A stretch of 63,858 nt of DNA, counting the filler, from Sandaracinaceae bacterium (GTDB lineage Bacteria > Myxococcota_A > Polyangia > Polyangiales > JADJQN01): NCBI GenBank assembly GCA_947483975.1. It is 2 parts of 2 records of this genome, joined end to end, with 100 filler letters (N's around TTAATTAATTAA, not from the genome) between each part and the next. Parts side by side here need not be neighbours in the genome. Positions count along the whole stretch, not along the records: positions 31,993 to 63,858 come from CANKOL010000018.1; 1 more part is not named here. One strand, written 5' to 3'. A program made the position numbers and the translations under genes. Position 1 is the first letter of the stretch, and each line of letters starts with the position of its first letter. Below are positions 1 through 63,858 of the stretch, piece by piece. The notes below the pieces were generated by a model that did not search any database, was not told the DNA's origin, and saw only the letters and a list, made by a program, of their open reading frames with translations.

Positions 1-139
1 CAGGATCTCTCCCGGACACCTGGGGCCTGCTACTCGGCGCTCCGACGCTTACCGAGGCGGGATTTGCACCCGCTGGAAAGACGCAGCGTGATCGCGCTCC
101 TCCGCCCGGAGGCTTCGGGTTGCTTTCGTCACGACGCAC
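1..139 (-). mobile_element. Probable 5' end (start of domain I) of a group II intron, continuing beyond the left window edge
   Basis: Minus strand from 139 reads GTGCGTCGTGA..., matching the GUGYG 5' splice consensus. It is followed by a GNRA-capped stem (GCGGGTGCAAATCCCGC) and CTCGGTAAGCGTCGGAGCGCCGAGTAGCAG, resembling the early domain I (theta/epsilon') region of bacterial group II introns. No RT ORF or domain V lies inside the window. Confidence 0.6.
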
Positions 140-1100
140 CATGGGCGCCGAGCATAGCGGACGAGCGCGCCCAGAGGTCGAAGACGTCGCGGCTCGCCAT
201 CAGCCGAAAGCCCCGCTCGCGGCGCAGCCGCTCCGACGAGAGCACCGGGCGATACGCGAGGAACGCCGTCTGCTCGGGCCCGTACTGCGTGAGCCCGAAG
301 CGCTTGAGCGCGCCGATCGCCGTGCGCAGCGTCGGCTCGGGGATGCCGACGAACGGCTTGTGGAGCCGCGCCGCGATCTCGCGCAGCGTGAGGACGCCCT
401 CGCCCGCGAGGTTGTAGATCCCCGTCCAGCCGCCGCGCACGCCGTCGGCGATCGCGCGCACGACGTCCTCGTCGAGCACGAAGACGAACGGCGTCGCCGC
501 CTCGCGGAGCCCGACGATCACGCGCTTGGTGAAGATCGCGGTGATCTGATTGACCGCGCCCTCCCCGAGGATCGTGCCCGGTCGGAAGATCAGCTGCGCG
601 AGCTCCGGGTGCTCGACGCGCGCCTTCGCGAGCAGCTCCTCGACGAGCTTCTTGTGGTGCGAGTACGCGAACGCCTCGTTGCCGCGGATCGGCGCGTCCT
701 CGGTCAGCATCGCCGCGCTGTCCGCGTAGTAGCCGTACGCGGCGCCGCTGCTCGTCACGACGAGGCGCGCGACGTGCTCACGAAGACACGCGTCGAGCAC
801 GTTCTGCGTGCCGCGCACGTCGACGTCGTACTCGACCTCGCGCGAGCTGTGCTTGCCGGGCGTCACGATGGTCGCGAGGTGCACCACCGTGTCGATGTGG
901 TGCTCCGCGAGCAGCCCGCCGAGCTCGCCCTTGCGCACGTCGAAGTGCGCGTAGACGACGCCCGCCTCGCGCTCGGCCGCGGGCACGTCGCGCACGTCGG
1001 TGGCGACGATGGTCGAGAACGCGCCGCGGTCCTGCGCGAGCGCGCGCACGAGCTTGCGGCCGACGTAGCCGGCCGCGCCCGTCACGAGGACGGCGCTCAT
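129..1100 (-). CDS. NAD-dependent epimerase/dehydratase (extended SDR)
   Basis: Starts MSAVLVTGAAGYVG (Rossmann motif); TSSGAAYG and YSHHK (YxxxK). ATGA overlap with the stop of the upstream gene. Confidence 0.9.
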   Translation of the reverse strand: MSAVLVTGAAGYVGRKLVRALAQDRGAFSTIVATDVRDVPAAEREAGVVYAHFDVRKGELGGLLAEHHIDTVVHLATIVTPGKHSSREVEYDVDVRGTQNVLDACLREHVARLVVTSSGAAYGYYADSAAMLTEDAPIRGNEAFAYSHHKKLVEELLAKARVEHPELAQLIFRPGTILGEGAVNQITAIFTKRVIVGLREAATPFVFVLDEDVVRAIADGVRGGWTGIYNLAGEGVLTLREIAARLHKPFVGIPEPTLRTAIGALKRFGLTQYGPEQTAFLAYRPVLSSERLRRERGFRLMASRDVFDLWARSSAMLGAHGAS

Positions 1101-2881
1101 CCCGTCGGCTCCTGATGCATCGCCTTGAAGGTCGCGAGCTCGGGCGCCCACATATGCTTCACGGGGTCGACGTCGATGTGGATCACCGCCGGCTTGCCCG
1201 ACGCGAGCGCGCGCTCGATCGCGCCGCGCAGCCCGCGCGGGTCGGCGACGCGCTCGCCGTAGGCGCCCATCGAGCGCGCGAGCAGATCGAACTCGATCTC
1301 GCCGAGGTCCGCGTTGATCGTCTCGTCGGGGCCGAGCGACTTCATCACGAGCGTCTTGACGGGCTTGAGCGCGAAGCTCTGGTTGATCTTCACCATGCCC
1401 CACTGCTTGTCGCAGAGGACGAGGTAGACGACGGGCAGGCGGTTGCGCACCGCCGTCTCGATCTCCTGCGGATGGAAGCCCATCGCGCCGTCGCCGATCA
1501 CGCAATAGACCTGCCGATCGGGGAACGCGACCTGCGCGCCGAGGGCCTGCGCGATGCCCGCGCCGAGCATGCCCATCTTGGGCGTGCCGAGCACCGTGTT
1601 GACGCCGCGGACCTCGTGGAAGAACTGCGCCCAGATCGTCGTGTTGCCGCCGTCCGCGACCATGATCGCGTCGGCCGCGAAGGTCTTCTGGCAGATGTGC
1701 GCGACGTGCGCGGGGTGCATCGGCACCGCGTCGTCGCTGAGCTTGCCGTCGAGCTCCGCGCGCCGCGCGACGCAGCCCGCCCGCAGCTCCTCGAGGTGCG
1801 CGCGCCGCGCCGCGAGGTCACGCGCGCCGCGACGCCGCCCGAGCTCCGCGAGCACCGCCTGGAGGAACACCTTCGCGTCCGCGCGCACCGCGTAGCGCAC
1901 GCCGCGGATGTTGCCGAGCGTCTGCGCGTCGATGTCCACCTGCGCGACCTCTTGCGCGTCGGGGCTGCCCCAGTACGGCGCCTTGCCCCACCAGTCGGTC
2001 TCGCCGAGGCGCGAGCCGAGCACGAGCACGCGGTCCGCCGTGTTGCGCGCCTTGTTCACCTGCGCGACGAAGATCATCGAGACCGCGTGCGGGTCGCGCT
2101 CGTCGATCGCGCCGCGCCCCGCCCAGCTCGTCGTCACCGGCGCCTCGAGCAGCGCGGCGAGCTCGGCGAGCTCCTTCGTCGCGTCCGCCGAGATGACGCC
2201 CGAGCCGGCGTGCAGCAGGGGCAGCTTCGCCTCCTCGAGCCAGCGCGCGACGTCCCGCACCTGCTCAGCGGGCGCCTCCATGCGCGCGACCGTGCGGTAC
2301 GAGGACGGCGGTCGGAGCGCGCCCTCCTCGAGCTCGGTCAGCCCGTTGAGCACGCTCTCCGGCACGTCGAGGTGCACGACGCCCGGGCGCCCCTCGAAGC
2401 TCTCGCGGAGCGCGCGCCGCACGAACTCGGCGAGGCGGTCCATCGACGGCACGACGCCGCTCCACTTGGTCATCGGGCGCGTGACGTCGACCTGCGGGAA
2501 CGACTGATACGCGCCGCCGCGATCCGGGTACACGATGCCCTCGCGCCGACAGCTCGTGATGAGCAGCACGCGGTGCCCCTCGGCTTGCTCGACGGCGACG
2601 CCGGGCAGGATGTTCGCGACGCCGGGTCCGTTGCTCGCGATGCACACGCCGAGCTTGCCGGTGAGCTGCGCGTACGCGCCCGCCATGTGCGCGGCGCTCG
2701 TCTCGTGGCGCGGCGTCACGAGCTCGATGCCGTTCGGGCGCAAGGACGCGCAGAGCCCGAGGTACGTGCCGTCCATGATGCCGAAGACGCGCGTGACGCC
2801 CTCCGCGGCGAGCAACCTCGCGACGACGTCCCCGCCCTTCACCTTCGCTGCGCTCTGCCCGAGCAATGCCCCGAGACCCAT
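1097..2881 (-). CDS. Thiamine pyrophosphate-dependent enzyme (acetolactate synthase / 2-hydroxyacyl-CoA lyase-like)
   Basis: RHETSAAHMA, GPGVAN, and the TPP-binding GDGAMG motif; 594 aa. Confidence 0.9.
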   Translation of the reverse strand: MGLGALLGQSAAKVKGGDVVARLLAAEGVTRVFGIMDGTYLGLCASLRPNGIELVTPRHETSAAHMAGAYAQLTGKLGVCIASNGPGVANILPGVAVEQAEGHRVLLITSCRREGIVYPDRGGAYQSFPQVDVTRPMTKWSGVVPSMDRLAEFVRRALRESFEGRPGVVHLDVPESVLNGLTELEEGALRPPSSYRTVARMEAPAEQVRDVARWLEEAKLPLLHAGSGVISADATKELAELAALLEAPVTTSWAGRGAIDERDPHAVSMIFVAQVNKARNTADRVLVLGSRLGETDWWGKAPYWGSPDAQEVAQVDIDAQTLGNIRGVRYAVRADAKVFLQAVLAELGRRRGARDLAARRAHLEELRAGCVARRAELDGKLSDDAVPMHPAHVAHICQKTFAADAIMVADGGNTTIWAQFFHEVRGVNTVLGTPKMGMLGAGIAQALGAQVAFPDRQVYCVIGDGAMGFHPQEIETAVRNRLPVVYLVLCDKQWGMVKINQSFALKPVKTLVMKSLGPDETINADLGEIEFDLLARSMGAYGERVADPRGLRGAIERALASGKPAVIHIDVDPVKHMWAPELATFKAMHQEPTG

Positions 2882-2939
2882 GGTGCCCTCCGTTTCCGCG
2901 CGCCGAGCCTGGCCCGCGACGAACGGACCTTGGGCGAGT

Positions 2940-2978
2940 TTGTCCGAACGGTCAAGAACAACTTGACCGATCGGTTCA
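2940..2978. promoter_or_regulatory. Two imperfect palindromic operators, probably for the adjacent TetR regulator
   Basis: TTGTCCGAACGGTCAA (2940-2955) and TTGACCGATCGGTTCA (2963-2978), both close to the palindrome TTGACCGATCGGTCAA, lie in the divergent intergenic region. Confidence 0.7.
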
Positions 2979-2997
2979 TTTATTCCAGAACGCCCCC

Positions 2998-3750
2998 ATG
3001 CCCCGCCGCGCCGCGCCCGAGCCGAAGCCCCCCGAGCCCTCGACCAAAGAGCAGCTGCTCACCGCGGCGGAGGACCTCTTCTGCAAGGTCGGCTACGAGG
3101 GCGTCAGCGCGGGCGACGTCGCGCGCCTCGCCGGCGTGCGCAAGTCGCTGGTCTTCTACTACTTCGGCAACATGGCGGGGCTCTTCGAGGCGGTGCTCGA
3201 GCGCTACTACGCCGCGCACACGCAGGCGCTCACGGGCGTGCTCTCTGCCGACGACGACGTCCGCACGCGCATGCACGGGCTCGTCGACGCGTACCTCGAC
3301 TTCATGGCGAGCCACGCGCGCTACGCGAGCCTCGTGCAGGCGCAGCTCGCGAACCCGAACCTGCACCCGATGGTCGAGAAGAACTTCGGGCTCCTCTATC
3401 ACCTCGTCGAGGGCGCCCTCCTCGAGGTCGCGCCGCGCACCGGACGGGCGGCGTCGAGGCAGCTCTTCGTCACGGTGTCGGGCGCCGTGATCAACTGGTG
3501 CACCTACGCGCCGCTGCTCTCACGGCTGATGGGCGACGACCTCCTGACGGGTCCGCTGCTCGAGGAGCGCCGCGCGCACATCCACTGGCTCGTCGGGCTC
3601 GTGCTCGATGCTCTCGAGCGCGAGGAGGAGACGGCCGCGAAGGCGAGGCCGGGCGCCAAGCTGAACGCGAAGCCGAACGCCAAGCCGAACGCCAAGCCGA
3701 ACGCCAAGCCGCCGGCCAAGCCTCGTCAGCGCGCCGCCGCGCGTCGCTGA
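2998..3750 (+). CDS. TetR/AcrR family transcriptional regulator
   Basis: N-terminal HTH (LLTAAEDLFCKVGYEGVSAGDVARLAGVRKSLVFYYF); divergent from the TPP enzyme; C-terminal (NAKP)4 tail. Confidence 0.9.
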   Translation: MPRRAAPEPKPPEPSTKEQLLTAAEDLFCKVGYEGVSAGDVARLAGVRKSLVFYYFGNMAGLFEAVLERYYAAHTQALTGVLSADDDVRTRMHGLVDAYLDFMASHARYASLVQAQLANPNLHPMVEKNFGLLYHLVEGALLEVAPRTGRAASRQLFVTVSGAVINWCTYAPLLSRLMGDDLLTGPLLEERRAHIHWLVGLVLDALEREEETAAKARPGAKLNAKPNAKPNAKPNAKPPAKPRQRAAARR

Positions 3751-3769
3751 GCGGCACGCGGAGGCGCGC

Positions 3770-4396
3770 TCAGGCGTCCTCGGGCGCGGGCGGCGCGAGG
3801 GCGTCCGGCTCCTCCGGGTAGAACTTGTCGAAGCACTCCGGGCAGATGCCGTGGCTGAAGACCGCCTCGCTGTGCTTGGTGACGTACTCCTCGACGCGCG
3901 TCCAGAACTGGTGGTCGTCGCGGATTCGCTTGCAGTGCGCGCAGATCGGGAGAATCCCGTGGAGCGTCTTGACGTGCGCGAGCGCCTCACGAAGCTCCGC
4001 CGCTTGGTCGACGAGGCGCGTCTCGAGCGCGACGACGCGCTCCGCCGCCCCGATGCGCGCGCGTAGCTCGACGGGCGCGAAGGGCTTGGCGAGGTAGTCG
4101 TTGGCGCCCGCGTCGAGCGCCTCGGCGATGCGCTCCTTCTCGGTGAGCGCCGTCAGCATGAGCACGTAGCGCGGCGGCTCGGAGTCCACCGCGCGCAGGC
4201 GCCGGCACACCTCGAGCCCGTCGAGCCCGGGCATCATCCAGTCGAGGATCACGAGCATCGGCGCGTCGGGCTGCTGCAGCGCCGCCCACGCCTCGAGCCC
4301 GTCCGTCGTCACGACGACCTCGTGCCCGTACTTCCGCAAGACCGCCGTGAGCACGGCGCGCGAGGTGAGGTCGTCCTCTGCGATGAGAATCCGCAT
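3770..4396 (-). CDS. Response regulator with a C-terminal Cys/His-rich output domain
   Basis: REC domain (ILIAEDD, LDWMMP, KPF), then LPICAHCKRIRDD...FSHGICPEC. Confidence 0.9.
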   Translation of the reverse strand: MRILIAEDDLTSRAVLTAVLRKYGHEVVVTTDGLEAWAALQQPDAPMLVILDWMMPGLDGLEVCRRLRAVDSEPPRYVLMLTALTEKERIAEALDAGANDYLAKPFAPVELRARIGAAERVVALETRLVDQAAELREALAHVKTLHGILPICAHCKRIRDDHQFWTRVEEYVTKHSEAVFSHGICPECFDKFYPEEPDALAPPAPEDA

Positions 4397-4400
4397 GGTC

Positions 4401-7196
4401 CTAGTCCCTCCCGGCGCTGAAGAGCGCCGACGACTCCAGCGCCGTGGTCAGGCGCGCGACCTGCTCGTCCAGGCGCTCGAAGAGCAGCCTCCCGCGCTCG
4501 AGATCGCCGGCGCGCGTCGCGACCTCGAGGTCCGCGGCGACGAGCATGAGCGCCTCCCCGCCGATCGTCGCGGCGGCGCCCTTGAGCGTGTGCGAGTCGC
4601 GCGCGACGGCCGACGTGGCGCCCGCGGCGAGCCCGCCTCGCACGGACTCGAGCCGACCGGGGAGCTCCTCGAGGAAGCCGCGCACGACGATGCCCGCGGT
4701 CTCGCGATCGCCCATCAGCCGCTCGAGCAGCGCCTCCTCGTGAAACACCGCCTCGCTCTCCGTCTGGGGCGCCGGCGGGATGCTCGGGCGCGACGCCGGA
4801 GCGAGCCACTTCTCGAGCATGCGCGAGAGGGCGCGGGGCGTCACCGGCTTGGCGAGGTAGTCGCTCATGCCTGCGGCGAGACACTCGTCGCGGTCGCTCT
4901 TGAGCGCGTGCGCCGTCATCGCGATCACCGGCACCGCGCGATTGGCGGCGCCCGCGTGGCCGCCGCGGAGCGCGCGCGTCGCCTCGAGTCCGTCGAGCTC
5001 CGGCATCTGCACGTCCATCAGCACGAGGTCGTAGGCAGTCTTCCGGAGCGCCTCGAGCGCTTCGCGACCGCTCGCGACGGCGTCCGCGTCGACGCCGAGC
5101 TTCCGGAGGATCCCAAGCGCCACTTGGCGGTTCGTCAGGTTGTCGTCCGCGAGCAGGAGCCGCGCGCCCGCTGCGTGAACGAGCGGCTGAAGCGGCACAT
5201 GCGACGACATCGTCGGGCGGCTCGACTCGCCCGGCGCTCTGAACACCGCCACCAACGCGTCGAAGAGCTCGAGCGGGCGGACGGGCTTGCACACGCACGC
5301 CGCGAAGCCCGCGCTCGCCAGGCGAGTCTCGTCACCACAGTGCCCGAGCGGCGTCATCATCACGAGCTTGGTGCCCGCGAAGCGCGGCTCGCTCGCGATC
5401 GCGCGCCCGAGCGCCTCGCCGTCCATGGCGGGCATCCGCAGGTCGATCAGCAGCGCGCCGAACGGAGCGCCCCCATCGAGCGCCTCGTAGAGCAAGCGCA
5501 GCGCGCTCGGTCCGCTGACCGCCTCCGCCGGTCGGAGCTCGAGCGCGGTCAGCTGAGCCGACAGAAAACCGCGGCTGGTCGCGCTGTCGTCGACGACGAG
5601 GACCCGCGCGCCGCGCGCCGCGCTCGGCAGGCGCAAGGGCTCGGCGTGCGTCAGGGTCGCCTTCTCGAGGCGCGCGGTGAACCAGAACTCCGAGCCTCGA
5701 CCAGGCTCGCTGCGCACACCGATCTCGCCGCCCATCAGCCCCGCGAGCTGCTTCGAGATGGCGAGCCCGAGACCCGAGCCGCCGTAGCGGCGCGTGATCG
5801 ACGCGTCGAGCTGGCTGAATTTGTTGAACAGCAAGCTCAGCTTGTCGGCCGCGATCCCGAGGCCCGTGTCGCGCACGGAGAAGTGCAGCAGGACGTCGAG
5901 CGCGGTGTCTGCGGCGACGCTGACCTCGACGACGACCTCTCCGTCGCTCGTGAACTTCACGGCGTTGCCCGCGAGGTTCACGAGGATCTGCCGCAGGCGC
6001 GAGGCGTCCCCGCGGAGCTGCACCGGGACCTCTGCCGCGACCGCGCAGAGGAACTCGAGGTCCTTCGCCTCCGCGCTCAGCGCCGTCGCCCGCGCGAAGT
6101 CGTCGAGCAGCGCCCGCAGGTCGAAGTCGAGGCTCTCGAGCTCGAGCTTGCCCGCCTCGATCTTCGAGACGTCGAGGAGATCGTTCGTCAGCGCGAGGAG
6201 CGACTCTCCGCTCGCGCGCACCGTCTCGGCGTAGCGCCGCTGCTCGGCGTCGAGGTTCGTCTCGAGCAGGAGCTCCGTCATCCCGATCACGCCGTTCATC
6301 GGCGTGCGGATCTCGTGGCTCATGTTCGCGAGGAATTCGCTCTTCGCCGCGCTCGCGGAGTCGGCGCGCGCGGCGAGCTCCTGCGCGTGCGTCGACGCCT
6401 CCTCGAGCTGCCGGTTCGCCTCGCGGAGCGCCGCCTCCGCGCGCTTACGCGCCGAGATGTCGATCATCACGGTCAGGAAGTGCTGCCGCCCTTGGCTCGT
6501 GATCAGCTCGCCGGAGAAGAGCCCGTGCAGGAGCGCGCCGTCCTTGCGCCGCACCGTCAGCTCGCAGTCCGTGATGCGCCCCGTCGCCGCGAGCTGATCG
6601 CCGACGCGGCTCTGCTCGTCGGCGTTCGGGAACATGTCCAGCTCCGGCACCGTCTTGCCGACGACCTCGGCGCGCGTGTAGCCGAGCGCCTTCAAGAACG
6701 AGTCGTTGACGTCCACGAAGCGCCGCTCCGGCAGGTCCGAGAGCGCCATCAGCGCCGGATTGTGCCGGAAGAGCCGCTCGAAACGCTGCTCCGCCTCCTG
6801 CGCGGCGCTGAGGCATTTGGAGATGCCGAAGAGGCAGCGCTCGCCGTCCCAAGTCCCGAACCACACGCGCGTCTCGACGGGATAGAGCCCACCCGCTTTC
6901 GTCGCGAGCGGCAGCGGGCAGACGTCCCGCTCTCCGCGAAACATCGCGCCGAAGATCTCCTCGGCCTCCGCGCGCCGGTCCGCCGGGTGCACGTCGAGCA
7001 CGTGCATCGCGCTCAGCTCTGCTTGGGAGTAGCCGAGCGCCTGCGTCACGGCCGCGTTCGTGAAGAAGAGCCGCCCTTCCGGGGTCGCGACGAAGATCAG
7101 ATCGGTGATCGACTGGAAGAACGTGCGAAAATTCGCCTCGCTCTCGCGCAGCGCGGCCTCGGCCTGCGCTGCCATATTCACCAGAGAGTCCGTCAT
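4401..7196 (-). CDS. Hybrid histidine kinase (PAS-PAS-HisKA-HATPase-REC-REC-Hpt)
   Basis: H-box [33 protein letters not shown]; two receiver domains; Hpt HTLKG. Confidence 0.95.
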
Positions 7197-7221
7197 GGCG
7201 AGAATATTCCTCGCCGCCAGC

Positions 7222-7995
7222 TTAGCGCTGTCGCGTCACGACGGTACTGTGTTGCTCACCGCGCTCGCCGGCGCACAGCAGCAGCGTCAGGTTCGTCGCG
7301 AGGCGCGCGCGCACGTCGGGCGAGAGCGTCATCCCCGCTTGGTCGAGGCGCTGCAGCGCCTCGCGCACGGTCTCGACGGCGCCCTCGACGAGCGTCCGCC
7401 GCGCGTCGACCATCGCCTGCGCCTGCTGCCGCAGGAGCATCGACTGCGCGATCTCCGGCGCGTAGGTCAGGTCGTTGAGGCGCACGAGCGCGACCTCGAG
7501 CCCGGCGTTGTGCACGAGGCGCCCAAGCTCGTAGGTCAGCGCCTGCAGGATCTCGTCGCTCTCGTGCTTGAGGCTCGGCTCGTTCGGCGTGCGCGCCTCG
7601 TAGGGATAGCGCGCGCACACGGTCTTGAGCACGGTCGACGCCTGCGAGGCGATGAACTGGTGATACTGCTGCACGTCGAGCACGGCGCGCGCGGCGTCCA
7701 CGATGCGATAGACGACGACGCACGAGACCTGAATCGGATTGCCGCTCCGCTCGACCACCGTCGTCACCGGCAGCGTGAACGCGACATCGCGCGTCGAGAC
7801 GGGGATGCGGCGCAGCCCGATCGGGAACGCGAAGCGAATCCCGGGCTCCGAGACGGTGCGCGTGTAGCGCCCCCAATGCAGCAGGATGTGCTGCTGGCGC
7901 GGCTCGACGATGAAGAAGAACTTCACGATCCACACGAGCATGAAGAGCCCAGGCACCGCGCTCGCGAGCACCACACAAGCGAGGGCGTCCATCAC
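7222..7995 (-). CDS. SPFH/band 7 family protein
   Basis: N-terminal TM segment; GNPIQVSCVV; RLNDLTYAPEIAQSMLLRQQA; paralog of the upstream gene. Confidence 0.85.
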   Translation of the reverse strand: MMDALACVVLASAVPGLFMLVWIVKFFFIVEPRQQHILLHWGRYTRTVSEPGIRFAFPIGLRRIPVSTRDVAFTLPVTTVVERSGNPIQVSCVVVYRIVDAARAVLDVQQYHQFIASQASTVLKTVCARYPYEARTPNEPSLKHESDEILQALTYELGRLVHNAGLEVALVRLNDLTYAPEIAQSMLLRQQAQAMVDARRTLVEGAVETVREALQRLDQAGMTLSPDVRARLATNLTLLLCAGERGEQHSTVVTRQR

Positions 7996-8789
7996 TCACC
8001 TCCTGCGCGCGCGCCGGGCTCGACCTGCACCTGAATCGGCATGAACGTCTGCACGCGCTCGCCGCTGCAGAGCACGAGCATCAGGCTCGCCGCGAACGAC
8101 TCGCGCAGCCCGAGCGAGGTGCCGAGCCCCGCGGCGATCATCCGCTTGTCGGCGTTCGTCACCGTCCACACCGCGCCGTCCACGATCGTGCGGCGCGCGT
8201 CCACCATCGCGAGCGCCTGCTGCCGGAGCAGCATCGACTGCGCGATCTCGGGCGAGTACTGCAGGTCGTTGAGGCGCACCTGCAGCACCTCGACGCCCGC
8301 GGGCGTGACGAGGTCCTGAAGCTCCTGCACGAGCGCCTTCGAGATCACGTCGCTCTCCTTGCGGAGGCAGGGCTCGTTCGCCTCCGTGGAGGCATACGGG
8401 AACTGCGCGCAGACGTTCTTGACCACCGCCGTCGCGAGCAGCTGCACGTAGGTCCCGACGTCAGCGATGTCGAGCACCGCGCGGCTCGCCTCCGCGACGC
8501 GGTACGCGCACACCGCGCTGACCTCGATGGGATTGCCGTGCGCCTCGAGCACGGTCATGCGCGGGAGTTCGATCGACACGACCTGCGCCGAGAGGCGGTA
8601 GAGCGTGCGACCGAACGGGAACGAGTACGCGATGCCGTCCTGCTGGATCGTCTTCGCGTACTTGCCGAAGCGCAGGACGACGACCTGCGTGCGCGGCTGC
8701 ACGATGAAGAAGCCGAGCAGGCCGTAGAGCACCAGGACGCCAATGGCACCCAGCGCGAGCATGAAGACCGAGCCGATGAGCGCTTCCAT
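7992..8789 (-). CDS. SPFH/band 7 family protein
   Basis: TM segment; VVLRFGKY; RLNDLQYSPEIAQSMLLRQQA. Confidence 0.85.
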   Translation of the reverse strand: MEALIGSVFMLALGAIGVLVLYGLLGFFIVQPRTQVVVLRFGKYAKTIQQDGIAYSFPFGRTLYRLSAQVVSIELPRMTVLEAHGNPIEVSAVCAYRVAEASRAVLDIADVGTYVQLLATAVVKNVCAQFPYASTEANEPCLRKESDVISKALVQELQDLVTPAGVEVLQVRLNDLQYSPEIAQSMLLRQQALAMVDARRTIVDGAVWTVTNADKRMIAAGLGTSLGLRESFAASLMLVLCSGERVQTFMPIQVQVEPGARAGGE

Positions 8790-8810
8790 GGGCGCGGACT
8801 CTACCGCGAC

Positions 8811-10997
8811 TCAGACCATGTCGGGGCCGATCGTCTCGATGAAGCAGTCCGTGAGGGCCCGGAACACGAGCGGATAGACGAGCCCGCTCGGCGTGTAGAT
8901 CTCCGGCAGCGGCGCGCCGTCGAGGCTGATGTCGTTGGCGGCGTCGGTCCAGTTGTCGAGCACGTACTGGTTCCACGACGCGGCGTCCGCGAGCTGCACG
9001 AACCACGCGCTGACGTCGTCCGTCGCGGGCGTGCCCGGCGGCAGGATGTTGGCGAAGATGCGTCGACGCGCCGCGCGCACCCAGGCGGCGTCGTAGACGG
9101 CGACGTTGAGCTCACCCTCGTAGACGATGCCGCGGTTGTTCTTGTTGGCCGAGCCGACGCTCATGAACACGTCGTCGACGATCAGCATCTTGGAGTGCGT
9201 GTCCATGTCCGCGTAGCGCGACTCGGTCTCGTCGACGCAGAGCGTGCACGCGACCTCCGTGTCGAACGCCTTCAGCTGCAAGAGCTGATAGCGGGTCGGG
9301 AAGCGCGTCGCGAGCTCCTCGTTCGTCGTGTAACTCCACGCGCAGCCCGGGTCGGTCCACTCGTTGATCGGCTTCGTGATCACCACGAGCTTCAGCGTCG
9401 GAATCGCATACATGCGCTCGATGATCAGGTCGACGAGCATCGGTATGCGGAAGTACTGATCCTCGATGAAGATGTAGTCCTGCGCGTTGCCCACGGCGTT
9501 GAACCACGTCTCGGCGATCGCGTTCTCGGCGAAGGGCTGAGGCAGCGTCGCGGTCACCTGCGCCTGCACGCCGCCCGCCACGGGCGGGATATCGTGCGCG
9601 AACGCGTAGTCCGTCGAGTTCTCGGAGTAGCGCGCGCCGGTATCGAGCAGGTACTGCCAGCGCTCGTGAAAGACGTCCGCCGCGTCCTCGGCGATGGGGC
9701 CGTGAATCCGCACCAGGTAGTCCTTGCGCGGGCCGTTGTCTGGGTCGCGGTGCCCCGCCTGCACGTCGAGGCGATTCGCCGTCGTCGAGTCGAAGAGCAT
9801 CCGGCGCGGCTGGTAGTAGCGGTGCTCGGAGGTGTCCCAGTCGACGCGCCGGAGGTTCATCCCGCCGATGAAGGCGAGGTCCGAGTCGATCACCATGAAC
9901 TTCTGGTGATACGAGGCCATGTCCACGTCGACGCCGACGGGCCACGCGGTCAGGTCGACCATGTGCGGCGGCACCTCCGACTCGATGATCGGCTCCGACT
10001 CGAACGCGCGCAGCGCCGACTCGGGGTGCGCGCTCGTCACGCGGTCGCCGAACGTGAACGGCTGCACCTGCCAATAGAACATCCCGCTCGTCGAGTTCGC
10101 CTGCCCCATGTACTGAAAGCCGTCGCCCGCCGCGACGCCGCGCGCGGTCAGCGGCGCATCGACGGAGAGCCCGCTGAGCGTGCCGTCCATCGACAGGAAC
10201 TGCCCGACGAGCACCCGCTTCTCTGCGGGGCTGTTGTCGAGAATCCCGAGGATCGTGTGCCGCTGACGCTCGGCGGGCGTGCTCGTCACGTGCGTCACGG
10301 GGTCGCGGTACAGCTCGAAGTTGGACTCCCACCACCAGGTCGACACCATCACGGAGTCAGTCGCCGTCGTGAGCTCGGACTCGACGTTCGACCAAGCCTC
10401 TTCGCCGTCTTGCAGCAGGCGAAGCTCGTTGCCGCGCCGCGCCGGGCGCCCCTGCGCCGAGAACCACTGATGCCGCAGCCCGAGATACACCGTGTGCACG
10501 GGGAGGCTCCGCCCACCGACCGTGCGCACCTCGTGGCTGACGCTGAGCCCCTGGCCGACGGCGTCCGCGAAGGTGCTGACCGTCGCGCCCGAGAGCGCCG
10601 CGCTGCCGTCGAAGTGCACCGCGACGTGCAGCGACTCGTGCGCCGGCGCCTCGAGGAGCACCTCGTACGTCGCCGCGTCGTGGAGCTCGACGGTGGCGAC
10701 GGGGAAGCCCGTGTACGAGATGGGGCTCCCCGCGCTCGTGACGGTGAGCGTGCCAATCCCGGCGGGCAGCGGCTGCGCCCAGAGGTCGAGCGCGTAGACC
10801 TCGAGCAGCGCGACGGGAGGAGGCGGCGGGGGCGGGGGCGCGTCGAGCGGCACCTCGCCGTCCTGGGGCGGCGGCGGGACGAAGCCATCGGCGTCCCCGG
10901 CGTCGACGCCTGTGCCGCGTGTGCCGCTCCCACAGCCGATCGAGAGCGTGAGTACCAGCGCCGCGGTCGCGCTCCGTCCGAATCCTACACGCGTCAT
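8811..10997 (-). CDS. Phospholipase D superfamily lipoprotein
   Basis: Two HKD motifs (HQKFMVID...GGMN; HSKMLIVDD...GSAN). Lipobox-like LSIGC, followed by a Pro-rich linker. Confidence 0.85.
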   Translation of the reverse strand: MTRVGFGRSATAALVLTLSIGCGSGTRGTGVDAGDADGFVPPPPQDGEVPLDAPPPPPPPPVALLEVYALDLWAQPLPAGIGTLTVTSAGSPISYTGFPVATVELHDAATYEVLLEAPAHESLHVAVHFDGSAALSGATVSTFADAVGQGLSVSHEVRTVGGRSLPVHTVYLGLRHQWFSAQGRPARRGNELRLLQDGEEAWSNVESELTTATDSVMVSTWWWESNFELYRDPVTHVTSTPAERQRHTILGILDNSPAEKRVLVGQFLSMDGTLSGLSVDAPLTARGVAAGDGFQYMGQANSTSGMFYWQVQPFTFGDRVTSAHPESALRAFESEPIIESEVPPHMVDLTAWPVGVDVDMASYHQKFMVIDSDLAFIGGMNLRRVDWDTSEHRYYQPRRMLFDSTTANRLDVQAGHRDPDNGPRKDYLVRIHGPIAEDAADVFHERWQYLLDTGARYSENSTDYAFAHDIPPVAGGVQAQVTATLPQPFAENAIAETWFNAVGNAQDYIFIEDQYFRIPMLVDLIIERMYAIPTLKLVVITKPINEWTDPGCAWSYTTNEELATRFPTRYQLLQLKAFDTEVACTLCVDETESRYADMDTHSKMLIVDDVFMSVGSANKNNRGIVYEGELNVAVYDAAWVRAARRRIFANILPPGTPATDDVSAWFVQLADAASWNQYVLDNWTDAANDISLDGAPLPEIYTPSGLVYPLVFRALTDCFIETIGPDMV

Positions 10998-11119
10998 CCT
11001 GGCTCCTTCGTTGGGGTGTGCGGAGCGATGCTCGCACAGATCCCGACGAAATCGCCGCACGAATGCCCTGCCGCGGCACGACGCCCCCGGGTCACCCCGA
11101 GAGCGCGTGCAGCGCCGCG

Positions 11120-13690
11120 TCAGAGGACGTTCAGGTGAACCTTCGCCGCAGCCTCGGTGAACGCGGGGAGCTTGTCGAAGTTGAGGTAGCGATACACCTG
11201 CTCCGACTTGGCCTCGAGGTCACGGGCATACGAGAGGTATTCCTCGAGCGTCGGGATGCGCCCGAGCATCGAGGTGACCGCGGCGACCTCCGCCGACGCG
11301 AGGAACACCTGAGTGTTGAGCCCGAGTCGGTTGGGGAAGTTGCGCGTCGAGGTCGAGACCGCCGTCGAGCCCGGCCGAATCTGGGCTTGATTGCCCATGC
11401 AGAGCGAGCAGCCGGGCATCTCGGTGCGCGCGCCGGAGACTGCGAACTGCGAGTAGACGCCCTCCTCGACGAGCTGCGCCTGGTCCATCCGCGTCGGCGG
11501 CGCCATCCACAGGCGCGTCGGCACCGGCTGCGCGAACTTCGCGAGGAGGCTGCCCGCCGCGCGGAAGTGCCCGATGTTCGTCATGCACGAGCCGATGAAG
11601 ACCTCGTCGACCTTGGTCCCCGCGACCTCGGAGAGCTTCTTGATGTCGTCGGGGTCGTTCGGGCACGCGAGGAGCGGCTCGTCGATGGTCGCGAGATCGA
11701 TCTCGATGATCTTCGCGTACTCGGCGTCTGCGTCAGGCTCGAGGAGCACGGGATTCGCGAGCCACGCCTCCATCTTGTCCGCGCGCCGCGCGAGCGACTG
11801 CGCGTCCTGATAGCCGTTGGCGATCATCGAGCGCAGGAGCACGACGTTGGAGCGCAGGTATTCGATCACGGGCTCCTTCGCGAGCCGGATCGAGCAGCCC
11901 GCCGCAGAGCGCTCGGCGGTCGAGTCGGAGAGCTCGAACGCCTGCTCGACGCTGAGGTTCGGGAGCCCCTCGATCTCGATGACGCGGCCGCTGAAGAGGT
12001 TCTTCTTGCCCTTCTTCGCGACGGTGAGATCCCCGGTCTGCAGCGCCGCCCACGGGATGGCGTTGACGAGGTCGCGCAGGGTGATCCCGGGCCGCAGCTC
12101 GCCCTTGAAGCGGACGAGCACGGACTCGGGCATATCGAGCGGCATGATGCCGAGCGCGGCCGCGAACGCGACGAGCCCCGAGCCCGCGGGGAACGAGATC
12201 CCGAGCGGGAAGCGAGTGTGGGAGTCGCCGCCCGTGCCGACCTGATCGGGGAGGAGCATGCGATTGAGCCAAGAGTGGATGATGCCGTCTCCGGGGCGGA
12301 GCGCGACGCCGCCGCGCTCGTGCATGAACTCCGGCAGGGTCTTGTGCGTCTGCACGTCCACGGGGCGCGGATAAGCGGCCGTGTGGCAGAACGACTGCAT
12401 CACGAGGTCGGCCGAGAAGCGCAGGCACGCGAGCTCCTTGAGCTCATCGCGCGTCATCGGCCCGGTCGTGTCCTGAGAGCCGACCGTGGCAGTCGCAGGC
12501 TCGCAGTAGGTGCCCGGGCGGACGCCAGCGACGTCGCAGGCGCGGCCGACGATCTTCTGCGCGAGCGTGTAGCCCTTGCCCGTGTCCGGCGGGAGCACCG
12601 GCAAGCGGAACGACGTGCTCGCGCCGAGGCCGAGCGACTTGCGCGCGCGCTGCGTCACCGCGCGGCCGATGATCAGCGGGATTCGTCCGCCGGCCTGCAC
12701 CTCGTCGAGCAGGACCTGCGTCTTCAGCTCGAAGCGCGTGAGCACCTCGCCCGCGGCGTTCTCGATCTTGCCCTCGTAGGGATAGACGTGGATGACCTCG
12801 CCCATCGCGAGCTTCGAGACGTCGCACTCGATCGGCAGCGCGCCGGAGTCCTCCATCGTGTTGAAGAAGATCGGCGCGATCTTCCCGCCGAGCACGACGC
12901 CACCGCCCCGCTTGTTCGGGACGTGCGGGATGTCGTCGCCCATGAACCAGAGCACGGAGTTCGTCGCCGACTTGCGCGAAGAGCCCGTCCCGACGACGTC
13001 CCCGACGTACGCGAGCGGATGTCCCTGCTTCGCGAGGTCGGCCATCTGCTCGAGGGCGTTGGTGATCCCCTCGCGCGGGTTCCGCAGCATCGCCTTCGCG
13101 TGGAGCGGGATGTCGGGGCGCGACCACGCGTCGGTCGCGGGCGAGAGGTCGTCGGTGTTGGTCTCGCCGACGACCTTGAAGACGGTCAGCGTCAGCTTCG
13201 CGGCGAGCGGCGCGCGGTTCGTGAACCAAGTCGCGTCGGCCCAAGCCTGGAGCACCGCCTTCGCGTGCGCGTTGCCCGCCTTCGCCTTCCGCTCGACGTC
13301 GTCGAACGCCGCAAAGACGAGGAGCGTGTGCGCGAGCTGCTCGGCGGCCGCGGCCCCGAGCGCGGCGTCATCGAGCAGGTCGACGAGCGGCGCGACGTTG
13401 AAGCCGCCGAGCATCGTGCCGAGCAGCTCGATCGCGTGAGCCCGGTCGATCAGCGGGGAGGTCTTGGCCCCGGTCGCCAGCTCGGCGAGGTACTCGGCCT
13501 TCACCTTCGCGGCCTCGTCGACGCCGGCGGGCACGCGGTTCGTGAGGAGGTCGAGCACGAAGGCCTCCTCGCCCTTCGGCGGAGCCGAGATCAGCTGCGT
13601 GAGCGCAGCGACCTGCCGCGCGTCGAGCGGGAGGGGGACCACGCCCTGCTCTAGGCGCTGGGCGACGTGCTCTCGGTAGGCTTGTAGCAT
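11120..13690 (-). CDS. acnB: Aconitate hydratase B
   Basis: Starts [65 protein letters not shown]. Confidence 0.97.
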
Positions 13691-13843
13691 TCGAATTCTC
13701 CGTGAGGCCGGTGGGGAGGCTCGCCTCGGAGCGGGCCCGGCGGGCGCGCTCCAGGTGGGTCCGGTGGGGTCGGTGCCGGCGGGAAGGCCGGCCCGGTGCC
13801 TGCCCGGATGGAGTGTCCATAGCGCACATCCACCATGCACGAA

Positions 13844-13883
13844 CATGGATAATGCTGATGTTATCCATGCTAGAAATGCATGG
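13844..13883. promoter_or_regulatory. LysR-type binding site region
   Basis: CCATGC-N7-GCATGG (13865-13883; T-N11-A core) directly before the LysR ATG, overlapping the inverted repeat CATGGATAA-N8-TTATCCATG (13844-13869). Confidence 0.65.
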
Positions 13884-14750
13884 ATGGACCTCGTCCTCTT
13901 GCGCACCCTGCTCTCGGTGGCGGACCACAAGGCGATCACCGGCGCCGCGCGCGCCCTGTTCGTCACGCAGCCCGCGCTCTCGCGGCGGCTGCAGCAGCTC
14001 GAGCAAGACCTCGGCGCGCGCCTCGTGGAGCGGAGCCGCAAGGGGATCGCGCTGACGGAAGCGGGGCGGCTCGCCGTCGCCGAGGCGCGCGCGATCGTCG
14101 AGCGCTACGAGCGGATGAAGGAGAGCGTGCGGGCGCAGCAGACGCTCGAGACGGGCGTGGTGCGCCTCGGCGGCGGGGCCACCGCCGTCTCGTTCGTCGT
14201 GCCGCAGGCGATCGCGGAGTTCCAGAAGCTCTATCCCGGCGTGCGCTTCGAGGTCCACGAGCAGGGCAGCCGCGCCGTCGAGAGCGCCGTGCAGGACGAG
14301 CGCATCGAGCTCGGGATCGTCACGCTGCCGACCCACTCGCGGGAGTTCGAGATCCGGGCGCTGCGAAAGGACCGCATCGTGCTCGTCGCGGCGCGCGAGC
14401 ATCCCCTCGCCTCGAAGCGGCGGGTCGATGTGCGCGATCTCGCCGGGCTCGGGCTCGTCGGCTTCGACAAGACGAGCGCGATTCGGCAGCTGATCGACGC
14501 GGCCCTCGCGGAGGCGGGGGTCGAGATGAACGTCCAGATGGAGCTGCGATCGATCGCGGCGATCCTCGGGATGGTCGCGCACACGCAGGCGCTCGCGTTC
14601 GTCAGCCAGCTCGGCGTGCCGAGCGGAGACTCCGCGGTCACCGTGGTCAACGTCCGCGGGCTCTCTGTGCACCGACGCCTCGGCGTCATCCACAAGCTCG
14701 GGCGTCCGCTCTCGCCGGCCGCGCGGGCGTTCTCGGCGATGCTGAAGTGA
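13884..14750 (+). CDS. LysR family transcriptional regulator
   Basis: HTH ([24 protein letters not shown]) plus substrate-binding domain; divergent from acnB. Confidence 0.92.
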
Positions 14751-14787
14751 GCGCGGGTCGACGCCGCCCGCTATCCTCCGCCGCGCG

Positions 14788-17382
14788 ATGACCGACCCCA
14801 CCGAGCCGACGGCGGCGAAGACGAAAGCAGAAGCCCCGCTGTTCGCGCGGCTGCCGCCGGCCGACGCGTCCACCCCCGAGGCGATCCTCGACGCCTTCCT
14901 CGCCTACGTCGAGGCGGTCGGGCTGACGCTCTATCCCGCGCAGGAGCAGGCGATCCTCGAGATCGCCGCCGGCAAGAACGTCGTGCTCAACACGCCGACG
15001 GGCTCGGGCAAGTCGCTCGTCGCGACGATGATGTGCTTTCAGGCCGTCGCCGAGGGGCGACGCGTCTTCTACACGTGCCCGATCAAGGCGCTCGTCAGCG
15101 AGAAGTTCTTCGATCTCTGTCGGCTGCTCGGCGCGGACGAGGTCGGCATGATGACGGGCGACGCGTCGGTGAACCGCGACGCGTCGGTGATCTGCTGCAC
15201 GGCGGAGATCCTCGCGAACATGGCCCTCGCCGAGGGGGATCGCGCCGACGTCGACTACGTCGTGATGGACGAGTTCCACTACTACGCGGACGCCGATCGC
15301 GGCGCGGCTTGGCAGATCCCGCTGCTCACGCTGCCGCAGGCGACGTTCCTCCTGATGAGCGCGACGCTCGGCGACACGACGCCCTTCGAGGCGGCGCTGA
15401 CCAAGCTGACGGGGCGCGAGACGGCGCTCGTGCGCGGGACGCTGCGCCCGGTGCCGCTCGCCTTCGAGTACGCGGAGCGCCCGCTCCACGAGACGATCAG
15501 CTCGCTGATGAACGCCGGGCGCGCGCCGATCTACCTCGTCAATTTCACGCAGCGCAGCGCCGCAGAAGAGGCGCAGAACCTGATGAGCGTGGACTTCTGC
15601 TCCAAGGAGGAGAAGCGCGCGATCCACGACGCGCTTCGAGGCGTGAAGTTCACGAGCCCCTACGGCAAGGAGCTACAGCGATATCTGAAGCACGGAGTCG
15701 GGCTCCATCACGCGGGATTGCTGCCGAAGTATCGACTCGCGACGGAGAAGCTCGCGCAGCGCGGATTGCTCAAGGTGATCAGCGGCACTGACACCCTCGG
15801 CGTCGGCGTGAACGTGCCGATTCGCACGGTGCTCTTCACGCGCCTCTACAAGTACGATGGGCAGAAGACCTCGCTGCTCTCGGTGCGCGACTTTCAGCAG
15901 ATCGCGGGGCGCGCGGGGCGCAAAGGCTTCGACGAGCAGGGCTGGGTCGTCGCGCAGGCGCCCGAGCACGTCATCGAGAACCTCCGCGCCGAGAGCAAGG
16001 TCAGCGGCGACGCGAAGAAGCTCCGCAAGCTCGTGCGGAGCAAGCCGCCGGACAAGTACGTTCAGTACGATCGCGCCACCTTCGAGCGCCTGCAGTCGCT
16101 CCCGCCGGAGCCGCTGCAGAGCCGCTTCGCGGTGACGCCGGCGATGATGCTGCACGTGCTCGGGCGTCCCGACGGGGACGGCTGCGGCGCGATGAAGACG
16201 CTGATCAAGAGCAGCCACGACACCGCCGCTCAGAAGCGCACTCACGGCCGCACGGCGCGCGGACTCCTGCGCTCGCTCTACCGCGGCGGCATCCTCGATC
16301 TCGTGCCCCGGCAGGACGCGCCGACGCTCCGCGAGCTCGTCGTGCGCGGGACTCTCGGCGACGACTTCTCGCTCAATCGCACGCTGTCGCTCTACGTGCA
16401 CGAGACGCTGCCGCTGCTCGATCCGACGACTCCGACGTACGCGCTCGACGTGCTCACGCTCGTCGAGGCGACCATCGAGAGCCCGGACGTCGTGCTCCGC
16501 GCGCAGATCTCGAAACTCAAGGGCGAGAAGGTCGCGGAGCTGAAGGCGCAAGGCGTCGAGTACGACGAGCGCATGGCGGCGCTCGAGAAGATCGAGCACC
16601 CGAAGCCGCTGCGCGAGTTCGTCTACGACACCTTCAACGACTTCCGCACGCGGCACCCGTGGGTCGGCCAAGAGAACATCAAGCCGAAGTCGATCGCGCG
16701 CGACATGGTCGAGCAATTTCTGTCGTTCCACGAGTATGTGCGGGAGTACGAGCTACAGCGCGTCGAGGGCACGCTGCTGCGGTATCTGACTGACGCGTAC
16801 AAAGCGCTCGTGCAGACCGTGCCGGAGAACGCGAAGACCGCGGAGATCGACGACGCGGTCACCTATCTCGGCGCCATCGTGCGCGGCACCGACGCGTCGC
16901 TGCTCGACGAGTGGGAGCGCCTGCGACGCGGCGACGAGGCCGAGATCCTCGCCGCCGAGGCGGACCGCGAGAACCCCGACGCGCCGCCCGCGGCGCTCGA
17001 CATCACGCGCGATGTGCGCGCGTTCACCGTGCTCGTGCGCAACGACGCGTTCAGGCTCGTGCGCGCGATCGCTTGGGGTCGCTGGGAGGGCGCCGCCGAG
17101 GTGCTCGCCGAGAGCGACCCGCCGTGGACGGAGCCGAGGCTCGTCGAGGCGATGCGCCCTTACTTCACGGAGCACAAGTACCTGCGGACCGACCCCGACG
17201 CGCGCCTGCAGAGCCGCACCAAGCTCGCGCCGAGCGAGGACGGGCTCACGTGGAGCGTCGAGCAGGTGCTCTGCAACGAGGAGGAGGCGACGGGCTATGT
17301 GCTCGTGCTGAGCGTGGATCTCGCGCGTTCGCGTGAGGCGGGACGACCCGCAATCTCACTGCTGCGGGTGGACGCTTCGTAG
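14788..17382 (+). CDS. Ski2-like DEAD/DEAH-box helicase (DUF3516-type C-terminus)
   Basis: PTGSGKS, DEFH, SAT, HHAGLLP, QIAGRAGR. Confidence 0.9.
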   Translation: MTDPTEPTAAKTKAEAPLFARLPPADASTPEAILDAFLAYVEAVGLTLYPAQEQAILEIAAGKNVVLNTPTGSGKSLVATMMCFQAVAEGRRVFYTCPIKALVSEKFFDLCRLLGADEVGMMTGDASVNRDASVICCTAEILANMALAEGDRADVDYVVMDEFHYYADADRGAAWQIPLLTLPQATFLLMSATLGDTTPFEAALTKLTGRETALVRGTLRPVPLAFEYAERPLHETISSLMNAGRAPIYLVNFTQRSAAEEAQNLMSVDFCSKEEKRAIHDALRGVKFTSPYGKELQRYLKHGVGLHHAGLLPKYRLATEKLAQRGLLKVISGTDTLGVGVNVPIRTVLFTRLYKYDGQKTSLLSVRDFQQIAGRAGRKGFDEQGWVVAQAPEHVIENLRAESKVSGDAKKLRKLVRSKPPDKYVQYDRATFERLQSLPPEPLQSRFAVTPAMMLHVLGRPDGDGCGAMKTLIKSSHDTAAQKRTHGRTARGLLRSLYRGGILDLVPRQDAPTLRELVVRGTLGDDFSLNRTLSLYVHETLPLLDPTTPTYALDVLTLVEATIESPDVVLRAQISKLKGEKVAELKAQGVEYDERMAALEKIEHPKPLREFVYDTFNDFRTRHPWVGQENIKPKSIARDMVEQFLSFHEYVREYELQRVEGTLLRYLTDAYKALVQTVPENAKTAEIDDAVTYLGAIVRGTDASLLDEWERLRRGDEAEILAAEADRENPDAPPAALDITRDVRAFTVLVRNDAFRLVRAIAWGRWEGAAEVLAESDPPWTEPRLVEAMRPYFTEHKYLRTDPDARLQSRTKLAPSEDGLTWSVEQVLCNEEEATGYVLVLSVDLARSREAGRPAISLLRVDAS

Positions 17383-17442
17383 GCAATCATCTTCGCCGAG
17401 AGCCCTTCATTTCTGGTCCCGCTCGGGCGTAGCATCTGCGCC

Positions 17443-18942
17443 ATGCGCACAACGTTCACGAAAACGGCACTCACTCTTTGCGCCGTCTACGTAGTCGTAT
17501 TTGGCGGCGAGGCGGCGCTCGAGTGGTGGCACGCGGGCTCACCGGGCCTCAGCGCGACGAGCTGGGTGGACGTCAACAACGCCAAGCTCGTCGACATCCT
17601 CAGCCCGATGGCGCGCGGCTACAACAACGCCCTCGCGATGCTGATCGCGACCATCGGGCTCGCGATCCCGCTGACGGCGAACATGCACACGCCGAAGCTG
17701 ATCGACATGTTCCTGCGGGATCGGCTCAACCAGGGGATGTTGTTCTTGATGGCCCTCGGCGCGGCCAACGTCCTGTTCGTCGACTACCTGATCGGGCCGC
17801 ACTTCGCGCCGATGTGGGCGTTTCGCTTCGCGGTCGGTGGCGCGCTCCTCGGCTGGGCGCTGGTGATCCCGTACTTCTTCTACGTCGTGCGCTTCCTCGA
17901 TCCCTCGAACATCCTGCGGCGCCTGAAGGACGACACGACGCACATCATCGACGAGGTGCTCGCGGGCAGGCTCGAGCCCAACGACGCGCAGGCGCAGGTG
18001 CACGAGCGCCTCTTTCAGATCGGCACGATCGTGCTCAAGTCGCTCGACCGCGCCGATCGCGGGGTCGCGCTCGAGGGGATCTGGACCCTGAAGCTGATCC
18101 TCGACTACCACGGAGAGCGCAAAGCCAAGCTGCCCGCGCAGTGGTTCGTCGTGGATCGAGCAGACTTCATCGGCCTCTCGTCGGAGGCGCTCGAGCTCCT
18201 CAACGAGGAGAAGACTTGGTTCGAGATGAAGGCGCTGACGCAGATGTTTCTCGCCTATGGGCAGGCGCTCGCGAAGGCGCCCGACGTCGTCTCGAGCATC
18301 AGCGACGCCAACCGCGTCATCGCCGTCACCGCGAGCAAGCGCGGCGACCCGAAGGCCCTCGAGCTCTCGGTGAAGTACTTCAACAACTTCCTCCGCGAGG
18401 CGATCAAGAAGAAGGACGTCCACAGCATCTACGACATCTTCTACGAGTATCGCCTGCTCGCGCGCGACCTGCGCGATCAGCCCGGGCTGCTCCACGACAT
18501 CGCGCACCACTTCCGCTACTACAGCGACCTCGCGCGGGCGGGCGGGCTCGAGTTCGTCGCGCAGCTCGCGACGTTCGATCTCGGCTACATCGTGCGCCGC
18601 GCCTACGAGGTCGAGAGCCCGACCGCCGGCAGCCTGCTGAAGACGGTGCTCGACATCGGCCACGAACAGAAGGGCGCCGTGCTGCCGCTCGTCGTGAAGG
18701 CGAAGCTGATCCTCGGCGGCTTCTTCCTCGAGAAGGGGCTCATGGAGGAGGCGAAGATCGTGCGTGAGAACCTGGCAGACGTCGCGCAATCGGTCCTCGC
18801 GACTGCGGAGCACGAGCTGCTGAGCGCGAGTCGGTCGTTCTTCGAGGTGACCGATCGCCAAGTGAACTTCGAGTACACGGCGCCCGAGCGCCGGGAGCGC
18901 GTGCACGAGTTCGTGCACTCGCTCGCTCCAGCGGCGGGGTGA
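17443..18942 (+). CDS. Membrane protein (DUF2254-like)
   Basis: Four N-terminal hydrophobic segments including ANMHTPKLIDMFLRD, followed by a helical soluble domain; high-GC3 codon usage. Confidence 0.65.
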   Translation: MRTTFTKTALTLCAVYVVVFGGEAALEWWHAGSPGLSATSWVDVNNAKLVDILSPMARGYNNALAMLIATIGLAIPLTANMHTPKLIDMFLRDRLNQGMLFLMALGAANVLFVDYLIGPHFAPMWAFRFAVGGALLGWALVIPYFFYVVRFLDPSNILRRLKDDTTHIIDEVLAGRLEPNDAQAQVHERLFQIGTIVLKSLDRADRGVALEGIWTLKLILDYHGERKAKLPAQWFVVDRADFIGLSSEALELLNEEKTWFEMKALTQMFLAYGQALAKAPDVVSSISDANRVIAVTASKRGDPKALELSVKYFNNFLREAIKKKDVHSIYDIFYEYRLLARDLRDQPGLLHDIAHHFRYYSDLARAGGLEFVAQLATFDLGYIVRRAYEVESPTAGSLLKTVLDIGHEQKGAVLPLVVKAKLILGGFFLEKGLMEEAKIVRENLADVAQSVLATAEHELLSASRSFFEVTDRQVNFEYTAPERRERVHEFVHSLAPAAG

Positions 18943-18972
18943 TAGCCTCGCCGAGTCCCATCTGAACAGTAC

Positions 18973-19893
18973 GTGGAGGCAAGAGTGGCGAACACGAATG
19001 CAGGCACGAAGTCCCCGGCTCCTGAAGCGGAAGAAGCGCGAAAAGCCGAGAAGCGGAAGAAGAAGGTCGCCAAGCGCGAGCTGAAGGCGGCGGCCGCGGC
19101 CGCCCCGCCCGAGAGCAAGCCGCTCCCGAAGCGCGAGTACGAGAAGGAGATGAAGCGCTTGCAGGTGGAGCTCGTGAAGCTCCAGTACTGGGTCAAGCAC
19201 ATGGGGCTGCGCGTCGTCGTGATCTTCGAGGGGCGCGACGCGGCGGGCAAGGGCGGGATGATCAAGCGCATGACCGAGGGGCTGAATCCCCGCGGCTGTC
19301 GCGTCGTCGCGCTCGGGACTCCGTCGGATCGCGAGAAGACGCAGTGGTACTTCCAGCGCTACGTCGCGCACCTGCCGAGCGCGGGTGAGATCGTGATCTT
19401 CGATCGCAGCTGGTACAACCGCGCGGGCGTCGAGCACGTGATGGGCTTCTGCACGGACGACGAATACAACGAGTTCATGCGCGCTTGTCCCGAGTTCGAG
19501 GGGATGCTCGTGCGCTCGGGGATCGTGGTGCTGAAGTACTGGTTCTCCGTCAGCGACGACGAGCAGGAGCGGCGCTTCCGCGCGCGGCTCGAGGACCCGA
19601 TGAAGCGCTGGAAGTTCAGCCCGATGGACGTGCAATCGCGCGACAAATGGGTCGAATACTCGAAGGCGAAGGACAAGATGCTCCTTCACACGAACATCCC
19701 AGAGGCGCCTTGGTTCACGGTGGAGTCCGACGACAAGGAGCGCGCGCGCCTCAACTGTATGCGGCATATCCTCGTCAAGGTGCCCTATCAGGACCTGCCG
19801 CCGGAGACGGTCGAGCTCACGCCGCGCAAGCCCGCGGGGAGCTATGTGCGACCGCCGAAGACCGAGCAATTCTACGTCCCGCGGTACTACTGA
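18973..19893 (+). CDS. ppk2: Polyphosphate kinase 2
   Basis: FEGRDAAGKGG, FDRSWYNRAGVE, WKFSPMD. Exact start uncertain. Confidence 0.95.
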   Translation: MEARVANTNAGTKSPAPEAEEARKAEKRKKKVAKRELKAAAAAAPPESKPLPKREYEKEMKRLQVELVKLQYWVKHMGLRVVVIFEGRDAAGKGGMIKRMTEGLNPRGCRVVALGTPSDREKTQWYFQRYVAHLPSAGEIVIFDRSWYNRAGVEHVMGFCTDDEYNEFMRACPEFEGMLVRSGIVVLKYWFSVSDDEQERRFRARLEDPMKRWKFSPMDVQSRDKWVEYSKAKDKMLLHTNIPEAPWFTVESDDKERARLNCMRHILVKVPYQDLPPETVELTPRKPAGSYVRPPKTEQFYVPRYY

Positions 19894-19923
19894 CCGACTG
19901 TCCCGTCGGCGCGCAGGGACCGA

Positions 19924-21216
19924 CTACTCAGCCACTCCGCGAATGGCCACGAGCGCGCGCAAGGCAGCGCGCGTCTCCGGCCGTAGCGGGTCGGCGAAGC
20001 GCAGCCCGACGAGGCGGCCACCGCGCGCGGCGCAGGGGCGGATCCACTGAGTCTCGACGCCGATGATGTCGGCTGAGGCGGCGCCGGGCGCGACGAAGAC
20101 GAGCGCGAGGTGTCCGCGGGGGAGCGGGTCCGCGGCGTGCAGCGCGACGCCGCCCTCGGAGACGTCGTCGATGGTGATCTCGATCTGCTCGGACTCGCTC
20201 GTGCTCGTCAGCCAGCCGTGCGCGGCGAACGGCGCGCGGCGATGGCGGCGGCGCTCGGTGACGAGCGGGATCGGCGCGGTCCCGGCCTCCTCGTCCACGT
20301 GCGAGGACGGGCTGAGCAGCGTCACGGGGCGAGCGAGCGCGAGCGGCACGGCGGCGACGAGCGCGTCGCGCAATGCGGAGACGCTGCCGTGCCGGTCCTC
20401 GGGCTCGCGGGCGAGCGCGCGCAGTAGCTCCAGCGTCAGCGCGGGCGGCAGATCGTCGCGGTGCTCGCGCACGTCGGGCGGCGGGCGCGTCAGCTGCGCG
20501 ACGAGGATGTCGGCGTAGGTGCCCGAATACGGCAGCCGCCCGGCGAGCGACTCGTACAAGGTCGCGGCGATGCCGTAGACGTCGGCGCGCTGATCGGTGG
20601 GCTTGCGCAGGGAGAGCTGCTCGGGCGCCATGTAGGCGGGCGTGCCGAGGAAGGTGCCCTCTTGCGTGAGCTTCTGGTCGGTGGTCGCGGAGACGCCCGC
20701 GAGCCAGGCGATGCCGAAGTCGAAGAGCTTCACGCGCTCGACGCCGAGGCGATTGCGCACGATGAACACGTTCGAAGGCTTGAGGTCGCGGTGCACGAGG
20801 CCGCCCGCGTGGGCGGGCCCGAGCGCCTCACAGAGCTCGATCGCGAGCCGGACGGCGTCGACCGGGCCGAGCCGCCCGCGCTTCGAGAGGCAGGCGTCGA
20901 GCGTCGCGCCCTCGAGCCGCTCGAGCGCGAGGTACGGGCGGCCGTCTTCGAAGAGCCCGGCGTCGAGCAGCTCGACGACGCCCGGATGGCGCGCGACCTC
21001 GAGCGCGCGGGCCTCACGGAGCAGGCGCGCCGCGACCTCGCTGTCCCGACCGGTGCCCGGCAGCGGCATCTTCAGCGCGACCTGTCGGCCGCTGTAGACC
21101 TGCTCGGCGGCGACGACCTGGCTCATGCCGCCCTCGGCGATCAGCTCGCCGATGCGGTAGCGCTGACCGAGCAGCGCGGGCCCCCCGGGCGCGATCGGCG
21201 GATTAGCGGGAGCCAT
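19924..21216 (-). CDS. Ser/Thr protein kinase with a C-terminal PilZ-like domain
   Basis: VALK, HRDLKPSN, DFG, GTPAYMAPE; C-terminal ERRRHRR...DVSEGG. Confidence 0.88.
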   Translation of the reverse strand: MAPANPPIAPGGPALLGQRYRIGELIAEGGMSQVVAAEQVYSGRQVALKMPLPGTGRDSEVAARLLREARALEVARHPGVVELLDAGLFEDGRPYLALERLEGATLDACLSKRGRLGPVDAVRLAIELCEALGPAHAGGLVHRDLKPSNVFIVRNRLGVERVKLFDFGIAWLAGVSATTDQKLTQEGTFLGTPAYMAPEQLSLRKPTDQRADVYGIAATLYESLAGRLPYSGTYADILVAQLTRPPPDVREHRDDLPPALTLELLRALAREPEDRHGSVSALRDALVAAVPLALARPVTLLSPSSHVDEEAGTAPIPLVTERRRHRRAPFAAHGWLTSTSESEQIEITIDDVSEGGVALHAADPLPRGHLALVFVAPGAASADIIGVETQWIRPCAARGGRLVGLRFADPLRPETRAALRALVAIRGVAE

Positions 21217-21297
21217 CGACTCGACCGAACGGCGGCGGGGCCGCGGGCTTGAGTGGCCGCCGGGCGAGCGGCGCGACGAGAGAGTCGGCGTCGGCGG

Positions 21298-22086
21298 TCA
21301 TGCGAGCGACCGAAAGCTCGCGACTGCGGCCCTGACGCGCGCTTGCACCGCGGGGCGCACGGTGGCGCTCGCCTCGCTGCGGCACGCGCCGAGCGCGAGG
21401 CGGAGCGCGTCGCACGCGGCCGCGCAGGCCGGGCAGGTCGTCAGATGCCCCTCCATCACCGCGCAGGCGTCCTTCGTCAGCTCGCCCTCGAGCTTCTGCG
21501 AGAAGATCTCCGCGATCGCGGGGCACTGAGCGGTCGTCGGGCTCTGCTCGGGCTCGAGCACGGGACGAAGCGCCTCGCGCAGCGCGCTCCGCGCCCGATG
21601 GAGGCGGCTCTTGAGCGCCTCGACCGACACCCCGATGGCCGCCGCTGCCTCGACGGCAGAGAGCCCCTCGATGTCCCGCAGCACGAGCACCTCGCGGTAC
21701 TCGTCCGAGAGGCCCTCGAGCGCGCTGCCGAGCACCGCGGAGAGCTCGCGCGCCGAGGCCTCCTGCTCCGGCGAGCGGCCCTCCGAGACGCGCTCCGCGG
21801 CGGCGTCATCCGCGACCGGCGGCGCGTTCTTCAGGCCTCGACGGCGCCGCGCGCAGGCCGTCCGCGCAAGCGTGAAGACCCAGCTGGTCAGCGAGGAGCG
21901 CCCCTCGAAGTCGCGCAGGTGCGTCGTGACGGCGAGCAGCGTGTCCTGCAACACATCGTCGGCGTCGGCGTCGCTCCTGCACATGCGGAGGCCGAAGCGA
22001 TGGACGGACGGGGCCACCTCGCCGAGGACCAGCGCCATCGCGTCGGCGTCCCCCTGCTTCGCCCGTTCGAGGAGTGCGTCGTCCAC
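21298..22086 (-). CDS. ECF sigma-70 factor with a fused C-terminal zinc-finger (zf-HC2/ZAS-like)
   Basis: DADDVLQDT (region 2), LKSRLHRAR (region 4), C-terminal HLTTCPAC. Confidence 0.88.
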   Translation of the reverse strand: MDDALLERAKQGDADAMALVLGEVAPSVHRFGLRMCRSDADADDVLQDTLLAVTTHLRDFEGRSSLTSWVFTLARTACARRRRGLKNAPPVADDAAAERVSEGRSPEQEASARELSAVLGSALEGLSDEYREVLVLRDIEGLSAVEAAAAIGVSVEALKSRLHRARSALREALRPVLEPEQSPTTAQCPAIAEIFSQKLEGELTKDACAVMEGHLTTCPACAAACDALRLALGACRSEASATVRPAVQARVRAAVASFRSLA

Positions 22087-22104
22087 GCGCTCGAGCTTAG
22101 CTGC

Positions 22105-22491
22105 TCAGCCGACGCGCGCTGCCTCGCTCTGCTGCTTCGTCACGCGACGCCGCACATCGTCCATGTCGAGCGCGCGCACCTGGGTCACGAGCTGCTCGAG
22201 CGCAGGGCCCGGGAGCATGCCCGGCTGCGAGAACACGAGGATGCCGTCTCGGAACACCATCAGCGTCGGGATCGAGCGGATCGCGAGGGCGGAGGAGAGC
22301 TCGGGCTCCGCCTCGGTGTCGACCTTTCCCCAGACGAGGTCCGGGTGCTTCGCGGCGGCCGCCTCGAAGATGGGCGCGAAGGCCCGACACGGCGCGCACC
22401 ACGCGGCCCAGAAGTCGATGACGACGATGCCCTCTTGCTGAACGCGCGTGACGAACGAGTCCGCGCCGAGATCGACGGTGTGACGAACCAT
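22105..22491 (-). CDS. Thioredoxin
   Basis: DFWAAWCAPC active site; IRSIPTL. Confidence 0.93.
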   Translation of the reverse strand: MVRHTVDLGADSFVTRVQQEGIVVIDFWAAWCAPCRAFAPIFEAAAAKHPDLVWGKVDTEAEPELSSALAIRSIPTLMVFRDGILVFSQPGMLPGPALEQLVTQVRALDMDDVRRRVTKQQSEAARVG

Positions 22492-22670
22492 GACTACCTC
22501 CGCTCGATGGATGGAGGGCGAGCGGGGCTGCGACGACCGCTCCCGACCTCGCCTCTCGGAGGTACGAGCCAGAGACCCGCCGGGAGGGTTCGGCGATCAG
22601 GCCGGGCGTCCGCTCGTCAGCGCGCCCGCCCGACGAAAAGGCGGTCGGTCACGGAGTGCTTCGCCAAGGC

Positions 22671-22699
22671 TTGACAGCCTGACGCGCCCGCGCTAAACG
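22671..22699 (+). promoter_or_regulatory. Sigma70-like promoter of tRNA-Gly
   Basis: TTGACA-N17-TAAACG, ending 16 nt upstream of the tRNA. Confidence 0.6.
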
Positions 22700-22715
22700 G
22701 TCGCCTCGTTGATTT

Positions 22716-22790
<75 letters not shown>

Positions 22791-22805
22791 GGTTTCGTCG
22801 GTAGC

Positions 22806-22948
22806 ACGGCCGGTCACGCTCACAGCGTGCCGGCCGTTTCGCTTCCGTCCACACGCGGAAACGGCCGATCATGCGCGGGGCATGTCGGCCGTTTCGAGTT
22901 CATCCGCCCGGAGCCAACGGCCGGTCACGCCGAGCGCGTGCCGGCCGG
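22806..22948. repeat. Three copies of a ~32-bp palindromic repeat with a 55-56 bp period (REP-like)
   Basis: ACGGCCG(G/A)TCA(C/T)GC-N5-GC(G/A)TG(C/T)CGGCCG starting at 22806, 22861 and 22917, separated by dissimilar 23-24 nt spacers. Confidence 0.8.
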
Positions 22949-22958
22949 GCGATGAGCG

Positions 22959-25900
22959 TCAGCGCGTGACGCGGAGCGTGTACCCCCCGCAGCTCGCGCC
23001 CGAGGTGATGCGGAAGACGCGGACGTAGATGCGGACGGGCCAGGGGACGAGGCGCGAGGTGAAGCCAACGCTCGCGTTGTCGACGAAGGACCAGGTCGTG
23101 AGCCCGGTGGACGAGCCGCCCTCGCCGCAAGTGCTCGAGCCGCCCGCGCAGCTGCCGAGCTGCACGTCGAAGCGGAACAAGCTGCCGTCGTTGACCGTGA
23201 GGCTGAACGACGGGGTGCCGCCGGTCCCGGGGAAGTCGACGTAGAACCAGTCGGACGGGCTGGAGGCAGCGGGCGTCTTGCCGGACGCGGTCGCATTCCC
23301 GCCCATCGCCACGCTCCCGAGTGAGGCCGCGCTCGCGCACGCGCTCGGGTAGCCCTCGTCGAGGCACTCGCAGCCGTTGGTCGGAGTGCCGTCGACGTCG
23401 GTGTAGTTGGCGTTGCACGTGGCGACGGCGCAGGTGGTCGTCGCGCAGGTGCCGGTGCCGTTCGCCGGGGCGCAGGGGACGGCGCAAGCGCCGCAGTTCG
23501 TGGTCGTGGTCAGCGGCGCTTCGCAGCCGTCCGTCGGGTTGGCGTTGCAGTTGCCGAAGCTGCCCGTGCAGGCCCCGAGCGTGCAGACGCCGCCGGGACA
23601 GGTCTCGGTCGCGTTCGCGCGGTCACAGAGCGTCCCGCAGCCGCCGCAGTTGCCGAGCGTGTTGAGCGGCGTCTCGCAGCCGTTGGACGGATCCCCGTCG
23701 CAGTTGCCGTAGCCGGGGTCGCAAGCGCCGAGGGTGCAGGCCCCGGTGGAGCACGACTCCGCGGCGTTCGCGCGAGCGCAGGTCGCGCCGCAGCCCGCGC
23801 AGTTCGTCAGCGTGTTGAGCGCCGTCTCGCAGCCGTTGGCGAGCCCGCCGTCGCAGTTGCCGAAGCCCGCGGTGCACGCCGTCAGCTGACAGCTACCCGT
23901 CGAGCAGGACTCGCTCGCGTTCGTGATGTCGCAGACGGCGCCGCAGCCCCCGCAGTTCGTCAGCGTGTTGAGCGCCGTCTCGCAGCCGTTGAGCGCGTTG
24001 CCGTCGCAGTTGCCGAAGCCCGCGTCGCACGCGCCGAGCGTGCAAGCGCCGGCCGAGCACGACTCCGCGGCGTTCGCGCGAGCGCAGCTGAGGCCGCAGC
24101 CGCCGCAATTCGTCAGCGTGTTGGTCGGCGTCTCACAGCCGTTGGCCGGGTTCGCGTCACAGTTCGCGAAGCCCGCGCTGCAGCTCGCGATGGCGCAAGC
24201 GCCAGCCGTGCACGCCTCGGTCGCGTTCGCGAGGTTGCAGATCGTGCCGCAGGTGCCGCAGTTCGCCACGGTGTTGATCGCGGTCTCGCAGCCGTTGGTC
24301 GGGTCGGTGTCGCAGTTGCCGTAGCCCGAGGTGCACGCGCCGAGGGTGCAGGTGCCGCTCGGGCAAGTCTCGGCGGCGTTGGCGCGGTCGCAGACCACGG
24401 CGCAGCCGCCGCAGTTGGCCGTGGAGTTGAGCATCGTCTCGCAGCCGTCGCCGGCGACGCCGTTGCAGTCGCCGAGCCCGGCGCCGCAGGACGCGAGCAC
24501 GCAGGTGCCGCTGCCGCAGGTCTCCGTGGCGGCGGGGATGTCGCAGACGGCGTTGCAGGCGCCGCAGTCGGTGAGGGTGTTGATCGGGCGCTCGCAGCCG
24601 TTCGCGGCGTTCCCGTCACAGTCGCGGTAGAGACCGACGCACGCCGTCAACGCGCAGGTGCCCGTGGTGCACGACTCGGTCGCGTTCGCGAGCGCGCAGC
24701 TCGTCCCGCAGCCGCCGCAGTCTGCGAGCGAGTTGAGGTGCGTCTCGCAGCCGTTCGAGGGGTCGCCGTCGCAGTCGCCGTAGCCGGGATTGCAGACGCC
24801 GAGGGTGCAGGTGCCCGTGGAACACGACTCAGTCGCGTTCGCGAGGTTGCAGGTGACGCCACAGCCGCCGCAGTTGGAGAGCGCGTTGAGCGCCGTCTCG
24901 CAGCCGTTCGCGCTGCCGCCGTCGCAGTTGCCGAAGCCGCTGTCGCAGACGACGAGCGTGCAGGTGCCGGTCGAGCAGGTCTCCGTCGCGTTCGCGAGCG
25001 AGCAGCCGTTGCCGCACGCGCCGCAGTTCGACAGCGTGTCGAGGCGCGTCTCGCAGCCGGTGGCGGCCGAGCCGTCGCAGTTGCCCCAGCTCGCGTCGCA
25101 GCTCTGCACGGCGCAGGAGCCGGTCGCGCAGGTCGCGTTCGCGTTCGCGAGTGAGCAGCCCGTGCCGCACGTGCCGCAGTTCGTCAGGGAGTTCAGCGAG
25201 GTCTCGCAGCCCGTGGAGTACACGGCGTCGCAGTTGCCGAAGCCGCTCGCGCAGTTGTCGAGCACGCAGGTGCCGACGTCACAGCGCGTCGCGGTCGCGT
25301 TGGTCGGTCGCGGACAGAGCACCAGCGGCGAGCCGTCGTCCGGGATGCCGTTGCAGTTGTCGTCGATGTTGTTGCAGGTCTCAGCGGTCGACGTGCCGGG
25401 GACGCACGCCGCGGCGAGACCACCGACGCAGCGCTGCACCGAGCGCTGACAGGCGCCGAGCCCGCAGGTGGTGAGGTCCGCGGGGTCGTCGAGGTTGTCA
25501 CAGCGCCCGGCGGTGGTGTTCACGCACGTCGCGGCGACGGGCGCTTGGCAGGAGTCGTTGCAGTCGATCGTGACGGCGCCCGGCAGCATCGCCGGGCAGA
25601 GCGTCGCGGCGGAGAGGCACGCGCCGCTGCCGTTGCAGGTCGCGCGCGTGTCGTCGACGTCACGCTTGCCGTAGCAGCGCCCGAAGCCGTCGAAGGAGTC
25701 GAAGTAGGCGCCGCACGAGAAGCCCAGGCACTCGCTGTCGGGGTCGTTCCCGACGGGCACCGCGGAGCAGCGACCGACCGAGCCCGGCAGGTTGCACGCC
25801 TGGCAGGTGCCGCTGCAGCCGGTGTCGCAGCAGACGCCGTCCGCGCAGCTGAGCCCGTCCGTGCAGTCCTGGTTGCGCGCGCAGACGCCGCCCGCCGGAC

Positions 25901-27206
25901 GGTCCGTCACGCAGCTTCCGCTCTCGCAGTGGGCGGCGACGACGCACGCGGCGTCGTCCGCGCACGAGGTCGGGCACGCAGGCGGCGGCTGGTCCGCGAG
26001 CCCGCTGCAGAAGAGCGGCAGATAGAGCCCGCACTCGAGGGCGCGGACCGAGGGAGTGCAGGCGCTGTCGTCGGGGATGCCTGTGACGACGTCACACTGG
26101 AAGCCCGCGGTGCACGAGACCTCGCCGCGCGCGCCCTGGCACGTCGCGGTGTTCGTGCAGACGGTCGCGGAGCCGGTGCCGGTCGCGTCGCAATCGGTCG
26201 CGGTGACGCAGCAGCGGCCAGAGTCGCAGCAGTAGCCGTTCTCGCAGTGCGCGGAGCTGCAGTCGGTGTCCTCGTTGCACGCCGTGCCGTTCGAGAGGTC
26301 CGGGATGCACGCGGCGAGGTCGCAGTGCGCCGTGCCGACGCAGAAGCGGTCGTCGTCCCCGAGCATCGCTGGGTCGCAGGAGGTCGCGCAGCGCGTGCCC
26401 GCTCCGGCGCCGGACTCGCACGTGAAGAAGCCGCACGGCGTGACCGTGCCCGCGCCACACATCGCGTCGACGCAGGTCGCGCTCGTGATCGACGAGTACG
26501 CCAGGCCATCGGCCGAGCCGCAGCGCCCGGTCGTGCAGTCGGTCGGCGGCTCGTCGACGGTGCCGTCGCAGTTGTCGTCGGTGCCGTTGCAGATCTCGGA
26601 CGCCGACGAGTTGATCGCGTGCGCCGCGGCGACGCAGGCGAGGCAGGCGGTGTCGGTCGAGGCGCACGGCGCGCCGTCGGCGCTGCACATCGCGCCGTCG
26701 CTGCAGTCCGTGCCGACGCAGTCGATGCCCTCGCCGTGCAGGTCGCCGTCGTGGTCGACGCAGCAGAAGCCGCCGAGCGGCGCGCAGAAGAAGCCGCCGA
26801 ACGCGAGGTCCTCAGTGCAGTAGAATCCGCTGAGGCAGGAGGGGAGATCCGGATCGCAGGTCGGGACGCAGGCGAAGCTGCCCGTCGCGACCTCGCGACA
26901 GATGCGCCCATCGAGGCACTCGGTGTCCGCCGTGCACGCGCCGCACATTCCCACGGTGGCGACGGGACCGGCGTCGGCGCCGCCGTCGTCCATCCCGCCG
27001 AGGTCGTCGGACATCCCTAGATCGCCGGACGCGCCATCGATGGCGCCATCGCCGAGCGCGCCGTCGAGGCCGCCGTCACCGTGAGGACGGACGGGCGCCT
27101 TGTTCGCGGCGCACGCCGCGAAAAAGAACGCTGAGAGGGTTGCAGCCAACAGGACCGGGCCCGAGAGGAAGAAAGAGCGCTGGGAGATCCCATATCGACG
27201 ACGCAT
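22959..27206 (-). CDS. Giant Cys-rich repeat surface lipoprotein (~1415 aa)
   Basis: Lipobox-like FAAC, DGG-rich linker, CNGxDDNCDG motifs, 12 tandem 51-aa Cys repeats and a C-terminal beta-rich domain. Start chosen from the signal peptide. Confidence 0.85.
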   Translation of the reverse strand: MRRRYGISQRSFFLSGPVLLAATLSAFFFAACAANKAPVRPHGDGGLDGALGDGAIDGASGDLGMSDDLGGMDDGGADAGPVATVGMCGACTADTECLDGRICREVATGSFACVPTCDPDLPSCLSGFYCTEDLAFGGFFCAPLGGFCCVDHDGDLHGEGIDCVGTDCSDGAMCSADGAPCASTDTACLACVAAAHAINSSASEICNGTDDNCDGTVDEPPTDCTTGRCGSADGLAYSSITSATCVDAMCGAGTVTPCGFFTCESGAGAGTRCATSCDPAMLGDDDRFCVGTAHCDLAACIPDLSNGTACNEDTDCSSAHCENGYCCDSGRCCVTATDCDATGTGSATVCTNTATCQGARGEVSCTAGFQCDVVTGIPDDSACTPSVRALECGLYLPLFCSGLADQPPPACPTSCADDAACVVAAHCESGSCVTDRPAGGVCARNQDCTDGLSCADGVCCDTGCSGTCQACNLPGSVGRCSAVPVGNDPDSECLGFSCGAYFDSFDGFGRCYGKRDVDDTRATCNGSGACLSAATLCPAMLPGAVTIDCNDSCQAPVAATCVNTTAGRCDNLDDPADLTTCGLGACQRSVQRCVGGLAAACVPGTSTAETCNNIDDNCNGIPDDGSPLVLCPRPTNATATRCDVGTCVLDNCASGFGNCDAVYSTGCETSLNSLTNCGTCGTGCSLANANATCATGSCAVQSCDASWGNCDGSAATGCETRLDTLSNCGACGNGCSLANATETCSTGTCTLVVCDSGFGNCDGGSANGCETALNALSNCGGCGVTCNLANATESCSTGTCTLGVCNPGYGDCDGDPSNGCETHLNSLADCGGCGTSCALANATESCTTGTCALTACVGLYRDCDGNAANGCERPINTLTDCGACNAVCDIPAATETCGSGTCVLASCGAGLGDCNGVAGDGCETMLNSTANCGGCAVVCDRANAAETCPSGTCTLGACTSGYGNCDTDPTNGCETAINTVANCGTCGTICNLANATEACTAGACAIASCSAGFANCDANPANGCETPTNTLTNCGGCGLSCARANAAESCSAGACTLGACDAGFGNCDGNALNGCETALNTLTNCGGCGAVCDITNASESCSTGSCQLTACTAGFGNCDGGLANGCETALNTLTNCAGCGATCARANAAESCSTGACTLGACDPGYGNCDGDPSNGCETPLNTLGNCGGCGTLCDRANATETCPGGVCTLGACTGSFGNCNANPTDGCEAPLTTTTNCGACAVPCAPANGTGTCATTTCAVATCNANYTDVDGTPTNGCECLDEGYPSACASAASLGSVAMGGNATASGKTPAASSPSDWFYVDFPGTGGTPSFSLTVNDGSLFRFDVQLGSCAGGSSTCGEGGSSTGLTTWSFVDNASVGFTSRLVPWPVRIYVRVFRITSGASCGGYTLRVTR
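23370..25270 (-). repeat. Coding tandem repeat, ~12 x 153 bp (51 aa)
   Basis: The GCE motif (plus strand TCGCAGCC) recurs with a 153-bp period (e.g. 25201, 25048, 24895). Boundaries approximate. Confidence 0.9.
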
Positions 27207-27382
27207 GGCAGCACCTCGCACTGGCCAGGGTACAAAATACCTCGACCGGGCGAAAGGTCCGTCTTGTGGACAGGTGTTGCTGGGGCGTCCCTTCGACCGG
27301 AGGGCGTTTCCAGAGTACCTTCGGCGGCGATCGTGCCCGACGCCCCCGTCGGACTCCACGGCGTGGAAGACGGGAACCCCTG

Positions 27383-27667
27383 ATGGCCGAACAATCTCCG
27401 ACGATCTACGCGAATTCGAACGAGCCCTCCTGGGGCCGGGCCATCGCGACAGCCGAACACGACGACCGCCGCGAGTACATCTTCGAAGACGGCTCCAGGC
27501 GCACGTTTCTGCGGACGAGCCGCGTGATCGTCGCTGCGGTGCTCGCTGACGACGAGCGCGCCGCCGTGCTCAAGCTCCTCGCGAAGAAGGCGCCCGCCGC
27601 CACGGCGAGCAAGCCGAAGAAGAAGCGCGTCCTGAAGAAGAAGGTCGCCGCCGTCGAACCGAGCTGA
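27383..27667 (+). CDS. Small hypothetical protein with a Lys-rich tail
   Basis: MAEQSPTIY...WGRAI...FEDGSRRTF...KPKKKRVLKKK; high-GC3 codon usage. Confidence 0.65.
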   Translation: MAEQSPTIYANSNEPSWGRAIATAEHDDRREYIFEDGSRRTFLRTSRVIVAAVLADDERAAVLKLLAKKAPAATASKPKKKRVLKKKVAAVEPS

Positions 27668-27746
27668 GCTCGAGGCGCGCGCTCAGGGCTCGCCTGCTGG
27701 CCGCGGCGCCGACGCCGTGGGAACTCCGGGCTCCCCGGAGGTTCGC

Positions 27747-28106
27747 GTGCCCGTCATCGTCAAGTCCGTGCTCCTGCTCGTCGTCGCGAACGTCTTCATG
27801 ACGTTCGCGTGGTACGGGCACCTCGACAAGCTGCGGGATCGCGCGGTGTGGGTCGCGGTGCTCGTGAGCTGGGGCATCGCGTTCTTCGAGTATTGCTTTC
27901 AAGTCCCTGCGAACCGCCTCGGCTACGGCGCGCTCACGCTCGGGCAGCTCAAGGTCACGCAGGAAGTGATCACGATGGTCGTGTTCATGGGCTTCTCGTT
28001 CTTCTACATGAAGAAGCCCCTGTCGCTCGACCTCGTCTACGCGACGGCGTGCCTCGCGCTCGCGGCGTACTTCGTGTTCCGCGGCGGCGCTCCCGCGACG
28101 CCCTGA
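27747..28106 (+). CDS. DMT-superfamily small membrane protein (DUF486-like)
   Basis: NVFMTFAWYGHL, SWGIAFFEYCFQVPANRLG, QLKVTQEVIT; GGAGG RBS. Confidence 0.88.
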   Translation: MPVIVKSVLLLVVANVFMTFAWYGHLDKLRDRAVWVAVLVSWGIAFFEYCFQVPANRLGYGALTLGQLKVTQEVITMVVFMGFSFFYMKKPLSLDLVYATACLALAAYFVFRGGAPATP

Positions 28107-28138
28107 GCTGGCGAGTCACTCCTCGCGGTGCGCGACGC

Positions 28139-29821
28139 TCACTCGTAGCGGACGCCGTCCGCGGGGAGGAGCCGCGCCGCCCACCAGCTGGGGACGAGCG
28201 TCGCGGTGATGCAGATGGCGAGCGCGATGACGACGGTCATCAGGAACTCCATCGGGCTCGTGCGCACCGGCAGGTGATCGATGAGATACACCTTCGGATC
28301 GAGGGGGAAGCGATACATCGTCAGGTAGGCGCAGATCGCCCCGCCGACGACCAAGCCGAGCAGCGTGCCGATGACGCCGACGACGGTGCCCTGCAGCAGG
28401 AAGATGACGAGGATCGCGGAGTCCTTCGCGCCCATCGCCTTGAGGATCGCGATCTCGCGCTTCTTCTCGAGCACCACCATGATCAGCGTCGCGACCACGT
28501 TGAACGCGGCGACGAAGATGATCGTCGCGATCACGAGGCTCAGCATGATCTTCTGGATCTCGAGCGCCGTGAACAGGTTGTGGTTGAGCTCTTTCCAGTC
28601 GAGCGTGTGATACGGCCCGCCGCCGAGCATGCGCTCGAGCTTGCGCGCGACCGTGTCGGCCTTCTCTAGATCGTGCAGGCGAAGCTCGACGCCCGTCACC
28701 GTGTCGCCGCGGTCGGCGAGCGCCTGCGCCTGGTAGAGGTCGGCGTAGACGAGGCGAGTGTCGTACTCCTGAAAGCCCGCCTCGAAGATGCCGACGACGC
28801 GGAAGTCCTTGCTGCGCGGGGCGCTCGTGCCGGGACGCCAGAAGCTCGAGTCGATGCCGGCGAGCGGCGAGATGACCTTCACCTCGTCCCCGACGACGAT
28901 GCCGAGCGTGTGCGCGAGCGTCACGCCGACGATCAGCCCGGGGAGGCGCCCTTCGCGCGCGCGGAGCGTCGCCTCGGCGTTCATCTGCTCGACGTAGGCG
29001 CGCTCTTGGTCGTCGCTCGGCAGCGCGAGCCCACCGTCGGGCGCGCCGTCGAGCAGCGCCTGCATCTGCTCGGGCGTCAGCACGGCCTCGTCGGGGAGCG
29101 CCTCGGCGACGAGGAAGCCCGCCTCTGCGTCGGCGCCTGCGTCGGGCGCCGCGGCGAGCGCGTTTCCGGCATCGGCGCCTACGGGCTGCGCCTGACCGGG
29201 CGCGCAGTCGGGGTCCCACACGGCGCAGTGACGCGCGGGCTCGGCGACGCCCGCGGGGACGCCACCGTCGAGGGCGTCGCTCGGCGCGGTGAGCCCGGCG
29301 TCGGCGGAGAGGTCGCTGAGGAAACGATCGAGGTCGACGTCGTCGGTGCCGAGCGCGGCGCGGTCGAGGTCCTCCGGGCGAATCGGCGGCCCAGAGCCGG
29401 GCAAGCGCAGCCCGTCGAGGCTGCCGGAGATGATCTGGCTCGGCAGATCGAGCACGCTCGGCATGAGCCCGGGGTCGATGCCCTTCACCAGGATGCCGCT
29501 CAGCCGGTCGCCCTTCGCGAGCATCATCTCGTCGATCTCGAAGGGCGCCGCGCCGGCGACCTCGGGCATGGCGCGGGCGCGCGCGACGACGTCGCGATAC
29601 TCCGAGAAGTCGAGGCCGTAGCGCAGCACGAGCACGTGCGCGTTCACGCCGAGCACCTTCGTGCGGAACTCCTCCTGAAAGCCCGCGGTGATGCTCATCA
29701 CGGCGAGCAGCGCCGCGACTCCGAGCGCCACGCCCGTCACCGCGATCGTCGTGATGACGGAGATCGTCGAGCGCTTCTTCGAGCGCAGATACCGTGATCC
29801 TATGGCGACCGCGTAGCGCAT
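28139..29821 (-). CDS. LolC/E-family ABC transporter permease with a large periplasmic insertion
   Basis: RYLRSK...GVALGVAALLAVMSITAGF; EKKREIAILKAMGA. Confidence 0.88.
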   Translation of the reverse strand: MRYAVAIGSRYLRSKKRSTISVITTIAVTGVALGVAALLAVMSITAGFQEEFRTKVLGVNAHVLVLRYGLDFSEYRDVVARARAMPEVAGAAPFEIDEMMLAKGDRLSGILVKGIDPGLMPSVLDLPSQIISGSLDGLRLPGSGPPIRPEDLDRAALGTDDVDLDRFLSDLSADAGLTAPSDALDGGVPAGVAEPARHCAVWDPDCAPGQAQPVGADAGNALAAAPDAGADAEAGFLVAEALPDEAVLTPEQMQALLDGAPDGGLALPSDDQERAYVEQMNAEATLRAREGRLPGLIVGVTLAHTLGIVVGDEVKVISPLAGIDSSFWRPGTSAPRSKDFRVVGIFEAGFQEYDTRLVYADLYQAQALADRGDTVTGVELRLHDLEKADTVARKLERMLGGGPYHTLDWKELNHNLFTALEIQKIMLSLVIATIIFVAAFNVVATLIMVVLEKKREIAILKAMGAKDSAILVIFLLQGTVVGVIGTLLGLVVGGAICAYLTMYRFPLDPKVYLIDHLPVRTSPMEFLMTVVIALAICITATLVPSWWAARLLPADGVRYE

Positions 29822-29907
29822 CGAGGGCGTGCCTCTATCACGCGGGCCGAGCGCTGACCAGACACGCGCGCCTTGCCGGTACCTCGCGTACGCGCCTGCC
29901 GGACGCT

Positions 29908-31602
29908 ATGCTGCGCGCTGAGGTCTTCGCTTTGTCGTACGCCCGCTTCCTTCTCGCTGCGCTCGCGGCAGCAGGCCTGCTCGTCGTCGACGGCTCGCTC
30001 GCCGGCTGCTCCTCGGGGCGCGTCTCGACGCCGCAGCCGCTGCCGATGACGGACGGCGGCCCCGTCGTGCCCGCGCGCACGCTCGCCCTGCTCGACGCGC
30101 CCGGGCCGCGCACGATGCTGCTCGGCGAGACGCTCGACTTCGCCGTGCGCTACGCCGAGTCCGACGGTCGCGCCGTCGTCGGGGAGACGGTCTCGTTGTC
30201 GATGGTCGGCGTCGCGCACGACTCCTCGCTGAGCGGCACCTCCGTCGTGACCGACGCGAGCGGCACGGCGCGCGGCACGCTGCTCGCGGGGCGAACGCCG
30301 GCGTCCTTCCGCGTGCGCGCGTCGGCGCTCGGGGCTGCGCCCGCGACCTTCGACGTCGCGGTCGGGGATGGGGGCTTCGGCGCGGTGCGGGCGGAGGTGC
30401 GCTACGGCGGGACGCGCGTGATCACCGCGCGCTTCGTGGCGATCTACGGGGGGGCCACGTGCGCCGACACGATCACGGTCGCGTCCCCCGACCGCGAGCA
30501 ACCGCTCGTCGAGGTCGACTCCGCGGCGCGCTTCGCCGCGCTGCCGGCGGGGGTCCGCTATGCCGTCGTCGCGCGCGGCGAGAGCGACACCGGCGTGCAG
30601 CAGACGCGCGGCTGCGTCGATGGAGTGCTCGTCGAGAACGGCGCGGAGGCGGTGACGGTCGTCGCGATGGAGGACGTCGCGATGACGGCCGCCGGGAGCT
30701 ACGACGTCCTGCTCGACGTCAACGTGCCGACGGCTGGAGACTCGCTCGCGTCCGCGGCGTCGGCGTCCCTCGCAGACCTCGCCGCGTCCGGCGGCGACGC
30801 GAGCCGCGTCCTCGACGTCATCGCGCTCGACGTCGCGGACCGCGATCCGCTCGCCGCCGACCGCTTCGCGACCGCGCGCGTCGGAGACTCGCTCGATGCC
30901 TCGCTCGCGGAGGCGCTCGGCGCGGTCGGCATGAGCCCCTCCGTGGCGCTCGCGGCGCTCGCGTACGCCGGCGCGGTCGGCCTCGGGACGCTGCAGGTCA
31001 CGGGGACGCTCGACCTCGACGCGCGCGGAGTCGCAGCGCCGGATGGCTTCCACGATCTGCGCGTGTGGAGCCTCGGGCTCGGGCCGATGCCGCTCGAGGT
31101 CGCGGCCATCGGCCCGACGGGCGCGCCGACCGCGCTCGCTGCGGTCGGCTATGCGTCCGCCCGCAGCGTCGTCGTCGTGGACGCGCTCGATCTGCGGCTG
31201 TGGCTCGGCTCGACGACGCTCGCCGTGCTCGACTCGATCGCGGCGGCGCGCGGCTCGAGCGGCGGCTTCGCGGAGCTCCTGTCGACTGAAGGCGGCTGCG
31301 AGGCGGTCGTGCGCTGGGCGGCGCTGACGCGCCCCGTGGCGGCCGTGTGCAGCGGCTCGTGCGCGCGCGCAGCCTGCGAGAGCACCGTGGCCAGCCTGGT
31401 CAGCGGGCTCTCCGAGCGGCTGCTCGCGCTCGACGCCTCCCACGATGTGCTGCACCTCGAGGGCGAGCTGGCCGGGCGCGACGACGACGCAGACACCCGC
31501 CTCGACGTGATCGGGCCGGGCGCGCTCTCTGGGAGCTGGTCTACGCCGGGTGGCTCGAGCGCAGAGCTAGCCGCCGCCGCGCTCAGCGCGAGCAGGCGCT
31601 GA
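29908..31602 (+). CDS. Hypothetical lipoprotein with an Ig-like N-terminal domain
   Basis: Lipobox LAGC; Ig-like TDASGTARGTL motif; long ORF with high GC3. Confidence 0.65.
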   Translation: MLRAEVFALSYARFLLAALAAAGLLVVDGSLAGCSSGRVSTPQPLPMTDGGPVVPARTLALLDAPGPRTMLLGETLDFAVRYAESDGRAVVGETVSLSMVGVAHDSSLSGTSVVTDASGTARGTLLAGRTPASFRVRASALGAAPATFDVAVGDGGFGAVRAEVRYGGTRVITARFVAIYGGATCADTITVASPDREQPLVEVDSAARFAALPAGVRYAVVARGESDTGVQQTRGCVDGVLVENGAEAVTVVAMEDVAMTAAGSYDVLLDVNVPTAGDSLASAASASLADLAASGGDASRVLDVIALDVADRDPLAADRFATARVGDSLDASLAEALGAVGMSPSVALAALAYAGAVGLGTLQVTGTLDLDARGVAAPDGFHDLRVWSLGLGPMPLEVAAIGPTGAPTALAAVGYASARSVVVVDALDLRLWLGSTTLAVLDSIAAARGSSGGFAELLSTEGGCEAVVRWAALTRPVAAVCSGSCARAACESTVASLVSGLSERLLALDASHDVLHLEGELAGRDDDADTRLDVIGPGALSGSWSTPGGSSAELAAAALSASRR

Positions 31603-31612
31603 CGGCGACGCA

Positions 31613-31892
31613 GTGGCCGGACGAGCGCGCTATCCGCTCGAGACCGTGCGCACGCTGCGCGCAGACGAAGAGACGGTCGCGCGGGACGCCCTCGCCGCGC
31701 GGCTCCGCGCGCAGCAAGCCGCCGAAGACTCCGTCGCAACGACGAGCGCCCGCGTGGCGACGCACCGCGACGAGACGGCGCGCGTCGAGCGGCGTGAGCG
31801 CGCGGCAGACAGCGCGGGGCGCCCCATCGCCGAGACGCTGCTCGCCGGCGACTGGCTGAGGCGTCGCCGCGCCGAGGCCGAGACGCTCGAGC
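31613..31892 (+). CDS. Partial coiled-coil protein, weakly FliJ/YscO-like, truncated at the contig end
   Basis: RYPLETVRTLR N-terminus followed by an Ala/Arg/Glu-rich helix running into the N linker. Confidence 0.4.
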
Positions 31893-31992
31893 NNNNNNNN
31901 NNNNNNNNNNNNNNNNNNNNNNNNNNNNNNNNNNNNTTAATTAATTAANNNNNNNNNNNNNNNNNNNNNNNNNNNNNNNNNNNNNNNNNNNN
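31893..31992. other. Artificial contig-joining linker
   Basis: 44 N + TTAATTAATTAA (stops in all six frames) + 44 N. Confidence 0.97.
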
Positions 31993-32538
31993 CTGCGGGG
32001 CGTAGGGCGGGGCGGGCGCGGGGATGGGAACGCCTGTCAGCATGGGCGGCGGGCCCTGGGGGAAGCGCGCGAATTGGTACAAGGCGTCGAGGCCGGGACC
32101 TTCGGCGTTGCCGTGTCCGGAGGCGGATTCCGCGACGGAGGTCGAGATGCCGGCGATCAGCCAGACGGGCGCGGTGAAGATGAGCATCCAGCCGTGGGTG
32201 ATGGTCGCGGCGGTGCCGCCTGCGGTCCAGCCGCCGTACTCCGAGCCGTAGGTCTCGTGGACGTGCACCTGCACGCGCCTGACCGTCTCGCGCGGCACCG
32301 GTCCGACGCGGCCATCGACCGCGGCGACCCAGACGGAGGCCCGGTCGACGGCGAGCAGCTCGCCCTCGATGGTCCCGCGGGCCGTCTCGATGCGCACCTC
32401 GAAGCCGCGCACAGGCACGTCCCGCACGGTGTGCCCGAGCTCGTCTGTGCCGCGTAGCTCCCGGCGATCGAGCGACGCGGTCGCGCACGACGCCGAGCCC
32501 GCCACGACGAGCAGCGCGAGGCACGCGCGCGCCCTCAT
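31993..32538 (-). CDS. Hypothetical lipoprotein/membrane protein, 3' end truncated by the linker
   Basis: MRARACLALLVVAGSASC...; ATGA overlap with the upstream gene. Confidence 0.65.
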
Positions 32539-34088
32539 CGCCGCGACTCCCCGATGCGGCTGCGGGCGAACTGCTCCTCGACGAGCGGCGCGATGCGCGC
32601 GTAGGACGGCGCGAGTCGCTCGAGCGCGGCGCGGGGGTCCAGCAAGAATCGCGCGGCTTCGACGGGGCTCTCTTCGGCGAGCCACTGCTCGCGGAGCCAC
32701 TCCACGTAGTAGCCGCGCGACTCGAGGAACAGCTCGTCGTCGGCGCCGCTCGGCAGGTCGTACTCGAGCGTGTAGGCGTCCCCCGGGAACGTGAACAGCT
32801 GACGCGCCGGGTCCCGCAAGCGCGCGAGCGCGTCCGCGTCCTCGACGCCGTGTCGGAGCACGCGCGTGGGCTCGAGCGCGGTCGGCGCGCCCACGGGCTC
32901 GAGCTCTGCGAGGGTGAGCTCGTCGATCTTCCAGAAGCCGCGCGTCGAGGCGAGGCGCACCTCGAGCGGCCCGTCGGGCAGCCCCTCCGGCAGGGGCACG
33001 ACCTGCCGGTCGCGCGCGATGGGTCCGAGCTCCTCGTAGCTGCCCGCGGCCAGCCACTCGCCGCCCGGCGCGCGGACCTCCACGCGCAGCTTCGCGAGCT
33101 CCCGGCCGACCCTGAGCGCCTGCGCCACCGGGTCGCTCGCGGCGGCGTCTGGGTCGAGGTTCGCGAGGAGGCTGCCCGCGTCGCGCCCGAGCCACGCGAG
33201 CACTTGATAGAAGACGAACGTGCCGACGAGGCTGTTCCGCGCGGACACGATCAGCCCGCGGCGTCCCGTCGATGGGCCGAACGAGAGCGCGAGCGTCTCC
33301 GGTGCGGCGAGGTCCTGTGGGTCGGCGGTCGGCGCGTCCTCGCGGCCATCGCCCGCCGCGACGTCGGCGGTGCAGTCTCGGCCGGGCGCCTCACAGCGGA
33401 GCGGCGCGAGCGGCGTTTTCGCGGCGAAGTACGAGCCCCCCGCGCGGACGATGCGCCGCCCCTCGCGGCGCGGCACGGTCAGCAGTCGAACACTCCGCAC
33501 GACGTGCGTCTCGGCCGCCTCGTCGCGCATCACGATGGACACGTGCCCGTTCACGCTGCGCGCGGTGCGGAGCGCGTCGACGTCGGTCTCCTCGAACGCC
33601 GCCGCGAACGCGCCCGAGAAGCCCTCCGCCTGCAGCGCGAGGCCGGCGCCGTCGTCCGCGTAGAACGTCGGGCACGAGCCGTAGCAAGACTTCGGGCTGA
33701 TCGCGCAGGCGACGTTGACGACCAGAGAAAGCGCGGTGACGACACCGAGCACAGCGGCGCCGGCGTTCATCACGGAGCGCGGGCGGTTCGTCTCGAGGAG
33801 CGCGACGCCGTCGAGCGCGATCGCCTGCACGCCCTCGCCGAGCACGCGTCGCCGCGCGTCGTAGCGCACGCCCACGCCCGACACCGTCCGCGGCGCGTCG
33901 AGCACATGCCAGTCGCTGAGCACGTAGAGCCCGCCGTCGGCCATATGCACCTTGAGGAACGGCGCGCTCGTATCCAGCGGCGCTCGATCCTGCGGCCCGC
34001 GCAGCTCCGCTTGCCACTCGGTGTGCGAGCACGCCGCGAGCACCGCCAGCAGCACGACGCACGCGCGCGCGCGAGATGATTCCCCCAT
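32535..34088 (-). CDS. Hypothetical lipoprotein
   Basis: Lipobox LAAC; internal CAISPKSCYGSCPTFY; high GC3. Confidence 0.7.
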   Translation of the reverse strand: MGESSRARACVVLLAVLAACSHTEWQAELRGPQDRAPLDTSAPFLKVHMADGGLYVLSDWHVLDAPRTVSGVGVRYDARRRVLGEGVQAIALDGVALLETNRPRSVMNAGAAVLGVVTALSLVVNVACAISPKSCYGSCPTFYADDGAGLALQAEGFSGAFAAAFEETDVDALRTARSVNGHVSIVMRDEAAETHVVRSVRLLTVPRREGRRIVRAGGSYFAAKTPLAPLRCEAPGRDCTADVAAGDGREDAPTADPQDLAAPETLALSFGPSTGRRGLIVSARNSLVGTFVFYQVLAWLGRDAGSLLANLDPDAAASDPVAQALRVGRELAKLRVEVRAPGGEWLAAGSYEELGPIARDRQVVPLPEGLPDGPLEVRLASTRGFWKIDELTLAELEPVGAPTALEPTRVLRHGVEDADALARLRDPARQLFTFPGDAYTLEYDLPSGADDELFLESRGYYVEWLREQWLAEESPVEAARFLLDPRAALERLAPSYARIAPLVEEQFARSRIGESRR

Positions 34089-34202
34089 GTCCGCACCGTA
34101 CACGGGATCGGGCGCTGGGGGCGACGTGCACCGCGCCTCGACCGAACCCGCCTACGGACCGCGGACGTGCCGTTCGGCCGTCGCCTGCTAGTGTGTTCGC
34201 CC

Positions 34203-34853
34203 GTGCCGGACGCCCCGCTGTTACCGCCGAAGCACGACGTCGCCCGTGCCCTGCTCGTCAGGGGCAGCGTCTTCGTGCACCTCGACCCACGCCAGGCTTC
34301 GGTCCGCGTGCCGGACCACCTGCGCAAGCAGGCTCAGCTCGTGCTGCAGGTCGGGCTCGATATGCCGATCGCGATCCCCGATCTGCGGCTGACGAGCGAG
34401 GGCGTTCACGCGACCCTCTCGTTTCAGCGGACGCCTTTCCCTTGCTGGATCCCCTGGACGGCCGTCTTCGCCCTCCTCGACGAGCGCGGCAAGGGGATGC
34501 TCTGGCCCGAGGACCTGCCCGCCGAGATCGCGGCGGAGGTGTCGTCCGAGATGGAGCGCGGCGGAGCGAAGCCGCCCACTTCCCGAGACGAGCCCTCCAC
34601 CCGCCCTCGCCCCCGCGTCCGCCGTCGCCCAGACGCGAGCAGCCCCGCGGCTCAGCCCGCCGCGCTCCCGGAGCAGCCCCGCCCGCTCGCCGCCAAGAGC
34701 CGCTCTCGGACGGCGCAGGCGAAGGCGCCGCCGGTCGAAGCCCCCGCGCCGCCCGTCTTCGGGCTGCGCGCGGTGCCCGGAGGCGGGAGCGGTCAGCCCT
34801 CCGCCAAGCCCCGCACCGGCGAGCGTCCTTCGTATCTGCGCGTCGTGAAGTAG
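34203..34853 (+). CDS. sspB: SspB-like ClpXP adaptor (stringent starvation protein B family)
   Basis: VFVHLDPR...VPDHLR...ATLSF...CWIPWTAVFAL, a disordered linker and C-terminal PSYLRVVK. Confidence 0.8.
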   Translation: MPDAPLLPPKHDVARALLVRGSVFVHLDPRQASVRVPDHLRKQAQLVLQVGLDMPIAIPDLRLTSEGVHATLSFQRTPFPCWIPWTAVFALLDERGKGMLWPEDLPAEIAAEVSSEMERGGAKPPTSRDEPSTRPRPRVRRRPDASSPAAQPAALPEQPRPLAAKSRSRTAQAKAPPVEAPAPPVFGLRAVPGGGSGQPSAKPRTGERPSYLRVVK

Positions 34854-34886
34854 CTCGCCGCCGCGGCCGTGGCGGCGCGCCCCGCG

Positions 34887-36479
34887 CTACTCGCAGGTCC
34901 CGCTGAGGCTGCCCTGGATCGCGCCGAGCACCGCCGTGATGGGCGCCTCGAAGCTCTCCTGGCAGATCGACTGCACGACCGTGTGCGCGCCGCGCGCCGC
35001 GAGGTCGCTCGCCGTGCCGACGATGCGGCGGGGCGGGAAGGCGACGCCGCGCCCGGGCACGTTGCACGAGGCGACGAGCCGCGCGCCGGTCGTGCCGGGT
35101 GCGGTGTCGATCGTCTCGACCATGCGCGGGTCGGCGAGCATCGCGTCGTACGAGGCGCCAGCGAGGTCCACCGGGATGCCGACGATCGGCGCGAAGACGA
35201 CGAGGCTCGGGTCCGACTTGAGCGCGAGCAGGCCGTCGACGTAGCGGGCGATGGGCTGCTGCGCCTCCTTGTAGAGGTAGCAGCGCAGGTTGAGGTCGCC
35301 GGTGTACGTCGAGGACGTCAGGTCGAAGATCGCCTCGGAGCCGGGCGTGATCGAGCAGTCCTCTTCGTCGGTGATCGTGACCACGGCGAGCGCCGCGTCG
35401 GGGCGGAGGAAGCCCGCGTTCTCGGTGTCGCCGTGCCCGCGCGTCCCGGCGGTGAAGGTCGTCGCGGAGGTCGACGGCGTGACCGCCTTCAGCCCCGCCT
35501 CGAGCTGTTGCTCGAAGCCGCAGCCCGACGTGCCCGCGGCCGCGAGGCAGCCGAAGTCGGCGGCGAGCTGATCTGGCGTCGAGCCGTCGCCCGGCGCGTA
35601 CGCGAGGAAGCTCGGGTAGCTCGGGGCGCAGCCCATCAGCGAGGTGCTGCCCACGGTGCGCAGCACGCCGTCGTCGCCGAACATCGGCGAGGCGGTGCAC
35701 GTCGGGATGGCGTAGCCGCCGACGCCCATGTCGACGGTGACGACGCCGACGTGCAGGTCCGCGACCGCCGGGAAGTCCTGCACGCCGTCCTCGTTCGCGT
35801 CGCCGGTGACGACCGCGCGCACGAGCCGCGGCAGCTGCTCCGCGAGGGAGGCCTGCTCCTCGCTCATCGAGCCGGAGTTGTCGACGACGAACAGCATATC
35901 GAGCTGACCCGCGGCGCGGCGGCAGCAGTTGCCGTCGGTGCAGCCCGAGGTCGTCCCGACGAAGCCCTGGCTGAAGTGCGTGATCTCGGCGCGCGCGTGG
36001 AAGTCCGCGGTGACCGTCGGGAGCGCCGTGTAGGCGCCGCTGCCCGGCTGCGTCCAGAAGATCGTCGCGACCTCGCCGTCGCCGCTGAACGGCAGATCGA
36101 GGCGCACGGGCGTGGCGAACGTGAGCCCCGCGGGCTCGAAGTGATAGACGGGCGAAAACGAGCGGAAGCCCGCCGGCGCGCTGACGCCCGGGTCGGCCTC
36201 GATGCGGATCGTGATGGGCGTCGCCGTCGCGACCGCGCCCGCCGGGACCGTCATCACGAGGTCGCCGAGCCGAAGCTCACCGCCGGCCGCGCCGATCATC
36301 TCCGTCGCCTCCGTCCCCGTCGGCGGCTGCACCGGCGCCTCCGCGTCGACGGGCGGGTCGAGCACCACCGACTGCGTGCAGCCGAGCAGCGCCGCCCCCG
36401 TGATCCACAAAGCGGCCATCGCCCGTGTGAAGCCGCTCGCTGCCTGTCTCGTCTGCCGTGCGCTCGAGTGTGTCGCCAT
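34887..36479 (-). CDS. Lipoprotein with a ZU5-like N-terminal domain and a vWA domain
   Basis: Lipobox LLGC; IGAAGGEL...VPAGAV...FEPAGLTF...THFS; MIDAS DMLFVVDNSGSM; ITDEEDCS. Confidence 0.78.
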   Translation of the reverse strand: MATHSSARQTRQAASGFTRAMAALWITGAALLGCTQSVVLDPPVDAEAPVQPPTGTEATEMIGAAGGELRLGDLVMTVPAGAVATATPITIRIEADPGVSAPAGFRSFSPVYHFEPAGLTFATPVRLDLPFSGDGEVATIFWTQPGSGAYTALPTVTADFHARAEITHFSQGFVGTTSGCTDGNCCRRAAGQLDMLFVVDNSGSMSEEQASLAEQLPRLVRAVVTGDANEDGVQDFPAVADLHVGVVTVDMGVGGYAIPTCTASPMFGDDGVLRTVGSTSLMGCAPSYPSFLAYAPGDGSTPDQLAADFGCLAAAGTSGCGFEQQLEAGLKAVTPSTSATTFTAGTRGHGDTENAGFLRPDAALAVVTITDEEDCSITPGSEAIFDLTSSTYTGDLNLRCYLYKEAQQPIARYVDGLLALKSDPSLVVFAPIVGIPVDLAGASYDAMLADPRMVETIDTAPGTTGARLVASCNVPGRGVAFPPRRIVGTASDLAARGAHTVVQSICQESFEAPITAVLGAIQGSLSGTCE

Positions 36480-36658
36480 CGTGCCCTCCAGGGTGTCCCC
36501 TCTGCGTCGTCCGCGGGGGGACGAAATTCCGAAGTGCTGCGACTGGCTACTGCGTAAGCCAGCAAGAATCGCCAGCCCTGGCGACTGTTGTCGCCATCGC
36601 CCACCCCAAGACCGACCAAGGTTGAGGGATTTCGTAATCATTTCGAGCGCGGAGTCCC

Positions 36659-36674
36659 TGGCACGCCGCCTGCT
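36659..36674 (+). promoter_or_regulatory. Putative sigma54 (-24/-12) promoter of the C1 peptidase
   Basis: TGGCACG-CCGC-CTGCT with correct GG/GC spacing, 13 nt before the ATG at 36688. Confidence 0.55.
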
Positions 36675-36687
36675 CTAGCCACCGCCC

Positions 36688-38193
36688 ATGACGCGCACCC
36701 GACTCGCCCTGCTGCTCTCCCTGGCCGCCGCGCTTGCTCTTCCCGCCTGCGCCAACGACGACTTCCCGAACGCGCCCGCGCCGAACCTCGACGGCGAAGA
36801 GCCGCTCTCGCCCCTCGACTCGCTGGTCGCCGGCGCGCCCTCGAACGACACGCTGCCCGAAGAGGGCAAGGCCGACGCCGTCTACCCGCACCAGTTCGAC
36901 CTCGTCGCGTCGCAGTCGCCCGTGCGCAACCAGCGCAGCCGCGGCGTCTGCTCGATCTTCTCGACCGTCGCGCTGATGGAGAACCTCTACATCACCGAGG
37001 GCACGGTCACGAACCCCGACTTCAGCGAGCAGTTCCTGCAGTGGTCCACGAAGGCCGAGGCGGGCTCGTTCACGACGACCGAGGGCTCGAGCGCAGAGAA
37101 GAACCTCGACGCCATCCACCGCTTCGGCATCGTCGCCGAGAGCGCGTGGGGCTACGAGCCGACCAAGTGGACGACCGCGAACGACGCCGCGTGCACGGGC
37201 ACGACGATGCCGGTTCGTTGCTACACCAACGGTGAGCCGCCCGCCGCCGCGCGCGCCGCGCTGCGCTACGACCTGCCCGTCGGCCGCTGGCTCAACTCGC
37301 GCACGGCGAGCATCAAGGCGCATATGTCGACCAAGCACACCGCGGTCGTCGTCGGCGGCACCTTCTTCTACCAGGCGTGGAACCACGGCGCGTCGGGCCT
37401 GCCCGTCAGCTCCGCCTACAAGCGCAAGGGCTACGTCCTCTACCCGAGCGACGAGGACAAGACCGACAGCCGCGCGCACCCCGCGGGCCACTCGGTCCTG
37501 CTCGTCGGCTGGGACGACGACCTCACCGTGCAGCGCCTCGACGCGCACGGTCAGCCGATGGTGGACGCGTCGGGCCGCCCCGTGACGGAGAAGGGCTTCT
37601 TCCTCTTCAAGAACAGCTGGGGCACGGGCAGCTTCGGCGTCGAGAACCCGAAGGGCGACGGCTACGGCTGGATCTCGTACCACTACGTCCAGGAGTTCCT
37701 GACCGCGTACGTCAGCGACCTGCCGACCCTCGCGACGCCCGCCGAGAACTGCACGAACACGCTCGACGACGACCACGACGGCAACGCTGACTGCGCCGAC
37801 AGCGAGTGCGCCTCCGCCCCGGCGTGCGCGCCCGTCTCGACGACCACGACCCACGCGAGCACGACCAGCGTCGCCATCCCCGACAACACCGCGGCGGGCG
37901 TCCGCAGCACGCTCGTCGTCGCCCCCGGCGGCACGCTGAGCGGCGTCACCGTCGACGTCGACGTCACGCACACCTACCGCGGCGACCTCCTCGTCAAGCT
38001 GACGCACCCGAGCGGTCGCGCGGTCGTGCTCCTCGACCATCAGGGCGCGGGCGACGACAACATCCGTCAGTCCTTCACGGTGACGACGCTCAACGGTCTC
38101 GACGCCGCCGGCACCTGGACGCTCTCCATCGCCGACACCGCGCGCGCCGACACCGGCACGCTGAACTCCTGGCGCCTGACCGTCGCGCGGTAG
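36688..38193 (+). CDS. Papain-like (C1) cysteine peptidase lipoprotein with a C-terminal proprotein-convertase P domain
   Basis: NQRSRGVCSIF, GHSVLLVGW, KNSWG; P domain HTYRGDL...GTWTL...GTLNSW; lipobox LPAC. Confidence 0.88.
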   Translation: MTRTRLALLLSLAAALALPACANDDFPNAPAPNLDGEEPLSPLDSLVAGAPSNDTLPEEGKADAVYPHQFDLVASQSPVRNQRSRGVCSIFSTVALMENLYITEGTVTNPDFSEQFLQWSTKAEAGSFTTTEGSSAEKNLDAIHRFGIVAESAWGYEPTKWTTANDAACTGTTMPVRCYTNGEPPAAARAALRYDLPVGRWLNSRTASIKAHMSTKHTAVVVGGTFFYQAWNHGASGLPVSSAYKRKGYVLYPSDEDKTDSRAHPAGHSVLLVGWDDDLTVQRLDAHGQPMVDASGRPVTEKGFFLFKNSWGTGSFGVENPKGDGYGWISYHYVQEFLTAYVSDLPTLATPAENCTNTLDDDHDGNADCADSECASAPACAPVSTTTTHASTTSVAIPDNTAAGVRSTLVVAPGGTLSGVTVDVDVTHTYRGDLLVKLTHPSGRAVVLLDHQGAGDDNIRQSFTVTTLNGLDAAGTWTLSIADTARADTGTLNSWRLTVAR

Positions 38194-38205
38194 TAAAGGG
38201 GCGCG

Positions 38206-39054
38206 ATGCCCTCGCTCTCTTACACCAGCGTCTACGAGCGCGGCGTCCCGTACCCCGAGCGCTGGGTGCTCGTGCTCCACGGCATCCTCGGGACCAAGTC
38301 GAACTGGCGCGCCATCGCGCGGCGCGTCCTCGCGACGACGCCGACGTGGGGCGCCTTGCTCGTGGATCTGCGCAACCACGGTGAGTCGCGCGGCTTCCCT
38401 GCGCCGCACACGGTCGAGGCGTGCGCCGACGACCTCGTGCGCCTGACCGCGTCCCTCGATCTGCGCATCGACGCCGTCCTCGGCCACAGCTACGGCGGCA
38501 AGGTCGCGCTCGCGTACGCGCGCGCCGTGAACGGCGACCTCGACCGACTCGTCGTCGTGGACTCGACGCCCGGCGAGCGCCCCGACGCGCACGGCTCAGA
38601 GGGCACCGTCCACGTCGTGCAGCTTCTCTCGGAGCTGCGCGGGGCGTTCCCGACGCGCGAAGCGTTCGTCGAGGCGCTGCTCGCCCGCGGGCAGACGCGC
38701 GACGTCGCGACGTGGCTCGCGATGAACCTCGAGCGCGTGGACGATGACGTGCCCGAGAGCGGCTACCGCTTCAGCCTCGACGTCGACGCCGTGCGCGCGA
38801 TGCTCGAGGACTATCTCGCGCAGGACCTCTGGGGCGTCGTCGAGGAGCCGCCCGGGCGCGCCATCATCGACCTGCTCGTCGGCGACGACTCGGAGGTCGT
38901 GGACGACGCCGACCGCGCGCGCCTCGCCGACGTCGCAGAGCGGCATCCCGAGCGCGTGCGCCTGCACGTCGTGCCGCGCGCCGGGCACTGGGTGCACGTC
39001 GATCAGCCCGACGCGACGGTGGCGCTGCTCGCCGATATCTTTCAGGCACGGTAG
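38206..39054 (+). CDS. Alpha/beta hydrolase (YbfF-like esterase)
   Basis: LHGILG, DLRNHGES, GHSYGG, AGHWVH. Confidence 0.9.
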   Translation: MPSLSYTSVYERGVPYPERWVLVLHGILGTKSNWRAIARRVLATTPTWGALLVDLRNHGESRGFPAPHTVEACADDLVRLTASLDLRIDAVLGHSYGGKVALAYARAVNGDLDRLVVVDSTPGERPDAHGSEGTVHVVQLLSELRGAFPTREAFVEALLARGQTRDVATWLAMNLERVDDDVPESGYRFSLDVDAVRAMLEDYLAQDLWGVVEEPPGRAIIDLLVGDDSEVVDDADRARLADVAERHPERVRLHVVPRAGHWVHVDQPDATVALLADIFQAR

Positions 39055-39130
39055 GCGCGGTAGGCGCGGACGCGCGTCGCGTGCGCTAGCCTCGTTGCGC
39101 GTCGAGTCCCCAACGTGCAGAAGCTTCGCC

Positions 39131-39751
39131 ATGAAAGTACTCGTGATCGGCGCGACGGGCGGGACCGGGCTGCACCTCGTGCGAAAGGCGCTCGCCGCGG
39201 GGCATGAGGTCACCGCGCTCGCGCGCCATCCGGGGGCTTTCCCCCAGCAGCACGCGAGCCTGCGCGTCGCGAAGGGCGATGTGCGCGACGCAGGCTCGCT
39301 CGACGCCGCCGTGCAGGGGCAGGACGCGGTGCTGATCGCGCTCGGGCCGCGCTCGCTGCAAGAAGAGGATCTGCAGGAGACCGCGATGCGCAACCTCGTC
39401 CCCGCGCTCCAGAAGCACGGCGTTCGGCGCGTCGTGAACCTCTCGGCGTGGGGCGCGGGCGACAGCGCCAAGCACACGCAGCTCGTGTTCCGCGTCATCC
39501 AGAAGACCGTCCTGCGCAAGGTCTGGCCGGACAAGGAGCGCGGCGAGGCGCTCTTGCTCGGCGCCGGGCTCGACTACGTCAACGTGCGCCCCGGACGGCT
39601 GCTCGACGCGCCCGCGCGCGGCGGCGTGAAGGCCGCGCTCGAGCCCGGCAAGCTGAAGGCGGAGCTGACGCGCGAGGACACCGCCGACTTCATGGTCGCG
39701 CAGCTGACGAGCGACGCTTGGCTTCGGAGGTCGCCGCTCCTCGGGTACTGA
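39131..39751 (+). CDS. NAD(P)H-binding oxidoreductase (biliverdin reductase B / flavin reductase-like)
   Basis: MKVLVIGATGGTG; VRPGRL; TREDTADF. Confidence 0.88.
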   Translation: MKVLVIGATGGTGLHLVRKALAAGHEVTALARHPGAFPQQHASLRVAKGDVRDAGSLDAAVQGQDAVLIALGPRSLQEEDLQETAMRNLVPALQKHGVRRVVNLSAWGAGDSAKHTQLVFRVIQKTVLRKVWPDKERGEALLLGAGLDYVNVRPGRLLDAPARGGVKAALEPGKLKAELTREDTADFMVAQLTSDAWLRRSPLLGY

Positions 39752-39854
39752 CGAGCCTCCATGTTGCCGCGGCCTGGCGCTGACGACGCCTTGTCACGGC
39801 GCGCGCATCGCGGGGTGAACGCCTTCGAGTGGATCTGGCCTGCGTGCCCTGCGC

Positions 39855-40473
39855 TCAGCGCTTTGCTTCACGCTCGCCGATGAGAGTGACCGGCGCCGCC
39901 GGCTCGAGGGTGGCGAAGTCCGGCTCGCGCGGCGCCCCGGACGGCGCGAACAGGTACGCCAGCCCATGGCCGACCGTCGGCTCCGAGAACGCGTCGCTCC
40001 CAGTGGAGCCCATCCGAACAGCTGATTTGCCCCGTTCCGGTGGCGAAGCGACGCAAGAACGCCGCGAAGTCCGCCGCGGTAACGTGCCCGCCTGCGCGCT
40101 CGGCCGTCGCGCCCGCGCCGGTGAAGGCCTCGACGGATGTGCACTCACTCGGTGGCGAGCCAGCGACGGTCTTGCCGCCGAGCACCTGCCACGTGCGCGC
40201 GACCACGAGGCGCGCCTCCCGCGTATAGGCGATTCGCTCGAGGACGCTCCGCCCGCCGCCGAGCGCATAGGGGCAGCGCTCGACCACGACGCGCTGCTCT
40301 TCTCCCACGCACAACGCGAGCTCGGCGCCGTCGGCGTCGACGGTCTTCCATCGACCCGAGAGCGTCGCCGTGAAGCGCCTGACGACGACGCCGATGTTGC
40401 GCATGAGCGACACCTGCTTGGTGGGCCCAGGGCCCGAGCACTTCTGGCACCGATCGTGCGCGTTCCCTTGCAT
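39855..40473 (-). CDS. Hypothetical protein with an N-terminal CxxC, possibly frameshifted
   Basis: The frame from 40473 (CQKC...RNIGVVVRRF) has gene-like codons to ~40030; after that the frame ending at 39855 has the better GC3. Confidence 0.35.
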
Positions 40474-40736
40474 CGCGGCCGATCATCCGCGAGCGCCCCG
40501 CAGACGTTCCCCAAGGCTCTCTCGGGGGGTCGGCACGGCCGTAGTGGGGCGCAACGGCCGCCTCGCCAACGGGCGAACGGCGCGTACATTCGCGTCCGTC
40601 GGCTCCGTCCGCCAAGTCGACTCGACCTGCGCGGTCTGCACGGTCCGCTCGCTCCATTCGGTCGGTTCGGTCTGCACGATTGCCGCTCTTCAGACGGCGC
40701 CTAGGGAGCCGTTCAGAGGAGCCGGAGGACGCCTCG

Positions 40737-43088
40737 ATGACCCTCGATCCCGCGACGCTGAATGCCCTCGATGCCTACTGGCGCGCAGCAAATTATCTCT
40801 CGGTTGGGCAGATCTACCTGCGTGACAACCCGCTGCTGCGGGAGCCGCTCCGCGCCGAGCACATCAAGGCGCGCCTGCTCGGTCACTGGGGCACGACGCC
40901 CGGCCTCAACTTCGTCTTCGCGCACCTCGACCGCGTGATCCGCGCGCACGATCTCGACTGCGTCTACATCGCCGGTCCCGGTCACGGCGGGCCCGCCGCC
41001 GTCGCGAACGCCTACCTCGAGGGCACCTACAGCGAGCTCTATCCGCGCGTCTCGCTCGACGGCGTCGGGATGCAGCGCCTGTTCAAGCAGTTCTCGTTCC
41101 CAGGCGGCATCCCGAGCCACGTCGCGCCCGAGGTGCCCGGCTCCCTGCACGAGGGCGGCGAGCTCGGCTACGCGCTCTCGCACGCGTTCGGCGCGGCGTT
41201 CGACAACCCGAGGCTCCTCGTCGCGGCGATCATCGGCGACGGCGAGGCCGAGACGGGGCCGCTCGCGACGAGCTGGCACTCCAACAAATTCCTGAGCGCG
41301 GCCCGCGACGGCGCGGTGCTGCCGATCCTGCACCTCAACGGCTACAAGATCGCGAGCCCGACGGTGCTCGCGCGCATCCCGCACGTGGAGCTCGAGCAGA
41401 TGCTGCGCGGCTTCGGCTACGAGCCGTACTTCGTCGAGGGTGACGACCCGATGACGATGCACGGCTTGATGGCGGACGCGATGGACCGCATCGTCGCGTC
41501 GATCGCCGAGATCCAGCGCGCGGCGCGCGTCGACGGCGTGACCAAGCGCCCGACGTGGCCGATGATCGTGCTCCGCAGCCCCAAGGGCTGGACCGGCCCG
41601 CACACGGTCGACGGCAAGCAGGTCGAGGGCACCGCGCGCTCGCACCAAGTGCCGATGGGCGACATGGACAAGCCCGAGCACGTCGCCGTCCTCGAGAAGT
41701 GGATGCGCAGCTATCGCCCCGAGGAGCTCTTCGACGCGGACGGCGCGCCGCTCGCGTCCATCCGCGCCTGGGCGCCCGTCGGCGAGCGTCGCATGAGCGC
41801 CAACCCGCACTCGAACGGCGGCGTGCTCCGCCGCGACCTCTCGCTGCCCGACTTCCGCGACTATGCCGTGAAGCTCTCCGCGCCCGGCGCGACCAAGGCG
41901 GAGGCGACGCGCGAGCAGGGGCGCTTCATCCGCGACATCATCAAGCGCAATCCCGAGACGTTCCGCGTCTTCAGCCCCGACGAGACGGCGTCGAATCGCT
42001 GGAATCCGGTCTTCGAGGCGACGAGTCGCGTCTACACCGAAGAGCAGATCGCGACGGATGACGGACTCGCGCTCGACGGTCGCGTCGTCGAGATGCTGAG
42101 TGAGCATCAGTGTCAGGGCTGGCTGGAGGGCTATCTGCTCACCGGCCGACACGGCTTCTTCTCCTGCTACGAGGCGTTCATCCACCTCGTCGACTCGATG
42201 TTCAATCAGCACGCGAAGTGGCTGAAGACGACTCGGCATATCCCGTGGCGCGAGCCCATTTCGTCGCTGAATTACCTGCTCACCTCGCACGTCTGGCGGC
42301 AGGATCACAATGGCTTCAGCCATCAGGACCCGGGCTTCCTCGATCACGTGGCGAACAAGAGCTCCGAGGTCGTGCGCATCTACCTTCCGCCGGACGCGAA
42401 CACGCTGCTCTCGGTCACCGATCACTGCCTGCGCAGCAAGCACTACGTGAACGTGATCGTCGCCGGCAAGCAACCCGAGCATCAGTGGTTGTCCATGGAC
42501 GAGGCGATCACGCACTGCACTCGCGGGCTCGGCGTGTGGGAGTGGGCGAGCACCTTCGGCGGCAAGGACCCGGACATCGTCCTCGCGTGCTGCGGAGACG
42601 TGCCGACGGTCGAGATGCTCGCGGCGGCGGACCTGCTGCGAACGCTCGCCCCCGACCTGCGCGTGCGCTTCGTCAACGTCGTCGATCTGATGCGCCTGCA
42701 GCCGCACAACGAGCACCCGCACGGGCTCCGTGAGGAGGAGTTCGACGAGATCTTCACCGTCGACAAGCAGATCCTCTTCGCGTTCCACGGCTATCCGTCT
42801 CTGATTCATCGCCTGACCTATCGGCACGACGCGCAGGGCAACCTGCACGTGCGTGGCTACAAGGAAGAGGGCACGACGACGACGCCCTTCGACATGTGCG
42901 TGCTCAACGACATGGACCGCTATCGGCTCGTGATGGACGTCTTCAAGCGCGTGCCGAAGCTCGCCTCGCGCAAGGGCGTCGTGACCGCGCAGATGCAGGC
43001 GAAGCGCGACGAGCACTCCGCGTACATCCGCGAGCACGGCGACGATATGCCGGAGATCCGCGACTGGAAGTGGGGCCAGAAGAAGTAG
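40737..43088 (+). CDS. xfp: Xylulose-5-phosphate/fructose-6-phosphate phosphoketolase
   Basis: [45 protein letters not shown]. Confidence 0.96.
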
Positions 43089-43092
43089 GGCG

Positions 43093-43839
43093 CTACACGG
43101 CCGCGCGCGCTTCGACGACGAGGCGCGCGACGGCCTCGCGCACTTGCGCCGCGGTCTTGCGCGGGTCGCGCTGCGGCGACATCGGCGCGCCGACGCTCAC
43201 GACGACGCGGGTCGTGGGGCGCGCGGCGAGGTCGCGCAGGTGCGCGCCGAAGTCCGCGGTCAGATCCTCTGCGCCTCGCTCGTAGGCCAAGCCGACGGGC
43301 ACGACCTCGACGTCGAGTCCGCGCGTCGCGGCGAACGCGCCGAGGTGAAACGGGCGCACCTCGTCGCCTCCGAAGGTGGTGCCCTCGGCGAAGACGATCA
43401 GCGATCCGCCGCCCTCGAGCACGCGCCGCATCGAGCGCAGCGCGACCGCCCGACTGCCGAGGTCCCCGCGGTCGACGAAGAGCGTGCCGACGCGCCGCGC
43501 GGCGCGCCCGACGAGCGGCCAATCCGCGAGGTCGCCGCGGCTGAGCACCTGGGCGTCGAAGAGCCACATCAGCACGCCGATGTCGAGGGCCGAGCGGTGG
43601 TTCGAGACGATCAGGCGTCCGCGCGCAGAGGGCGGGGGAGGGCCGTGCAGCACCTCGAGATCCGCCCCGAAGAGCCGCAGCATCGCGCCGAAATAGCGCC
43701 GCTTGTGCCGCGCGAGGACGGTCGGCTTCGGCTGCGTCGGGGAGAGCGCCTCGCGCGTGCGGAGGAGCGCGAGGGAGCCCGCGGTCAGCGCCGCGAAGGC
43801 GAGGGCGCGGGCGGGTTGGCGGAGCGGCCCGAGGTGCAC
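43093..43839 (-). CDS. 1-acyl-sn-glycerol-3-phosphate acyltransferase family (PlsC-like)
   Basis: NHRSALD (HX4D), FVDR, FAEGT. Confidence 0.88.
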   Translation of the reverse strand: MHLGPLRQPARALAFAALTAGSLALLRTREALSPTQPKPTVLARHKRRYFGAMLRLFGADLEVLHGPPPPSARGRLIVSNHRSALDIGVLMWLFDAQVLSRGDLADWPLVGRAARRVGTLFVDRGDLGSRAVALRSMRRVLEGGGSLIVFAEGTTFGGDEVRPFHLGAFAATRGLDVEVVPVGLAYERGAEDLTADFGAHLRDLAARPTTRVVVSVGAPMSPQRDPRKTAAQVREAVARLVVEARAAV

Positions 43840-43928
43840 TCGGCGTTTGTAGAGGGTGTCCGCCGCGACCGCAACGGAGTCCGTCGGCGGCGCGCGCTCC
43901 GCGCCTGATATGCTGAAGCCGACGTTCC

Positions 43929-45779
43929 ATGAAGGCGCTCATCAAGGTCGGCTACGCGTGCAACGAGCACTGCACGTTCTGTCACACGATGGATGTGCGG
44001 CACATCGACGGCGACGAGGCCGAGACGCACGCGAAGATTCGCCGCGCCAAGGCGCTCGGGCACACGATGGTCGTGCTCTCCGGCGGCGAGGTCACCATCC
44101 GCCCCGAGCTTCTGCGCTGGGCGGCGCACATCGCGTCCCTCGACCTCGACCTCGGCCTGGTCACGAACGGCCGGCTGCTCGGCTACGACGACGCGCTCGA
44201 GAAGCTCGTCGCGCAGCGCCTCCGCTACGTCTACATGTCGCTGCACGCGGGCACAGCGAAGGTGCACAACTCGCTCATCCGCGCGGACGGCTTCGACGAG
44301 GCCCTCCGCGCGATCCGCAACGTGCACGCGCGGCCCGAGATCGAGCTGACGATCAACTGCGTCGTGACGCGGCAGAACGTCGAGCAGCTGCGCGCGCTCG
44401 TCGACCTGCTGCTCCCCTTCGAGCGGCTCGTGCTGAAGTTCTCGATGCTCCAGCCGAAGGGCGGCGGCGACAGGCTCCTCGAGCAGCTGGTGTCGCGCGT
44501 GACGCACGTCGCCGAGCGCGTCCGGGACGCGATGGAGTACGGCCAAGCGCAGGTGCGCGCGCGCGGCGCGAGCGGGCCCTCGTTCACGCACGACGGGCTC
44601 CCGCTCTGTTTGCTGCCGGGGCACGAGGGCGCCTTCGACGACCTGCGCACGGACGGCTTCGCGACGATGGTCGAGGTCGGCGAGCCGGACTTCTTCCCGG
44701 TCGATGACCACGACAAGGTGCAGCCCGAGGCGACCTGCGGGGCGTGCGCGCTCCGTGGACCGTGCCCCGGCTTGTTCCGCGGCTATCTCGAGGCGTTCGG
44801 CTCCGACGAGCTGCGTCCGCCGCCTCCGCAGGCGCGCTCGAACTCGTTTCACTACGTGCTCGAGACCCTCGTCGCGACGGACGCCGCGCCCGGCTTCTGT
44901 CCGCTGCGCGACGGCGAGGAGGGCGTGACCCCCTGGGATCGCGGGCGGCATCTCTTCGTGCGCAACGGCGCCCGCATCGCCCGCTATCGCACCGAGACTC
45001 GAGACTTCGCGGACGTCGAGCTCGTGCGCGTCAAGCACGAGCTCGCGCAGGTCTACGCCGATGTGTCGAGGAAGGCCGCGCCCGACGACTTCGCCCGCGA
45101 CCTCGTGCAGCTCACGCGGAGCCCGCTCTGCGAGGGCTGTCCGGTCGAGCGGACCTGCACCGGGATGTTCGAGCCGCGCCTCGAGGACGTCTTCGGGCGC
45201 GATGACGCCGTCGTGCGGACGCTCCTCGGCGCGCTCGAGGGGCGCGTGCTCGACGTCGGCTGTGGTGAGGGGCCCTATGACGAGGTGCTCGCGCCGCGGG
45301 CGCAGGCAGGTGCCATCGAGTGGGTCGGGCTCGAGCCGGACGCCGCCGCTTGCGCGCGCCTCCGGGAGCGACGTCCGTGGGGCGAGGTGCGGCAGGGCAC
45401 GGCGGAGGACGCGCGCCTCGAGCCCGAGTCGTTTGACCACGTCCTGGTGCTGCGGAGCTGGAATCACCTCGCCGATCCCGTCGCCGCCCTCACGCGCCTG
45501 GTGTCGGCGCTTCGGCCGGGCGGCACGCTCACCCTCGTCGACAACGTCGCCTTCGCGCTCGCGCGCACGCGGCCGCAGGCGCGCCTCGCGGAGCGCTCGA
45601 CGGCCGCGTTCGAGCACCATCGCAACGACGACGCCACAGCCGCGGCGCGCCTCGTCGAGCAGGCGCTCGCGACGGACGTTCGGTTGCGCTTGAGGCCGCT
45701 CGAGCGCCGCGACGTAGGGCCCGGCACGTCGAATCAGTGGCTTCTGCGCTACGAGCGCGCCCTGCCCACGCTTGTGTAA
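43929..45779 (+). CDS. Radical SAM protein fused to a C-terminal class I SAM methyltransferase
   Basis: CNEHCTFC, SGGE, VTNG, SLH; two CxxC-x5-C-x-G motifs; VLDVGCGEG...FDHVL...WNH. Confidence 0.9.
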   Translation: MKALIKVGYACNEHCTFCHTMDVRHIDGDEAETHAKIRRAKALGHTMVVLSGGEVTIRPELLRWAAHIASLDLDLGLVTNGRLLGYDDALEKLVAQRLRYVYMSLHAGTAKVHNSLIRADGFDEALRAIRNVHARPEIELTINCVVTRQNVEQLRALVDLLLPFERLVLKFSMLQPKGGGDRLLEQLVSRVTHVAERVRDAMEYGQAQVRARGASGPSFTHDGLPLCLLPGHEGAFDDLRTDGFATMVEVGEPDFFPVDDHDKVQPEATCGACALRGPCPGLFRGYLEAFGSDELRPPPPQARSNSFHYVLETLVATDAAPGFCPLRDGEEGVTPWDRGRHLFVRNGARIARYRTETRDFADVELVRVKHELAQVYADVSRKAAPDDFARDLVQLTRSPLCEGCPVERTCTGMFEPRLEDVFGRDDAVVRTLLGALEGRVLDVGCGEGPYDEVLAPRAQAGAIEWVGLEPDAAACARLRERRPWGEVRQGTAEDARLEPESFDHVLVLRSWNHLADPVAALTRLVSALRPGGTLTLVDNVAFALARTRPQARLAERSTAAFEHHRNDDATAAARLVEQALATDVRLRLRPLERRDVGPGTSNQWLLRYERALPTLV

Positions 45780-45839
45780 GCGAGTCGCGCTCTGCTAGCC
45801 TGGCTCCCCAGCGCGGCGAACGCGGAGGAGGTCGTACGC

Positions 45840-48173
45840 ATGTCACGCACCCTGAGATCCATCGTCGGGCTCGGCTTCACGCTCCTCGTCGGAGCGTCCA
45901 CTTTTGGCTGTGCGGGTGGCTCGAAGCCCCCCGTCAGGCCGGGCGATGGAGGCGTGCGTGATGGCAGCCTCGACGGCAGCGCGGACGGCGCCGTCGACCT
46001 CGGGCCCGTGGAGGTCGATGCAGGCGCCGATCTTGGGCCGACCACCCGCGTCGGTACGTGCGAGTCGTGCGAGACGAGCGCCGACTGCTACCCGAATTCC
46101 TACTGCGCTCTGCTGACGACGGGCGGTCGCGCGTGTCTGCCGAGCTGCAACCCCGACCTGCCGATGTGTCCCGCCGGCTTGAACTGCACGCTGAGCGCTG
46201 CGCTCGAGGTCGACGAGTACGTCTGCGCGCCCCTCGGCGGGCTCTGCTGCGTCGACGAGGACCGCGACACCTACGGCCAGGGCGTGGGATGCGTGGGGAG
46301 CGACTGCGACGACGCCAACGCCGACATCAACCCCGCGGAGCCCGAGCGCTGCAACGGCATCGACGACGACTGCGATCTGGCCGTCGACGGGACGATGACC
46401 GACTGCGTCACCGGCATCTGTCGCCCGAACGCGGGCATGCCTGGTACCTATGAAGACATCCGCAGCGCGATGTGCACGGACGCGATGTGCACGAGCGGCA
46501 CGCTGACGTCCTGTGGGCTCTTCAACTGCGAGCTCGGCATGGGCCTCGGGAGCCGCTGCGCGCTCACCTGCCCGTCGACCGCCACGGACAACACGGGCAA
46601 CGAGCTTTGCGTCGACGCTGCTCACTGTGACGGAACTGCGTGCCTCGCGGACCAGCCGAACGGCGGCGTGTGCGACGAGGACTCCGACTGCTCGGCGGGC
46701 CACTGCGACAACGGCTTCTGCTGCGCCTCGGGGCAGTGCTGCAGCACCGCGACGGACTGCAGCGGTGGCACTGGCGCCGTCTGCGAGACTCCCCTGACCT
46801 GTCAGGGCACGCGCGGGGACATCACGTGCGAGTCCAACATCTGCGTCATCGCATCGGGGGTGCCGGACGACAGCGCGTGCGACAGCGGAACCATCGCGCG
46901 CGACTGTGGCCTCTTTCTGCCCGTCTACTGCTCCGGCGCGGCCACGCAGACGGCCCCCGCCTGTGCGACGAGCTGCACGACGGACGCTGGCTGTATCCCG
47001 ACGGGCCACTGTGAGGTCGGCGTCTGCGCGCCGGATCGTCCGCCGGGCGGCTCCTGCTCGCGAGTCCAGGATTGCCAGGACGGCAACTCCTGCGTCGATG
47101 GCGTCTGCTGCATGACCGCGTGCTCGGGCCAGTGCGAGCGCTGCAACGCCCCCGGCACGGCCGGAACCTGTACGCCCGTCGGGGGCGGCCAAGACCCCGA
47201 CTTGGAGTGCCCGGGCTTCTCCTGCTCCGACTACTACGCGGGCTTCGACGGGCTGGGCGCTTGTCATCGCCGGGCACCGATCAGCAACGACGCCGCCGTC
47301 TGCAACGGGGCTCGCGCCTGCCTCACGCCCGCCGAGCTTTGCGCCGTGTCGCCCGCCGGCACAGAGGTGCAGATCGACTGCGACGACGTCTGCCAGAGCA
47401 CGACCGCGGGCACCTGCAACGGCACGACGCCGGGCGCGTGCACCGACTCTCCTCCCGGAAGCCAGACCTGCGGTTTCGGCGCGTGTATGACCACGTCGCC
47501 GCGCTGCAACGCCGGCACCCAGGTCACGTGCATCGCGGGGATGAGTTCGCCGGAGGCCTGCAACGGCATCGACGACGACTGCGCCGGCGGCGTCGACAAC
47601 GCGCCGGTCGTGTCGATGTGTCCCGCGACCGCGAACGTCGCGACCACGTCGTGCGGCGGAGCGGCAGGCTGCGCGATCGCCGCCTGTAACTCGAACGCCG
47701 TCGACATCGACGGTGCCTACGCGAACGGCTGTGAGTGCGTCAACGAGGGCAACGGCAACGCGTGCGGCTCTGCGACCTCCCTCGGCGCCATCGGAGTCGG
47801 CGGTTCGGCCAACACGCTGACGAGCTCCATCGCCGTTTCGGGCGCCAGCGATTACTTCTACGTCACGTTCCCGGCGACCGGCTCGCCTGGAGGCGGCACC
47901 CCACACGTGCGCTTCACGCGCAACGACGGCTCGATCTTCCGGTTCGAGATCACGAGCGGGTGCCCGTCGGCCCCGCTCCCATGCGGCATCGCAGGCAGCG
48001 GCGGAGTCGCCACTGGCCGTGACGACTGGTCGTTCGTCGACGACCAGGCCGCCCCCGGCCCCAATCAGTGGAACGTGCGTAACACGGCGTGGCCGGCGGC
48101 CGTCTATGTGCGCGTGTATCGCACGACCTCCGGGGCGAGCTGCAGCCAGTATCAGTTGACCGTCACGCGCTGA
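45840..48173 (+). CDS. Cys-rich surface lipoprotein, paralog of 22959-27206
   Basis: Lipobox-like TFGC, DGG linker, DCDDANADINP / CNGIDDDC motifs; shares the N- and C-terminal domains of the giant protein; GGAGG RBS. Confidence 0.85.
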   Translation: MSRTLRSIVGLGFTLLVGASTFGCAGGSKPPVRPGDGGVRDGSLDGSADGAVDLGPVEVDAGADLGPTTRVGTCESCETSADCYPNSYCALLTTGGRACLPSCNPDLPMCPAGLNCTLSAALEVDEYVCAPLGGLCCVDEDRDTYGQGVGCVGSDCDDANADINPAEPERCNGIDDDCDLAVDGTMTDCVTGICRPNAGMPGTYEDIRSAMCTDAMCTSGTLTSCGLFNCELGMGLGSRCALTCPSTATDNTGNELCVDAAHCDGTACLADQPNGGVCDEDSDCSAGHCDNGFCCASGQCCSTATDCSGGTGAVCETPLTCQGTRGDITCESNICVIASGVPDDSACDSGTIARDCGLFLPVYCSGAATQTAPACATSCTTDAGCIPTGHCEVGVCAPDRPPGGSCSRVQDCQDGNSCVDGVCCMTACSGQCERCNAPGTAGTCTPVGGGQDPDLECPGFSCSDYYAGFDGLGACHRRAPISNDAAVCNGARACLTPAELCAVSPAGTEVQIDCDDVCQSTTAGTCNGTTPGACTDSPPGSQTCGFGACMTTSPRCNAGTQVTCIAGMSSPEACNGIDDDCAGGVDNAPVVSMCPATANVATTSCGGAAGCAIAACNSNAVDIDGAYANGCECVNEGNGNACGSATSLGAIGVGGSANTLTSSIAVSGASDYFYVTFPATGSPGGGTPHVRFTRNDGSIFRFEITSGCPSAPLPCGIAGSGGVATGRDDWSFVDDQAAPGPNQWNVRNTAWPAAVYVRVYRTTSGASCSQYQLTVTR

Positions 48174-48240
48174 AGTGGGTGGGCGCAGGTGGCGCCCCCT
48201 CCGCCACGCTTCTGCGCACCGCCCCCATGAGATTCCCGAA

Positions 48241-48777
48241 ATGACGTCTCCGCTCCAAGGTATTCCGTCCGAGCTCGCGGCCGCCGATCTCAACTCAGGC
48301 GCCGTGCAGCTCAGCGTCGATGCGCAGCTCTATCCGCTCGGCGCGATCTACGCTGCCTCCTACGTCTTTCTCGACCGCTGTTATGTGCTGCTCGATCAGC
48401 CCGCTGAGCACCGTGTCCGCGTCACCCTGACCCCGAAGAAGGGGCCCGCCGACGAGGCGCTGCTGCGCGCGTTCGTCGGTGAGTTCTCGAACGAGCTCCT
48501 CTCGGCGGCCTGGCGGCAGCAGATCGCGCAGGAGAATCGTGCGGTCATCGAGATGGTCACGTCCCAGGCGATCTCGGCCGCGATGGGTCCGCCTTCGCTC
48601 GATGACCTCGCGGCGTTCGACTTCGGCGACGAGGCGTTCGAGGACCCGCTCGGCATCGCGATGAGCTGGGAGGAGAAGTACAAGAAGAAGGACCCCGCCG
48701 CCGCGACTGCTCCGGCGGGCGCTGAGACCTCGGCGAAGCCTGACACCGGCGCGCCCGAGCCCGAGGGCTCGCCGTGA
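48241..48777 (+). CDS. hxsD: His-Xaa-Ser system protein HxsD-like
   Basis: LYPLGAIYAASYVFLDRCYV...GEFSNELL...RQQIAQE resembles HxsD; located just upstream of the HxS-repeat peptide. Confidence 0.7.
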   Translation: MTSPLQGIPSELAAADLNSGAVQLSVDAQLYPLGAIYAASYVFLDRCYVLLDQPAEHRVRVTLTPKKGPADEALLRAFVGEFSNELLSAAWRQQIAQENRAVIEMVTSQAISAAMGPPSLDDLAAFDFGDEAFEDPLGIAMSWEEKYKKKDPAAATAPAGAETSAKPDTGAPEPEGSP

Positions 48778-48995
48778 CCGAGCTGCGACTGCACCGCTCG
48801 CTCTACGCCGGTACGGCGGTCGACGCGGCGGTGAAGACGTATGCGCGCTTCGCGGCCTTCGAGCTGGTCGAGGAGGCGACTCACTGGGTCGTGCGCGTCA
48901 CCGCGAAGAGCGTCGCCCGCGAGACGCAGATCGCCCACGAGCTCGCGAACTACGCTCTCGGTACGACCATCCGGGAGCGCGGAGCCACGCCCTAA
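48774..48995 (+). CDS. Second, minimal HxsD-like protein (73 aa)
   Basis: LYAGTAVDAAVKTY...HELANYAL parallels the upstream protein; GTGA overlap. Confidence 0.62.
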   Translation: MTELRLHRSLYAGTAVDAAVKTYARFAAFELVEEATHWVVRVTAKSVARETQIAHELANYALGTTIRERGATP

Positions 48996-49078
48996 CCGTC
49001 GCTCACCGCGCCGTGGTCGACGCCGCGAGCGAACATCTCACTCTCGAGGTCACCAACGCCGAAGTCAGTACCGAGCGC

Positions 49079-49108
49079 GTGACACGCCTATTCTTTTCGA
49101 TGTAAAGT
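49079..49108 (+). promoter_or_regulatory. Putative sigma70 promoter for the precursor peptide gene
   Basis: GTGACA-N18-TAAAGT in a locally AT-rich stretch; GGAG RBS before the ATG at 49135. Confidence 0.5.
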
Positions 49109-49134
49109 AACTTCCCACCCACTGGAGCACGAAC

Positions 49135-49422
49135 ATGGCAGGACCCGGCGTCAGCGGATCGGACGACAAGGCAGGCGACGATGAGCCCCTGCCAAGCTTC
49201 AAGGCCGACGTCTCAGGGACGCTGTCCGACGAGCAGCGCAGCGTCTCGGCGCGGGCGCTCTCGGCGGCGGACGATACTGTGAAGGGCGATCCAAGTGGCG
49301 CGCAGCGGAGTGGGCAGCACTGCTCGCACGGCTCGCACGGCTCGCACGGCTCGCACGGCTCGCACGGCTCACACGGCTCGCACGGCTCGCACGGCTCACA
49401 CGGCTCGCACGGCAGCTGGTAG
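49135..49422 (+). CDS. hxsA: His-Xaa-Ser repeat precursor peptide (HxsA-like RiPP precursor), 95 aa
   Basis: Acidic ~61-aa leader-like region, then HCS-(HGS)10-W-stop; RBS present; flanked by HxsD-like and radical SAM genes. Confidence 0.85.
49318..49416 (+). repeat. 9-bp tandem repeat encoding 11 His-Xaa-Ser units
   Basis: CACGGCTCG units; variants TCA and AGC are synonymous Ser codons; the first unit is CACTGCTCG. Confidence 0.95.
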
Positions 49423-50523
49423 TTGGCCTCCGGGGCTGACGTGGTCGCGCGCATCGTTCAACGGACGGGCGGGGGCAACGACGAGGGGGCGGCCGCGAGC
49501 ATCGATCAACGGATCGCTGCGAAGCGCGAGCGCGTCCACATCCTCACGGGTGAGGTCTGCAACAACAACTGCACCTTCTGCATGGAGGAGGATCGTGACG
49601 GACGCAAAGTCACGAACTCTGCCACCAGCGATGAGTCGGTGCGGTGGATCCTCGAGCAGAGCGCCGACTGCGAGGAGGTGTGCTTCACGAGCGGTGAGCC
49701 GACGACGAATCCTCGTCTGCCCGTCTGGGTGAAGATGGCGCGAGCGGCCGGCGCGCGCCGTGTGAGCGTGATGACGAACGGTCGCGCGCTCAGCAATGAG
49801 CGCTACGCGAAGGGCCTCGTCGCCGCGGGCATGAATCGCTTCTACGTGTCCATCCACGGGCACGACGAGAAGCTCCACGAAGGGCTCACGCGCACTCCTG
49901 GCAGCTTCGCGCAGACCGTGGCGGGCCTCGAGGTCATCCGCTCGTTGAAGCGCTACGGCGTCGACCTGCACACGAGCACGGTGGTCACGAAGCGGAACCT
50001 GCCGCACCTCGGCGAGATCTATCGTTTCCTCCGCGGTCATGGCGTCGACCAGGTCGTGTTCAACGTCATGCAGGCGAACGGGCGGGGCGACACCTATTTC
50101 GAGCAGCTTTTCCCCGCCTACACGGACATCGCGGCGACGGCTGAGGCGTTCTTCGCAGAGCAGGCTCTGCGCGCGAAGGCGCCGGGCGCGGAGGCGCGCA
50201 CCATGGCCTTCCTCGTCGATATCCCGCTGTGCACGACGACGCGCCTGCCCGACTTCAATCGCGGCTACGTCGAGTCCTACGTGCACTACGAGCCGCCGAG
50301 CGACGCTCACGCCGCGCTCGGCGTGGACCTCGCCGAGGCGCGCAGCGCGGGCTCCGGTGGAGGGCTCGTGCAGCTTCGCAGGAGCGACCTCGACGAGGCC
50401 GCGCGGCAAAAGCGCCCAGCCTGCGCGACGTGCAAGTACGACGCGGTCTGCGAAGGCGTGTGGGGAAACTACACGAAGCGCTTTGGGTGGGACGAGTTCG
50501 TCCCCGTCGCTTCGGGCGACTGA
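49423..50523 (+). CDS. Radical SAM protein (HxsC-like candidate maturase)
   Basis: [26 protein letters not shown]...[12 protein letters not shown]. Begins immediately after the precursor stop (start TTG 49423 or GTG 49441). Confidence 0.9.
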
Positions 50524-50579
50524 TTCCATCGATGGTATCCTCGGCCGGCACCGCCGACTCATTCGGTGAGGGAGGCCCC

Positions 50580-50924
50580 GTGGAGCGCGAACTTCTTCTA
50601 CGCATCTCGGAACAGCTACGTGACCTCGAGCGCCGACTCGCGGTGATCGAGCGCGAGCGCGGACCAGCCCGGGGGCGCCCCGAGGAGTCCCACGGCGGTC
50701 CCTTCGAAGGCGAGCCGTGGAGCGAGAAGCGCCTCATCGACCGCATCGTCGACCTCGTCGAGGAGCGCTTCGTGCGAGTGCTCTCGCGACACCGGCACGA
50801 CGCTCACTGTCACGAGTCGCGCGAGCACGGCGACCGGGGGCACGAGCCTCGCGGGCGCGATTTTCATGGTGGTGGCGGGTGTCGTGAGTGCGGCGACGCG
50901 CACACCGAACGCGCTCGCCGATAA
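50580..50924 (+). CDS. Small coiled-coil protein with a His/Cys-rich C-terminus
   Basis: GGAGG RBS plus GTG; LRDLERRLAVIE; HRHDAHCHESREHGDRGH...CREC. Confidence 0.6.
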   Translation: MERELLLRISEQLRDLERRLAVIERERGPARGRPEESHGGPFEGEPWSEKRLIDRIVDLVEERFVRVLSRHRHDAHCHESREHGDRGHEPRGRDFHGGGGCRECGDAHTERARR

Positions 50925-51019
50925 CCTCTCGCGTCGCGCCGTGTTTGCGGCGGAGCCCTCCGGCACGGTACCGTGTGCTCCGAGACAGGCGCGCTCGGCG
51001 TCTCTCTTCAGGAGTCCCC

Positions 51020-52042
51020 ATGCGTGCTGCGGTGCTGTCGTCGGTAGTGCTCCTGCTCTCGCTCGCGGCGTGCGCGAGCGGCGTCGGCGGTGAGGCTGAC
51101 GCCGCCACTCCGCCTGCGAGGGACCTCGGTCCGCGCGATGGAGCGGTCCGCGATGGCAGGGTGCCGACTGATATGTCGGGCGGCGACCTCTGCGTCGGCA
51201 TCGTGTGCATGGCCTTCGAGTACTGCGACCGGGGCTCCTGCCGCAACTACGGCCCGTGCACGCCCGCCGGCGGCTGCGCGGCGGCCAGCGACGTCTGTCG
51301 CAATCGCTACTGCGTGCCCCGCACGAGCGACGTCGATGGCGATGGCGTCACGGCCGACACCGACTGTGACGAGACCAACGCGATGATCGCTCCCGGCGTG
51401 CCCGACACCTGCAACGGCCTCGACGACGACTGCAGCGGCACACCGGACGACGGTGCACCGCGCGTGCTCTGCCCGGCCGGCATGGGGGAGTGTCTCGCGG
51501 GCGTGTGTGGCTGCCCGCCGGGGCGCTTCGATCTCGACGCCAACCCGGACAACGGCTGCGAGTGCGCCGGCGAGCCCGCCGACCGGGTCGGGTCGAGCTG
51601 CGCGGCGCCCCAAGATCTCGGCGACATCGCCGACACCCCTCAGACGCAGACCGTGTCGGGCAACGCGCTGCCGGTAGGGCGCGAGGTCTGGTACCACTTT
51701 CGCGGAGTCGACTCCGCGGACACGAGCTGCGACGCGCTCCACGTGCGCGTCCAGTTCCTCACCAACCCCGACAGCAGCTTCGAGTTCACCGTGTTCCGCG
51801 GCGCGTGCGGCACGCTCCCCGAGGGCTGCACCGACACGGGCTATCAGGACTTCTCGTTCTCTACCGACTTCTCGACTGGGGCCGGCTCCACCGGAGAGTG
51901 CCCCTGCACCGTCACGCCGACGGCCGGCGCGAACGTGTGCGGGGACGAGACCGCCGACTACTACGTGCGCGTGCGGCGCGTCGCCGGCGTGCCGGTGACG
52001 TGCGCGAGCTACTCGCTCGAGCTGTCCAACGGCGTGTACTGA
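51020..52042 (+). CDS. Cys-rich lipoprotein, short member of the same paralog family
   Basis: AGGAG RBS; lipobox LAAC; DCDETNAMIAPG, CNGLDDDC, NGCEC; C-terminal YYVRVRR...CASYSL. Confidence 0.82.
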   Translation: MRAAVLSSVVLLLSLAACASGVGGEADAATPPARDLGPRDGAVRDGRVPTDMSGGDLCVGIVCMAFEYCDRGSCRNYGPCTPAGGCAAASDVCRNRYCVPRTSDVDGDGVTADTDCDETNAMIAPGVPDTCNGLDDDCSGTPDDGAPRVLCPAGMGECLAGVCGCPPGRFDLDANPDNGCECAGEPADRVGSSCAAPQDLGDIADTPQTQTVSGNALPVGREVWYHFRGVDSADTSCDALHVRVQFLTNPDSSFEFTVFRGACGTLPEGCTDTGYQDFSFSTDFSTGAGSTGECPCTVTPTAGANVCGDETADYYVRVRRVAGVPVTCASYSLELSNGVY

Positions 52043-52048
52043 GCGCGG

Positions 52049-53824
52049 TCAGCGCGCCGCAGAGCTCGACGGCACGGGCTGCATGAGTTCGTAGCCGTGC
52101 GCCCGGACGTAGTTGATGTGCAAGCCGCTGCACGTGTCGACGTGCGCGCAGGGCTTGCAGCGGAGCGACTTCGTCCGGTAGCGCTCGAGGATGTAGCGCT
52201 TGGTGTAGCGGAAGATCTCGAGCTGACCGGCCGCGTCCATCATCGCCGTGTCGAGCACCTCGCGCTCCTCGCGCGGCGCTCGGCCGGTGACGCACGCGGG
52301 GACGCCTTCGACGGGCACTGCGGCCGTGAACGCGGCGAAGAAACTCCCTAGCTCCACGTCCTTCTCCCGGCACTCCGTCAGACGCTCGTAGGTCGGCTGC
52401 ATCAGGGTGAGGCGCGCGGGCACCGGGGCGAGCGTGAGGAGCCACTCCGCGGTCTCCTTGGAGAGCGCGACCTGCACCTCGAACTCTGCGTGGAGGGCGA
52501 GCATCGCCACCGCGTCAGCCGGGCGTCGAACGAGCACGCGCGCGAGGCGGCGGCCGTCGAGGCTGCCGTCCGTCGTGAGCGCGTCTGCGAGCCCCGCGTA
52601 GTCGTCGAGCTCGAGCTCGAGCTCGAGCGCGCTCGCGCCGGGGAAGCGAGGCAGCTCAGCGAGCGCTTGCCGGAGGCTCGGCGCCGCGACGCGCAGCGTG
52701 TCGGCTCCCGCCGCGACGGCGAGCTGCGCGGGGCTGAGCAAAGGCGGCCGCGCAGCGGCGCCGCCGGGTGCCATGGGCAGCCCGACGCGACCATCTGCGC
52801 GGCGCGCGCTCGCCGGATCGCCCCCGAACACCGGGCTCTGCTGCGCCTCGTACTCGGTGTCGACGCGCACGACCTCGAAGCGCTTCGTCGCCACGGTCTC
52901 GCCCACGGCGTCGAGCGTGTCGCAGAACTGCTCGAGGTAGCAGTACTTGCACCTCGCCGGATCGCGACAGTCGAGCGCGACGCCGTCGTTGAGCAGCGCC
53001 GAGAATTCCTGCCGCCGACCGCGGACCTCGTCGGTGAGCTTGTACGGGTCCTGAATGAGGTGCTCGAAGCCCTCGAGGTGCTTCGGCGGGAAGCGATTCA
53101 TCCAGAGGTGCACGTCGGGCCGCCGCGAGAATTCCAGGGCCTCGACGAGGTAGGGCTGCATCGCCTCGAGGTCGTAGAAGAGCGTGTCGCGCCCGTCGGT
53201 GAACGCACGCCCGAACGGCACGACCTGCAGCAGATCGAACTCGCGCACGCCCTTCTCGTAGAAGCTGCGGAGCATCTCCGGGACGTGCTTCACGTTCGCG
53301 CGGTTGATGACGATGTCGACGTTGACGATCGGGCGCCCGTCCGCGAAGACGTTGTCGAGCCCGCGCATCTCCTCGTCGAAGGCGCCCTGCACGCCGACGA
53401 GCGCGTCGTGGATGCGGGCATTCGGTCCATGCAGGCTGAACGTGATCTCCGAGAGGCCAGCGTCGAGGCACTTCTTCAGGAACGGCGCGTACATGAACAT
53501 CCGACCGTTCGTCACGGTCTGCACCTTCCGATAGCCCGCGAGCGCACCCAGCTTGATGAACGCGACGTAGTCGGGGTGCATCGTCGGCTCGCCGCCCGAG
53601 AGGATCAGCCGCTCGGCGCCCTGTCGCCGTCCCTCGAGGATCTGCTCTTTGATCTCCTCACGATTGCGGATCTCACCGTCGTGCGTATCCGAGTCGAGGC
53701 AGAAGACGCAGCGGTTGTTGCAGTCGTAGGTGAGGCGCACCCAGTTGCGCTTCTCGTGCGCCGCGTCCTCGTGTCCGCGGAGCTTGTCCGAGCCCGTCGC
53801 CGCCCGCGTTTCTTCAGAGAGCAT
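52049..53824 (-). CDS. Radical SAM protein with a long C-terminal extension
   Basis: CNNRCVFC, SGGEPT, VTNG, SLHG; internal CKYCYLEQFC; terminal VPAC...CKPCAHVDTCSG. Confidence 0.9.
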   Translation of the reverse strand: MLSEETRAATGSDKLRGHEDAAHEKRNWVRLTYDCNNRCVFCLDSDTHDGEIRNREEIKEQILEGRRQGAERLILSGGEPTMHPDYVAFIKLGALAGYRKVQTVTNGRMFMYAPFLKKCLDAGLSEITFSLHGPNARIHDALVGVQGAFDEEMRGLDNVFADGRPIVNVDIVINRANVKHVPEMLRSFYEKGVREFDLLQVVPFGRAFTDGRDTLFYDLEAMQPYLVEALEFSRRPDVHLWMNRFPPKHLEGFEHLIQDPYKLTDEVRGRRQEFSALLNDGVALDCRDPARCKYCYLEQFCDTLDAVGETVATKRFEVVRVDTEYEAQQSPVFGGDPASARRADGRVGLPMAPGGAAARPPLLSPAQLAVAAGADTLRVAAPSLRQALAELPRFPGASALELELELDDYAGLADALTTDGSLDGRRLARVLVRRPADAVAMLALHAEFEVQVALSKETAEWLLTLAPVPARLTLMQPTYERLTECREKDVELGSFFAAFTAAVPVEGVPACVTGRAPREEREVLDTAMMDAAGQLEIFRYTKRYILERYRTKSLRCKPCAHVDTCSGLHINYVRAHGYELMQPVPSSSAAR

Positions 53825-53870
53825 GGGGCAAGGATACCGGCGGCGACCCCGATCCGGTAGGATGGCGGCG

Positions 53871-56153
53871 ATGTCGGACCGAATTCGCGCGCTCGTGGTG
53901 CACCCGCCAACCACGGTGTCGCGCGACTTCATCGACTACCCGTACTTCGCGGACCTCGGCGCGGTGCAGCTCGCCGCCGTCCTGCGTGAGGCTGGGCACG
54001 AGGTCGCGCTCGCCGACGCCTACGCGTTTCCGTCGTCGACTCTGCGCCCGCGCGACGATGGGCGCCTGCACCTCGGCGCGCCGGTGGAGGAGGTCGTCGC
54101 TCGCGCTCGGGCCTCGTTCGGCGATGCTGCGCCCGGGCTCGTCGTCGTCGCGCTCACGCCGTTTCATCGCCCTCCCGCCCGTGACGAGGTCCTCGGCGAG
54201 GTGCTCGCGGGCCTCCGCGCGCTCTGGAGCGACGTGCCCCTCGTGCTCGCCGACTGCTACCAGTCTGGCCAGCATTACGTCGAGTCCACGGAGTCCGCGA
54301 TCTTCGGTTCTTACCCGGAGCTCGACGCGTGGGTGAAGTACGAGGCGGAGCTCACCGTGCCCGCGCTCGTCGAGGCGCTGAGCGCGCGGGGCGAGCGCCC
54401 GCGCGGCGCCCATCGCGGAGCCTCTCCGGTGCTCGACGCGCTGCCCTTTCCCGCGTGGGACCTCGTCGATCTCGACGCGTACTTCGCGTTTCACGCGCGC
54501 GTCGTGCAGCACCTCGGGCGCAGCCGCTGGGCGTTCCCCATCGACGGGCGCACGCTGCCGCTCCTCACCTCGCGCGGCTGTCCGTTCACCTGCGTGCACT
54601 GCTCCTCGAACCCGGAGCGCGCGCCCGGAGCGCCGAAGACGCAGCGCCGCTACTCGGAGCCGCGCCTGCGGGCGTATCTCGAGACGCTCGTGCGCGTGCA
54701 CGGGGCGACGCGCCTCGAGCTCCTCGACGAGCTCGTCAACGTGAACGAGCGGCACTTCGACGCCGTGCTCGAGCTCATCGACGAGCTCGGCGTGCGCTTC
54801 GATGTGCCGAACGGGATGCGCGCGGACTACCTCGAGCCGCGGCACTTCGCGCGGATGCGCGGCAAGGTCACGACGGTGAGCGTCAGCGCCGAGAGCGGCG
54901 TGCAGCGCGTCGTGACCGAGGTCGTGCACAAGCAGCTCGATCTCGCGTGCATCAGCGCCGCGGCGGAGTACGCGCAGGCGGCGCGGGTCCCGCTGATGAT
55001 CCACTGGATCATCGGGTTTCCTGGCGAGAGCGCGGAGGAGATCAACGGCACGCTCGAGCTCGCGCTCGACCTCTTCGAGCGCTTCGACGCGATCCCCGCG
55101 GTGCAGTTCGCGACGCCGCTCCCGGGGACGCAGCTCGCCGAGGGACGCGCGCTGCCGGTCGTCAGCGACTGGGGACCGGCGTTTCAGCGGGTCCCTTCGC
55201 AGCCCGGGATGTCGGTCAGCGCAGAGGAGCTGCAGCGCTTCAAGTGGACCTTCGATCAGCGCCTGCGCGCCTCGCGCGGGCCCGAGAAGCTGATCCTCAA
55301 CGTCACCTACGTCTGCAACAACCACTGCACGTTCTGCGCGGTCGGGACGCGCACGCAGGTGGACGGGGACTCTGGCCGTCAGCGCAACCATCTCCTCAAG
55401 TACCGACGCGCTGGCGTGCGCATGGTGGACTTCGATGGTGGCGAGCCGACGCTCCATCCGGAGCTGGTGCCGCTGGTGCGCTATGCGCGCCGGCTCGGCT
55501 ACGAGCGCGTCACGGTGACGACGAACGGCCGGCTCTGCGCCTACGACGCCTTCGCCAAGCGCCTCGCGACGAGCGGCGTGACGACGCTCCTCTTCAGCCT
55601 GCACGGGCCCGACGCGCAGACGCACGCGCAACAGGTCGGCGTCGCGGAGGCGTTCGATCAGGCCGTGGCGGGCATCGAGAACTGCCTGCGGCACGCGCCG
55701 CCCGGGGTCGAGCTCGGCATGAACGTCACGCTGACGAAGGGGAACTACCGCAAGCTCGGTGCCCTCGCGCAGCTCTGCTTCGACCTCGGCCTACGCTGGC
55801 TCAACATCCAGTTCCTCACGCCCTTCGGCCGGGCGACGCGCTCGGTGAACCCGGACACCCGCGACGCGGCCGACGTCACGATGCGCGTGATCGATGAGTG
55901 GAACGATCGCCTCCGCTTTCAGGTGATCAACCTGCCGTTCTGCTTCATGCCCGGCTACGAGAAGTACCTCACCGGGGACCTCGCCAAGCTCTCGCGGCAT
56001 ATGATCTTCGTGAACGACGAGGACGTGAACCTCGGCGACTATCTCGCCGCGCGCCGCAAGCACGGAGTCGAGTGTGCGTCGTGCCCCCATCGGGTGTTTT
56101 GCGGGGGATTCTACGAGCTCGAGGATGTCCCCGAGCCTCCCTGGCTGTTCTGA
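53871..56153 (+). CDS. Double radical SAM protein: cobalamin-dependent-type rSAM fused to an HxsC-like rSAM
   Basis: N-terminal LVVHPP...LGAVQLAAVLREAGHEV (B12-binding-like), TSRGCPFTCVHC, ESG, IIGFPGE, TPLPGT; then a second domain CNNHCTFC, GGEPT, TTNG, SLHG, CASCPHRVFCGG. Alternative start 53862. Confidence 0.9.
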   Translation: MSDRIRALVVHPPTTVSRDFIDYPYFADLGAVQLAAVLREAGHEVALADAYAFPSSTLRPRDDGRLHLGAPVEEVVARARASFGDAAPGLVVVALTPFHRPPARDEVLGEVLAGLRALWSDVPLVLADCYQSGQHYVESTESAIFGSYPELDAWVKYEAELTVPALVEALSARGERPRGAHRGASPVLDALPFPAWDLVDLDAYFAFHARVVQHLGRSRWAFPIDGRTLPLLTSRGCPFTCVHCSSNPERAPGAPKTQRRYSEPRLRAYLETLVRVHGATRLELLDELVNVNERHFDAVLELIDELGVRFDVPNGMRADYLEPRHFARMRGKVTTVSVSAESGVQRVVTEVVHKQLDLACISAAAEYAQAARVPLMIHWIIGFPGESAEEINGTLELALDLFERFDAIPAVQFATPLPGTQLAEGRALPVVSDWGPAFQRVPSQPGMSVSAEELQRFKWTFDQRLRASRGPEKLILNVTYVCNNHCTFCAVGTRTQVDGDSGRQRNHLLKYRRAGVRMVDFDGGEPTLHPELVPLVRYARRLGYERVTVTTNGRLCAYDAFAKRLATSGVTTLLFSLHGPDAQTHAQQVGVAEAFDQAVAGIENCLRHAPPGVELGMNVTLTKGNYRKLGALAQLCFDLGLRWLNIQFLTPFGRATRSVNPDTRDAADVTMRVIDEWNDRLRFQVINLPFCFMPGYEKYLTGDLAKLSRHMIFVNDEDVNLGDYLAARRKHGVECASCPHRVFCGGFYELEDVPEPPWLF

Positions 56154-56252
56154 GCGTGGCGGTGAGCCCACGGCGCCATCGTGCCGAAGCCGGTGGGGGC
56201 GGGTTCTGTGGCGTGTGTCTCGTCACGGAATCGCAGCCGAGCGAGGTCAGGC

Positions 56253-56282
56253 TTGACCGCCGCGGACTATTCCACATAGAGT
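56253..56282 (+). promoter_or_regulatory. Putative sigma70 promoter
   Basis: TTGACC-N18-TAGAGT upstream of the Tat-protein gene, which has a GAGGAG RBS. Confidence 0.5.
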
Positions 56283-56325
56283 GAGAAGGTCTGTGTGGCC
56301 CCGGGGTCGCAAAAGAGGAGAGCCT

Positions 56326-56886
56326 ATGGCGAGCGTGAGAGACCGTGACGCAGATGTCGGCGCGAGCGAACCGGTGGCCTCTACCCGTCGGACCTTCCTC
56401 CTCATGGCGGGAGCGGCCTCGTGCGCCGCGTTGACCCATGGCACAGCGCAAGCGCTGTCCCCGAAGTCGAAGGCCCGGCGAGCCGCTGGCCAGGTCGCTC
56501 CGAGCGCAGCTGAGAGTCACGCGCTCATGCAGATGCTGCCGCCGGGCTTCGAACTGCACACCTCGAAGGTCGCAGCGGTGCATCCAGTCAAGCTCGGTGC
56601 CGTCGCGGTCGTGATGAGCCGTGCGGACGGCAGCGTCTTTCAGCTCGACGTGCTGCGCCGGTCGGAGGGCGATGGTTCCATCGCGCAGTCCTCGGGCTGC
56701 AGCGTGTTCGCGGTCAACGGCGGAACGGGCGCGTCGGCGACCTCGGAGCCCGATGGCCTCGCCGCGATGGCGCTCGCGCGCACGCTTGGCTCTGCAGAAG
56801 CGGCCGGGATGCCGGCGCTCGCTCTGCTCACGCACGGAGAACGTGCGCTTCGCAATCCGGCCGGCGCGTTCCGCGTCGTACGCTGA
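56326..56886 (+). CDS. Hypothetical protein with a twin-arginine (Tat) signal
   Basis: STRRTFLL, a hydrophobic stretch and an AQA cleavage site; strong RBS. Confidence 0.72.
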   Translation: MASVRDRDADVGASEPVASTRRTFLLMAGAASCAALTHGTAQALSPKSKARRAAGQVAPSAAESHALMQMLPPGFELHTSKVAAVHPVKLGAVAVVMSRADGSVFQLDVLRRSEGDGSIAQSSGCSVFAVNGGTGASATSEPDGLAAMALARTLGSAEAAGMPALALLTHGERALRNPAGAFRVVR

Positions 56887-56936
56887 CGAGGCAGGCGTTC
56901 GCCCTCCGCTGAGGAAGGCCGACGCTGGAAGCTCCC

Positions 56937-58064
56937 GTGGTCTCGCGCGGCATCGTCACGTTGACGCTGGAGTGCCCTAACGCGTGCATCTTCTGCGCGC
57001 AGCGGGGACTCGCGCCGCGACCTGAGCGCTCGCTCGAGGACGTGCGCGCAGCGCTGCGCGCGCTCCGCTCGGAGCAGCAGAGCGTGGTGCTCGCGGGCGG
57101 TGAGCCGGGGCTCCTCGAGGCGCTCGAGGAGCACGTCCGCGCTGCGCGCGAGGAGGGCTTCCTGCGCGTCGGCGTGCAGACGAACGGTGCCGGGCTCGTG
57201 GATGTCGAGCGGCTGAGGGGCCTCGCCAACGCCGGGCTGACGGACGTGCACCTGAGCGTGCACGGCGCCGTCGCTGCCGTACATGACCATCACACCGGCG
57301 CTCCCCTCAGCTTCGAGCGCGCGCTCGCCGCGCTCGCCGCAGCGCGCGCAGCCGGGCTCTCCGTCGCCGTCAGCACGGTGCTCACGCGCTCGAATTTTCG
57401 TGTGCTCGACGGGCTAGCGACGTTGCTCGTCGCGCGAGGCGCGTCCGCGTGGTGCGTCTCGGTCCCCGTCGTCGCGGGGCGTGCACACGAGAGCTTCGAC
57501 CGCGTCGTGCCTCGCCTCGGGCTCGCGTTGCCGTTTGCGTTGCGGGCCCTCGTCGCCGCTCGGGCGCGGGGACTCGCGGCGTTCATCTCAGGAGCGCCGC
57601 TGTGCCTGCTCGGACCACACGGCGGGATGAGCGTCGTCGGCGCAGAGTCGAGGGCGTACGGCGCGCCCTGCGTCGAATGCCCTGCACGCGCGGCGTGCCC
57701 GGGCGTCGACGCGACCTACCTCGAGCGCTTCGACGGCGACGAGCTTGCGCCGCGCGGCACGCTCGTGAGTCCGCTCGCGGACGAATCAGCCCGCCGACAA
57801 GCGGCGATGTTCGTCGGTGCCGGTGAGCGGGCGCCACTGCAGGTGCGCGTCGCGGCGTCGTCTCCCGCCAAGGCGCGGCGCGCGCTGCCGACGCTCGGCC
57901 GAGGACAACCCGCCGCCGCCGAGGTCGGTCGCGGCGAGCGCCGTACGGGCGAGGCCATGCGAGCGCTCTTCCCGACGCTGTTCGCCGACCGCGAGCCGCC
58001 CGCCGCCGACCTCACGAGCGGACAGGCGCCCACGGACGACGGGGAGCGCGAGCCGAAGGACTGA
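56937..58064 (+). CDS. Radical SAM protein, divergent
   Basis: CPNACIFC, GGEP, QTNG, SVHG...HD; APLC...CVECPARAACPG. Confidence 0.85.
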   Translation: MVSRGIVTLTLECPNACIFCAQRGLAPRPERSLEDVRAALRALRSEQQSVVLAGGEPGLLEALEEHVRAAREEGFLRVGVQTNGAGLVDVERLRGLANAGLTDVHLSVHGAVAAVHDHHTGAPLSFERALAALAAARAAGLSVAVSTVLTRSNFRVLDGLATLLVARGASAWCVSVPVVAGRAHESFDRVVPRLGLALPFALRALVAARARGLAAFISGAPLCLLGPHGGMSVVGAESRAYGAPCVECPARAACPGVDATYLERFDGDELAPRGTLVSPLADESARRQAAMFVGAGERAPLQVRVAASSPAKARRALPTLGRGQPAAAEVGRGERRTGEAMRALFPTLFADREPPAADLTSGQAPTDDGEREPKD

Positions 58065-58101
58065 GCCTGTCGCGCCGATCGGGGAAGGGCGTGCGCCGCG
58101 C

Positions 58102-59196
58102 TCACTCCGGCGCGGCGACTGGCTGCGGGCGGGCTTCGTCGTTGCGGATCGAGTAGCGCACGAGCGCGCGGAGGATCTCGTTGCGCTGCAGGTCGCCGAC
58201 GAGCCGCTTCACGTCGTCGTAGATCGTCGAGTCGGTGAGCAGCGCGCCGATCGTGCCGCGGCCCTCACGCAGGTTGCGCAGGATGGTGTTGAGCTCGCCG
58301 AGCGCGCCCGTCGCGTTGTCGATCAGCTGCGCGCCCTGGTTCTCGTAGACGAGGTTGTGCACGGTGCCATCGCCGGTGCGCACCGCCGCGAGCATCTGCG
58401 AGGTCTCGCTCGCCGTGTCCGCGAGCCCGCGCACGAGGCGCGTGCCCTCTTGTCCGTAGATGAACTCGTGCGCCGTGCCGTTGCCACGCTCGACCTCGTC
58501 GGTGATCGCGCGCGCGCTGCGGGCTGCCCGCGAGAGCTCCGAGGTCGCCGTCTGCACGTTCTCGAGCGTTTGCCCGACCTGATCGGCGAGCTGCGGGTCC
58601 GTGAGCAAGCGGCGGACCGTGCCATCGCTCTGCTCGGTCATACGCAGGAGCTCCGCGAGGCTGTGCGCCGAGCTGCGGACGTCTTGCTGAAACGCCGGCT
58701 CCCCGAGCACGCCTGTCGCGGCGCGGAGGTTGGCGACCACGACCTTCGTCTCGCTCATGATCTGCCCGGCTTGCGTCGCCATCGCGCCGAGGTCCATCGG
58801 CTCCGAGGTTCGCATCGTCCCGCCCGACCGGAGCACGCGCCCGGTCCCGACCGAGAGGTCGACGATCTTGTCGCCGAGCATGCCCTTGCTGCCGATGCTC
58901 GCGACCGTGTCCTCTCGCACGAGGGGCACGAACTCTTGGTCCACGTTGATCTGCACGTAGACGCGCCCGTCGCTGTGCAGCTCGACCTCGCCGACGGTGC
59001 CGACGTTCACGCCGGCCATCGACAGCGAGCTACCCGCGCGCAGCCCGCCGACCGACCCGAAGGCCGCGTGGTACGTCTCCTTCGACGCGAACACGCTCTT
59101 GCGACCGCCGATCATGACGACGATCATCGAGCCCACCGCGAGCGCGGCGAACACGAACAGCCCGACCCTGATCTCGACCGACCGATTTCTCTGCAT
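58102..59196 (-). CDS. mlaD: MCE/MlaD family protein
   Basis: EIRVGLFV TM segment; GLRAGSSLSMAGVNVGTV; GMLGDK; helical tail. Confidence 0.9.
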   Translation of the reverse strand: MQRNRSVEIRVGLFVFAALAVGSMIVVMIGGRKSVFASKETYHAAFGSVGGLRAGSSLSMAGVNVGTVGEVELHSDGRVYVQINVDQEFVPLVREDTVASIGSKGMLGDKIVDLSVGTGRVLRSGGTMRTSEPMDLGAMATQAGQIMSETKVVVANLRAATGVLGEPAFQQDVRSSAHSLAELLRMTEQSDGTVRRLLTDPQLADQVGQTLENVQTATSELSRAARSARAITDEVERGNGTAHEFIYGQEGTRLVRGLADTASETSQMLAAVRTGDGTVHNLVYENQGAQLIDNATGALGELNTILRNLREGRGTIGALLTDSTIYDDVKRLVGDLQRNEILRALVRYSIRNDEARPQPVAAPE

Positions 59197-59267
59197 GAGC
59201 GGTCCCGCTTCCTAGCACTGCCGTCGAAGTCTACTGCCAAGCGTCGTCGCCCTGCCTCGCGCGGCGT

Positions 59268-60041
59268 TCAGCCCGCGCTCCGCAGCAGCGTCTGCGTGTC
59301 CTCATCGTGGGGCGCGTTGCCCTCGATGAAGTCCCGCACATAAGGGTCTCGCGTCTCGCGGATCTCGTCGGGCGTCCCCGAGAAGACGACGCCGCCGTCT
59401 CGGATCATCACGATGCGATCGCTGATCGTGAACGCGCTCGTCATGTCGTGCGTCACCGCCACCGACGTGATGTTCAAGGTCCGCTTGAGCTTCAGCATCA
59501 GGCGGTTGATGCGCGTCGTGTTGATCGGGTCGAGGCCCGTCGTCGGCTCGTCGTAGAGGAGCACATCGGGCCTGAGCGCGATCGTGCGCGCGAGGCCGAC
59601 GCGCTTCTTCATGCCGCCCGAGAGGTCCGAGGGCCACATATCCTCGATCCCGGGGAGGCCGACGTAGGTGAGCGCCTCGTTGACCGCTCGGTCAACCTCG
59701 CCCTCCGACGGGCGCCCGTGCTCACGGAGTCCGTAGGCGACGTTCTCGCGCACCGAGAGGGAGTCGAAGAGCGCCGCGCCCTGAAAGAGCATCCCGATGT
59801 GCTTGCGCACCTTCGCGTACGCCTTCTCTTTCAGGTTCGTGACCTCTTCGCCGTCATACTTGATCGAGCCGCCGTCGGCCTTCAGGAGCCCGATCAGGAG
59901 CTTGAGCATCACGCTCTTGCCCTGCCCCGAGCCGCCGATGATCGTCAGGGACTCGCCGCGATGGATATCGAGGTTGAGGTCGCGATAGACGACCTTCGGG
60001 CCGAAGGCCTTCTTCACTCCGCGGAATTCGATCAGCGCCAT
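59268..60041 (-). CDS. mlaF: MlaF-like ABC ATPase
   Basis: GGSGQGKS, FQGAALFDSL, LSGGMKKRVGLAR, YDEPTTGLDP. Confidence 0.92.
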   Translation of the reverse strand: MALIEFRGVKKAFGPKVVYRDLNLDIHRGESLTIIGGSGQGKSVMLKLLIGLLKADGGSIKYDGEEVTNLKEKAYAKVRKHIGMLFQGAALFDSLSVRENVAYGLREHGRPSEGEVDRAVNEALTYVGLPGIEDMWPSDLSGGMKKRVGLARTIALRPDVLLYDEPTTGLDPINTTRINRLMLKLKRTLNITSVAVTHDMTSAFTISDRIVMIRDGGVVFSGTPDEIRETRDPYVRDFIEGNAPHDEDTQTLLRSAG

Positions 60042-60195
60042 CGAGCGCGGCAATGTAGCGCTCAGTCCACGGCGCGGCACGTGCATCAGGCGCGTCCCGT
60101 GTACTTGTCGCGCGTCGGTCGTATGCGGCGGCGAGCGCACCGTTTCGTAGACGTAGCCACCGTGACGGGGTACGTGGTGCCCCAGGAGGATCGCC

Positions 60196-60723
60196 ATGCA
60201 GAGCCGAATGGGTTTCACCGTCTTCGTCGGCGCTCTCGCCGTCGGACTCGCCGCGCTGCTCAGCGCACCAGCACTCGCGGACGCACAAGCGGGCCCTCCC
60301 CCGAGCGTGCGGCTCGACATTCACGGCGACTTTGGCTGGTACCACAGCTTCGGCGCGGGGGCGCGCGTCGACATCCCCGTCGTCCGGGACGGGTTCATCC
60401 GGTCGAGCGATGTGAGCGACGACCTCTCGATCAGCCCGGGGCTCGAGCTGTTCTCCGCGTACGGACCGTACAGCGGGATGGGCCTGATCCCGATGGTGAT
60501 GGTGCAGTGGAACCTCTACTTCGCGCACCAGTTCAGCTTCTTCCTCGAGGCGGGCATCGCGCTGCTCTTCGCGCCGAGCGGCTGGAGCAACCACTACTAC
60601 GACCAGGTGGTCGCGCCGGTCGGGCAGCTCGGCTTCCGGTGGCACCTCAGCGACGCGATGGCGCTGTTGATTCGGGTCGGCTGGCCCGCGGGTACGCAGA
60701 TCGGGGTCGCGTTCGACCTGTGA
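60196..60723 (+). CDS. Small outer-membrane beta-barrel-like protein
   Basis: Signal peptide ending ALA, amphipathic strands, C-terminal GVAFDL; AGGAGG RBS. Confidence 0.7.
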   Translation: MQSRMGFTVFVGALAVGLAALLSAPALADAQAGPPPSVRLDIHGDFGWYHSFGAGARVDIPVVRDGFIRSSDVSDDLSISPGLELFSAYGPYSGMGLIPMVMVQWNLYFAHQFSFFLEAGIALLFAPSGWSNHYYDQVVAPVGQLGFRWHLSDAMALLIRVGWPAGTQIGVAFDL

Positions 60724-60736
60724 CCTTCTGGCTCAC

Positions 60737-61294
60737 TTGAGGCATCTCGGGACGCCCGCAGTGACGCGCTTCGATCGAGCGCCTGCGGGCGCCGTCGTGT
60801 GCGGGCTCACGGGCTACGCGCTCGTGCTGTGCGCGTTCGTTTTCTGCGGCTGTGGTCTGCGTGGCTCGGCGGCGGCCGACGTGAAGGCGAGCGCGGCGCC
60901 TCACCTCGCGGCGTTCGTCGACTTCGACCCGTGGGCGCGGCGCGCGGCTCTCGCCGACCCAGCGTTTCGCGACGACCGCGCGTTCATGGAGGCGGCGTTC
61001 GCTCCGCTCCGCGAGCAGCGCGACGTCGGCGACGCATGGATCGAGCGCCGCGGCACGCACGCGCGAACGCTCGCCATGCACCCGGAGCTCGGGGACCCGC
61101 CCCGCGCGACGTGGACCCCGATGCGGCACGTGGAGCTCGGCGCGATTCAGGTCGCGCTCGCCGCCTTGCCGCCGCGAGGTCCCGCGGGCACGAGCGGCGT
61201 GGCGCGGCCGTGCGTGCTCATCGCGCATCAGGACACCATCGATGACGGCGCCGTCGTCCGCGTCATCGTGGCGTATCTCGTCGCGGCTGAGTGA
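60737..61294 (+). CDS. Hypothetical protein
   Basis: ORF with an N-terminal hydrophobic/Cys segment filling the intergenic space; start uncertain. Confidence 0.5.
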   Translation: MRHLGTPAVTRFDRAPAGAVVCGLTGYALVLCAFVFCGCGLRGSAAADVKASAAPHLAAFVDFDPWARRAALADPAFRDDRAFMEAAFAPLREQRDVGDAWIERRGTHARTLAMHPELGDPPRATWTPMRHVELGAIQVALAALPPRGPAGTSGVARPCVLIAHQDTIDDGAVVRVIVAYLVAAE

Positions 61295-62836
61295 TCAGCG
61301 TCGGAACAGCAGCCCCGGCAACGTCACCGTGAAGGAGGCGCCGTCGCCGGGCTGGCTCGCGACGGTGATGGTGCCGCCGTGCGCTTCGACGATGCTCTTG
61401 ACGATCGCGAGGCCGAGCCCTGTGCCGTTGCGCTCGCCGTCGGTCGTGAAGAAGCGGTCGAAGATGCGTGTGAGGTTTTGCGCCGGGATCCCGGCGCCAT
61501 GGTCGCGCACGGTGATCGCGACCGCGCCCTGCGCGGCATCGCGCAGCGTCACCTCGACCGGCGTGCCCGGCGGCGAGAAGCGCACGGCGTTGTCCATCAC
61601 GTTGAAGAGGGCCGTCTCGAGGTCGGCGGCGCGGGCGCGCACGAAGCTCACGCGCGTCGCCCACACGATCTGGACGGGTACGTCGGGGGTCTCCGCGCGG
61701 AGCGCCGCGCCCCGCACCGTCGCGGCGAGGTCGACGATGCTGAGCGCCTCGCGCGACGCCTCGAGGCGCGAGAGCTCGAGCAGGCGCGACACGAGCCGGT
61801 CGAGCCGATCCACGTCGAGCGCGATGTTCTGTAGGAAGCGGCGGCGCGCCGCGGGGTCATCGGCAGCGCCCTCGTCGAGCAGCTCCGCGGCGCCGCGGAT
61901 CGCCGTCAGCGGCGACTTGAACTCGTGCGCGACGTCGGCCGCGAAGCCCTCGATGTAGCGGAGGCGATCCTCGAGGCGCTGCCGCATCTGCGCGACCGCC
62001 TCGCCGAGCTCGCGGAGCTCGCCGCCCCCGCCGACGGGCACGATGACGTCGCGCTCGCCCGACGCGATGCGCGAGGCGGCGCGCGCGAGCCGCGCGAGGG
62101 GGCGCGAGATGGTCCACGCGAGCGCGAGCGTGAGGAGCGCCGTGAAGAGGACCGCGACCGCGAGCACGCCGCGCAGGCCGGTGCGGATCCGATAGAGCTC
62201 CACGAGCACCGGGCGCGTCGAGCGCACGACGTAGACGACGGAGCGGCCCTGCGCTGCCACCGCCGGCAGGGGCTCGGAGACGAAGAGGAACACTCCGGGC
62301 GGCGCGTGTCGGACGCGCGTCCGCGCGCTCGGTCGGCCGGCGAGCGCGTCGAGCACCTCGGCGCGCGCGGCGAGCGCAGGCCACGTCTCACGCGGGCTCA
62401 GCCACTCGGACGAGGCGGAGTCCGAGGCGTAGGCCCGTCGAGAGGCGTCGCGCACGACGCTCGGCAGCACGCTCGGCAGCACGCTCGGCGGCAGCGGCTC
62501 GGGGCCCTCCGGCGGACCATCGGCGTGCGAGTCGACGAGCACGAGCGCGTGGCTGTCGAGCAGCCGAATGCGCGTGCGCGTGCGCTTGGCGGCGCGCCGC
62601 AGGATCGTCTCGTGCCGCGCGTCGGCGATCGGTACGCCGCGCGCGAGGTCGTCGGTGAGCTGCTCGCGCACGAGCACCGCTTGATTGCGCATGTCGCGCT
62701 CGAGCGCGTCGAGGAGCTGCCGCTCGTAGAGCCGCGCAAATTCGAGCCCGGCGACGGGCACGAGCAACACCACGAGATTGACCGCGAGCAGCCGAGCCCT
62801 GATTCGCCCGAAAGCGCGCACGAATCGGCCGAACAT
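61295..62836 (-). CDS. Membrane sensor histidine kinase (ChvG/CreC-like, HAMP)
   Basis: Two TM segments, HAMP, FAADVAHEFKSPL, NVMDNA, GTGLGLAI. Confidence 0.92.
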   Translation of the reverse strand: MFGRFVRAFGRIRARLLAVNLVVLLVPVAGLEFARLYERQLLDALERDMRNQAVLVREQLTDDLARGVPIADARHETILRRAAKRTRTRIRLLDSHALVLVDSHADGPPEGPEPLPPSVLPSVLPSVVRDASRRAYASDSASSEWLSPRETWPALAARAEVLDALAGRPSARTRVRHAPPGVFLFVSEPLPAVAAQGRSVVYVVRSTRPVLVELYRIRTGLRGVLAVAVLFTALLTLALAWTISRPLARLARAASRIASGERDVIVPVGGGGELRELGEAVAQMRQRLEDRLRYIEGFAADVAHEFKSPLTAIRGAAELLDEGAADDPAARRRFLQNIALDVDRLDRLVSRLLELSRLEASREALSIVDLAATVRGAALRAETPDVPVQIVWATRVSFVRARAADLETALFNVMDNAVRFSPPGTPVEVTLRDAAQGAVAITVRDHGAGIPAQNLTRIFDRFFTTDGERNGTGLGLAIVKSIVEAHGGTITVASQPGDGASFTVTLPGLLFRR

Positions 62837-63534
62837 CAGGAGGCTTTGTAGCCGACCCCGTGCACGGTCGCGATCGGGTCCACGCCCGAGGCCTCGCGGA
62901 ATTTGGCGCGGAGGCGCTTCACGTGCGTGTCGATCGTGCGCTCGGTGATCAGGTTGTCGTAGGGATACGCGCGCTGCATCAGCTGGGCGCGAGACAGCAC
63001 GACGCCGGGGCGCTCGAGCAGCGCCGTCAGCACGCCGAATTCCGTCGGGGTGAGCGTGATGGGCACGCCGCTCGCGCTCACCTCGTGCCGCTCGATGTCG
63101 ACGCGAATGGCGCCGTGCTCGAGGGTGCGCGTCGCCGTCGTCGCGGCGTCGGCGGGCAGGGCGCCCTCGGCGCGGCGCAGCACCGCGCGCACGCGGGCGA
63201 CGAGCTCACGCGGCGAGAATGGCTTGACCAGGTAGTCGTCGCCGCCGAGCTCGAGCCCGAGCACGCGGTCGATCTCGTCACCGCGCGCCGAGAGAAACAG
63301 CAGCGGCGTCCGCGCGCGCGTGCGCAGGCGGCGACACGTCTCGAGCCCGTCGAGGCCGGGCATCGAGACGTCGAGCACCACGGCGTCGATGCCGCCGCTC
63401 GCGTGGCGCAGGAGCGCCGCTGCCCCGTCCTCGGCGAGGGCGACGACGAAGCCCTCCTTCTCGAGCGCGTACTGCACGACGTCGCGAATGTGCTTCTCGT
63501 CGTCGACGACCAGGATCGTGCGGGTGCGGTTCAT
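62836..63534 (-). CDS. OmpR-family response regulator
   Basis: ILVVDDE, KPFSPREL, LTPTEF, RTIDTHVKRLR, TVHGVGY. Confidence 0.94.
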   Translation of the reverse strand: MNRTRTILVVDDEKHIRDVVQYALEKEGFVVALAEDGAAALLRHASGGIDAVVLDVSMPGLDGLETCRRLRTRARTPLLFLSARGDEIDRVLGLELGGDDYLVKPFSPRELVARVRAVLRRAEGALPADAATTATRTLEHGAIRVDIERHEVSASGVPITLTPTEFGVLTALLERPGVVLSRAQLMQRAYPYDNLITERTIDTHVKRLRAKFREASGVDPIATVHGVGYKAS

Positions 63535-63538
63535 CGGC

Positions 63539-63858
63539 TCAGGCGTCTTGGTCCGGCGTCTCGGTCGCGTCCATGGCCTCGCTGAGCCCCTCGACTCGCG
63601 CCCAGACCTCGCCGACGATACCAGAGGCGCCATCGACCGAGGACCCCGCGAAGCGCGCGAGCACGAGCTGGGTGCGGAGCGCCGCCGTCAGATCCGCCAG
63701 CTCGTCGAGGGCGCGCGCGTCGCGGTCCCGCAGGCGGACGAGGCGCCGCACGTTCTCGGCGTGCAGCCGCGCGGTCGCGATCGAGCGCGCAGGTCCGCCT
63801 GCCGCCTCGAGCGCCGCGAGGCGTTCGTCCGCCCGAGCGACGTCGAGGTCCGGCGTCC
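63539..63858 (-). CDS. Partial hypothetical protein (start lies beyond the window)
   Basis: Frame is open to the window edge and stops 4 nt before the response regulator start. Confidence 0.55.
   Translation of the reverse strand, partial: TPDLDVARADERLAALEAAGGPARSIATARLHAENVRRLVRLRDRDARALDELADLTAALRTQLVLARFAGSSVDGASGIVGEVWARVEGLSEAMDATETPDQDA

Follow-up and report, generated by a model that had tools for sequence, protein, structure and literature searches.

A cluster of twelve open reading frames (ORFs) in an uncultured freshwater myxobacterium raises the question of how a small His-rich peptide is related to the radical SAM (rSAM) genes that surround it, and whether the whole constitutes a distinct kind of His-Xaa-Ser (Hxs) system. 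The cluster (positions 43929 to 58064) lies in a window, here meaning the entire stretch of DNA analysed (63,858 nucleotides), and is bounded, as an earlier sequence-only reading had stated, by housekeeping genes: a PlsC-like acyltransferase on the left (43093-43839, minus strand; PF01553) and mlaD on the right (58102-59196, minus strand; PF02470). That reading proposed a distinct, larger variant of the Hxs system, for which no characterised product was known.

The latter view is outdated. In the report by Li et al. (Nat Commun 2026, PMC13128918), the canonical HxsABCD system of E. coli and other Pseudomonadota (operon order D-B-C-A) is described as an anti-phage system that blocks phage DNA entry, in which HxsC binds HxsD; maturation of HxsA needs HxsB, HxsC and HxsD, and a +8 Da change maps to S-H-R-S-S in E. 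coli HxsA. That paper ties the function of HxsA to its signal peptide, its peptidoglycan-binding domain and its basic HxS repeats, of which there are about five. The locus resembles HxsABCD in having an HxS-repeat substrate, an HxsC-type rSAM enzyme with an HxsD partner, and predicted cytoplasmic maturation; it differs in its 95-amino-acid leader-core peptide with 11 neutral units and no export or anchoring signal, in the absence of HxsB from the window, in carrying two HxsD-type genes and four further rSAM genes, and in gene order (G1, G2, HxsD, HxsD-like, HxsA4, HxsC4, and so on).

Judged by profile matches, the core of the locus is not new, as four of its products pass NCBIfam cut-offs. G3 (48241..48777, plus strand) encodes HxsD (TIGR03976, 57.6 bits against a cut-off of 50); its ORF opens at 48175, with the likely start at ATG 48241. 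It is followed by G4 (48774..48995, plus strand), a 73-amino-acid HxsD-like protein (NF038315, 76.1 bits against 41) which begins in the last 4 bases of G3 and aligns with the HxsD core (hhalign probability 88.9%, E 2.4e-6); both HxsD-like genes first noted from the sequence are borne out. G5 (49135..49422, plus strand) encodes the precursor HxsA4 (NF038313, 63.3 bits against 55), and G6 (49423..50523, plus strand), which starts at or just past the HxsA4 stop codon, encodes the 366-amino-acid rSAM protein HxsC4 (NF038332, 600.2 bits against 500), with a CxxxCxxC motif at C46 and a 12-residue C-terminal motif. Of the canonical models (TIGR03976 to TIGR03979) against which the sequence-only reading was to be checked, only that for HxsD is passed: HxsC (TIGR03977, cut-off 267.9) reaches at best 87.9 bits with G9 and 82.6 with G6, HxsB (TIGR03978) lies outside the best 25 NCBIfam families of every rSAM protein in the window, and HxsA (TIGR03979) is not among the 4 NCBIfam families that match HxsA4 at E <= 0.01. 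The proposed variant is indeed of His-Xaa-Ser type, with more rSAM genes than the classical four-gene system, but it is already catalogued through the HxsA4, HxsC4 and HxsD-like models, although our literature search found no paper naming HxsA4 or HxsC4. The locus is a type-4 Hxs relative of the anti-phage system, in a compact form without one usual enzyme.

Among species genomes, 165 HxsC4 relatives were found; all locus counts below use the best 80 of these 165, which are all myxobacterial and 61-71% identical to HxsC4. Orthologues of HxsD occur in 36 of these 80 loci and of the HxsD-like protein in 33, and an alignment shows that the C-terminal tail of HxsD is conserved (FDF..DPLGIA.SWEEKY). 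In 57 loci an ORF encodes HxS repeats, and in 54 of these it immediately precedes HxsC4 in the same orientation, an adjacency that the window shares, as it does the architecture of the peptide, with the NCBIfam type-4 set; where a repeat ORF does not adjoin HxsC4, all five genomes tested have a single HGS-repeat locus elsewhere.

HxsA4 was described from the sequence as a single precursor of 95 amino acids ending in HCS-(HGS)10-W, and it is exactly this, an acidic 61-amino-acid leader (LPSF...EQRSVSARA...AADD) preceding a core that is free of Lys and Arg. The peptide is without a hydrophobic segment (maximum hydropathy over 15 residues, 0.09). All 33 HxsA4 peptides in an alignment retain the leader motif (LPxF...QRxIS.RA...AD), the H-x-S-(HGS)n core and the terminal Trp, the arrangement being that of a RiPP-type leader with a distinct core beside modifying enzymes. 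The first unit is kept as H-C/A/G-S, while relatives carry 9-21 HGS units (median 14), placing the (HGS)10 found here near the lower limit. At the DNA level the core is a 9-bp tandem repeat (49317..49413, plus strand; TRF period 9, 10.8 copies, 94% matches) whose HGS units differ in TCG/TCA only; public contigs end within this repeat, and the count of 10 units rests on the present sequence. Serine codons of both the TCN and the AGY type occur in the HGS repeats elsewhere among the genomes, so selection acts on the peptide.

The enzyme that is missing from the core is HxsB. In relatives it (TIGR03978, 576.5 bits against a cut-off of 370) is encoded between HxsD-like and HxsA4, where the window has a spacer of only 139 bp (48996..49134) at the site of the 1.5-kb hxsB gene. 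A relative's HxsB gave a best tblastn E value of 0.31 against the whole 63.8-kb window, and no hxsB remnant is detectable in the spacer, where 31-91 of 200 shuffles (by frame) reach the local alignment scores. Contigs from runs X4 and X5 span the spacer junction, the former without any difference and the latter with 3. No SPASM family occurs among Pfam matches at E <= 0.01 to ORFs of the window, and each HxsC-like domain has a CxxCx5C triad, not the seven-Cys SPASM motif. The absence of an HxsB-like enzyme holds for the window, but not as a trait of the variant: HxsB is present in 41 of the 80 loci and once in each of five whole genomes of relatives, and none of the 36 HxsD-bearing relatives is without it, leaving the window as the only such case and setting it apart from the NCBIfam type-4 set. 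HxsB is most likely encoded elsewhere in this genome.

The other departure from the type-4 set lies in G1, G9, G10, G11 and G12, none of which passes a curated NCBIfam model. As originally claimed, there are five rSAM genes with six CxxxCxxC motifs (G1, G6, G9, G10 with two, and G12), and all five match PF04055 (69-97 bits). G1 (43929..45779, plus strand; 616 amino acids) combines an HxsC-like rSAM domain (PF04055, 68.7 bits; CxxxCxxC at C11, two CxxCx5C motifs) with a C-terminal class-I SAM methyltransferase domain (residues 441-534; PF08241, 54.1 bits), confirming the suggested methyltransferase fusion; its top NCBIfam match is HxsC4 (86.6 bits, well below the cut-off of 500). Orthologues 45-62% identical to G1 are present in 28 loci; of the 24 loci that contain both genes, 18 have G1 immediately ahead of HxsD in the same orientation. 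Among the 151 Myxococcota genomes sampled, no more than 16 yielded G1. G12 (56937..58064, plus strand; 375 amino acids; PF04055, 72.8 bits; CxxxCxxC at C13), which likewise has orthologues in 28 loci, matches the HxsC4 and HxsC models below their cut-offs (100.2 and 72.3 bits). G9 (52049..53824, minus strand; PF04055, 76.4 bits; CxxxCxxC at C71), whose ORF runs to 53932, has a long C-terminal extension with a second CxxCx5C at its end. It has orthologues in five of five whole genomes and in 13 loci, and adjoins G10 in all six loci that contain both.

G10 (53862..56153, plus strand; ORF opening at 53730; CxxxCxxC at C284 and C529) encodes a fusion of a class-B-type half (Rossmann domain and rSAM barrel) with an HxsC-like rSAM domain, orthologues of which were found in five of five whole genomes and 10 loci. 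The AF2 model of the N-terminal half (pLDDT 90) aligns over its whole length with the class-B enzymes MgmA (Foldseek E 9.2e-16), TsrM, TokK, CysS and OxsB (E values up to 1.7e-10, TM 0.54-0.61), at 12-20% identity and with AprD4 and MiaB matching equally well; none of those five class-B enzymes shares the fusion to a second, HxsC-like domain. Neither AprD4 nor MiaB is known to employ cobalamin for carrying a methyl group. The 'cobalamin-type' label given to this fusion finds support in its fold only: the B12-binding model PF02310 scores 17.3 bits, under its cut-off of 32.1; NCBIfam B12-rSAM models reach 41-65 bits in the window, far under their cut-offs. G10-like fusions occur in 38 of the 151 sampled Myxococcota genomes, as compared with an HxsC4-like gene in 21 (9 over the cut-off), and those at 40-42% identity are often solitary, neither an Hxs gene nor an HxS peptide lying within 8 kb of them. 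B12-type fusions form a family that extends beyond Hxs.

Pairwise identity among the five HxsC-like domains is 25-33%, and they have a common C-terminal motif, CxxCx5CxG...(F/H)G.(D/E)E. The four accessory rSAM genes, paralogues of HxsC, recur near HxsC4 but are loosely linked to it. While a single-copy gene is expected by chance inside 20 kb of a genome of about 10 Mb in approximately 0.2% of cases (our estimate), G1 and G12 each lie within 10 kb of HxsC4 in 28 of the 80 loci, G11 in 14, G9 in 13 and G10 in 10. Homologues of these rSAM enzymes do recur near HxS peptides elsewhere, the opposite of what the sequence-only reading had named as refuting it. Its inclusion of the extra enzymes in the variant is partly supported by this recurrence, but the link is a loose one: none of the four accessory rSAM genes is found within 10 kb in 37 loci, and all four in only 3. 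On the Nannocystis punicea chromosome the sub-modules G1-HxsD, G11-G12 and G9-G10 are retained though scattered, 60 kb to 1.6 Mb apart. In keeping with a peptide-modifying context, the neighbourhood in 8 of the 80 loci includes an aKG-HExxH peptide beta-hydroxylase (TIGR04267, 101 bits; cut-off 40).

Interleaved with these genes are products with export signals. G11 (56326..56886, plus strand; ORF opening at 56281) bears a T-R-R-T-F-L-L motif whose RR is retained in relatives, in agreement with its initial description as a Tat protein; 12 of the 13 loci that contain both genes place it next to G12, in the same orientation, and its AF2 model (pLDDT 77.7) had no Foldseek match at E <= 0.001. G2 (45840..48173, plus strand; 777 amino acids, 82 Cys; PF11617, 32.1 bits) has a signal-like N-terminus, and G8 (51020..52042, plus strand; 341 amino acids, 26 Cys; PF11617, 32.5 bits) is a lipoprotein; both contain MopE-type motifs, and their C-terminal domains are alike. 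Of the two Cys-rich lipoproteins first proposed, both are Cys-rich, but only G8 has a canonical lipobox (LAAC), that of G2 (TFGC) being atypical. A full-length G2 orthologue (45% identity) sits beside HxsA4/HxsC4 in locus L017, and matches to the G2 C-terminal domain occur in 11 loci; G8 is found in 13 loci, its C-terminal domain having 0-3 matches per genome in five genomes, the best of which adjoins HxsC4 in the relative genome G003. The His-rich small protein, G7 (50532..50924, plus strand; 130 amino acids, His/Cys-rich tail), exists as a putative ORF only: GC by codon position is 0.81/0.51/0.76, and it matches nothing in Pfam, NCBIfam or PADLOC, nor any of the 80 loci. No leader peptidase or exporter family was recognised in the 12 locus ORFs or in recurrent neighbour families.

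Taken together, the family memberships, peptide conservation and neighbour recurrence are observed, and we consider it probable, with appreciable room for doubt, that the locus encodes a type-4 Hxs maturation pathway in which rSAM enzymes, guided by the leader, repeatedly modify a His-rich peptide. HxsD and its truncated paralogue HxsD-like would hold HxsA4 in the cytoplasm for HxsC4, which would alter the repeated His-Gly-Ser units by radical chemistry likely akin to that giving the +8 Da change in E. coli. That HxsC4 and HxsD act on HxsA4 is likely. Complex prediction for HxsA4 with HxsC4, HxsD and HxsD-like weakly backs such binding, with a score of 0.60 as compared with 0.34 for the best of three controls; of 80 solved complexes 58 attained the mark for these scores, only 7 of the 80 doing so at 0.60 or under, as did 2 of 110 mismatched pairs, and the runs, based on alignments of our own construction, agree in at least 12% of contacts, with partner pLDDT of at least 34. 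Four more proteins with four HxsC-paralogous rSAM domains, one also with a class-B domain and one with a methyltransferase, could contribute further reactions, among which C- or N-methylation and additional cross-links are plausible, and each of about 11 units would then be processed repeatedly; that they act on this same peptide is close to an even call, leaning slightly against. The product might then work with, or pass to, the envelope proteins G11 and G2/G8. A model for modifying every unit is offered by the poly-cyclopropylglycine TVGG peptide (PMC9062424), which similarly repeats a short motif in its core and has rSAM enzymes nearby, but involves other enzyme families and another motif. 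In the SSN of that study HxsB and HxsC form separate clusters, with no product reported for either.

The most serious alternative is that unrelated pathways are packed together, the Hxs unit comprising HxsD, HxsD-like, HxsA4 and HxsC4 only, with G9-G10, G11-G12 and possibly G1 having substrates of their own; G12 might mature the Tat protein G11, for instance, and G9-G10 might act on a lipid or cofactor. The prevalence of G10-like fusions beyond HxsC4, the scattered N. punicea modules and the self-contained nature of the G11-G12 and G9-G10 pairs would all fit. We nevertheless regard it as rather unlikely: orthologues of at least 50% identity (as opposed to 40% for paralogues) stand beside HxsA4/HxsC4 in many differently arranged loci, including L100, in which G10, G9, HxsC4 and a G1-like gene are consecutive and HxsA4 lies at a distance of 5 kb, as well as L041, L052, L053 and L070-L073; G1 habitually abuts HxsD; and the five domains are all HxsC paralogues with the same C-terminal motif. 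Less likely still is a peptide-derived small molecule or cofactor, for which HGS units would be modified and then excised; each precursor would yield many copies of one small product, as in PQQ or mycofactocin biosynthesis except that the source is a repeat. The next-best NCBIfam matches of the rSAM domains after Hxs are cofactor maturases (MoaA, AhbD, NirJ, PqqE, MftC), all far below cut-offs; the system, conserved and carried on the chromosome, lacks an exporter; and repeat number varies freely, as expected if only the unit matters. Against this, there is no peptidase in the locus or among recurrent neighbours, conservation of the terminal Trp and first unit suggests that the whole core matters, and canonical HxsA acts as a protein (PMC13128918).

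Anti-phage defence, with mature HxsA4 in the periplasm blocking phage DNA entry in a myxobacterial version of HXS, also appears improbable. HxsD, an HxsC-type rSAM enzyme and, in relatives, HxsB are homologous to the E. coli system in which an HxS effector needs rSAM maturation (PMC13128918), and envelope proteins (G11, G2/G8) lie within the cluster. However, HxsA4 has none of the features to which the function of HxsA is tied there (signal peptide, peptidoglycan-binding domain, Lys/Arg in the repeats), and the paper assigns 99.7% of HXS systems to Pseudomonadota. PADLOC yields only weak viperin-like rSAM matches, and the locus is flanked by housekeeping genes, with neither mobile nor defence genes around it. 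HxsC4 remains 61-71% identical between several families of myxobacteria, and the local arrangement is the same in five named Nannocystis species, so that inheritance looks vertical, unlike that of a patchy defence island. We tentatively favour over defence a conserved non-defence function, such as envelope metal handling, as the role of the matured HxsA4.

A bolder extension, to which we give little credence, is an Hxs4 'regulon' in Polyangia-type myxobacteria and some Archangium, chromosomal and vertically inherited, that would convert poly(His-Gly-Ser) into a repetitively cross-linked, methylated, polymer-like product, the window then representing a natural form whose paralogues have rendered HxsB dispensable. 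If true, it would comprise up to eight HxsC-paralogous rSAM families together with HxsB, a B12-type rSAM enzyme, a methyltransferase and sometimes a peptide hydroxylase, and its product would have a housekeeping envelope or metal-handling role, not one in phage defence.

The locus in the window is real and under selection. Its core belongs to a variant of the His-Xaa-Ser (HxS) system that is catalogued and unstudied; the canonical form of that system has been newly characterised. Distinctive for the window are the packing of all four accessory radical SAM (rSAM) genes into 14 kb and the missing HxsB. For fifteen years the His-Xaa-Ser system had stood as an orphan prediction from bioinformatics. 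According to the available text of a paper published in 2026, canonical HxsABCD is an anti-phage system acting in the exclusion of phage DNA, in which the processing of HxsA at its N terminus and a +8 Da change on S-H-R-S-S need HxsB, HxsC and HxsD, and HxsD is bound by HxsC (PMC13128918). This +8 Da modification, the first for the system, is chemically unexplained. The same text places 99.7% of HXS systems in Pseudomonadota, with over 99.8% having four genes (PMC13128918). Our literature search found no paper naming HxsA4 or HxsC4 and none on His-Gly-Ser (HGS) repeats; for myxobacterial rSAM/RiPP genome mining, none of the matches listed concerned Hxs, as far as their available text goes.

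Since the window has a G+C content of ~70%, open reading frames (ORFs) were chosen by third-position G+C. Twelve of these (G1 to G12) lie between an acyltransferase gene (PF01553; 43093-43839, minus strand) and an MlaD gene (PF02470; 58102-59196, minus strand), the housekeeping flanks already recognised in an earlier, sequence-only reading of this DNA. All but G9 are on the plus strand. An rSAM-methyltransferase gene (G1, 43929-45779) and a gene for a Cys-rich secreted protein (G2, 45840-48173) precede HxsD (G3, 48241-48777), HxsD-like (G4, 48774-48995), the 95-aa peptide HxsA4 (G5, 49135-49422) and the rSAM HxsC4 (G6, 49423-50523), which are followed by a putative His/Cys-rich ORF (G7, 50532-50924), a lipoprotein (G8, 51020-52042), another rSAM (G9, 52049-53824, minus strand), a double rSAM (G10, 53862-56153), a Tat-signal protein (G11, 56326-56886) and a further rSAM (G12, 56937-58064). 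The five rSAM ORFs contain six CxxxCxxC motifs, as the sequence-only reading had counted, and its repeat peptide, two HxsD-type genes, Tat protein and methyltransferase fusion (PF08241 at residues 441-534 of G1) were likewise all recovered. Both of its Cys-rich lipoprotein genes (G2 and G8) are present, the lipobox of G2 being atypical; what stands of its small His-rich protein is the ORF G7, against which count a GC3 of 0.76, the lack of any family match and a counterpart in 0 of 80 related loci. Upstream of the locus, at a distance of 6 kb, the window also encodes a papain-family protease with a proprotein-convertase P-domain (36688-38193), for which no link to Hxs genes was seen in relatives.

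Four core proteins exceed the cut-offs of their NCBIfam models: G5 for HxsA4 (NF038313, 63.3 bits, cut-off 55), G6 for HxsC4 (NF038332, 600.2 bits, cut-off 500), G3 for HxsD (TIGR03976, 57.6 bits, cut-off 50) and G4 for HxsD-like (NF038315, 76.1 bits, cut-off 41). The core is thus already catalogued; the locus proteins had no match to any SPASM family in Pfam. G4 aligns with the core of HxsD (hhalign probability 88.9%) as a truncated paralogue in which the conserved acidic tail of HxsD is absent. For the remaining rSAM proteins the best NCBIfam match is again HxsC4, at 87-112 bits and far below its cut-off; the five HxsC-like domains show 25-33% mutual identity and have in common a C-terminal CxxCx5CxG...(F/H)G.(D/E)E motif. 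In all, the locus thus contains HxsC4, a single class-B-type domain and four domains paralogous to HxsC. PDB sequence searches with HxsC4 and G10 returned generic rSAM-core matches only (E about 1e-9).

HxsA4 has an acidic leader, no hydrophobic segment and a core without Lys or Arg, and ends in HCS-(HGS)10-W; its HGS units come from a tandem repeat of 9 bp, present in 10.8 copies with 94% matches, that in the window varies by TCG/TCA alone. A search of one-genome-per-species contigs with HxsC4 found 165 relatives, the best 80 of which (61-71% identity) come only from Nannocystaceae, Polyangiaceae, Sandaracinaceae, Archangium and unclassified myxobacterial MAGs. An ORF with at least four HxS units is present in 57 of these 80 loci, and in 54 of the 57 it shares its strand with HxsC4 and lies immediately upstream of it. 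The 47 cleanly delimited peptides carry 9-21 units (median 14), compared with 11 in the window, a number taken from the assembly, contigs of public runs ending inside the 9-bp repeat; the first unit is HCS in 38, HGS in 5 and HAS in 4. A leader motif, LPxF...QRxIS.RA...AD, is kept in 33/33 aligned peptides, as is the terminal Trp. The adjacent peptide gene is absent in 23/80 loci, and each of five such genomes tested holds one HGS-repeat locus elsewhere (0 matches for a reversed control pattern), located in Minicystis rosea just downstream of hxsB. Serine in the repeats of those five genomes is encoded by a mixture of TCN and AGY codons, and selection is therefore on the peptide, not on the DNA repeat.

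An alternative precursor was also considered and rejected: no such His-rich ORF lies in the 700 nt upstream of 22 HxsC4 loci that lack an adjacent HxS gene (loci with 600 nt of upstream sequence; one with 211 nt, L071, was left out). In public lake metagenome runs, summed contig depth over the repeat (window 49242-49375) is several-fold above that of the flanks (196 vs 23 in run X4), most simply read as the same 9-bp repeat in other organisms of the samples. Ahead of HxsA4, the A+T-rich stretch TATTCTTTTCGATGTAAAGTAACTT (window 49085-49134) is unusual in a 70% G+C genome, and a GGAG stands 8 nt before the start codon; together these may form a dedicated promoter and ribosome-binding site for hxsA4. 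They are not conserved in 13 relatives, and a conserved regulatory element upstream of hxsA4 was discarded, an alignment of 14 upstream regions showing only the hxsB tail to be conserved.

In relatives, a gene of roughly 500 aa lies between HxsD-like and HxsA4, and this is a true HxsB (TIGR03978, 576.5 bits, cut-off 370). Nothing similar occurs in the 63.8-kb window (best tblastn E 0.31), as the sequence-only reading had it; as a trait of the variant the absence fails, HxsB being found in 41/80 related loci and, over cut-off, exactly once in 5/5 large genomes, two of which have it 22 kb and 400 kb away from HxsC4. HxsD occurs without HxsB in 0/36 loci. Contigs from two public lake-water runs span the junction between HxsD-like and HxsA4, with 0 differences in one run and 3 in the other. 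One of these runs belongs to a study other than the likely source of the window, and the HxsB-less junction is therefore no artefact of one assembly. Given the arrangement in relatives, HxsB is likely to lie elsewhere in the window's own genome. A remnant of HxsB in the 139-bp spacer and the end of G4 (48961-49134) was rejected: three-frame local alignments to 13 HxsB C-termini score 28-32, values reached by 31 to 91 of 200 shuffles.

The idea that the rSAM genes recur around HxS peptides stands: orthologues of the accessory ones lie within 10 kb of HxsC4 in 10-28 of the 80 loci (G1 and G12 in 28 each, G9 in 13, G10 in 10). Within that distance, 37/80 loci lack all four, and the complete set is limited to three loci (L041, L052 and L053). 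Over the same distance, G11 recurs in 14/80 loci, G8 in 13 and G2 in 11. Of the 24 loci having both G1 and HxsD, 18 have them side by side on one strand; G11 and G12 are neighbours in 12/13 and G9 and G10 in 6/6. The order of these sub-modules varies widely: Nannocystis punicea keeps all of them, dispersed over four sites, and one further locus (L100) has G10, G9, HxsC4 and a G1-like gene consecutively, with HxsA4 5 kb away. Across five genomes the C-terminal domain of G8 is low in copy number, with 0-3 matches in each; in one of the five, its best copy adjoins HxsC4. The C-terminal half of G1 (Cys-rich linker and methyltransferase, residues ~270-610) is found stand-alone in some genomes (G002:C1:14630172-14632837; also genomes G131, G102 and G107), in Minicystis next to a G9 orthologue, and G1 is therefore a fusion of separable parts. 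Taken together, their distribution argues for the accessory genes as genuine, recurrent, loosely linked partners of Hxs.

ORF clustering of the loci revealed three more HxsC-like rSAM families, which are not in the window. Beside the G12 orthologue, 8/80 loci carry an aKG-HExxH peptide beta-hydroxylase (TIGR04267, 101 bits; L042 2087-3538, minus strand, and 7 further loci), of which the window has none. A ~760-aa protein follows HxsC4 in 9/80 loci (L015 10942-13227, L018 10924-13248 and 7 further loci), its C-terminus resembling an EAL-type domain by eye. Among 151 evenly drawn Myxococcota genomes, 9 have HxsC4 over the cut-off and a further 12 have relatives of it that score below, and G1 is present in 16. 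G10-like fusions occur in 38, including all 9 with HxsC4 and also 18 without any HxsC4-like gene; full-length fusions of a B12-type rSAM and an rSAM that are 40-42% identical to G10 are solitary (L085-L092, L095-L097), neither an Hxs gene nor an HxS peptide lying within 8 kb of them. The G10 family thus extends beyond Hxs.

Of the cobalamin-type fusion claimed for G10, the class-B-like fold is upheld: a model of the N-terminal half (built from 27 sequences, pLDDT 90) matches MgmA (E 9.2e-16), AprD4, MiaB, TsrM, TokK, CysS and OxsB over its whole length, and shares the Rossmann-plus-barrel architecture of cobalamin rSAM enzymes. Since this architecture is also found in enzymes that use the domain otherwise, and the match to Pfam B12-binding reaches 17.3 bits where the cut-off is 32.1, cobalamin use by G10 is rated as plausible. 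The mature part of G11 was modelled confidently (pLDDT 77.7), with no match in the PDB at E <= 0.001 (Foldseek) and, in the ESM Atlas, only sub-0.8 matches to 'Tat signal family' clusters. Wide structure alignment with VIA-align gave the Mdm12 SMP domain as best match (rmsd 4.7 A, 107 aligned) at Z 6.9, within the range that VIA-align rates common, and further matches to SPLUNC1/BPI, Aha1 and YceB; a lipid-binding-like wrap is a weak lead from this model.

We propose that maturation of HxsA4 would be guided by its leader, with HxsD and HxsD-like presenting the peptide to HxsC4, and to HxsB too if the genome has one, and HxsC4 modifying each His-Gly-Ser unit. Further steps would fall to the paralogous rSAMs, to the class-B domain and to the methyltransferase, and the product would act together with the cluster's envelope proteins. 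When HxsA4 was the partner, a four-chain complex prediction scored 0.60, against 0.34 for the best control (contact agreement between runs at least 12%, partner pLDDT at least 34); the mark for a complex is reached by 58/80 solved complexes and 2/110 mismatches, but only 7 of the 80 reach it with a score of 0.60 or under. This prediction lends weak support to the HxsA4 partnership.

As for the role of the product, we rank a conserved non-defence function, for instance the handling of metals by a modified peptide rich in His, above phage defence. The latter has the canonical system as precedent; against it, PADLOC gives no specific match on the locus, its viperin-like, mad2 and PDC-M51A matches being weak and confined to the rSAM and methyltransferase domains, the surroundings are housekeeping genes and, in contrast to canonical HxsA, HxsA4 shares none of the effector features tied to the anti-phage mechanism. 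HxsA4 could therefore reveal a second, non-defence biology of the Hxs maturation machinery. A cofactor-like fate of the peptide is possible, since the locus encodes no peptidase or exporter. In the type-4 form the substrate is much simpler, purely a tripeptide repeated behind a short leader, and the paralogous enzymes form a graded set; this form is therefore well suited to resolving HxsC-type chemistry on His and Ser. What the window adds is a 14-kb arrangement whose compactness is convenient for cloning, and a junction that naturally lacks HxsB; this significance is tempered by the prior entry of the core in NCBIfam.

Several minor observations concern the relatives. An Archangium MAG has a G1 orthologue with an internal TAA (G004:C1:7915046-7916821) and a G10 orthologue split over two frames (G004:C1:7855933-7858150), reflecting either decay or long-read sequencing errors. 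An HxsC4 sister family, at 313-390 bits against the cut-off of 500 and sometimes in two copies, is found in 12/151 genomes (G020, G026, G044, G050, G066, G071, G081, G086, G121, G126, G136 and G151). Finally, two tandem HxsA4 genes, of 13 and 18 units, lie upstream of one HxsC4 in three Sandaracinus-like loci (L070 9307-9945; L072 9313-9951; L073 7646-9962).

Follow-up and report, generated by a model that had tools for sequence, protein, structure and literature searches.

A His-Gly-Ser repeat peptide of a Sandaracinaceae bacterium as a probable substrate of the type-4 His-Xaa-Ser radical-SAM system

What is made from a short gene that ends in eleven consecutive His-x-Ser triplets and a tryptophan, and is it the substrate of the radical-SAM enzyme encoded directly behind it? 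The question was raised by a locus in the window, by which we mean the whole stretch of 63,858 nucleotides analyzed here from a Sandaracinaceae bacterium. The window consists of two contigs of a metagenome-assembled genome (MAG; G000:C17 and C18), separated by an artificial spacer at 31893-31992, and the gene, hxsA4, lies on the second. The spacer is composed of N runs around TTAATTAATTAA, and genes on either side of it are not necessarily neighbors; the first contig carries a single tRNA-Gly(GCC) at 22716-22790. The first in silico description of His-Xaa-Ser (Hxs) systems dates from 2011 (Haft and Basu, cited as reference 10 in PMC9062424), and a function, that of the canonical form, was reported for one of them only in 2026 (PMC13128918).

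The hxsA4 gene and selection on its peptide

The hxsA4 frame extends from an ATG at 49135 to a TAG at 49420-49422, and its GC3 of 0.85 is similar to that of the adjoining genes. It encodes an acidic leader of 61 residues, and the peptide ends in QHCS(HGS)10W, i.e., 11 consecutive H-x-S units plus Trp. A first-pass annotation had described precisely this array and its terminal Trp, and we found its coordinates exact and its translation in agreement with ours. Tandem Repeats Finder reported a repeat at 49317-49413 with a period of 9, 10.8 copies, 94% matches, and a score of 173. The ten HGS units are encoded by CACGGCTCG (seven times), CACGGCTCA (twice), and CACGGCAGC (once), and all differences among them are synonymous, the serine codons being TCG in seven units, TCA in two, and AGC in one. 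Because short-read contigs from four other runs all stop within the HGS array, the count of 11 units is that of the MAG assembly alone.

A candidate promoter and ribosome-binding site of the gene's own had also been proposed, and both were recovered (Table 1). The sigma-70-like match ends 27 nt before the ATG and is the sole one in 48000-51200, with 1 found versus 0.1 expected from shuffled sequences. No terminator-like site was found 3' of hxsA4, where hxsC4 begins directly after the stop codon.

Table 1. Positions of the Hxs genes, their signals, and accessory radical-SAM genes in the window
Feature	Coordinates	Strand	Remarks
Accessory HxsC4-like radical-SAM + methyltransferase fusion	43929..45779	+	Orthologues in 25/80 loci
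hxsD (type-4 form, conserved C-terminal tail)	48241..48777	+	TIGR03976, 57.6 bits vs cut-off 50
hxsD-like	48774..48995	+	73 aa; 4-nt overlap with hxsD stop; NF038315, 76.1 bits vs cut-off 41
Promoter-like site GTGACA-18 nt-TAAAGT	49079..49108	+	Sigma-70-like; consensus match only
Ribosome-binding site GGAG	49124..49127	+	7 nt 5' of hxsA4 ATG; read from sequence
hxsA4	49135..49422	+	95-aa precursor; leader residues 1-61, core 62-95
Leader motif L19-P20-S21-F22	49189..49200	+	Most conserved leader block, P nearly invariant; alignment of 40 peptides
Core HCS-(HGS)10-W	49318..49419	+	Translation, Tandem Repeats Finder, unit comparison
hxsC4 (radical-SAM enzyme)	49423..50523	+	NF038332, 600.2 bits vs cut-off 500; directly after hxsA4 stop
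Accessory HxsC4-like radical-SAM enzyme	52049..53932	-	Orthologues in 4/80 loci
Accessory B12-type radical-SAM + HxsC4-like radical-SAM fusion	53730..56153	+	Orthologues in 6/80 loci
Accessory HxsC4-like radical-SAM enzyme	56937..58064	+	Orthologues in 18/80 loci

Among the GTDB species-representative genomes, 165 relatives of HxsC4 were found, and the 6 kb fetched around each of the best 80 served for the comparison of loci. These best 80 are all from Myxococcota (Nannocystaceae, Polyangiaceae, Sandaracinaceae, Minicystis, and MAGs labeled Archangium), and the type-4 system is mainly found in Polyangia-type members of this group. HxsC4 exceeded its cut-off in 46 of 301 genomes of the class and, in single copy, in 30 of 46 genomes of one family. 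An H-x-S array was present within 6 kb of HxsC4 in 57 of the 80 loci. Eight of the 23 loci that lacked an adjacent array were followed up by searching the entire genome, and HxsA4 was found above its cut-off elsewhere in all eight, adjoining HxsB in five of them; HxsB was likewise present in five of five further genomes. In every genome checked HxsA4 co-occurred with HxsC4 and HxsB, and with HxsD-type proteins as well, while their linkage varied.

Including that of the window, 59 peptides were compared, with two ORFs broken by N runs left out. The number of units ranged from 9 to 21 and always changed in frame. All 59 peptides contain the terminal Trp, which is the last residue in 58, and the C-terminal HGSW is exact in 57; one of the remaining two reads HGRW, and the other, from a Nannocystaceae MAG (L002:5590-7014), has no stop codon after HGSW and runs in frame into HxsC4, be it as a genuine fusion of precursor and enzyme or through an error of the assembly. 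In some genomes, HxsA4 occurs as two or three paralogues in tandem that differ in unit number (13 and 18, or 17 plus others; L070:5298-5942, L075:5304-5948, and L072). As their first unit, 44 peptides have HCS, 9 HAS, and 6 HGS. The single Cys, which the first-pass annotation had put forward as a candidate site for another enzyme of the locus, is therefore not conserved and is dispensable.

The remaining units proved far more uniform. In 63 array segments from the related loci and the window, 750 non-first units comprise 40 different 9-mers, all of which encode HGS. The 424 units that deviate from the majority unit of their own array do so by 1070 nucleotide differences, all of them synonymous, although only 7 of the 27 possible single changes to an HGS unit would be. 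On these sequence comparisons, selection is shown to act on the peptide: the array is under strong purifying selection and belongs to a real gene. The first-pass annotation had drawn the same conclusion from the ten units of the window, as opposed to a plain microsatellite. A non-coding 9-bp microsatellite within a spurious ORF would fit the many long spurious ORFs that high-GC DNA gives and the antisense ORFs that overlap hxsA4. It is at odds with purely synonymous variation in 750 units, in-frame changes of unit number, and conservation of the Trp and the stop codon, and the hxsA4 ORF in addition passes a curated family cut-off (see below); this reading is refuted as far as sequence can show, and we give it practically no weight. 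Comparison of repeat number and leader among orthologs, which the first-pass annotation had recommended, further showed the leader block to be conserved. Neither frame-breaking repeat variation nor loss of the peptide was found in orthologous loci, given that the eight array-less genomes searched all keep HxsA4. We are therefore almost certain that hxsA4 is a real HxsA4 precursor gene.

Family assignment and architecture of the locus

The 95-residue peptide matched the NCBIfam model NF038313 (HxsA4) with 63.3 bits against a cut-off of 55, its residues 19-95 aligning with positions 2-93 of the 93 in the model. All five type-4 Hxs models (HxsA4, HxsC4, HxsD-like, HxsD, and HxsB) exceed their curated cut-offs in the genome. 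By these matches, the peptide together with HxsC4, HxsD, and HxsD-like is a "type 4" His-Xaa-Ser system; it is not a new class, because NCBIfam already names HxsA4. The view of the first-pass annotation that a genuine precursor-like gene under selection adjoins a radical-SAM enzyme was thus borne out, but that the family had already been catalogued as HxsA4 had gone unrecognized. A full-text literature search returned no paper on HxsA4, HxsC4, or poly-HGS peptides.

Directly upstream of hxsA4 lie hxsD and hxsD-like. The frame of hxsD, for which we took the ATG at 48241 as start, is open from a GTG at 48175. HxsD-like is homologous to HxsD (hhalign, 90.5%; E = 1.4e-6). Alignment also revealed a nearly invariant C-terminal tail of type-4 HxsD proteins beyond the HxsD domain (GPPSLDDL..FDF..E.F.DPLGIA.SWEEKY), which was modeled with low confidence. 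HxsC4 contains the cluster motif CNNNCTFC (CX3CX2C) and, as judged by alignment, invariant cysteines at positions 87, 270, 334, 337, and 343, which would leave room for an auxiliary cluster. The canonical HxsC model TIGR03977 scored 82.6 bits on HxsC4 and did not reach its cut-off of 267.9.

Four accessory radical-SAM genes surround this cassette (Table 1). Counting orthologues at a minimum of 42% identity over at least 120 aa within 6 kb of HxsC4, we found at least one of the four represented in 38 of the 80 loci. For all four, the best NCBIfam match was HxsC4 at 87-112 bits, far under the cut-off, and they may plausibly serve as tailoring enzymes. The true start of the B12-type fusion is probably internal. 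Further radical-SAM genes occur in related loci, one of them fused to a peroxiredoxin (L007:2-1498) and one at L013:1-1719. Two Cys-rich lipoproteins, which share a C-terminal domain and possess lipoboxes and a MopE-type "putative metal-binding" motif, flank the cassette (45840-48173 and 50888-52042). They were considered as members of the system and rejected; since their orthologues recur in only 1-2 of the 80 loci, they are probably bystanders. No protease or transporter conserved in the cassette was found.

In its full form, seen in 30 of the 80 loci, the order is HxsD, HxsD-like, HxsB, HxsA4, HxsC4. HxsC4 is accompanied by HxsA4 only, in one to three copies, in 21 loci; it stands alone in 20 and forms an HxsD-HxsB-HxsC4 group in 3, and the remaining 6 loci are cut by contig ends or inverted. 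The usual site of HxsB is therefore between HxsD-like and HxsA4, but in the present genome the gene is located on a different contig, C115. With HxsD, HxsD-like, HxsA4, and HxsC4 and no HxsB between them, the locus of the window is the only one of its kind among 81. The junction from HxsD-like to hxsA4 without HxsB is real: HxsD-like, the intergenic DNA, and the leader were bridged unbroken by a 1798-nt contig (run X3) and by a 700-nt contig from a different study (run X4). When compared by eye, the intergenic DNA before hxsA4 was not alignable with that of two other loci (L004 and L037).

The HxsB on C115 is the sole one of the genome, scoring 537 bits with TIGR03978 against a cut-off of 370. 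Its identity to cassette HxsBs amounts to 65-69%, and HxsC4 is related to its orthologues in the same range. Because the MAG is 81% complete and consists of 524 contigs, C115 is assigned to the same organism by binning alone. On C115 (L089, 10574-13275), HxsB stands behind a radical-SAM gene whose product shares 31% identity with HxsC4 and scores 162 bits with the HxsC4 model, below the cut-off; neither HxsD nor HxsA4 is present on this contig, which ends 370 nt past the HxsB region. In five other genomes, HxsD and HxsD-like precede HxsB. The opposite split was observed in another genome (L099; G008:C2:694066-697296), where the HxsA4 with the leader most like that of the window, also with 11 units, is encoded beside HxsB and HxsC4 lies on another contig. 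Evidently, Hxs parts function in trans, with fluid linkage among them. Since HxsB is outside the operon in a manner unique among the 81 loci, the system here could alternatively be rearranged or partly decayed. The window offers a natural example in which, of HxsC4 and HxsB, only the former stays beside the peptide and the two HxsD-type proteins.

Predicted leader recognition and a proposed route of maturation

An alignment of 40 leaders showed an acidic N terminus followed by [LIV]-P-x-[FY] and then L-x3-[QE]-[RK]-x-[IVM]-[STA]-x-[RKN]-[AS]-x3-A-[DE]. This conserved consensus, LPxF...L...QRxISxRA...AD, is succeeded by a variable linker and then by the core, and from its sequence the leader-core build resembles that of a RiPP precursor.

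To which partner the leader may bind was approached by structure prediction. A complex of HxsD (residues 1-150), HxsD-like, and HxsA4 (residues 1-70) was predicted. The best of three controls scored 0.02 and the complex itself 0.66, a mark that 116 of 157 solved complexes attained, as did 2 of 215 mismatched pairs; the score is the model's own confidence, and our prediction, with its own alignments and three chains, lies outside the calibration set. At least 58% of the contacts were common to the complex runs, and the pLDDT of the partners was ∼50. Confident contacts were made by leader residues 12-26, above all L19-P20-S21-F22-K23-A24, and are predicted to involve residues 22-26 and 44-64 of HxsD-like and residues 41-45 of HxsD. 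The predicted surface of HxsD-like includes its most conserved positions E56, N59, L62, G63, and L64. Replacement of HxsD in a control abolished the score. These models support binding of the LPxF motif to the HxsD/HxsD-like pair, and the window thereby yields a defined prediction of recognition, namely leader residues LPSF together with the HxsD-like helix (E56, N59, L62, and G63).

The HxsD model (pLDDT, 82.4) consists of four strands, a short helix, and a long helix. A comparison of HxsD and HxsD-like with solved structures by sequence gave no match below an E value of 0.01. Fold matches of HxsD were weak (E ≥ 3.6e-3) and pointed to small dimerizing alpha/beta folds of Rpb11/RpoL-, Pcc1-, YbjN-, and secretion-chaperone-like types. 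They hint that HxsD and HxsD-like may form a dimerizing adaptor. A PqqD-type recognition element was considered for HxsD and rejected by fold.

Taken together, we consider it very probable that hxsA4 encodes the substrate of a type-4 Hxs radical-SAM maturation system of Polyangia-type myxobacteria, and its modification by HxsC4/HxsB, as a separate point, likely. In the route that we propose, the LPxF motif of the leader would dock on a heterodimer of the paralogous HxsD and HxsD-like proteins and so present the repeat core to HxsC4, which is encoded next door and probably co-transcribed. HxsB would act in trans, in the present genome from another contig. Each His-Gly-Ser unit may then receive the same radical-mediated modification, probably via the His imidazole and the Ser side chain, to which the clustered HxsC4-like paralogues (the radical-SAM/methyltransferase fusion, the B12-type radical-SAM enzyme, and others) could add further ones. 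Subsequent removal of the leader would leave a leaderless, His-rich, repetitively modified peptide. The HxsC4 model (pLDDT, 86.6) tied in fold comparisons by Foldseek and VIA-align with GDGT-MAS, SuiB, BlsE, viperin, MoaA, SkfB, and anSME at Z scores of 18-20; because the fold ties with so many radical-SAM enzymes, no chemistry can be read from it.

Alternative products and comparison with known systems

The chemistry that had been suggested beforehand was that of triceptide enzymes such as FxsB, by which each H-G-S would become a cyclophane. In this form, a ring would be closed from His C2 to Ser C-beta in every unit, giving a rigid ladder of 11 rings; it is a sub-case of the maturation set out above and not exclusive of it. 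The three-residue period with an aromatic residue first and with invariant H and S is in line with such rings, and triceptide synthases that act on HAA, HTK, and HNR motifs are reported to join His C2 with the C-beta atom two residues further on (PMC11499958). HxsB, moreover, is a SPASM-type radical-SAM protein, with a weak SPASM Pfam match (E = 0.008) and full-length likeness to SPASM maturases. The maturases themselves argue against it, as models of cyclophane synthases scored far below their cut-offs on both HxsC4 (GrrM/OscB, 37.4 of 310 bits; AmcB, 40.4 of 425) and HxsB (YhhB, 47-49 of 445 bits; AmcB, 49-51 of 425; GrrM, 42.7 of 310), and the FxsB model was absent among the best 25 matches listed for them. 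In addition, the sole modification measured in an Hxs system, on an SHRSS motif, amounts to +8 Da ("+C/-4H-type"; PMC13128918), whereas a cyclophane would give -2 Da, and the triceptide paper PMC11499958 makes no mention of the Hxs family ("hxs" occurs 0 times). FxsB-like partners were thus replaced by HxsC4, HxsB, and HxsD in our interpretation, and the His-Ser cyclophane, while chemically conceivable, was left unsupported: we hold a plain cyclophane to be an unlikely form of the modification, and the complete ladder of such rings to be similarly doubtful. At the other extreme, the peptide could be an unmodified His-rich metal-binding or storage tail, linked to radical-SAM genes by coincidence. 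With a His in every third position, the peptide could plausibly present an array of metal ligands, and the MopE-type lipoproteins flank the cassette. Against this stand the co-occurrence with HxsC4 and HxsB in each genome checked, the predicted docking of a conserved leader on HxsD/HxsD-like, and the rarity of orthologues of those lipoproteins in related loci, so that we regard a coincidental linkage as highly improbable.

Of the possible functions, phage defense has a precedent. Canonical HxsABCD is described as an anti-phage system that blocks entry of phage DNA and depends on each of its HxS repeats (Li et al., Nat Commun 2026; PMC13128918). According to the same source, HxsC binds HxsD, maturation of HxsA is radical-SAM dependent, and HxsA undergoes N-terminal processing, carries the +8-Da modification mentioned above, and acts in the periplasm. 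Matured HxsA4 might be exported and act as an effector in the same way, as its maturation proteins are homologous (HxsB, HxsC-like, and HxsD) and its occurrence is patchy, HxsC4 being above cut-off in only a fraction of the class. The peptide itself offers little to match: Pfam returned only a collagen-like low-complexity hit and no peptidoglycan-binding domain, a hydrophobic signal-like segment was not evident in the translation, the canonical HxsA model gave no match at E ≤ 0.01, and the repeats contain no basic residues, X being Gly in all non-first units. PADLOC gave only generic viperin-like radical-SAM matches, HxsC4 was not found in the plasmid and phage collections searched (E ≤ 1e-20), its single-copy presence in 30 of the 46 genomes of one family also speaks against such a role, and the neighbors are metabolic and signaling genes rather than defense genes. 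We therefore doubt that HxsA4 is an anti-phage effector, and for the product of Hxs-directed maturation we consider metal binding, or some other extracytoplasmic role, more likely than phage defense. The most far-reaching version of our proposal, which we consider improbable as a whole and offer as speculation, is that the (HGS)n core serves as a template for processive, identical radical modification by HxsC4/HxsB, either a His-Ser cross-link or a carbon-bridged "+8 Da" type, of which canonical HxsA provides the one example. This would yield a ladder-like polymer of 9-21 modified units with a Trp cap, made through a new leader receptor in which HxsD/HxsD-like, not a PqqD-type RRE, reads LPxF, and its role would be other than phage defense, e.g., metal handling.

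The radical chemistry of the canonical system is presented as unsolved in PMC13128918, because HxsA is insoluble and modified at one site. HxsA4 would be a convenient substrate for solving Hxs chemistry, since it is short, carries its own His tag, and repeats the target motif 9-21 times, by which a mass change per unit would be multiplied and easily seen.

The type-4 set is known as database annotation (NCBIfam), and the build of the peptide described here matches that of 58 other peptides. Triceptides made by HaaB, HtkB, and YhhB on His-first motifs (PMC11499958) likewise have a repeated three-residue motif with His first, a leader-core organization, and radical-SAM maturation, and the triceptide-type Aromatic-X-X motif is present in the HxsA4 core as ten H-G-S and one H-C-S. 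Unlike in triceptides, the maturases of HxsA4 do not belong to those families, the mass shift of the (canonical) Hxs system differs, and the cross-link is hypothetical here. Canonical HXS systems, 99.7% of which occur in Pseudomonadota with the gene order D-B-C-A (PMC13128918), resemble the present one in that two radical-SAM enzymes accompany a small HxsD protein and a substrate with HxS repeats. In contrast to them, the system of the window combines a substrate of 95 aa, 11 uniform units ending in Trp, and a second, HxsD-like protein in a myxobacterial host.
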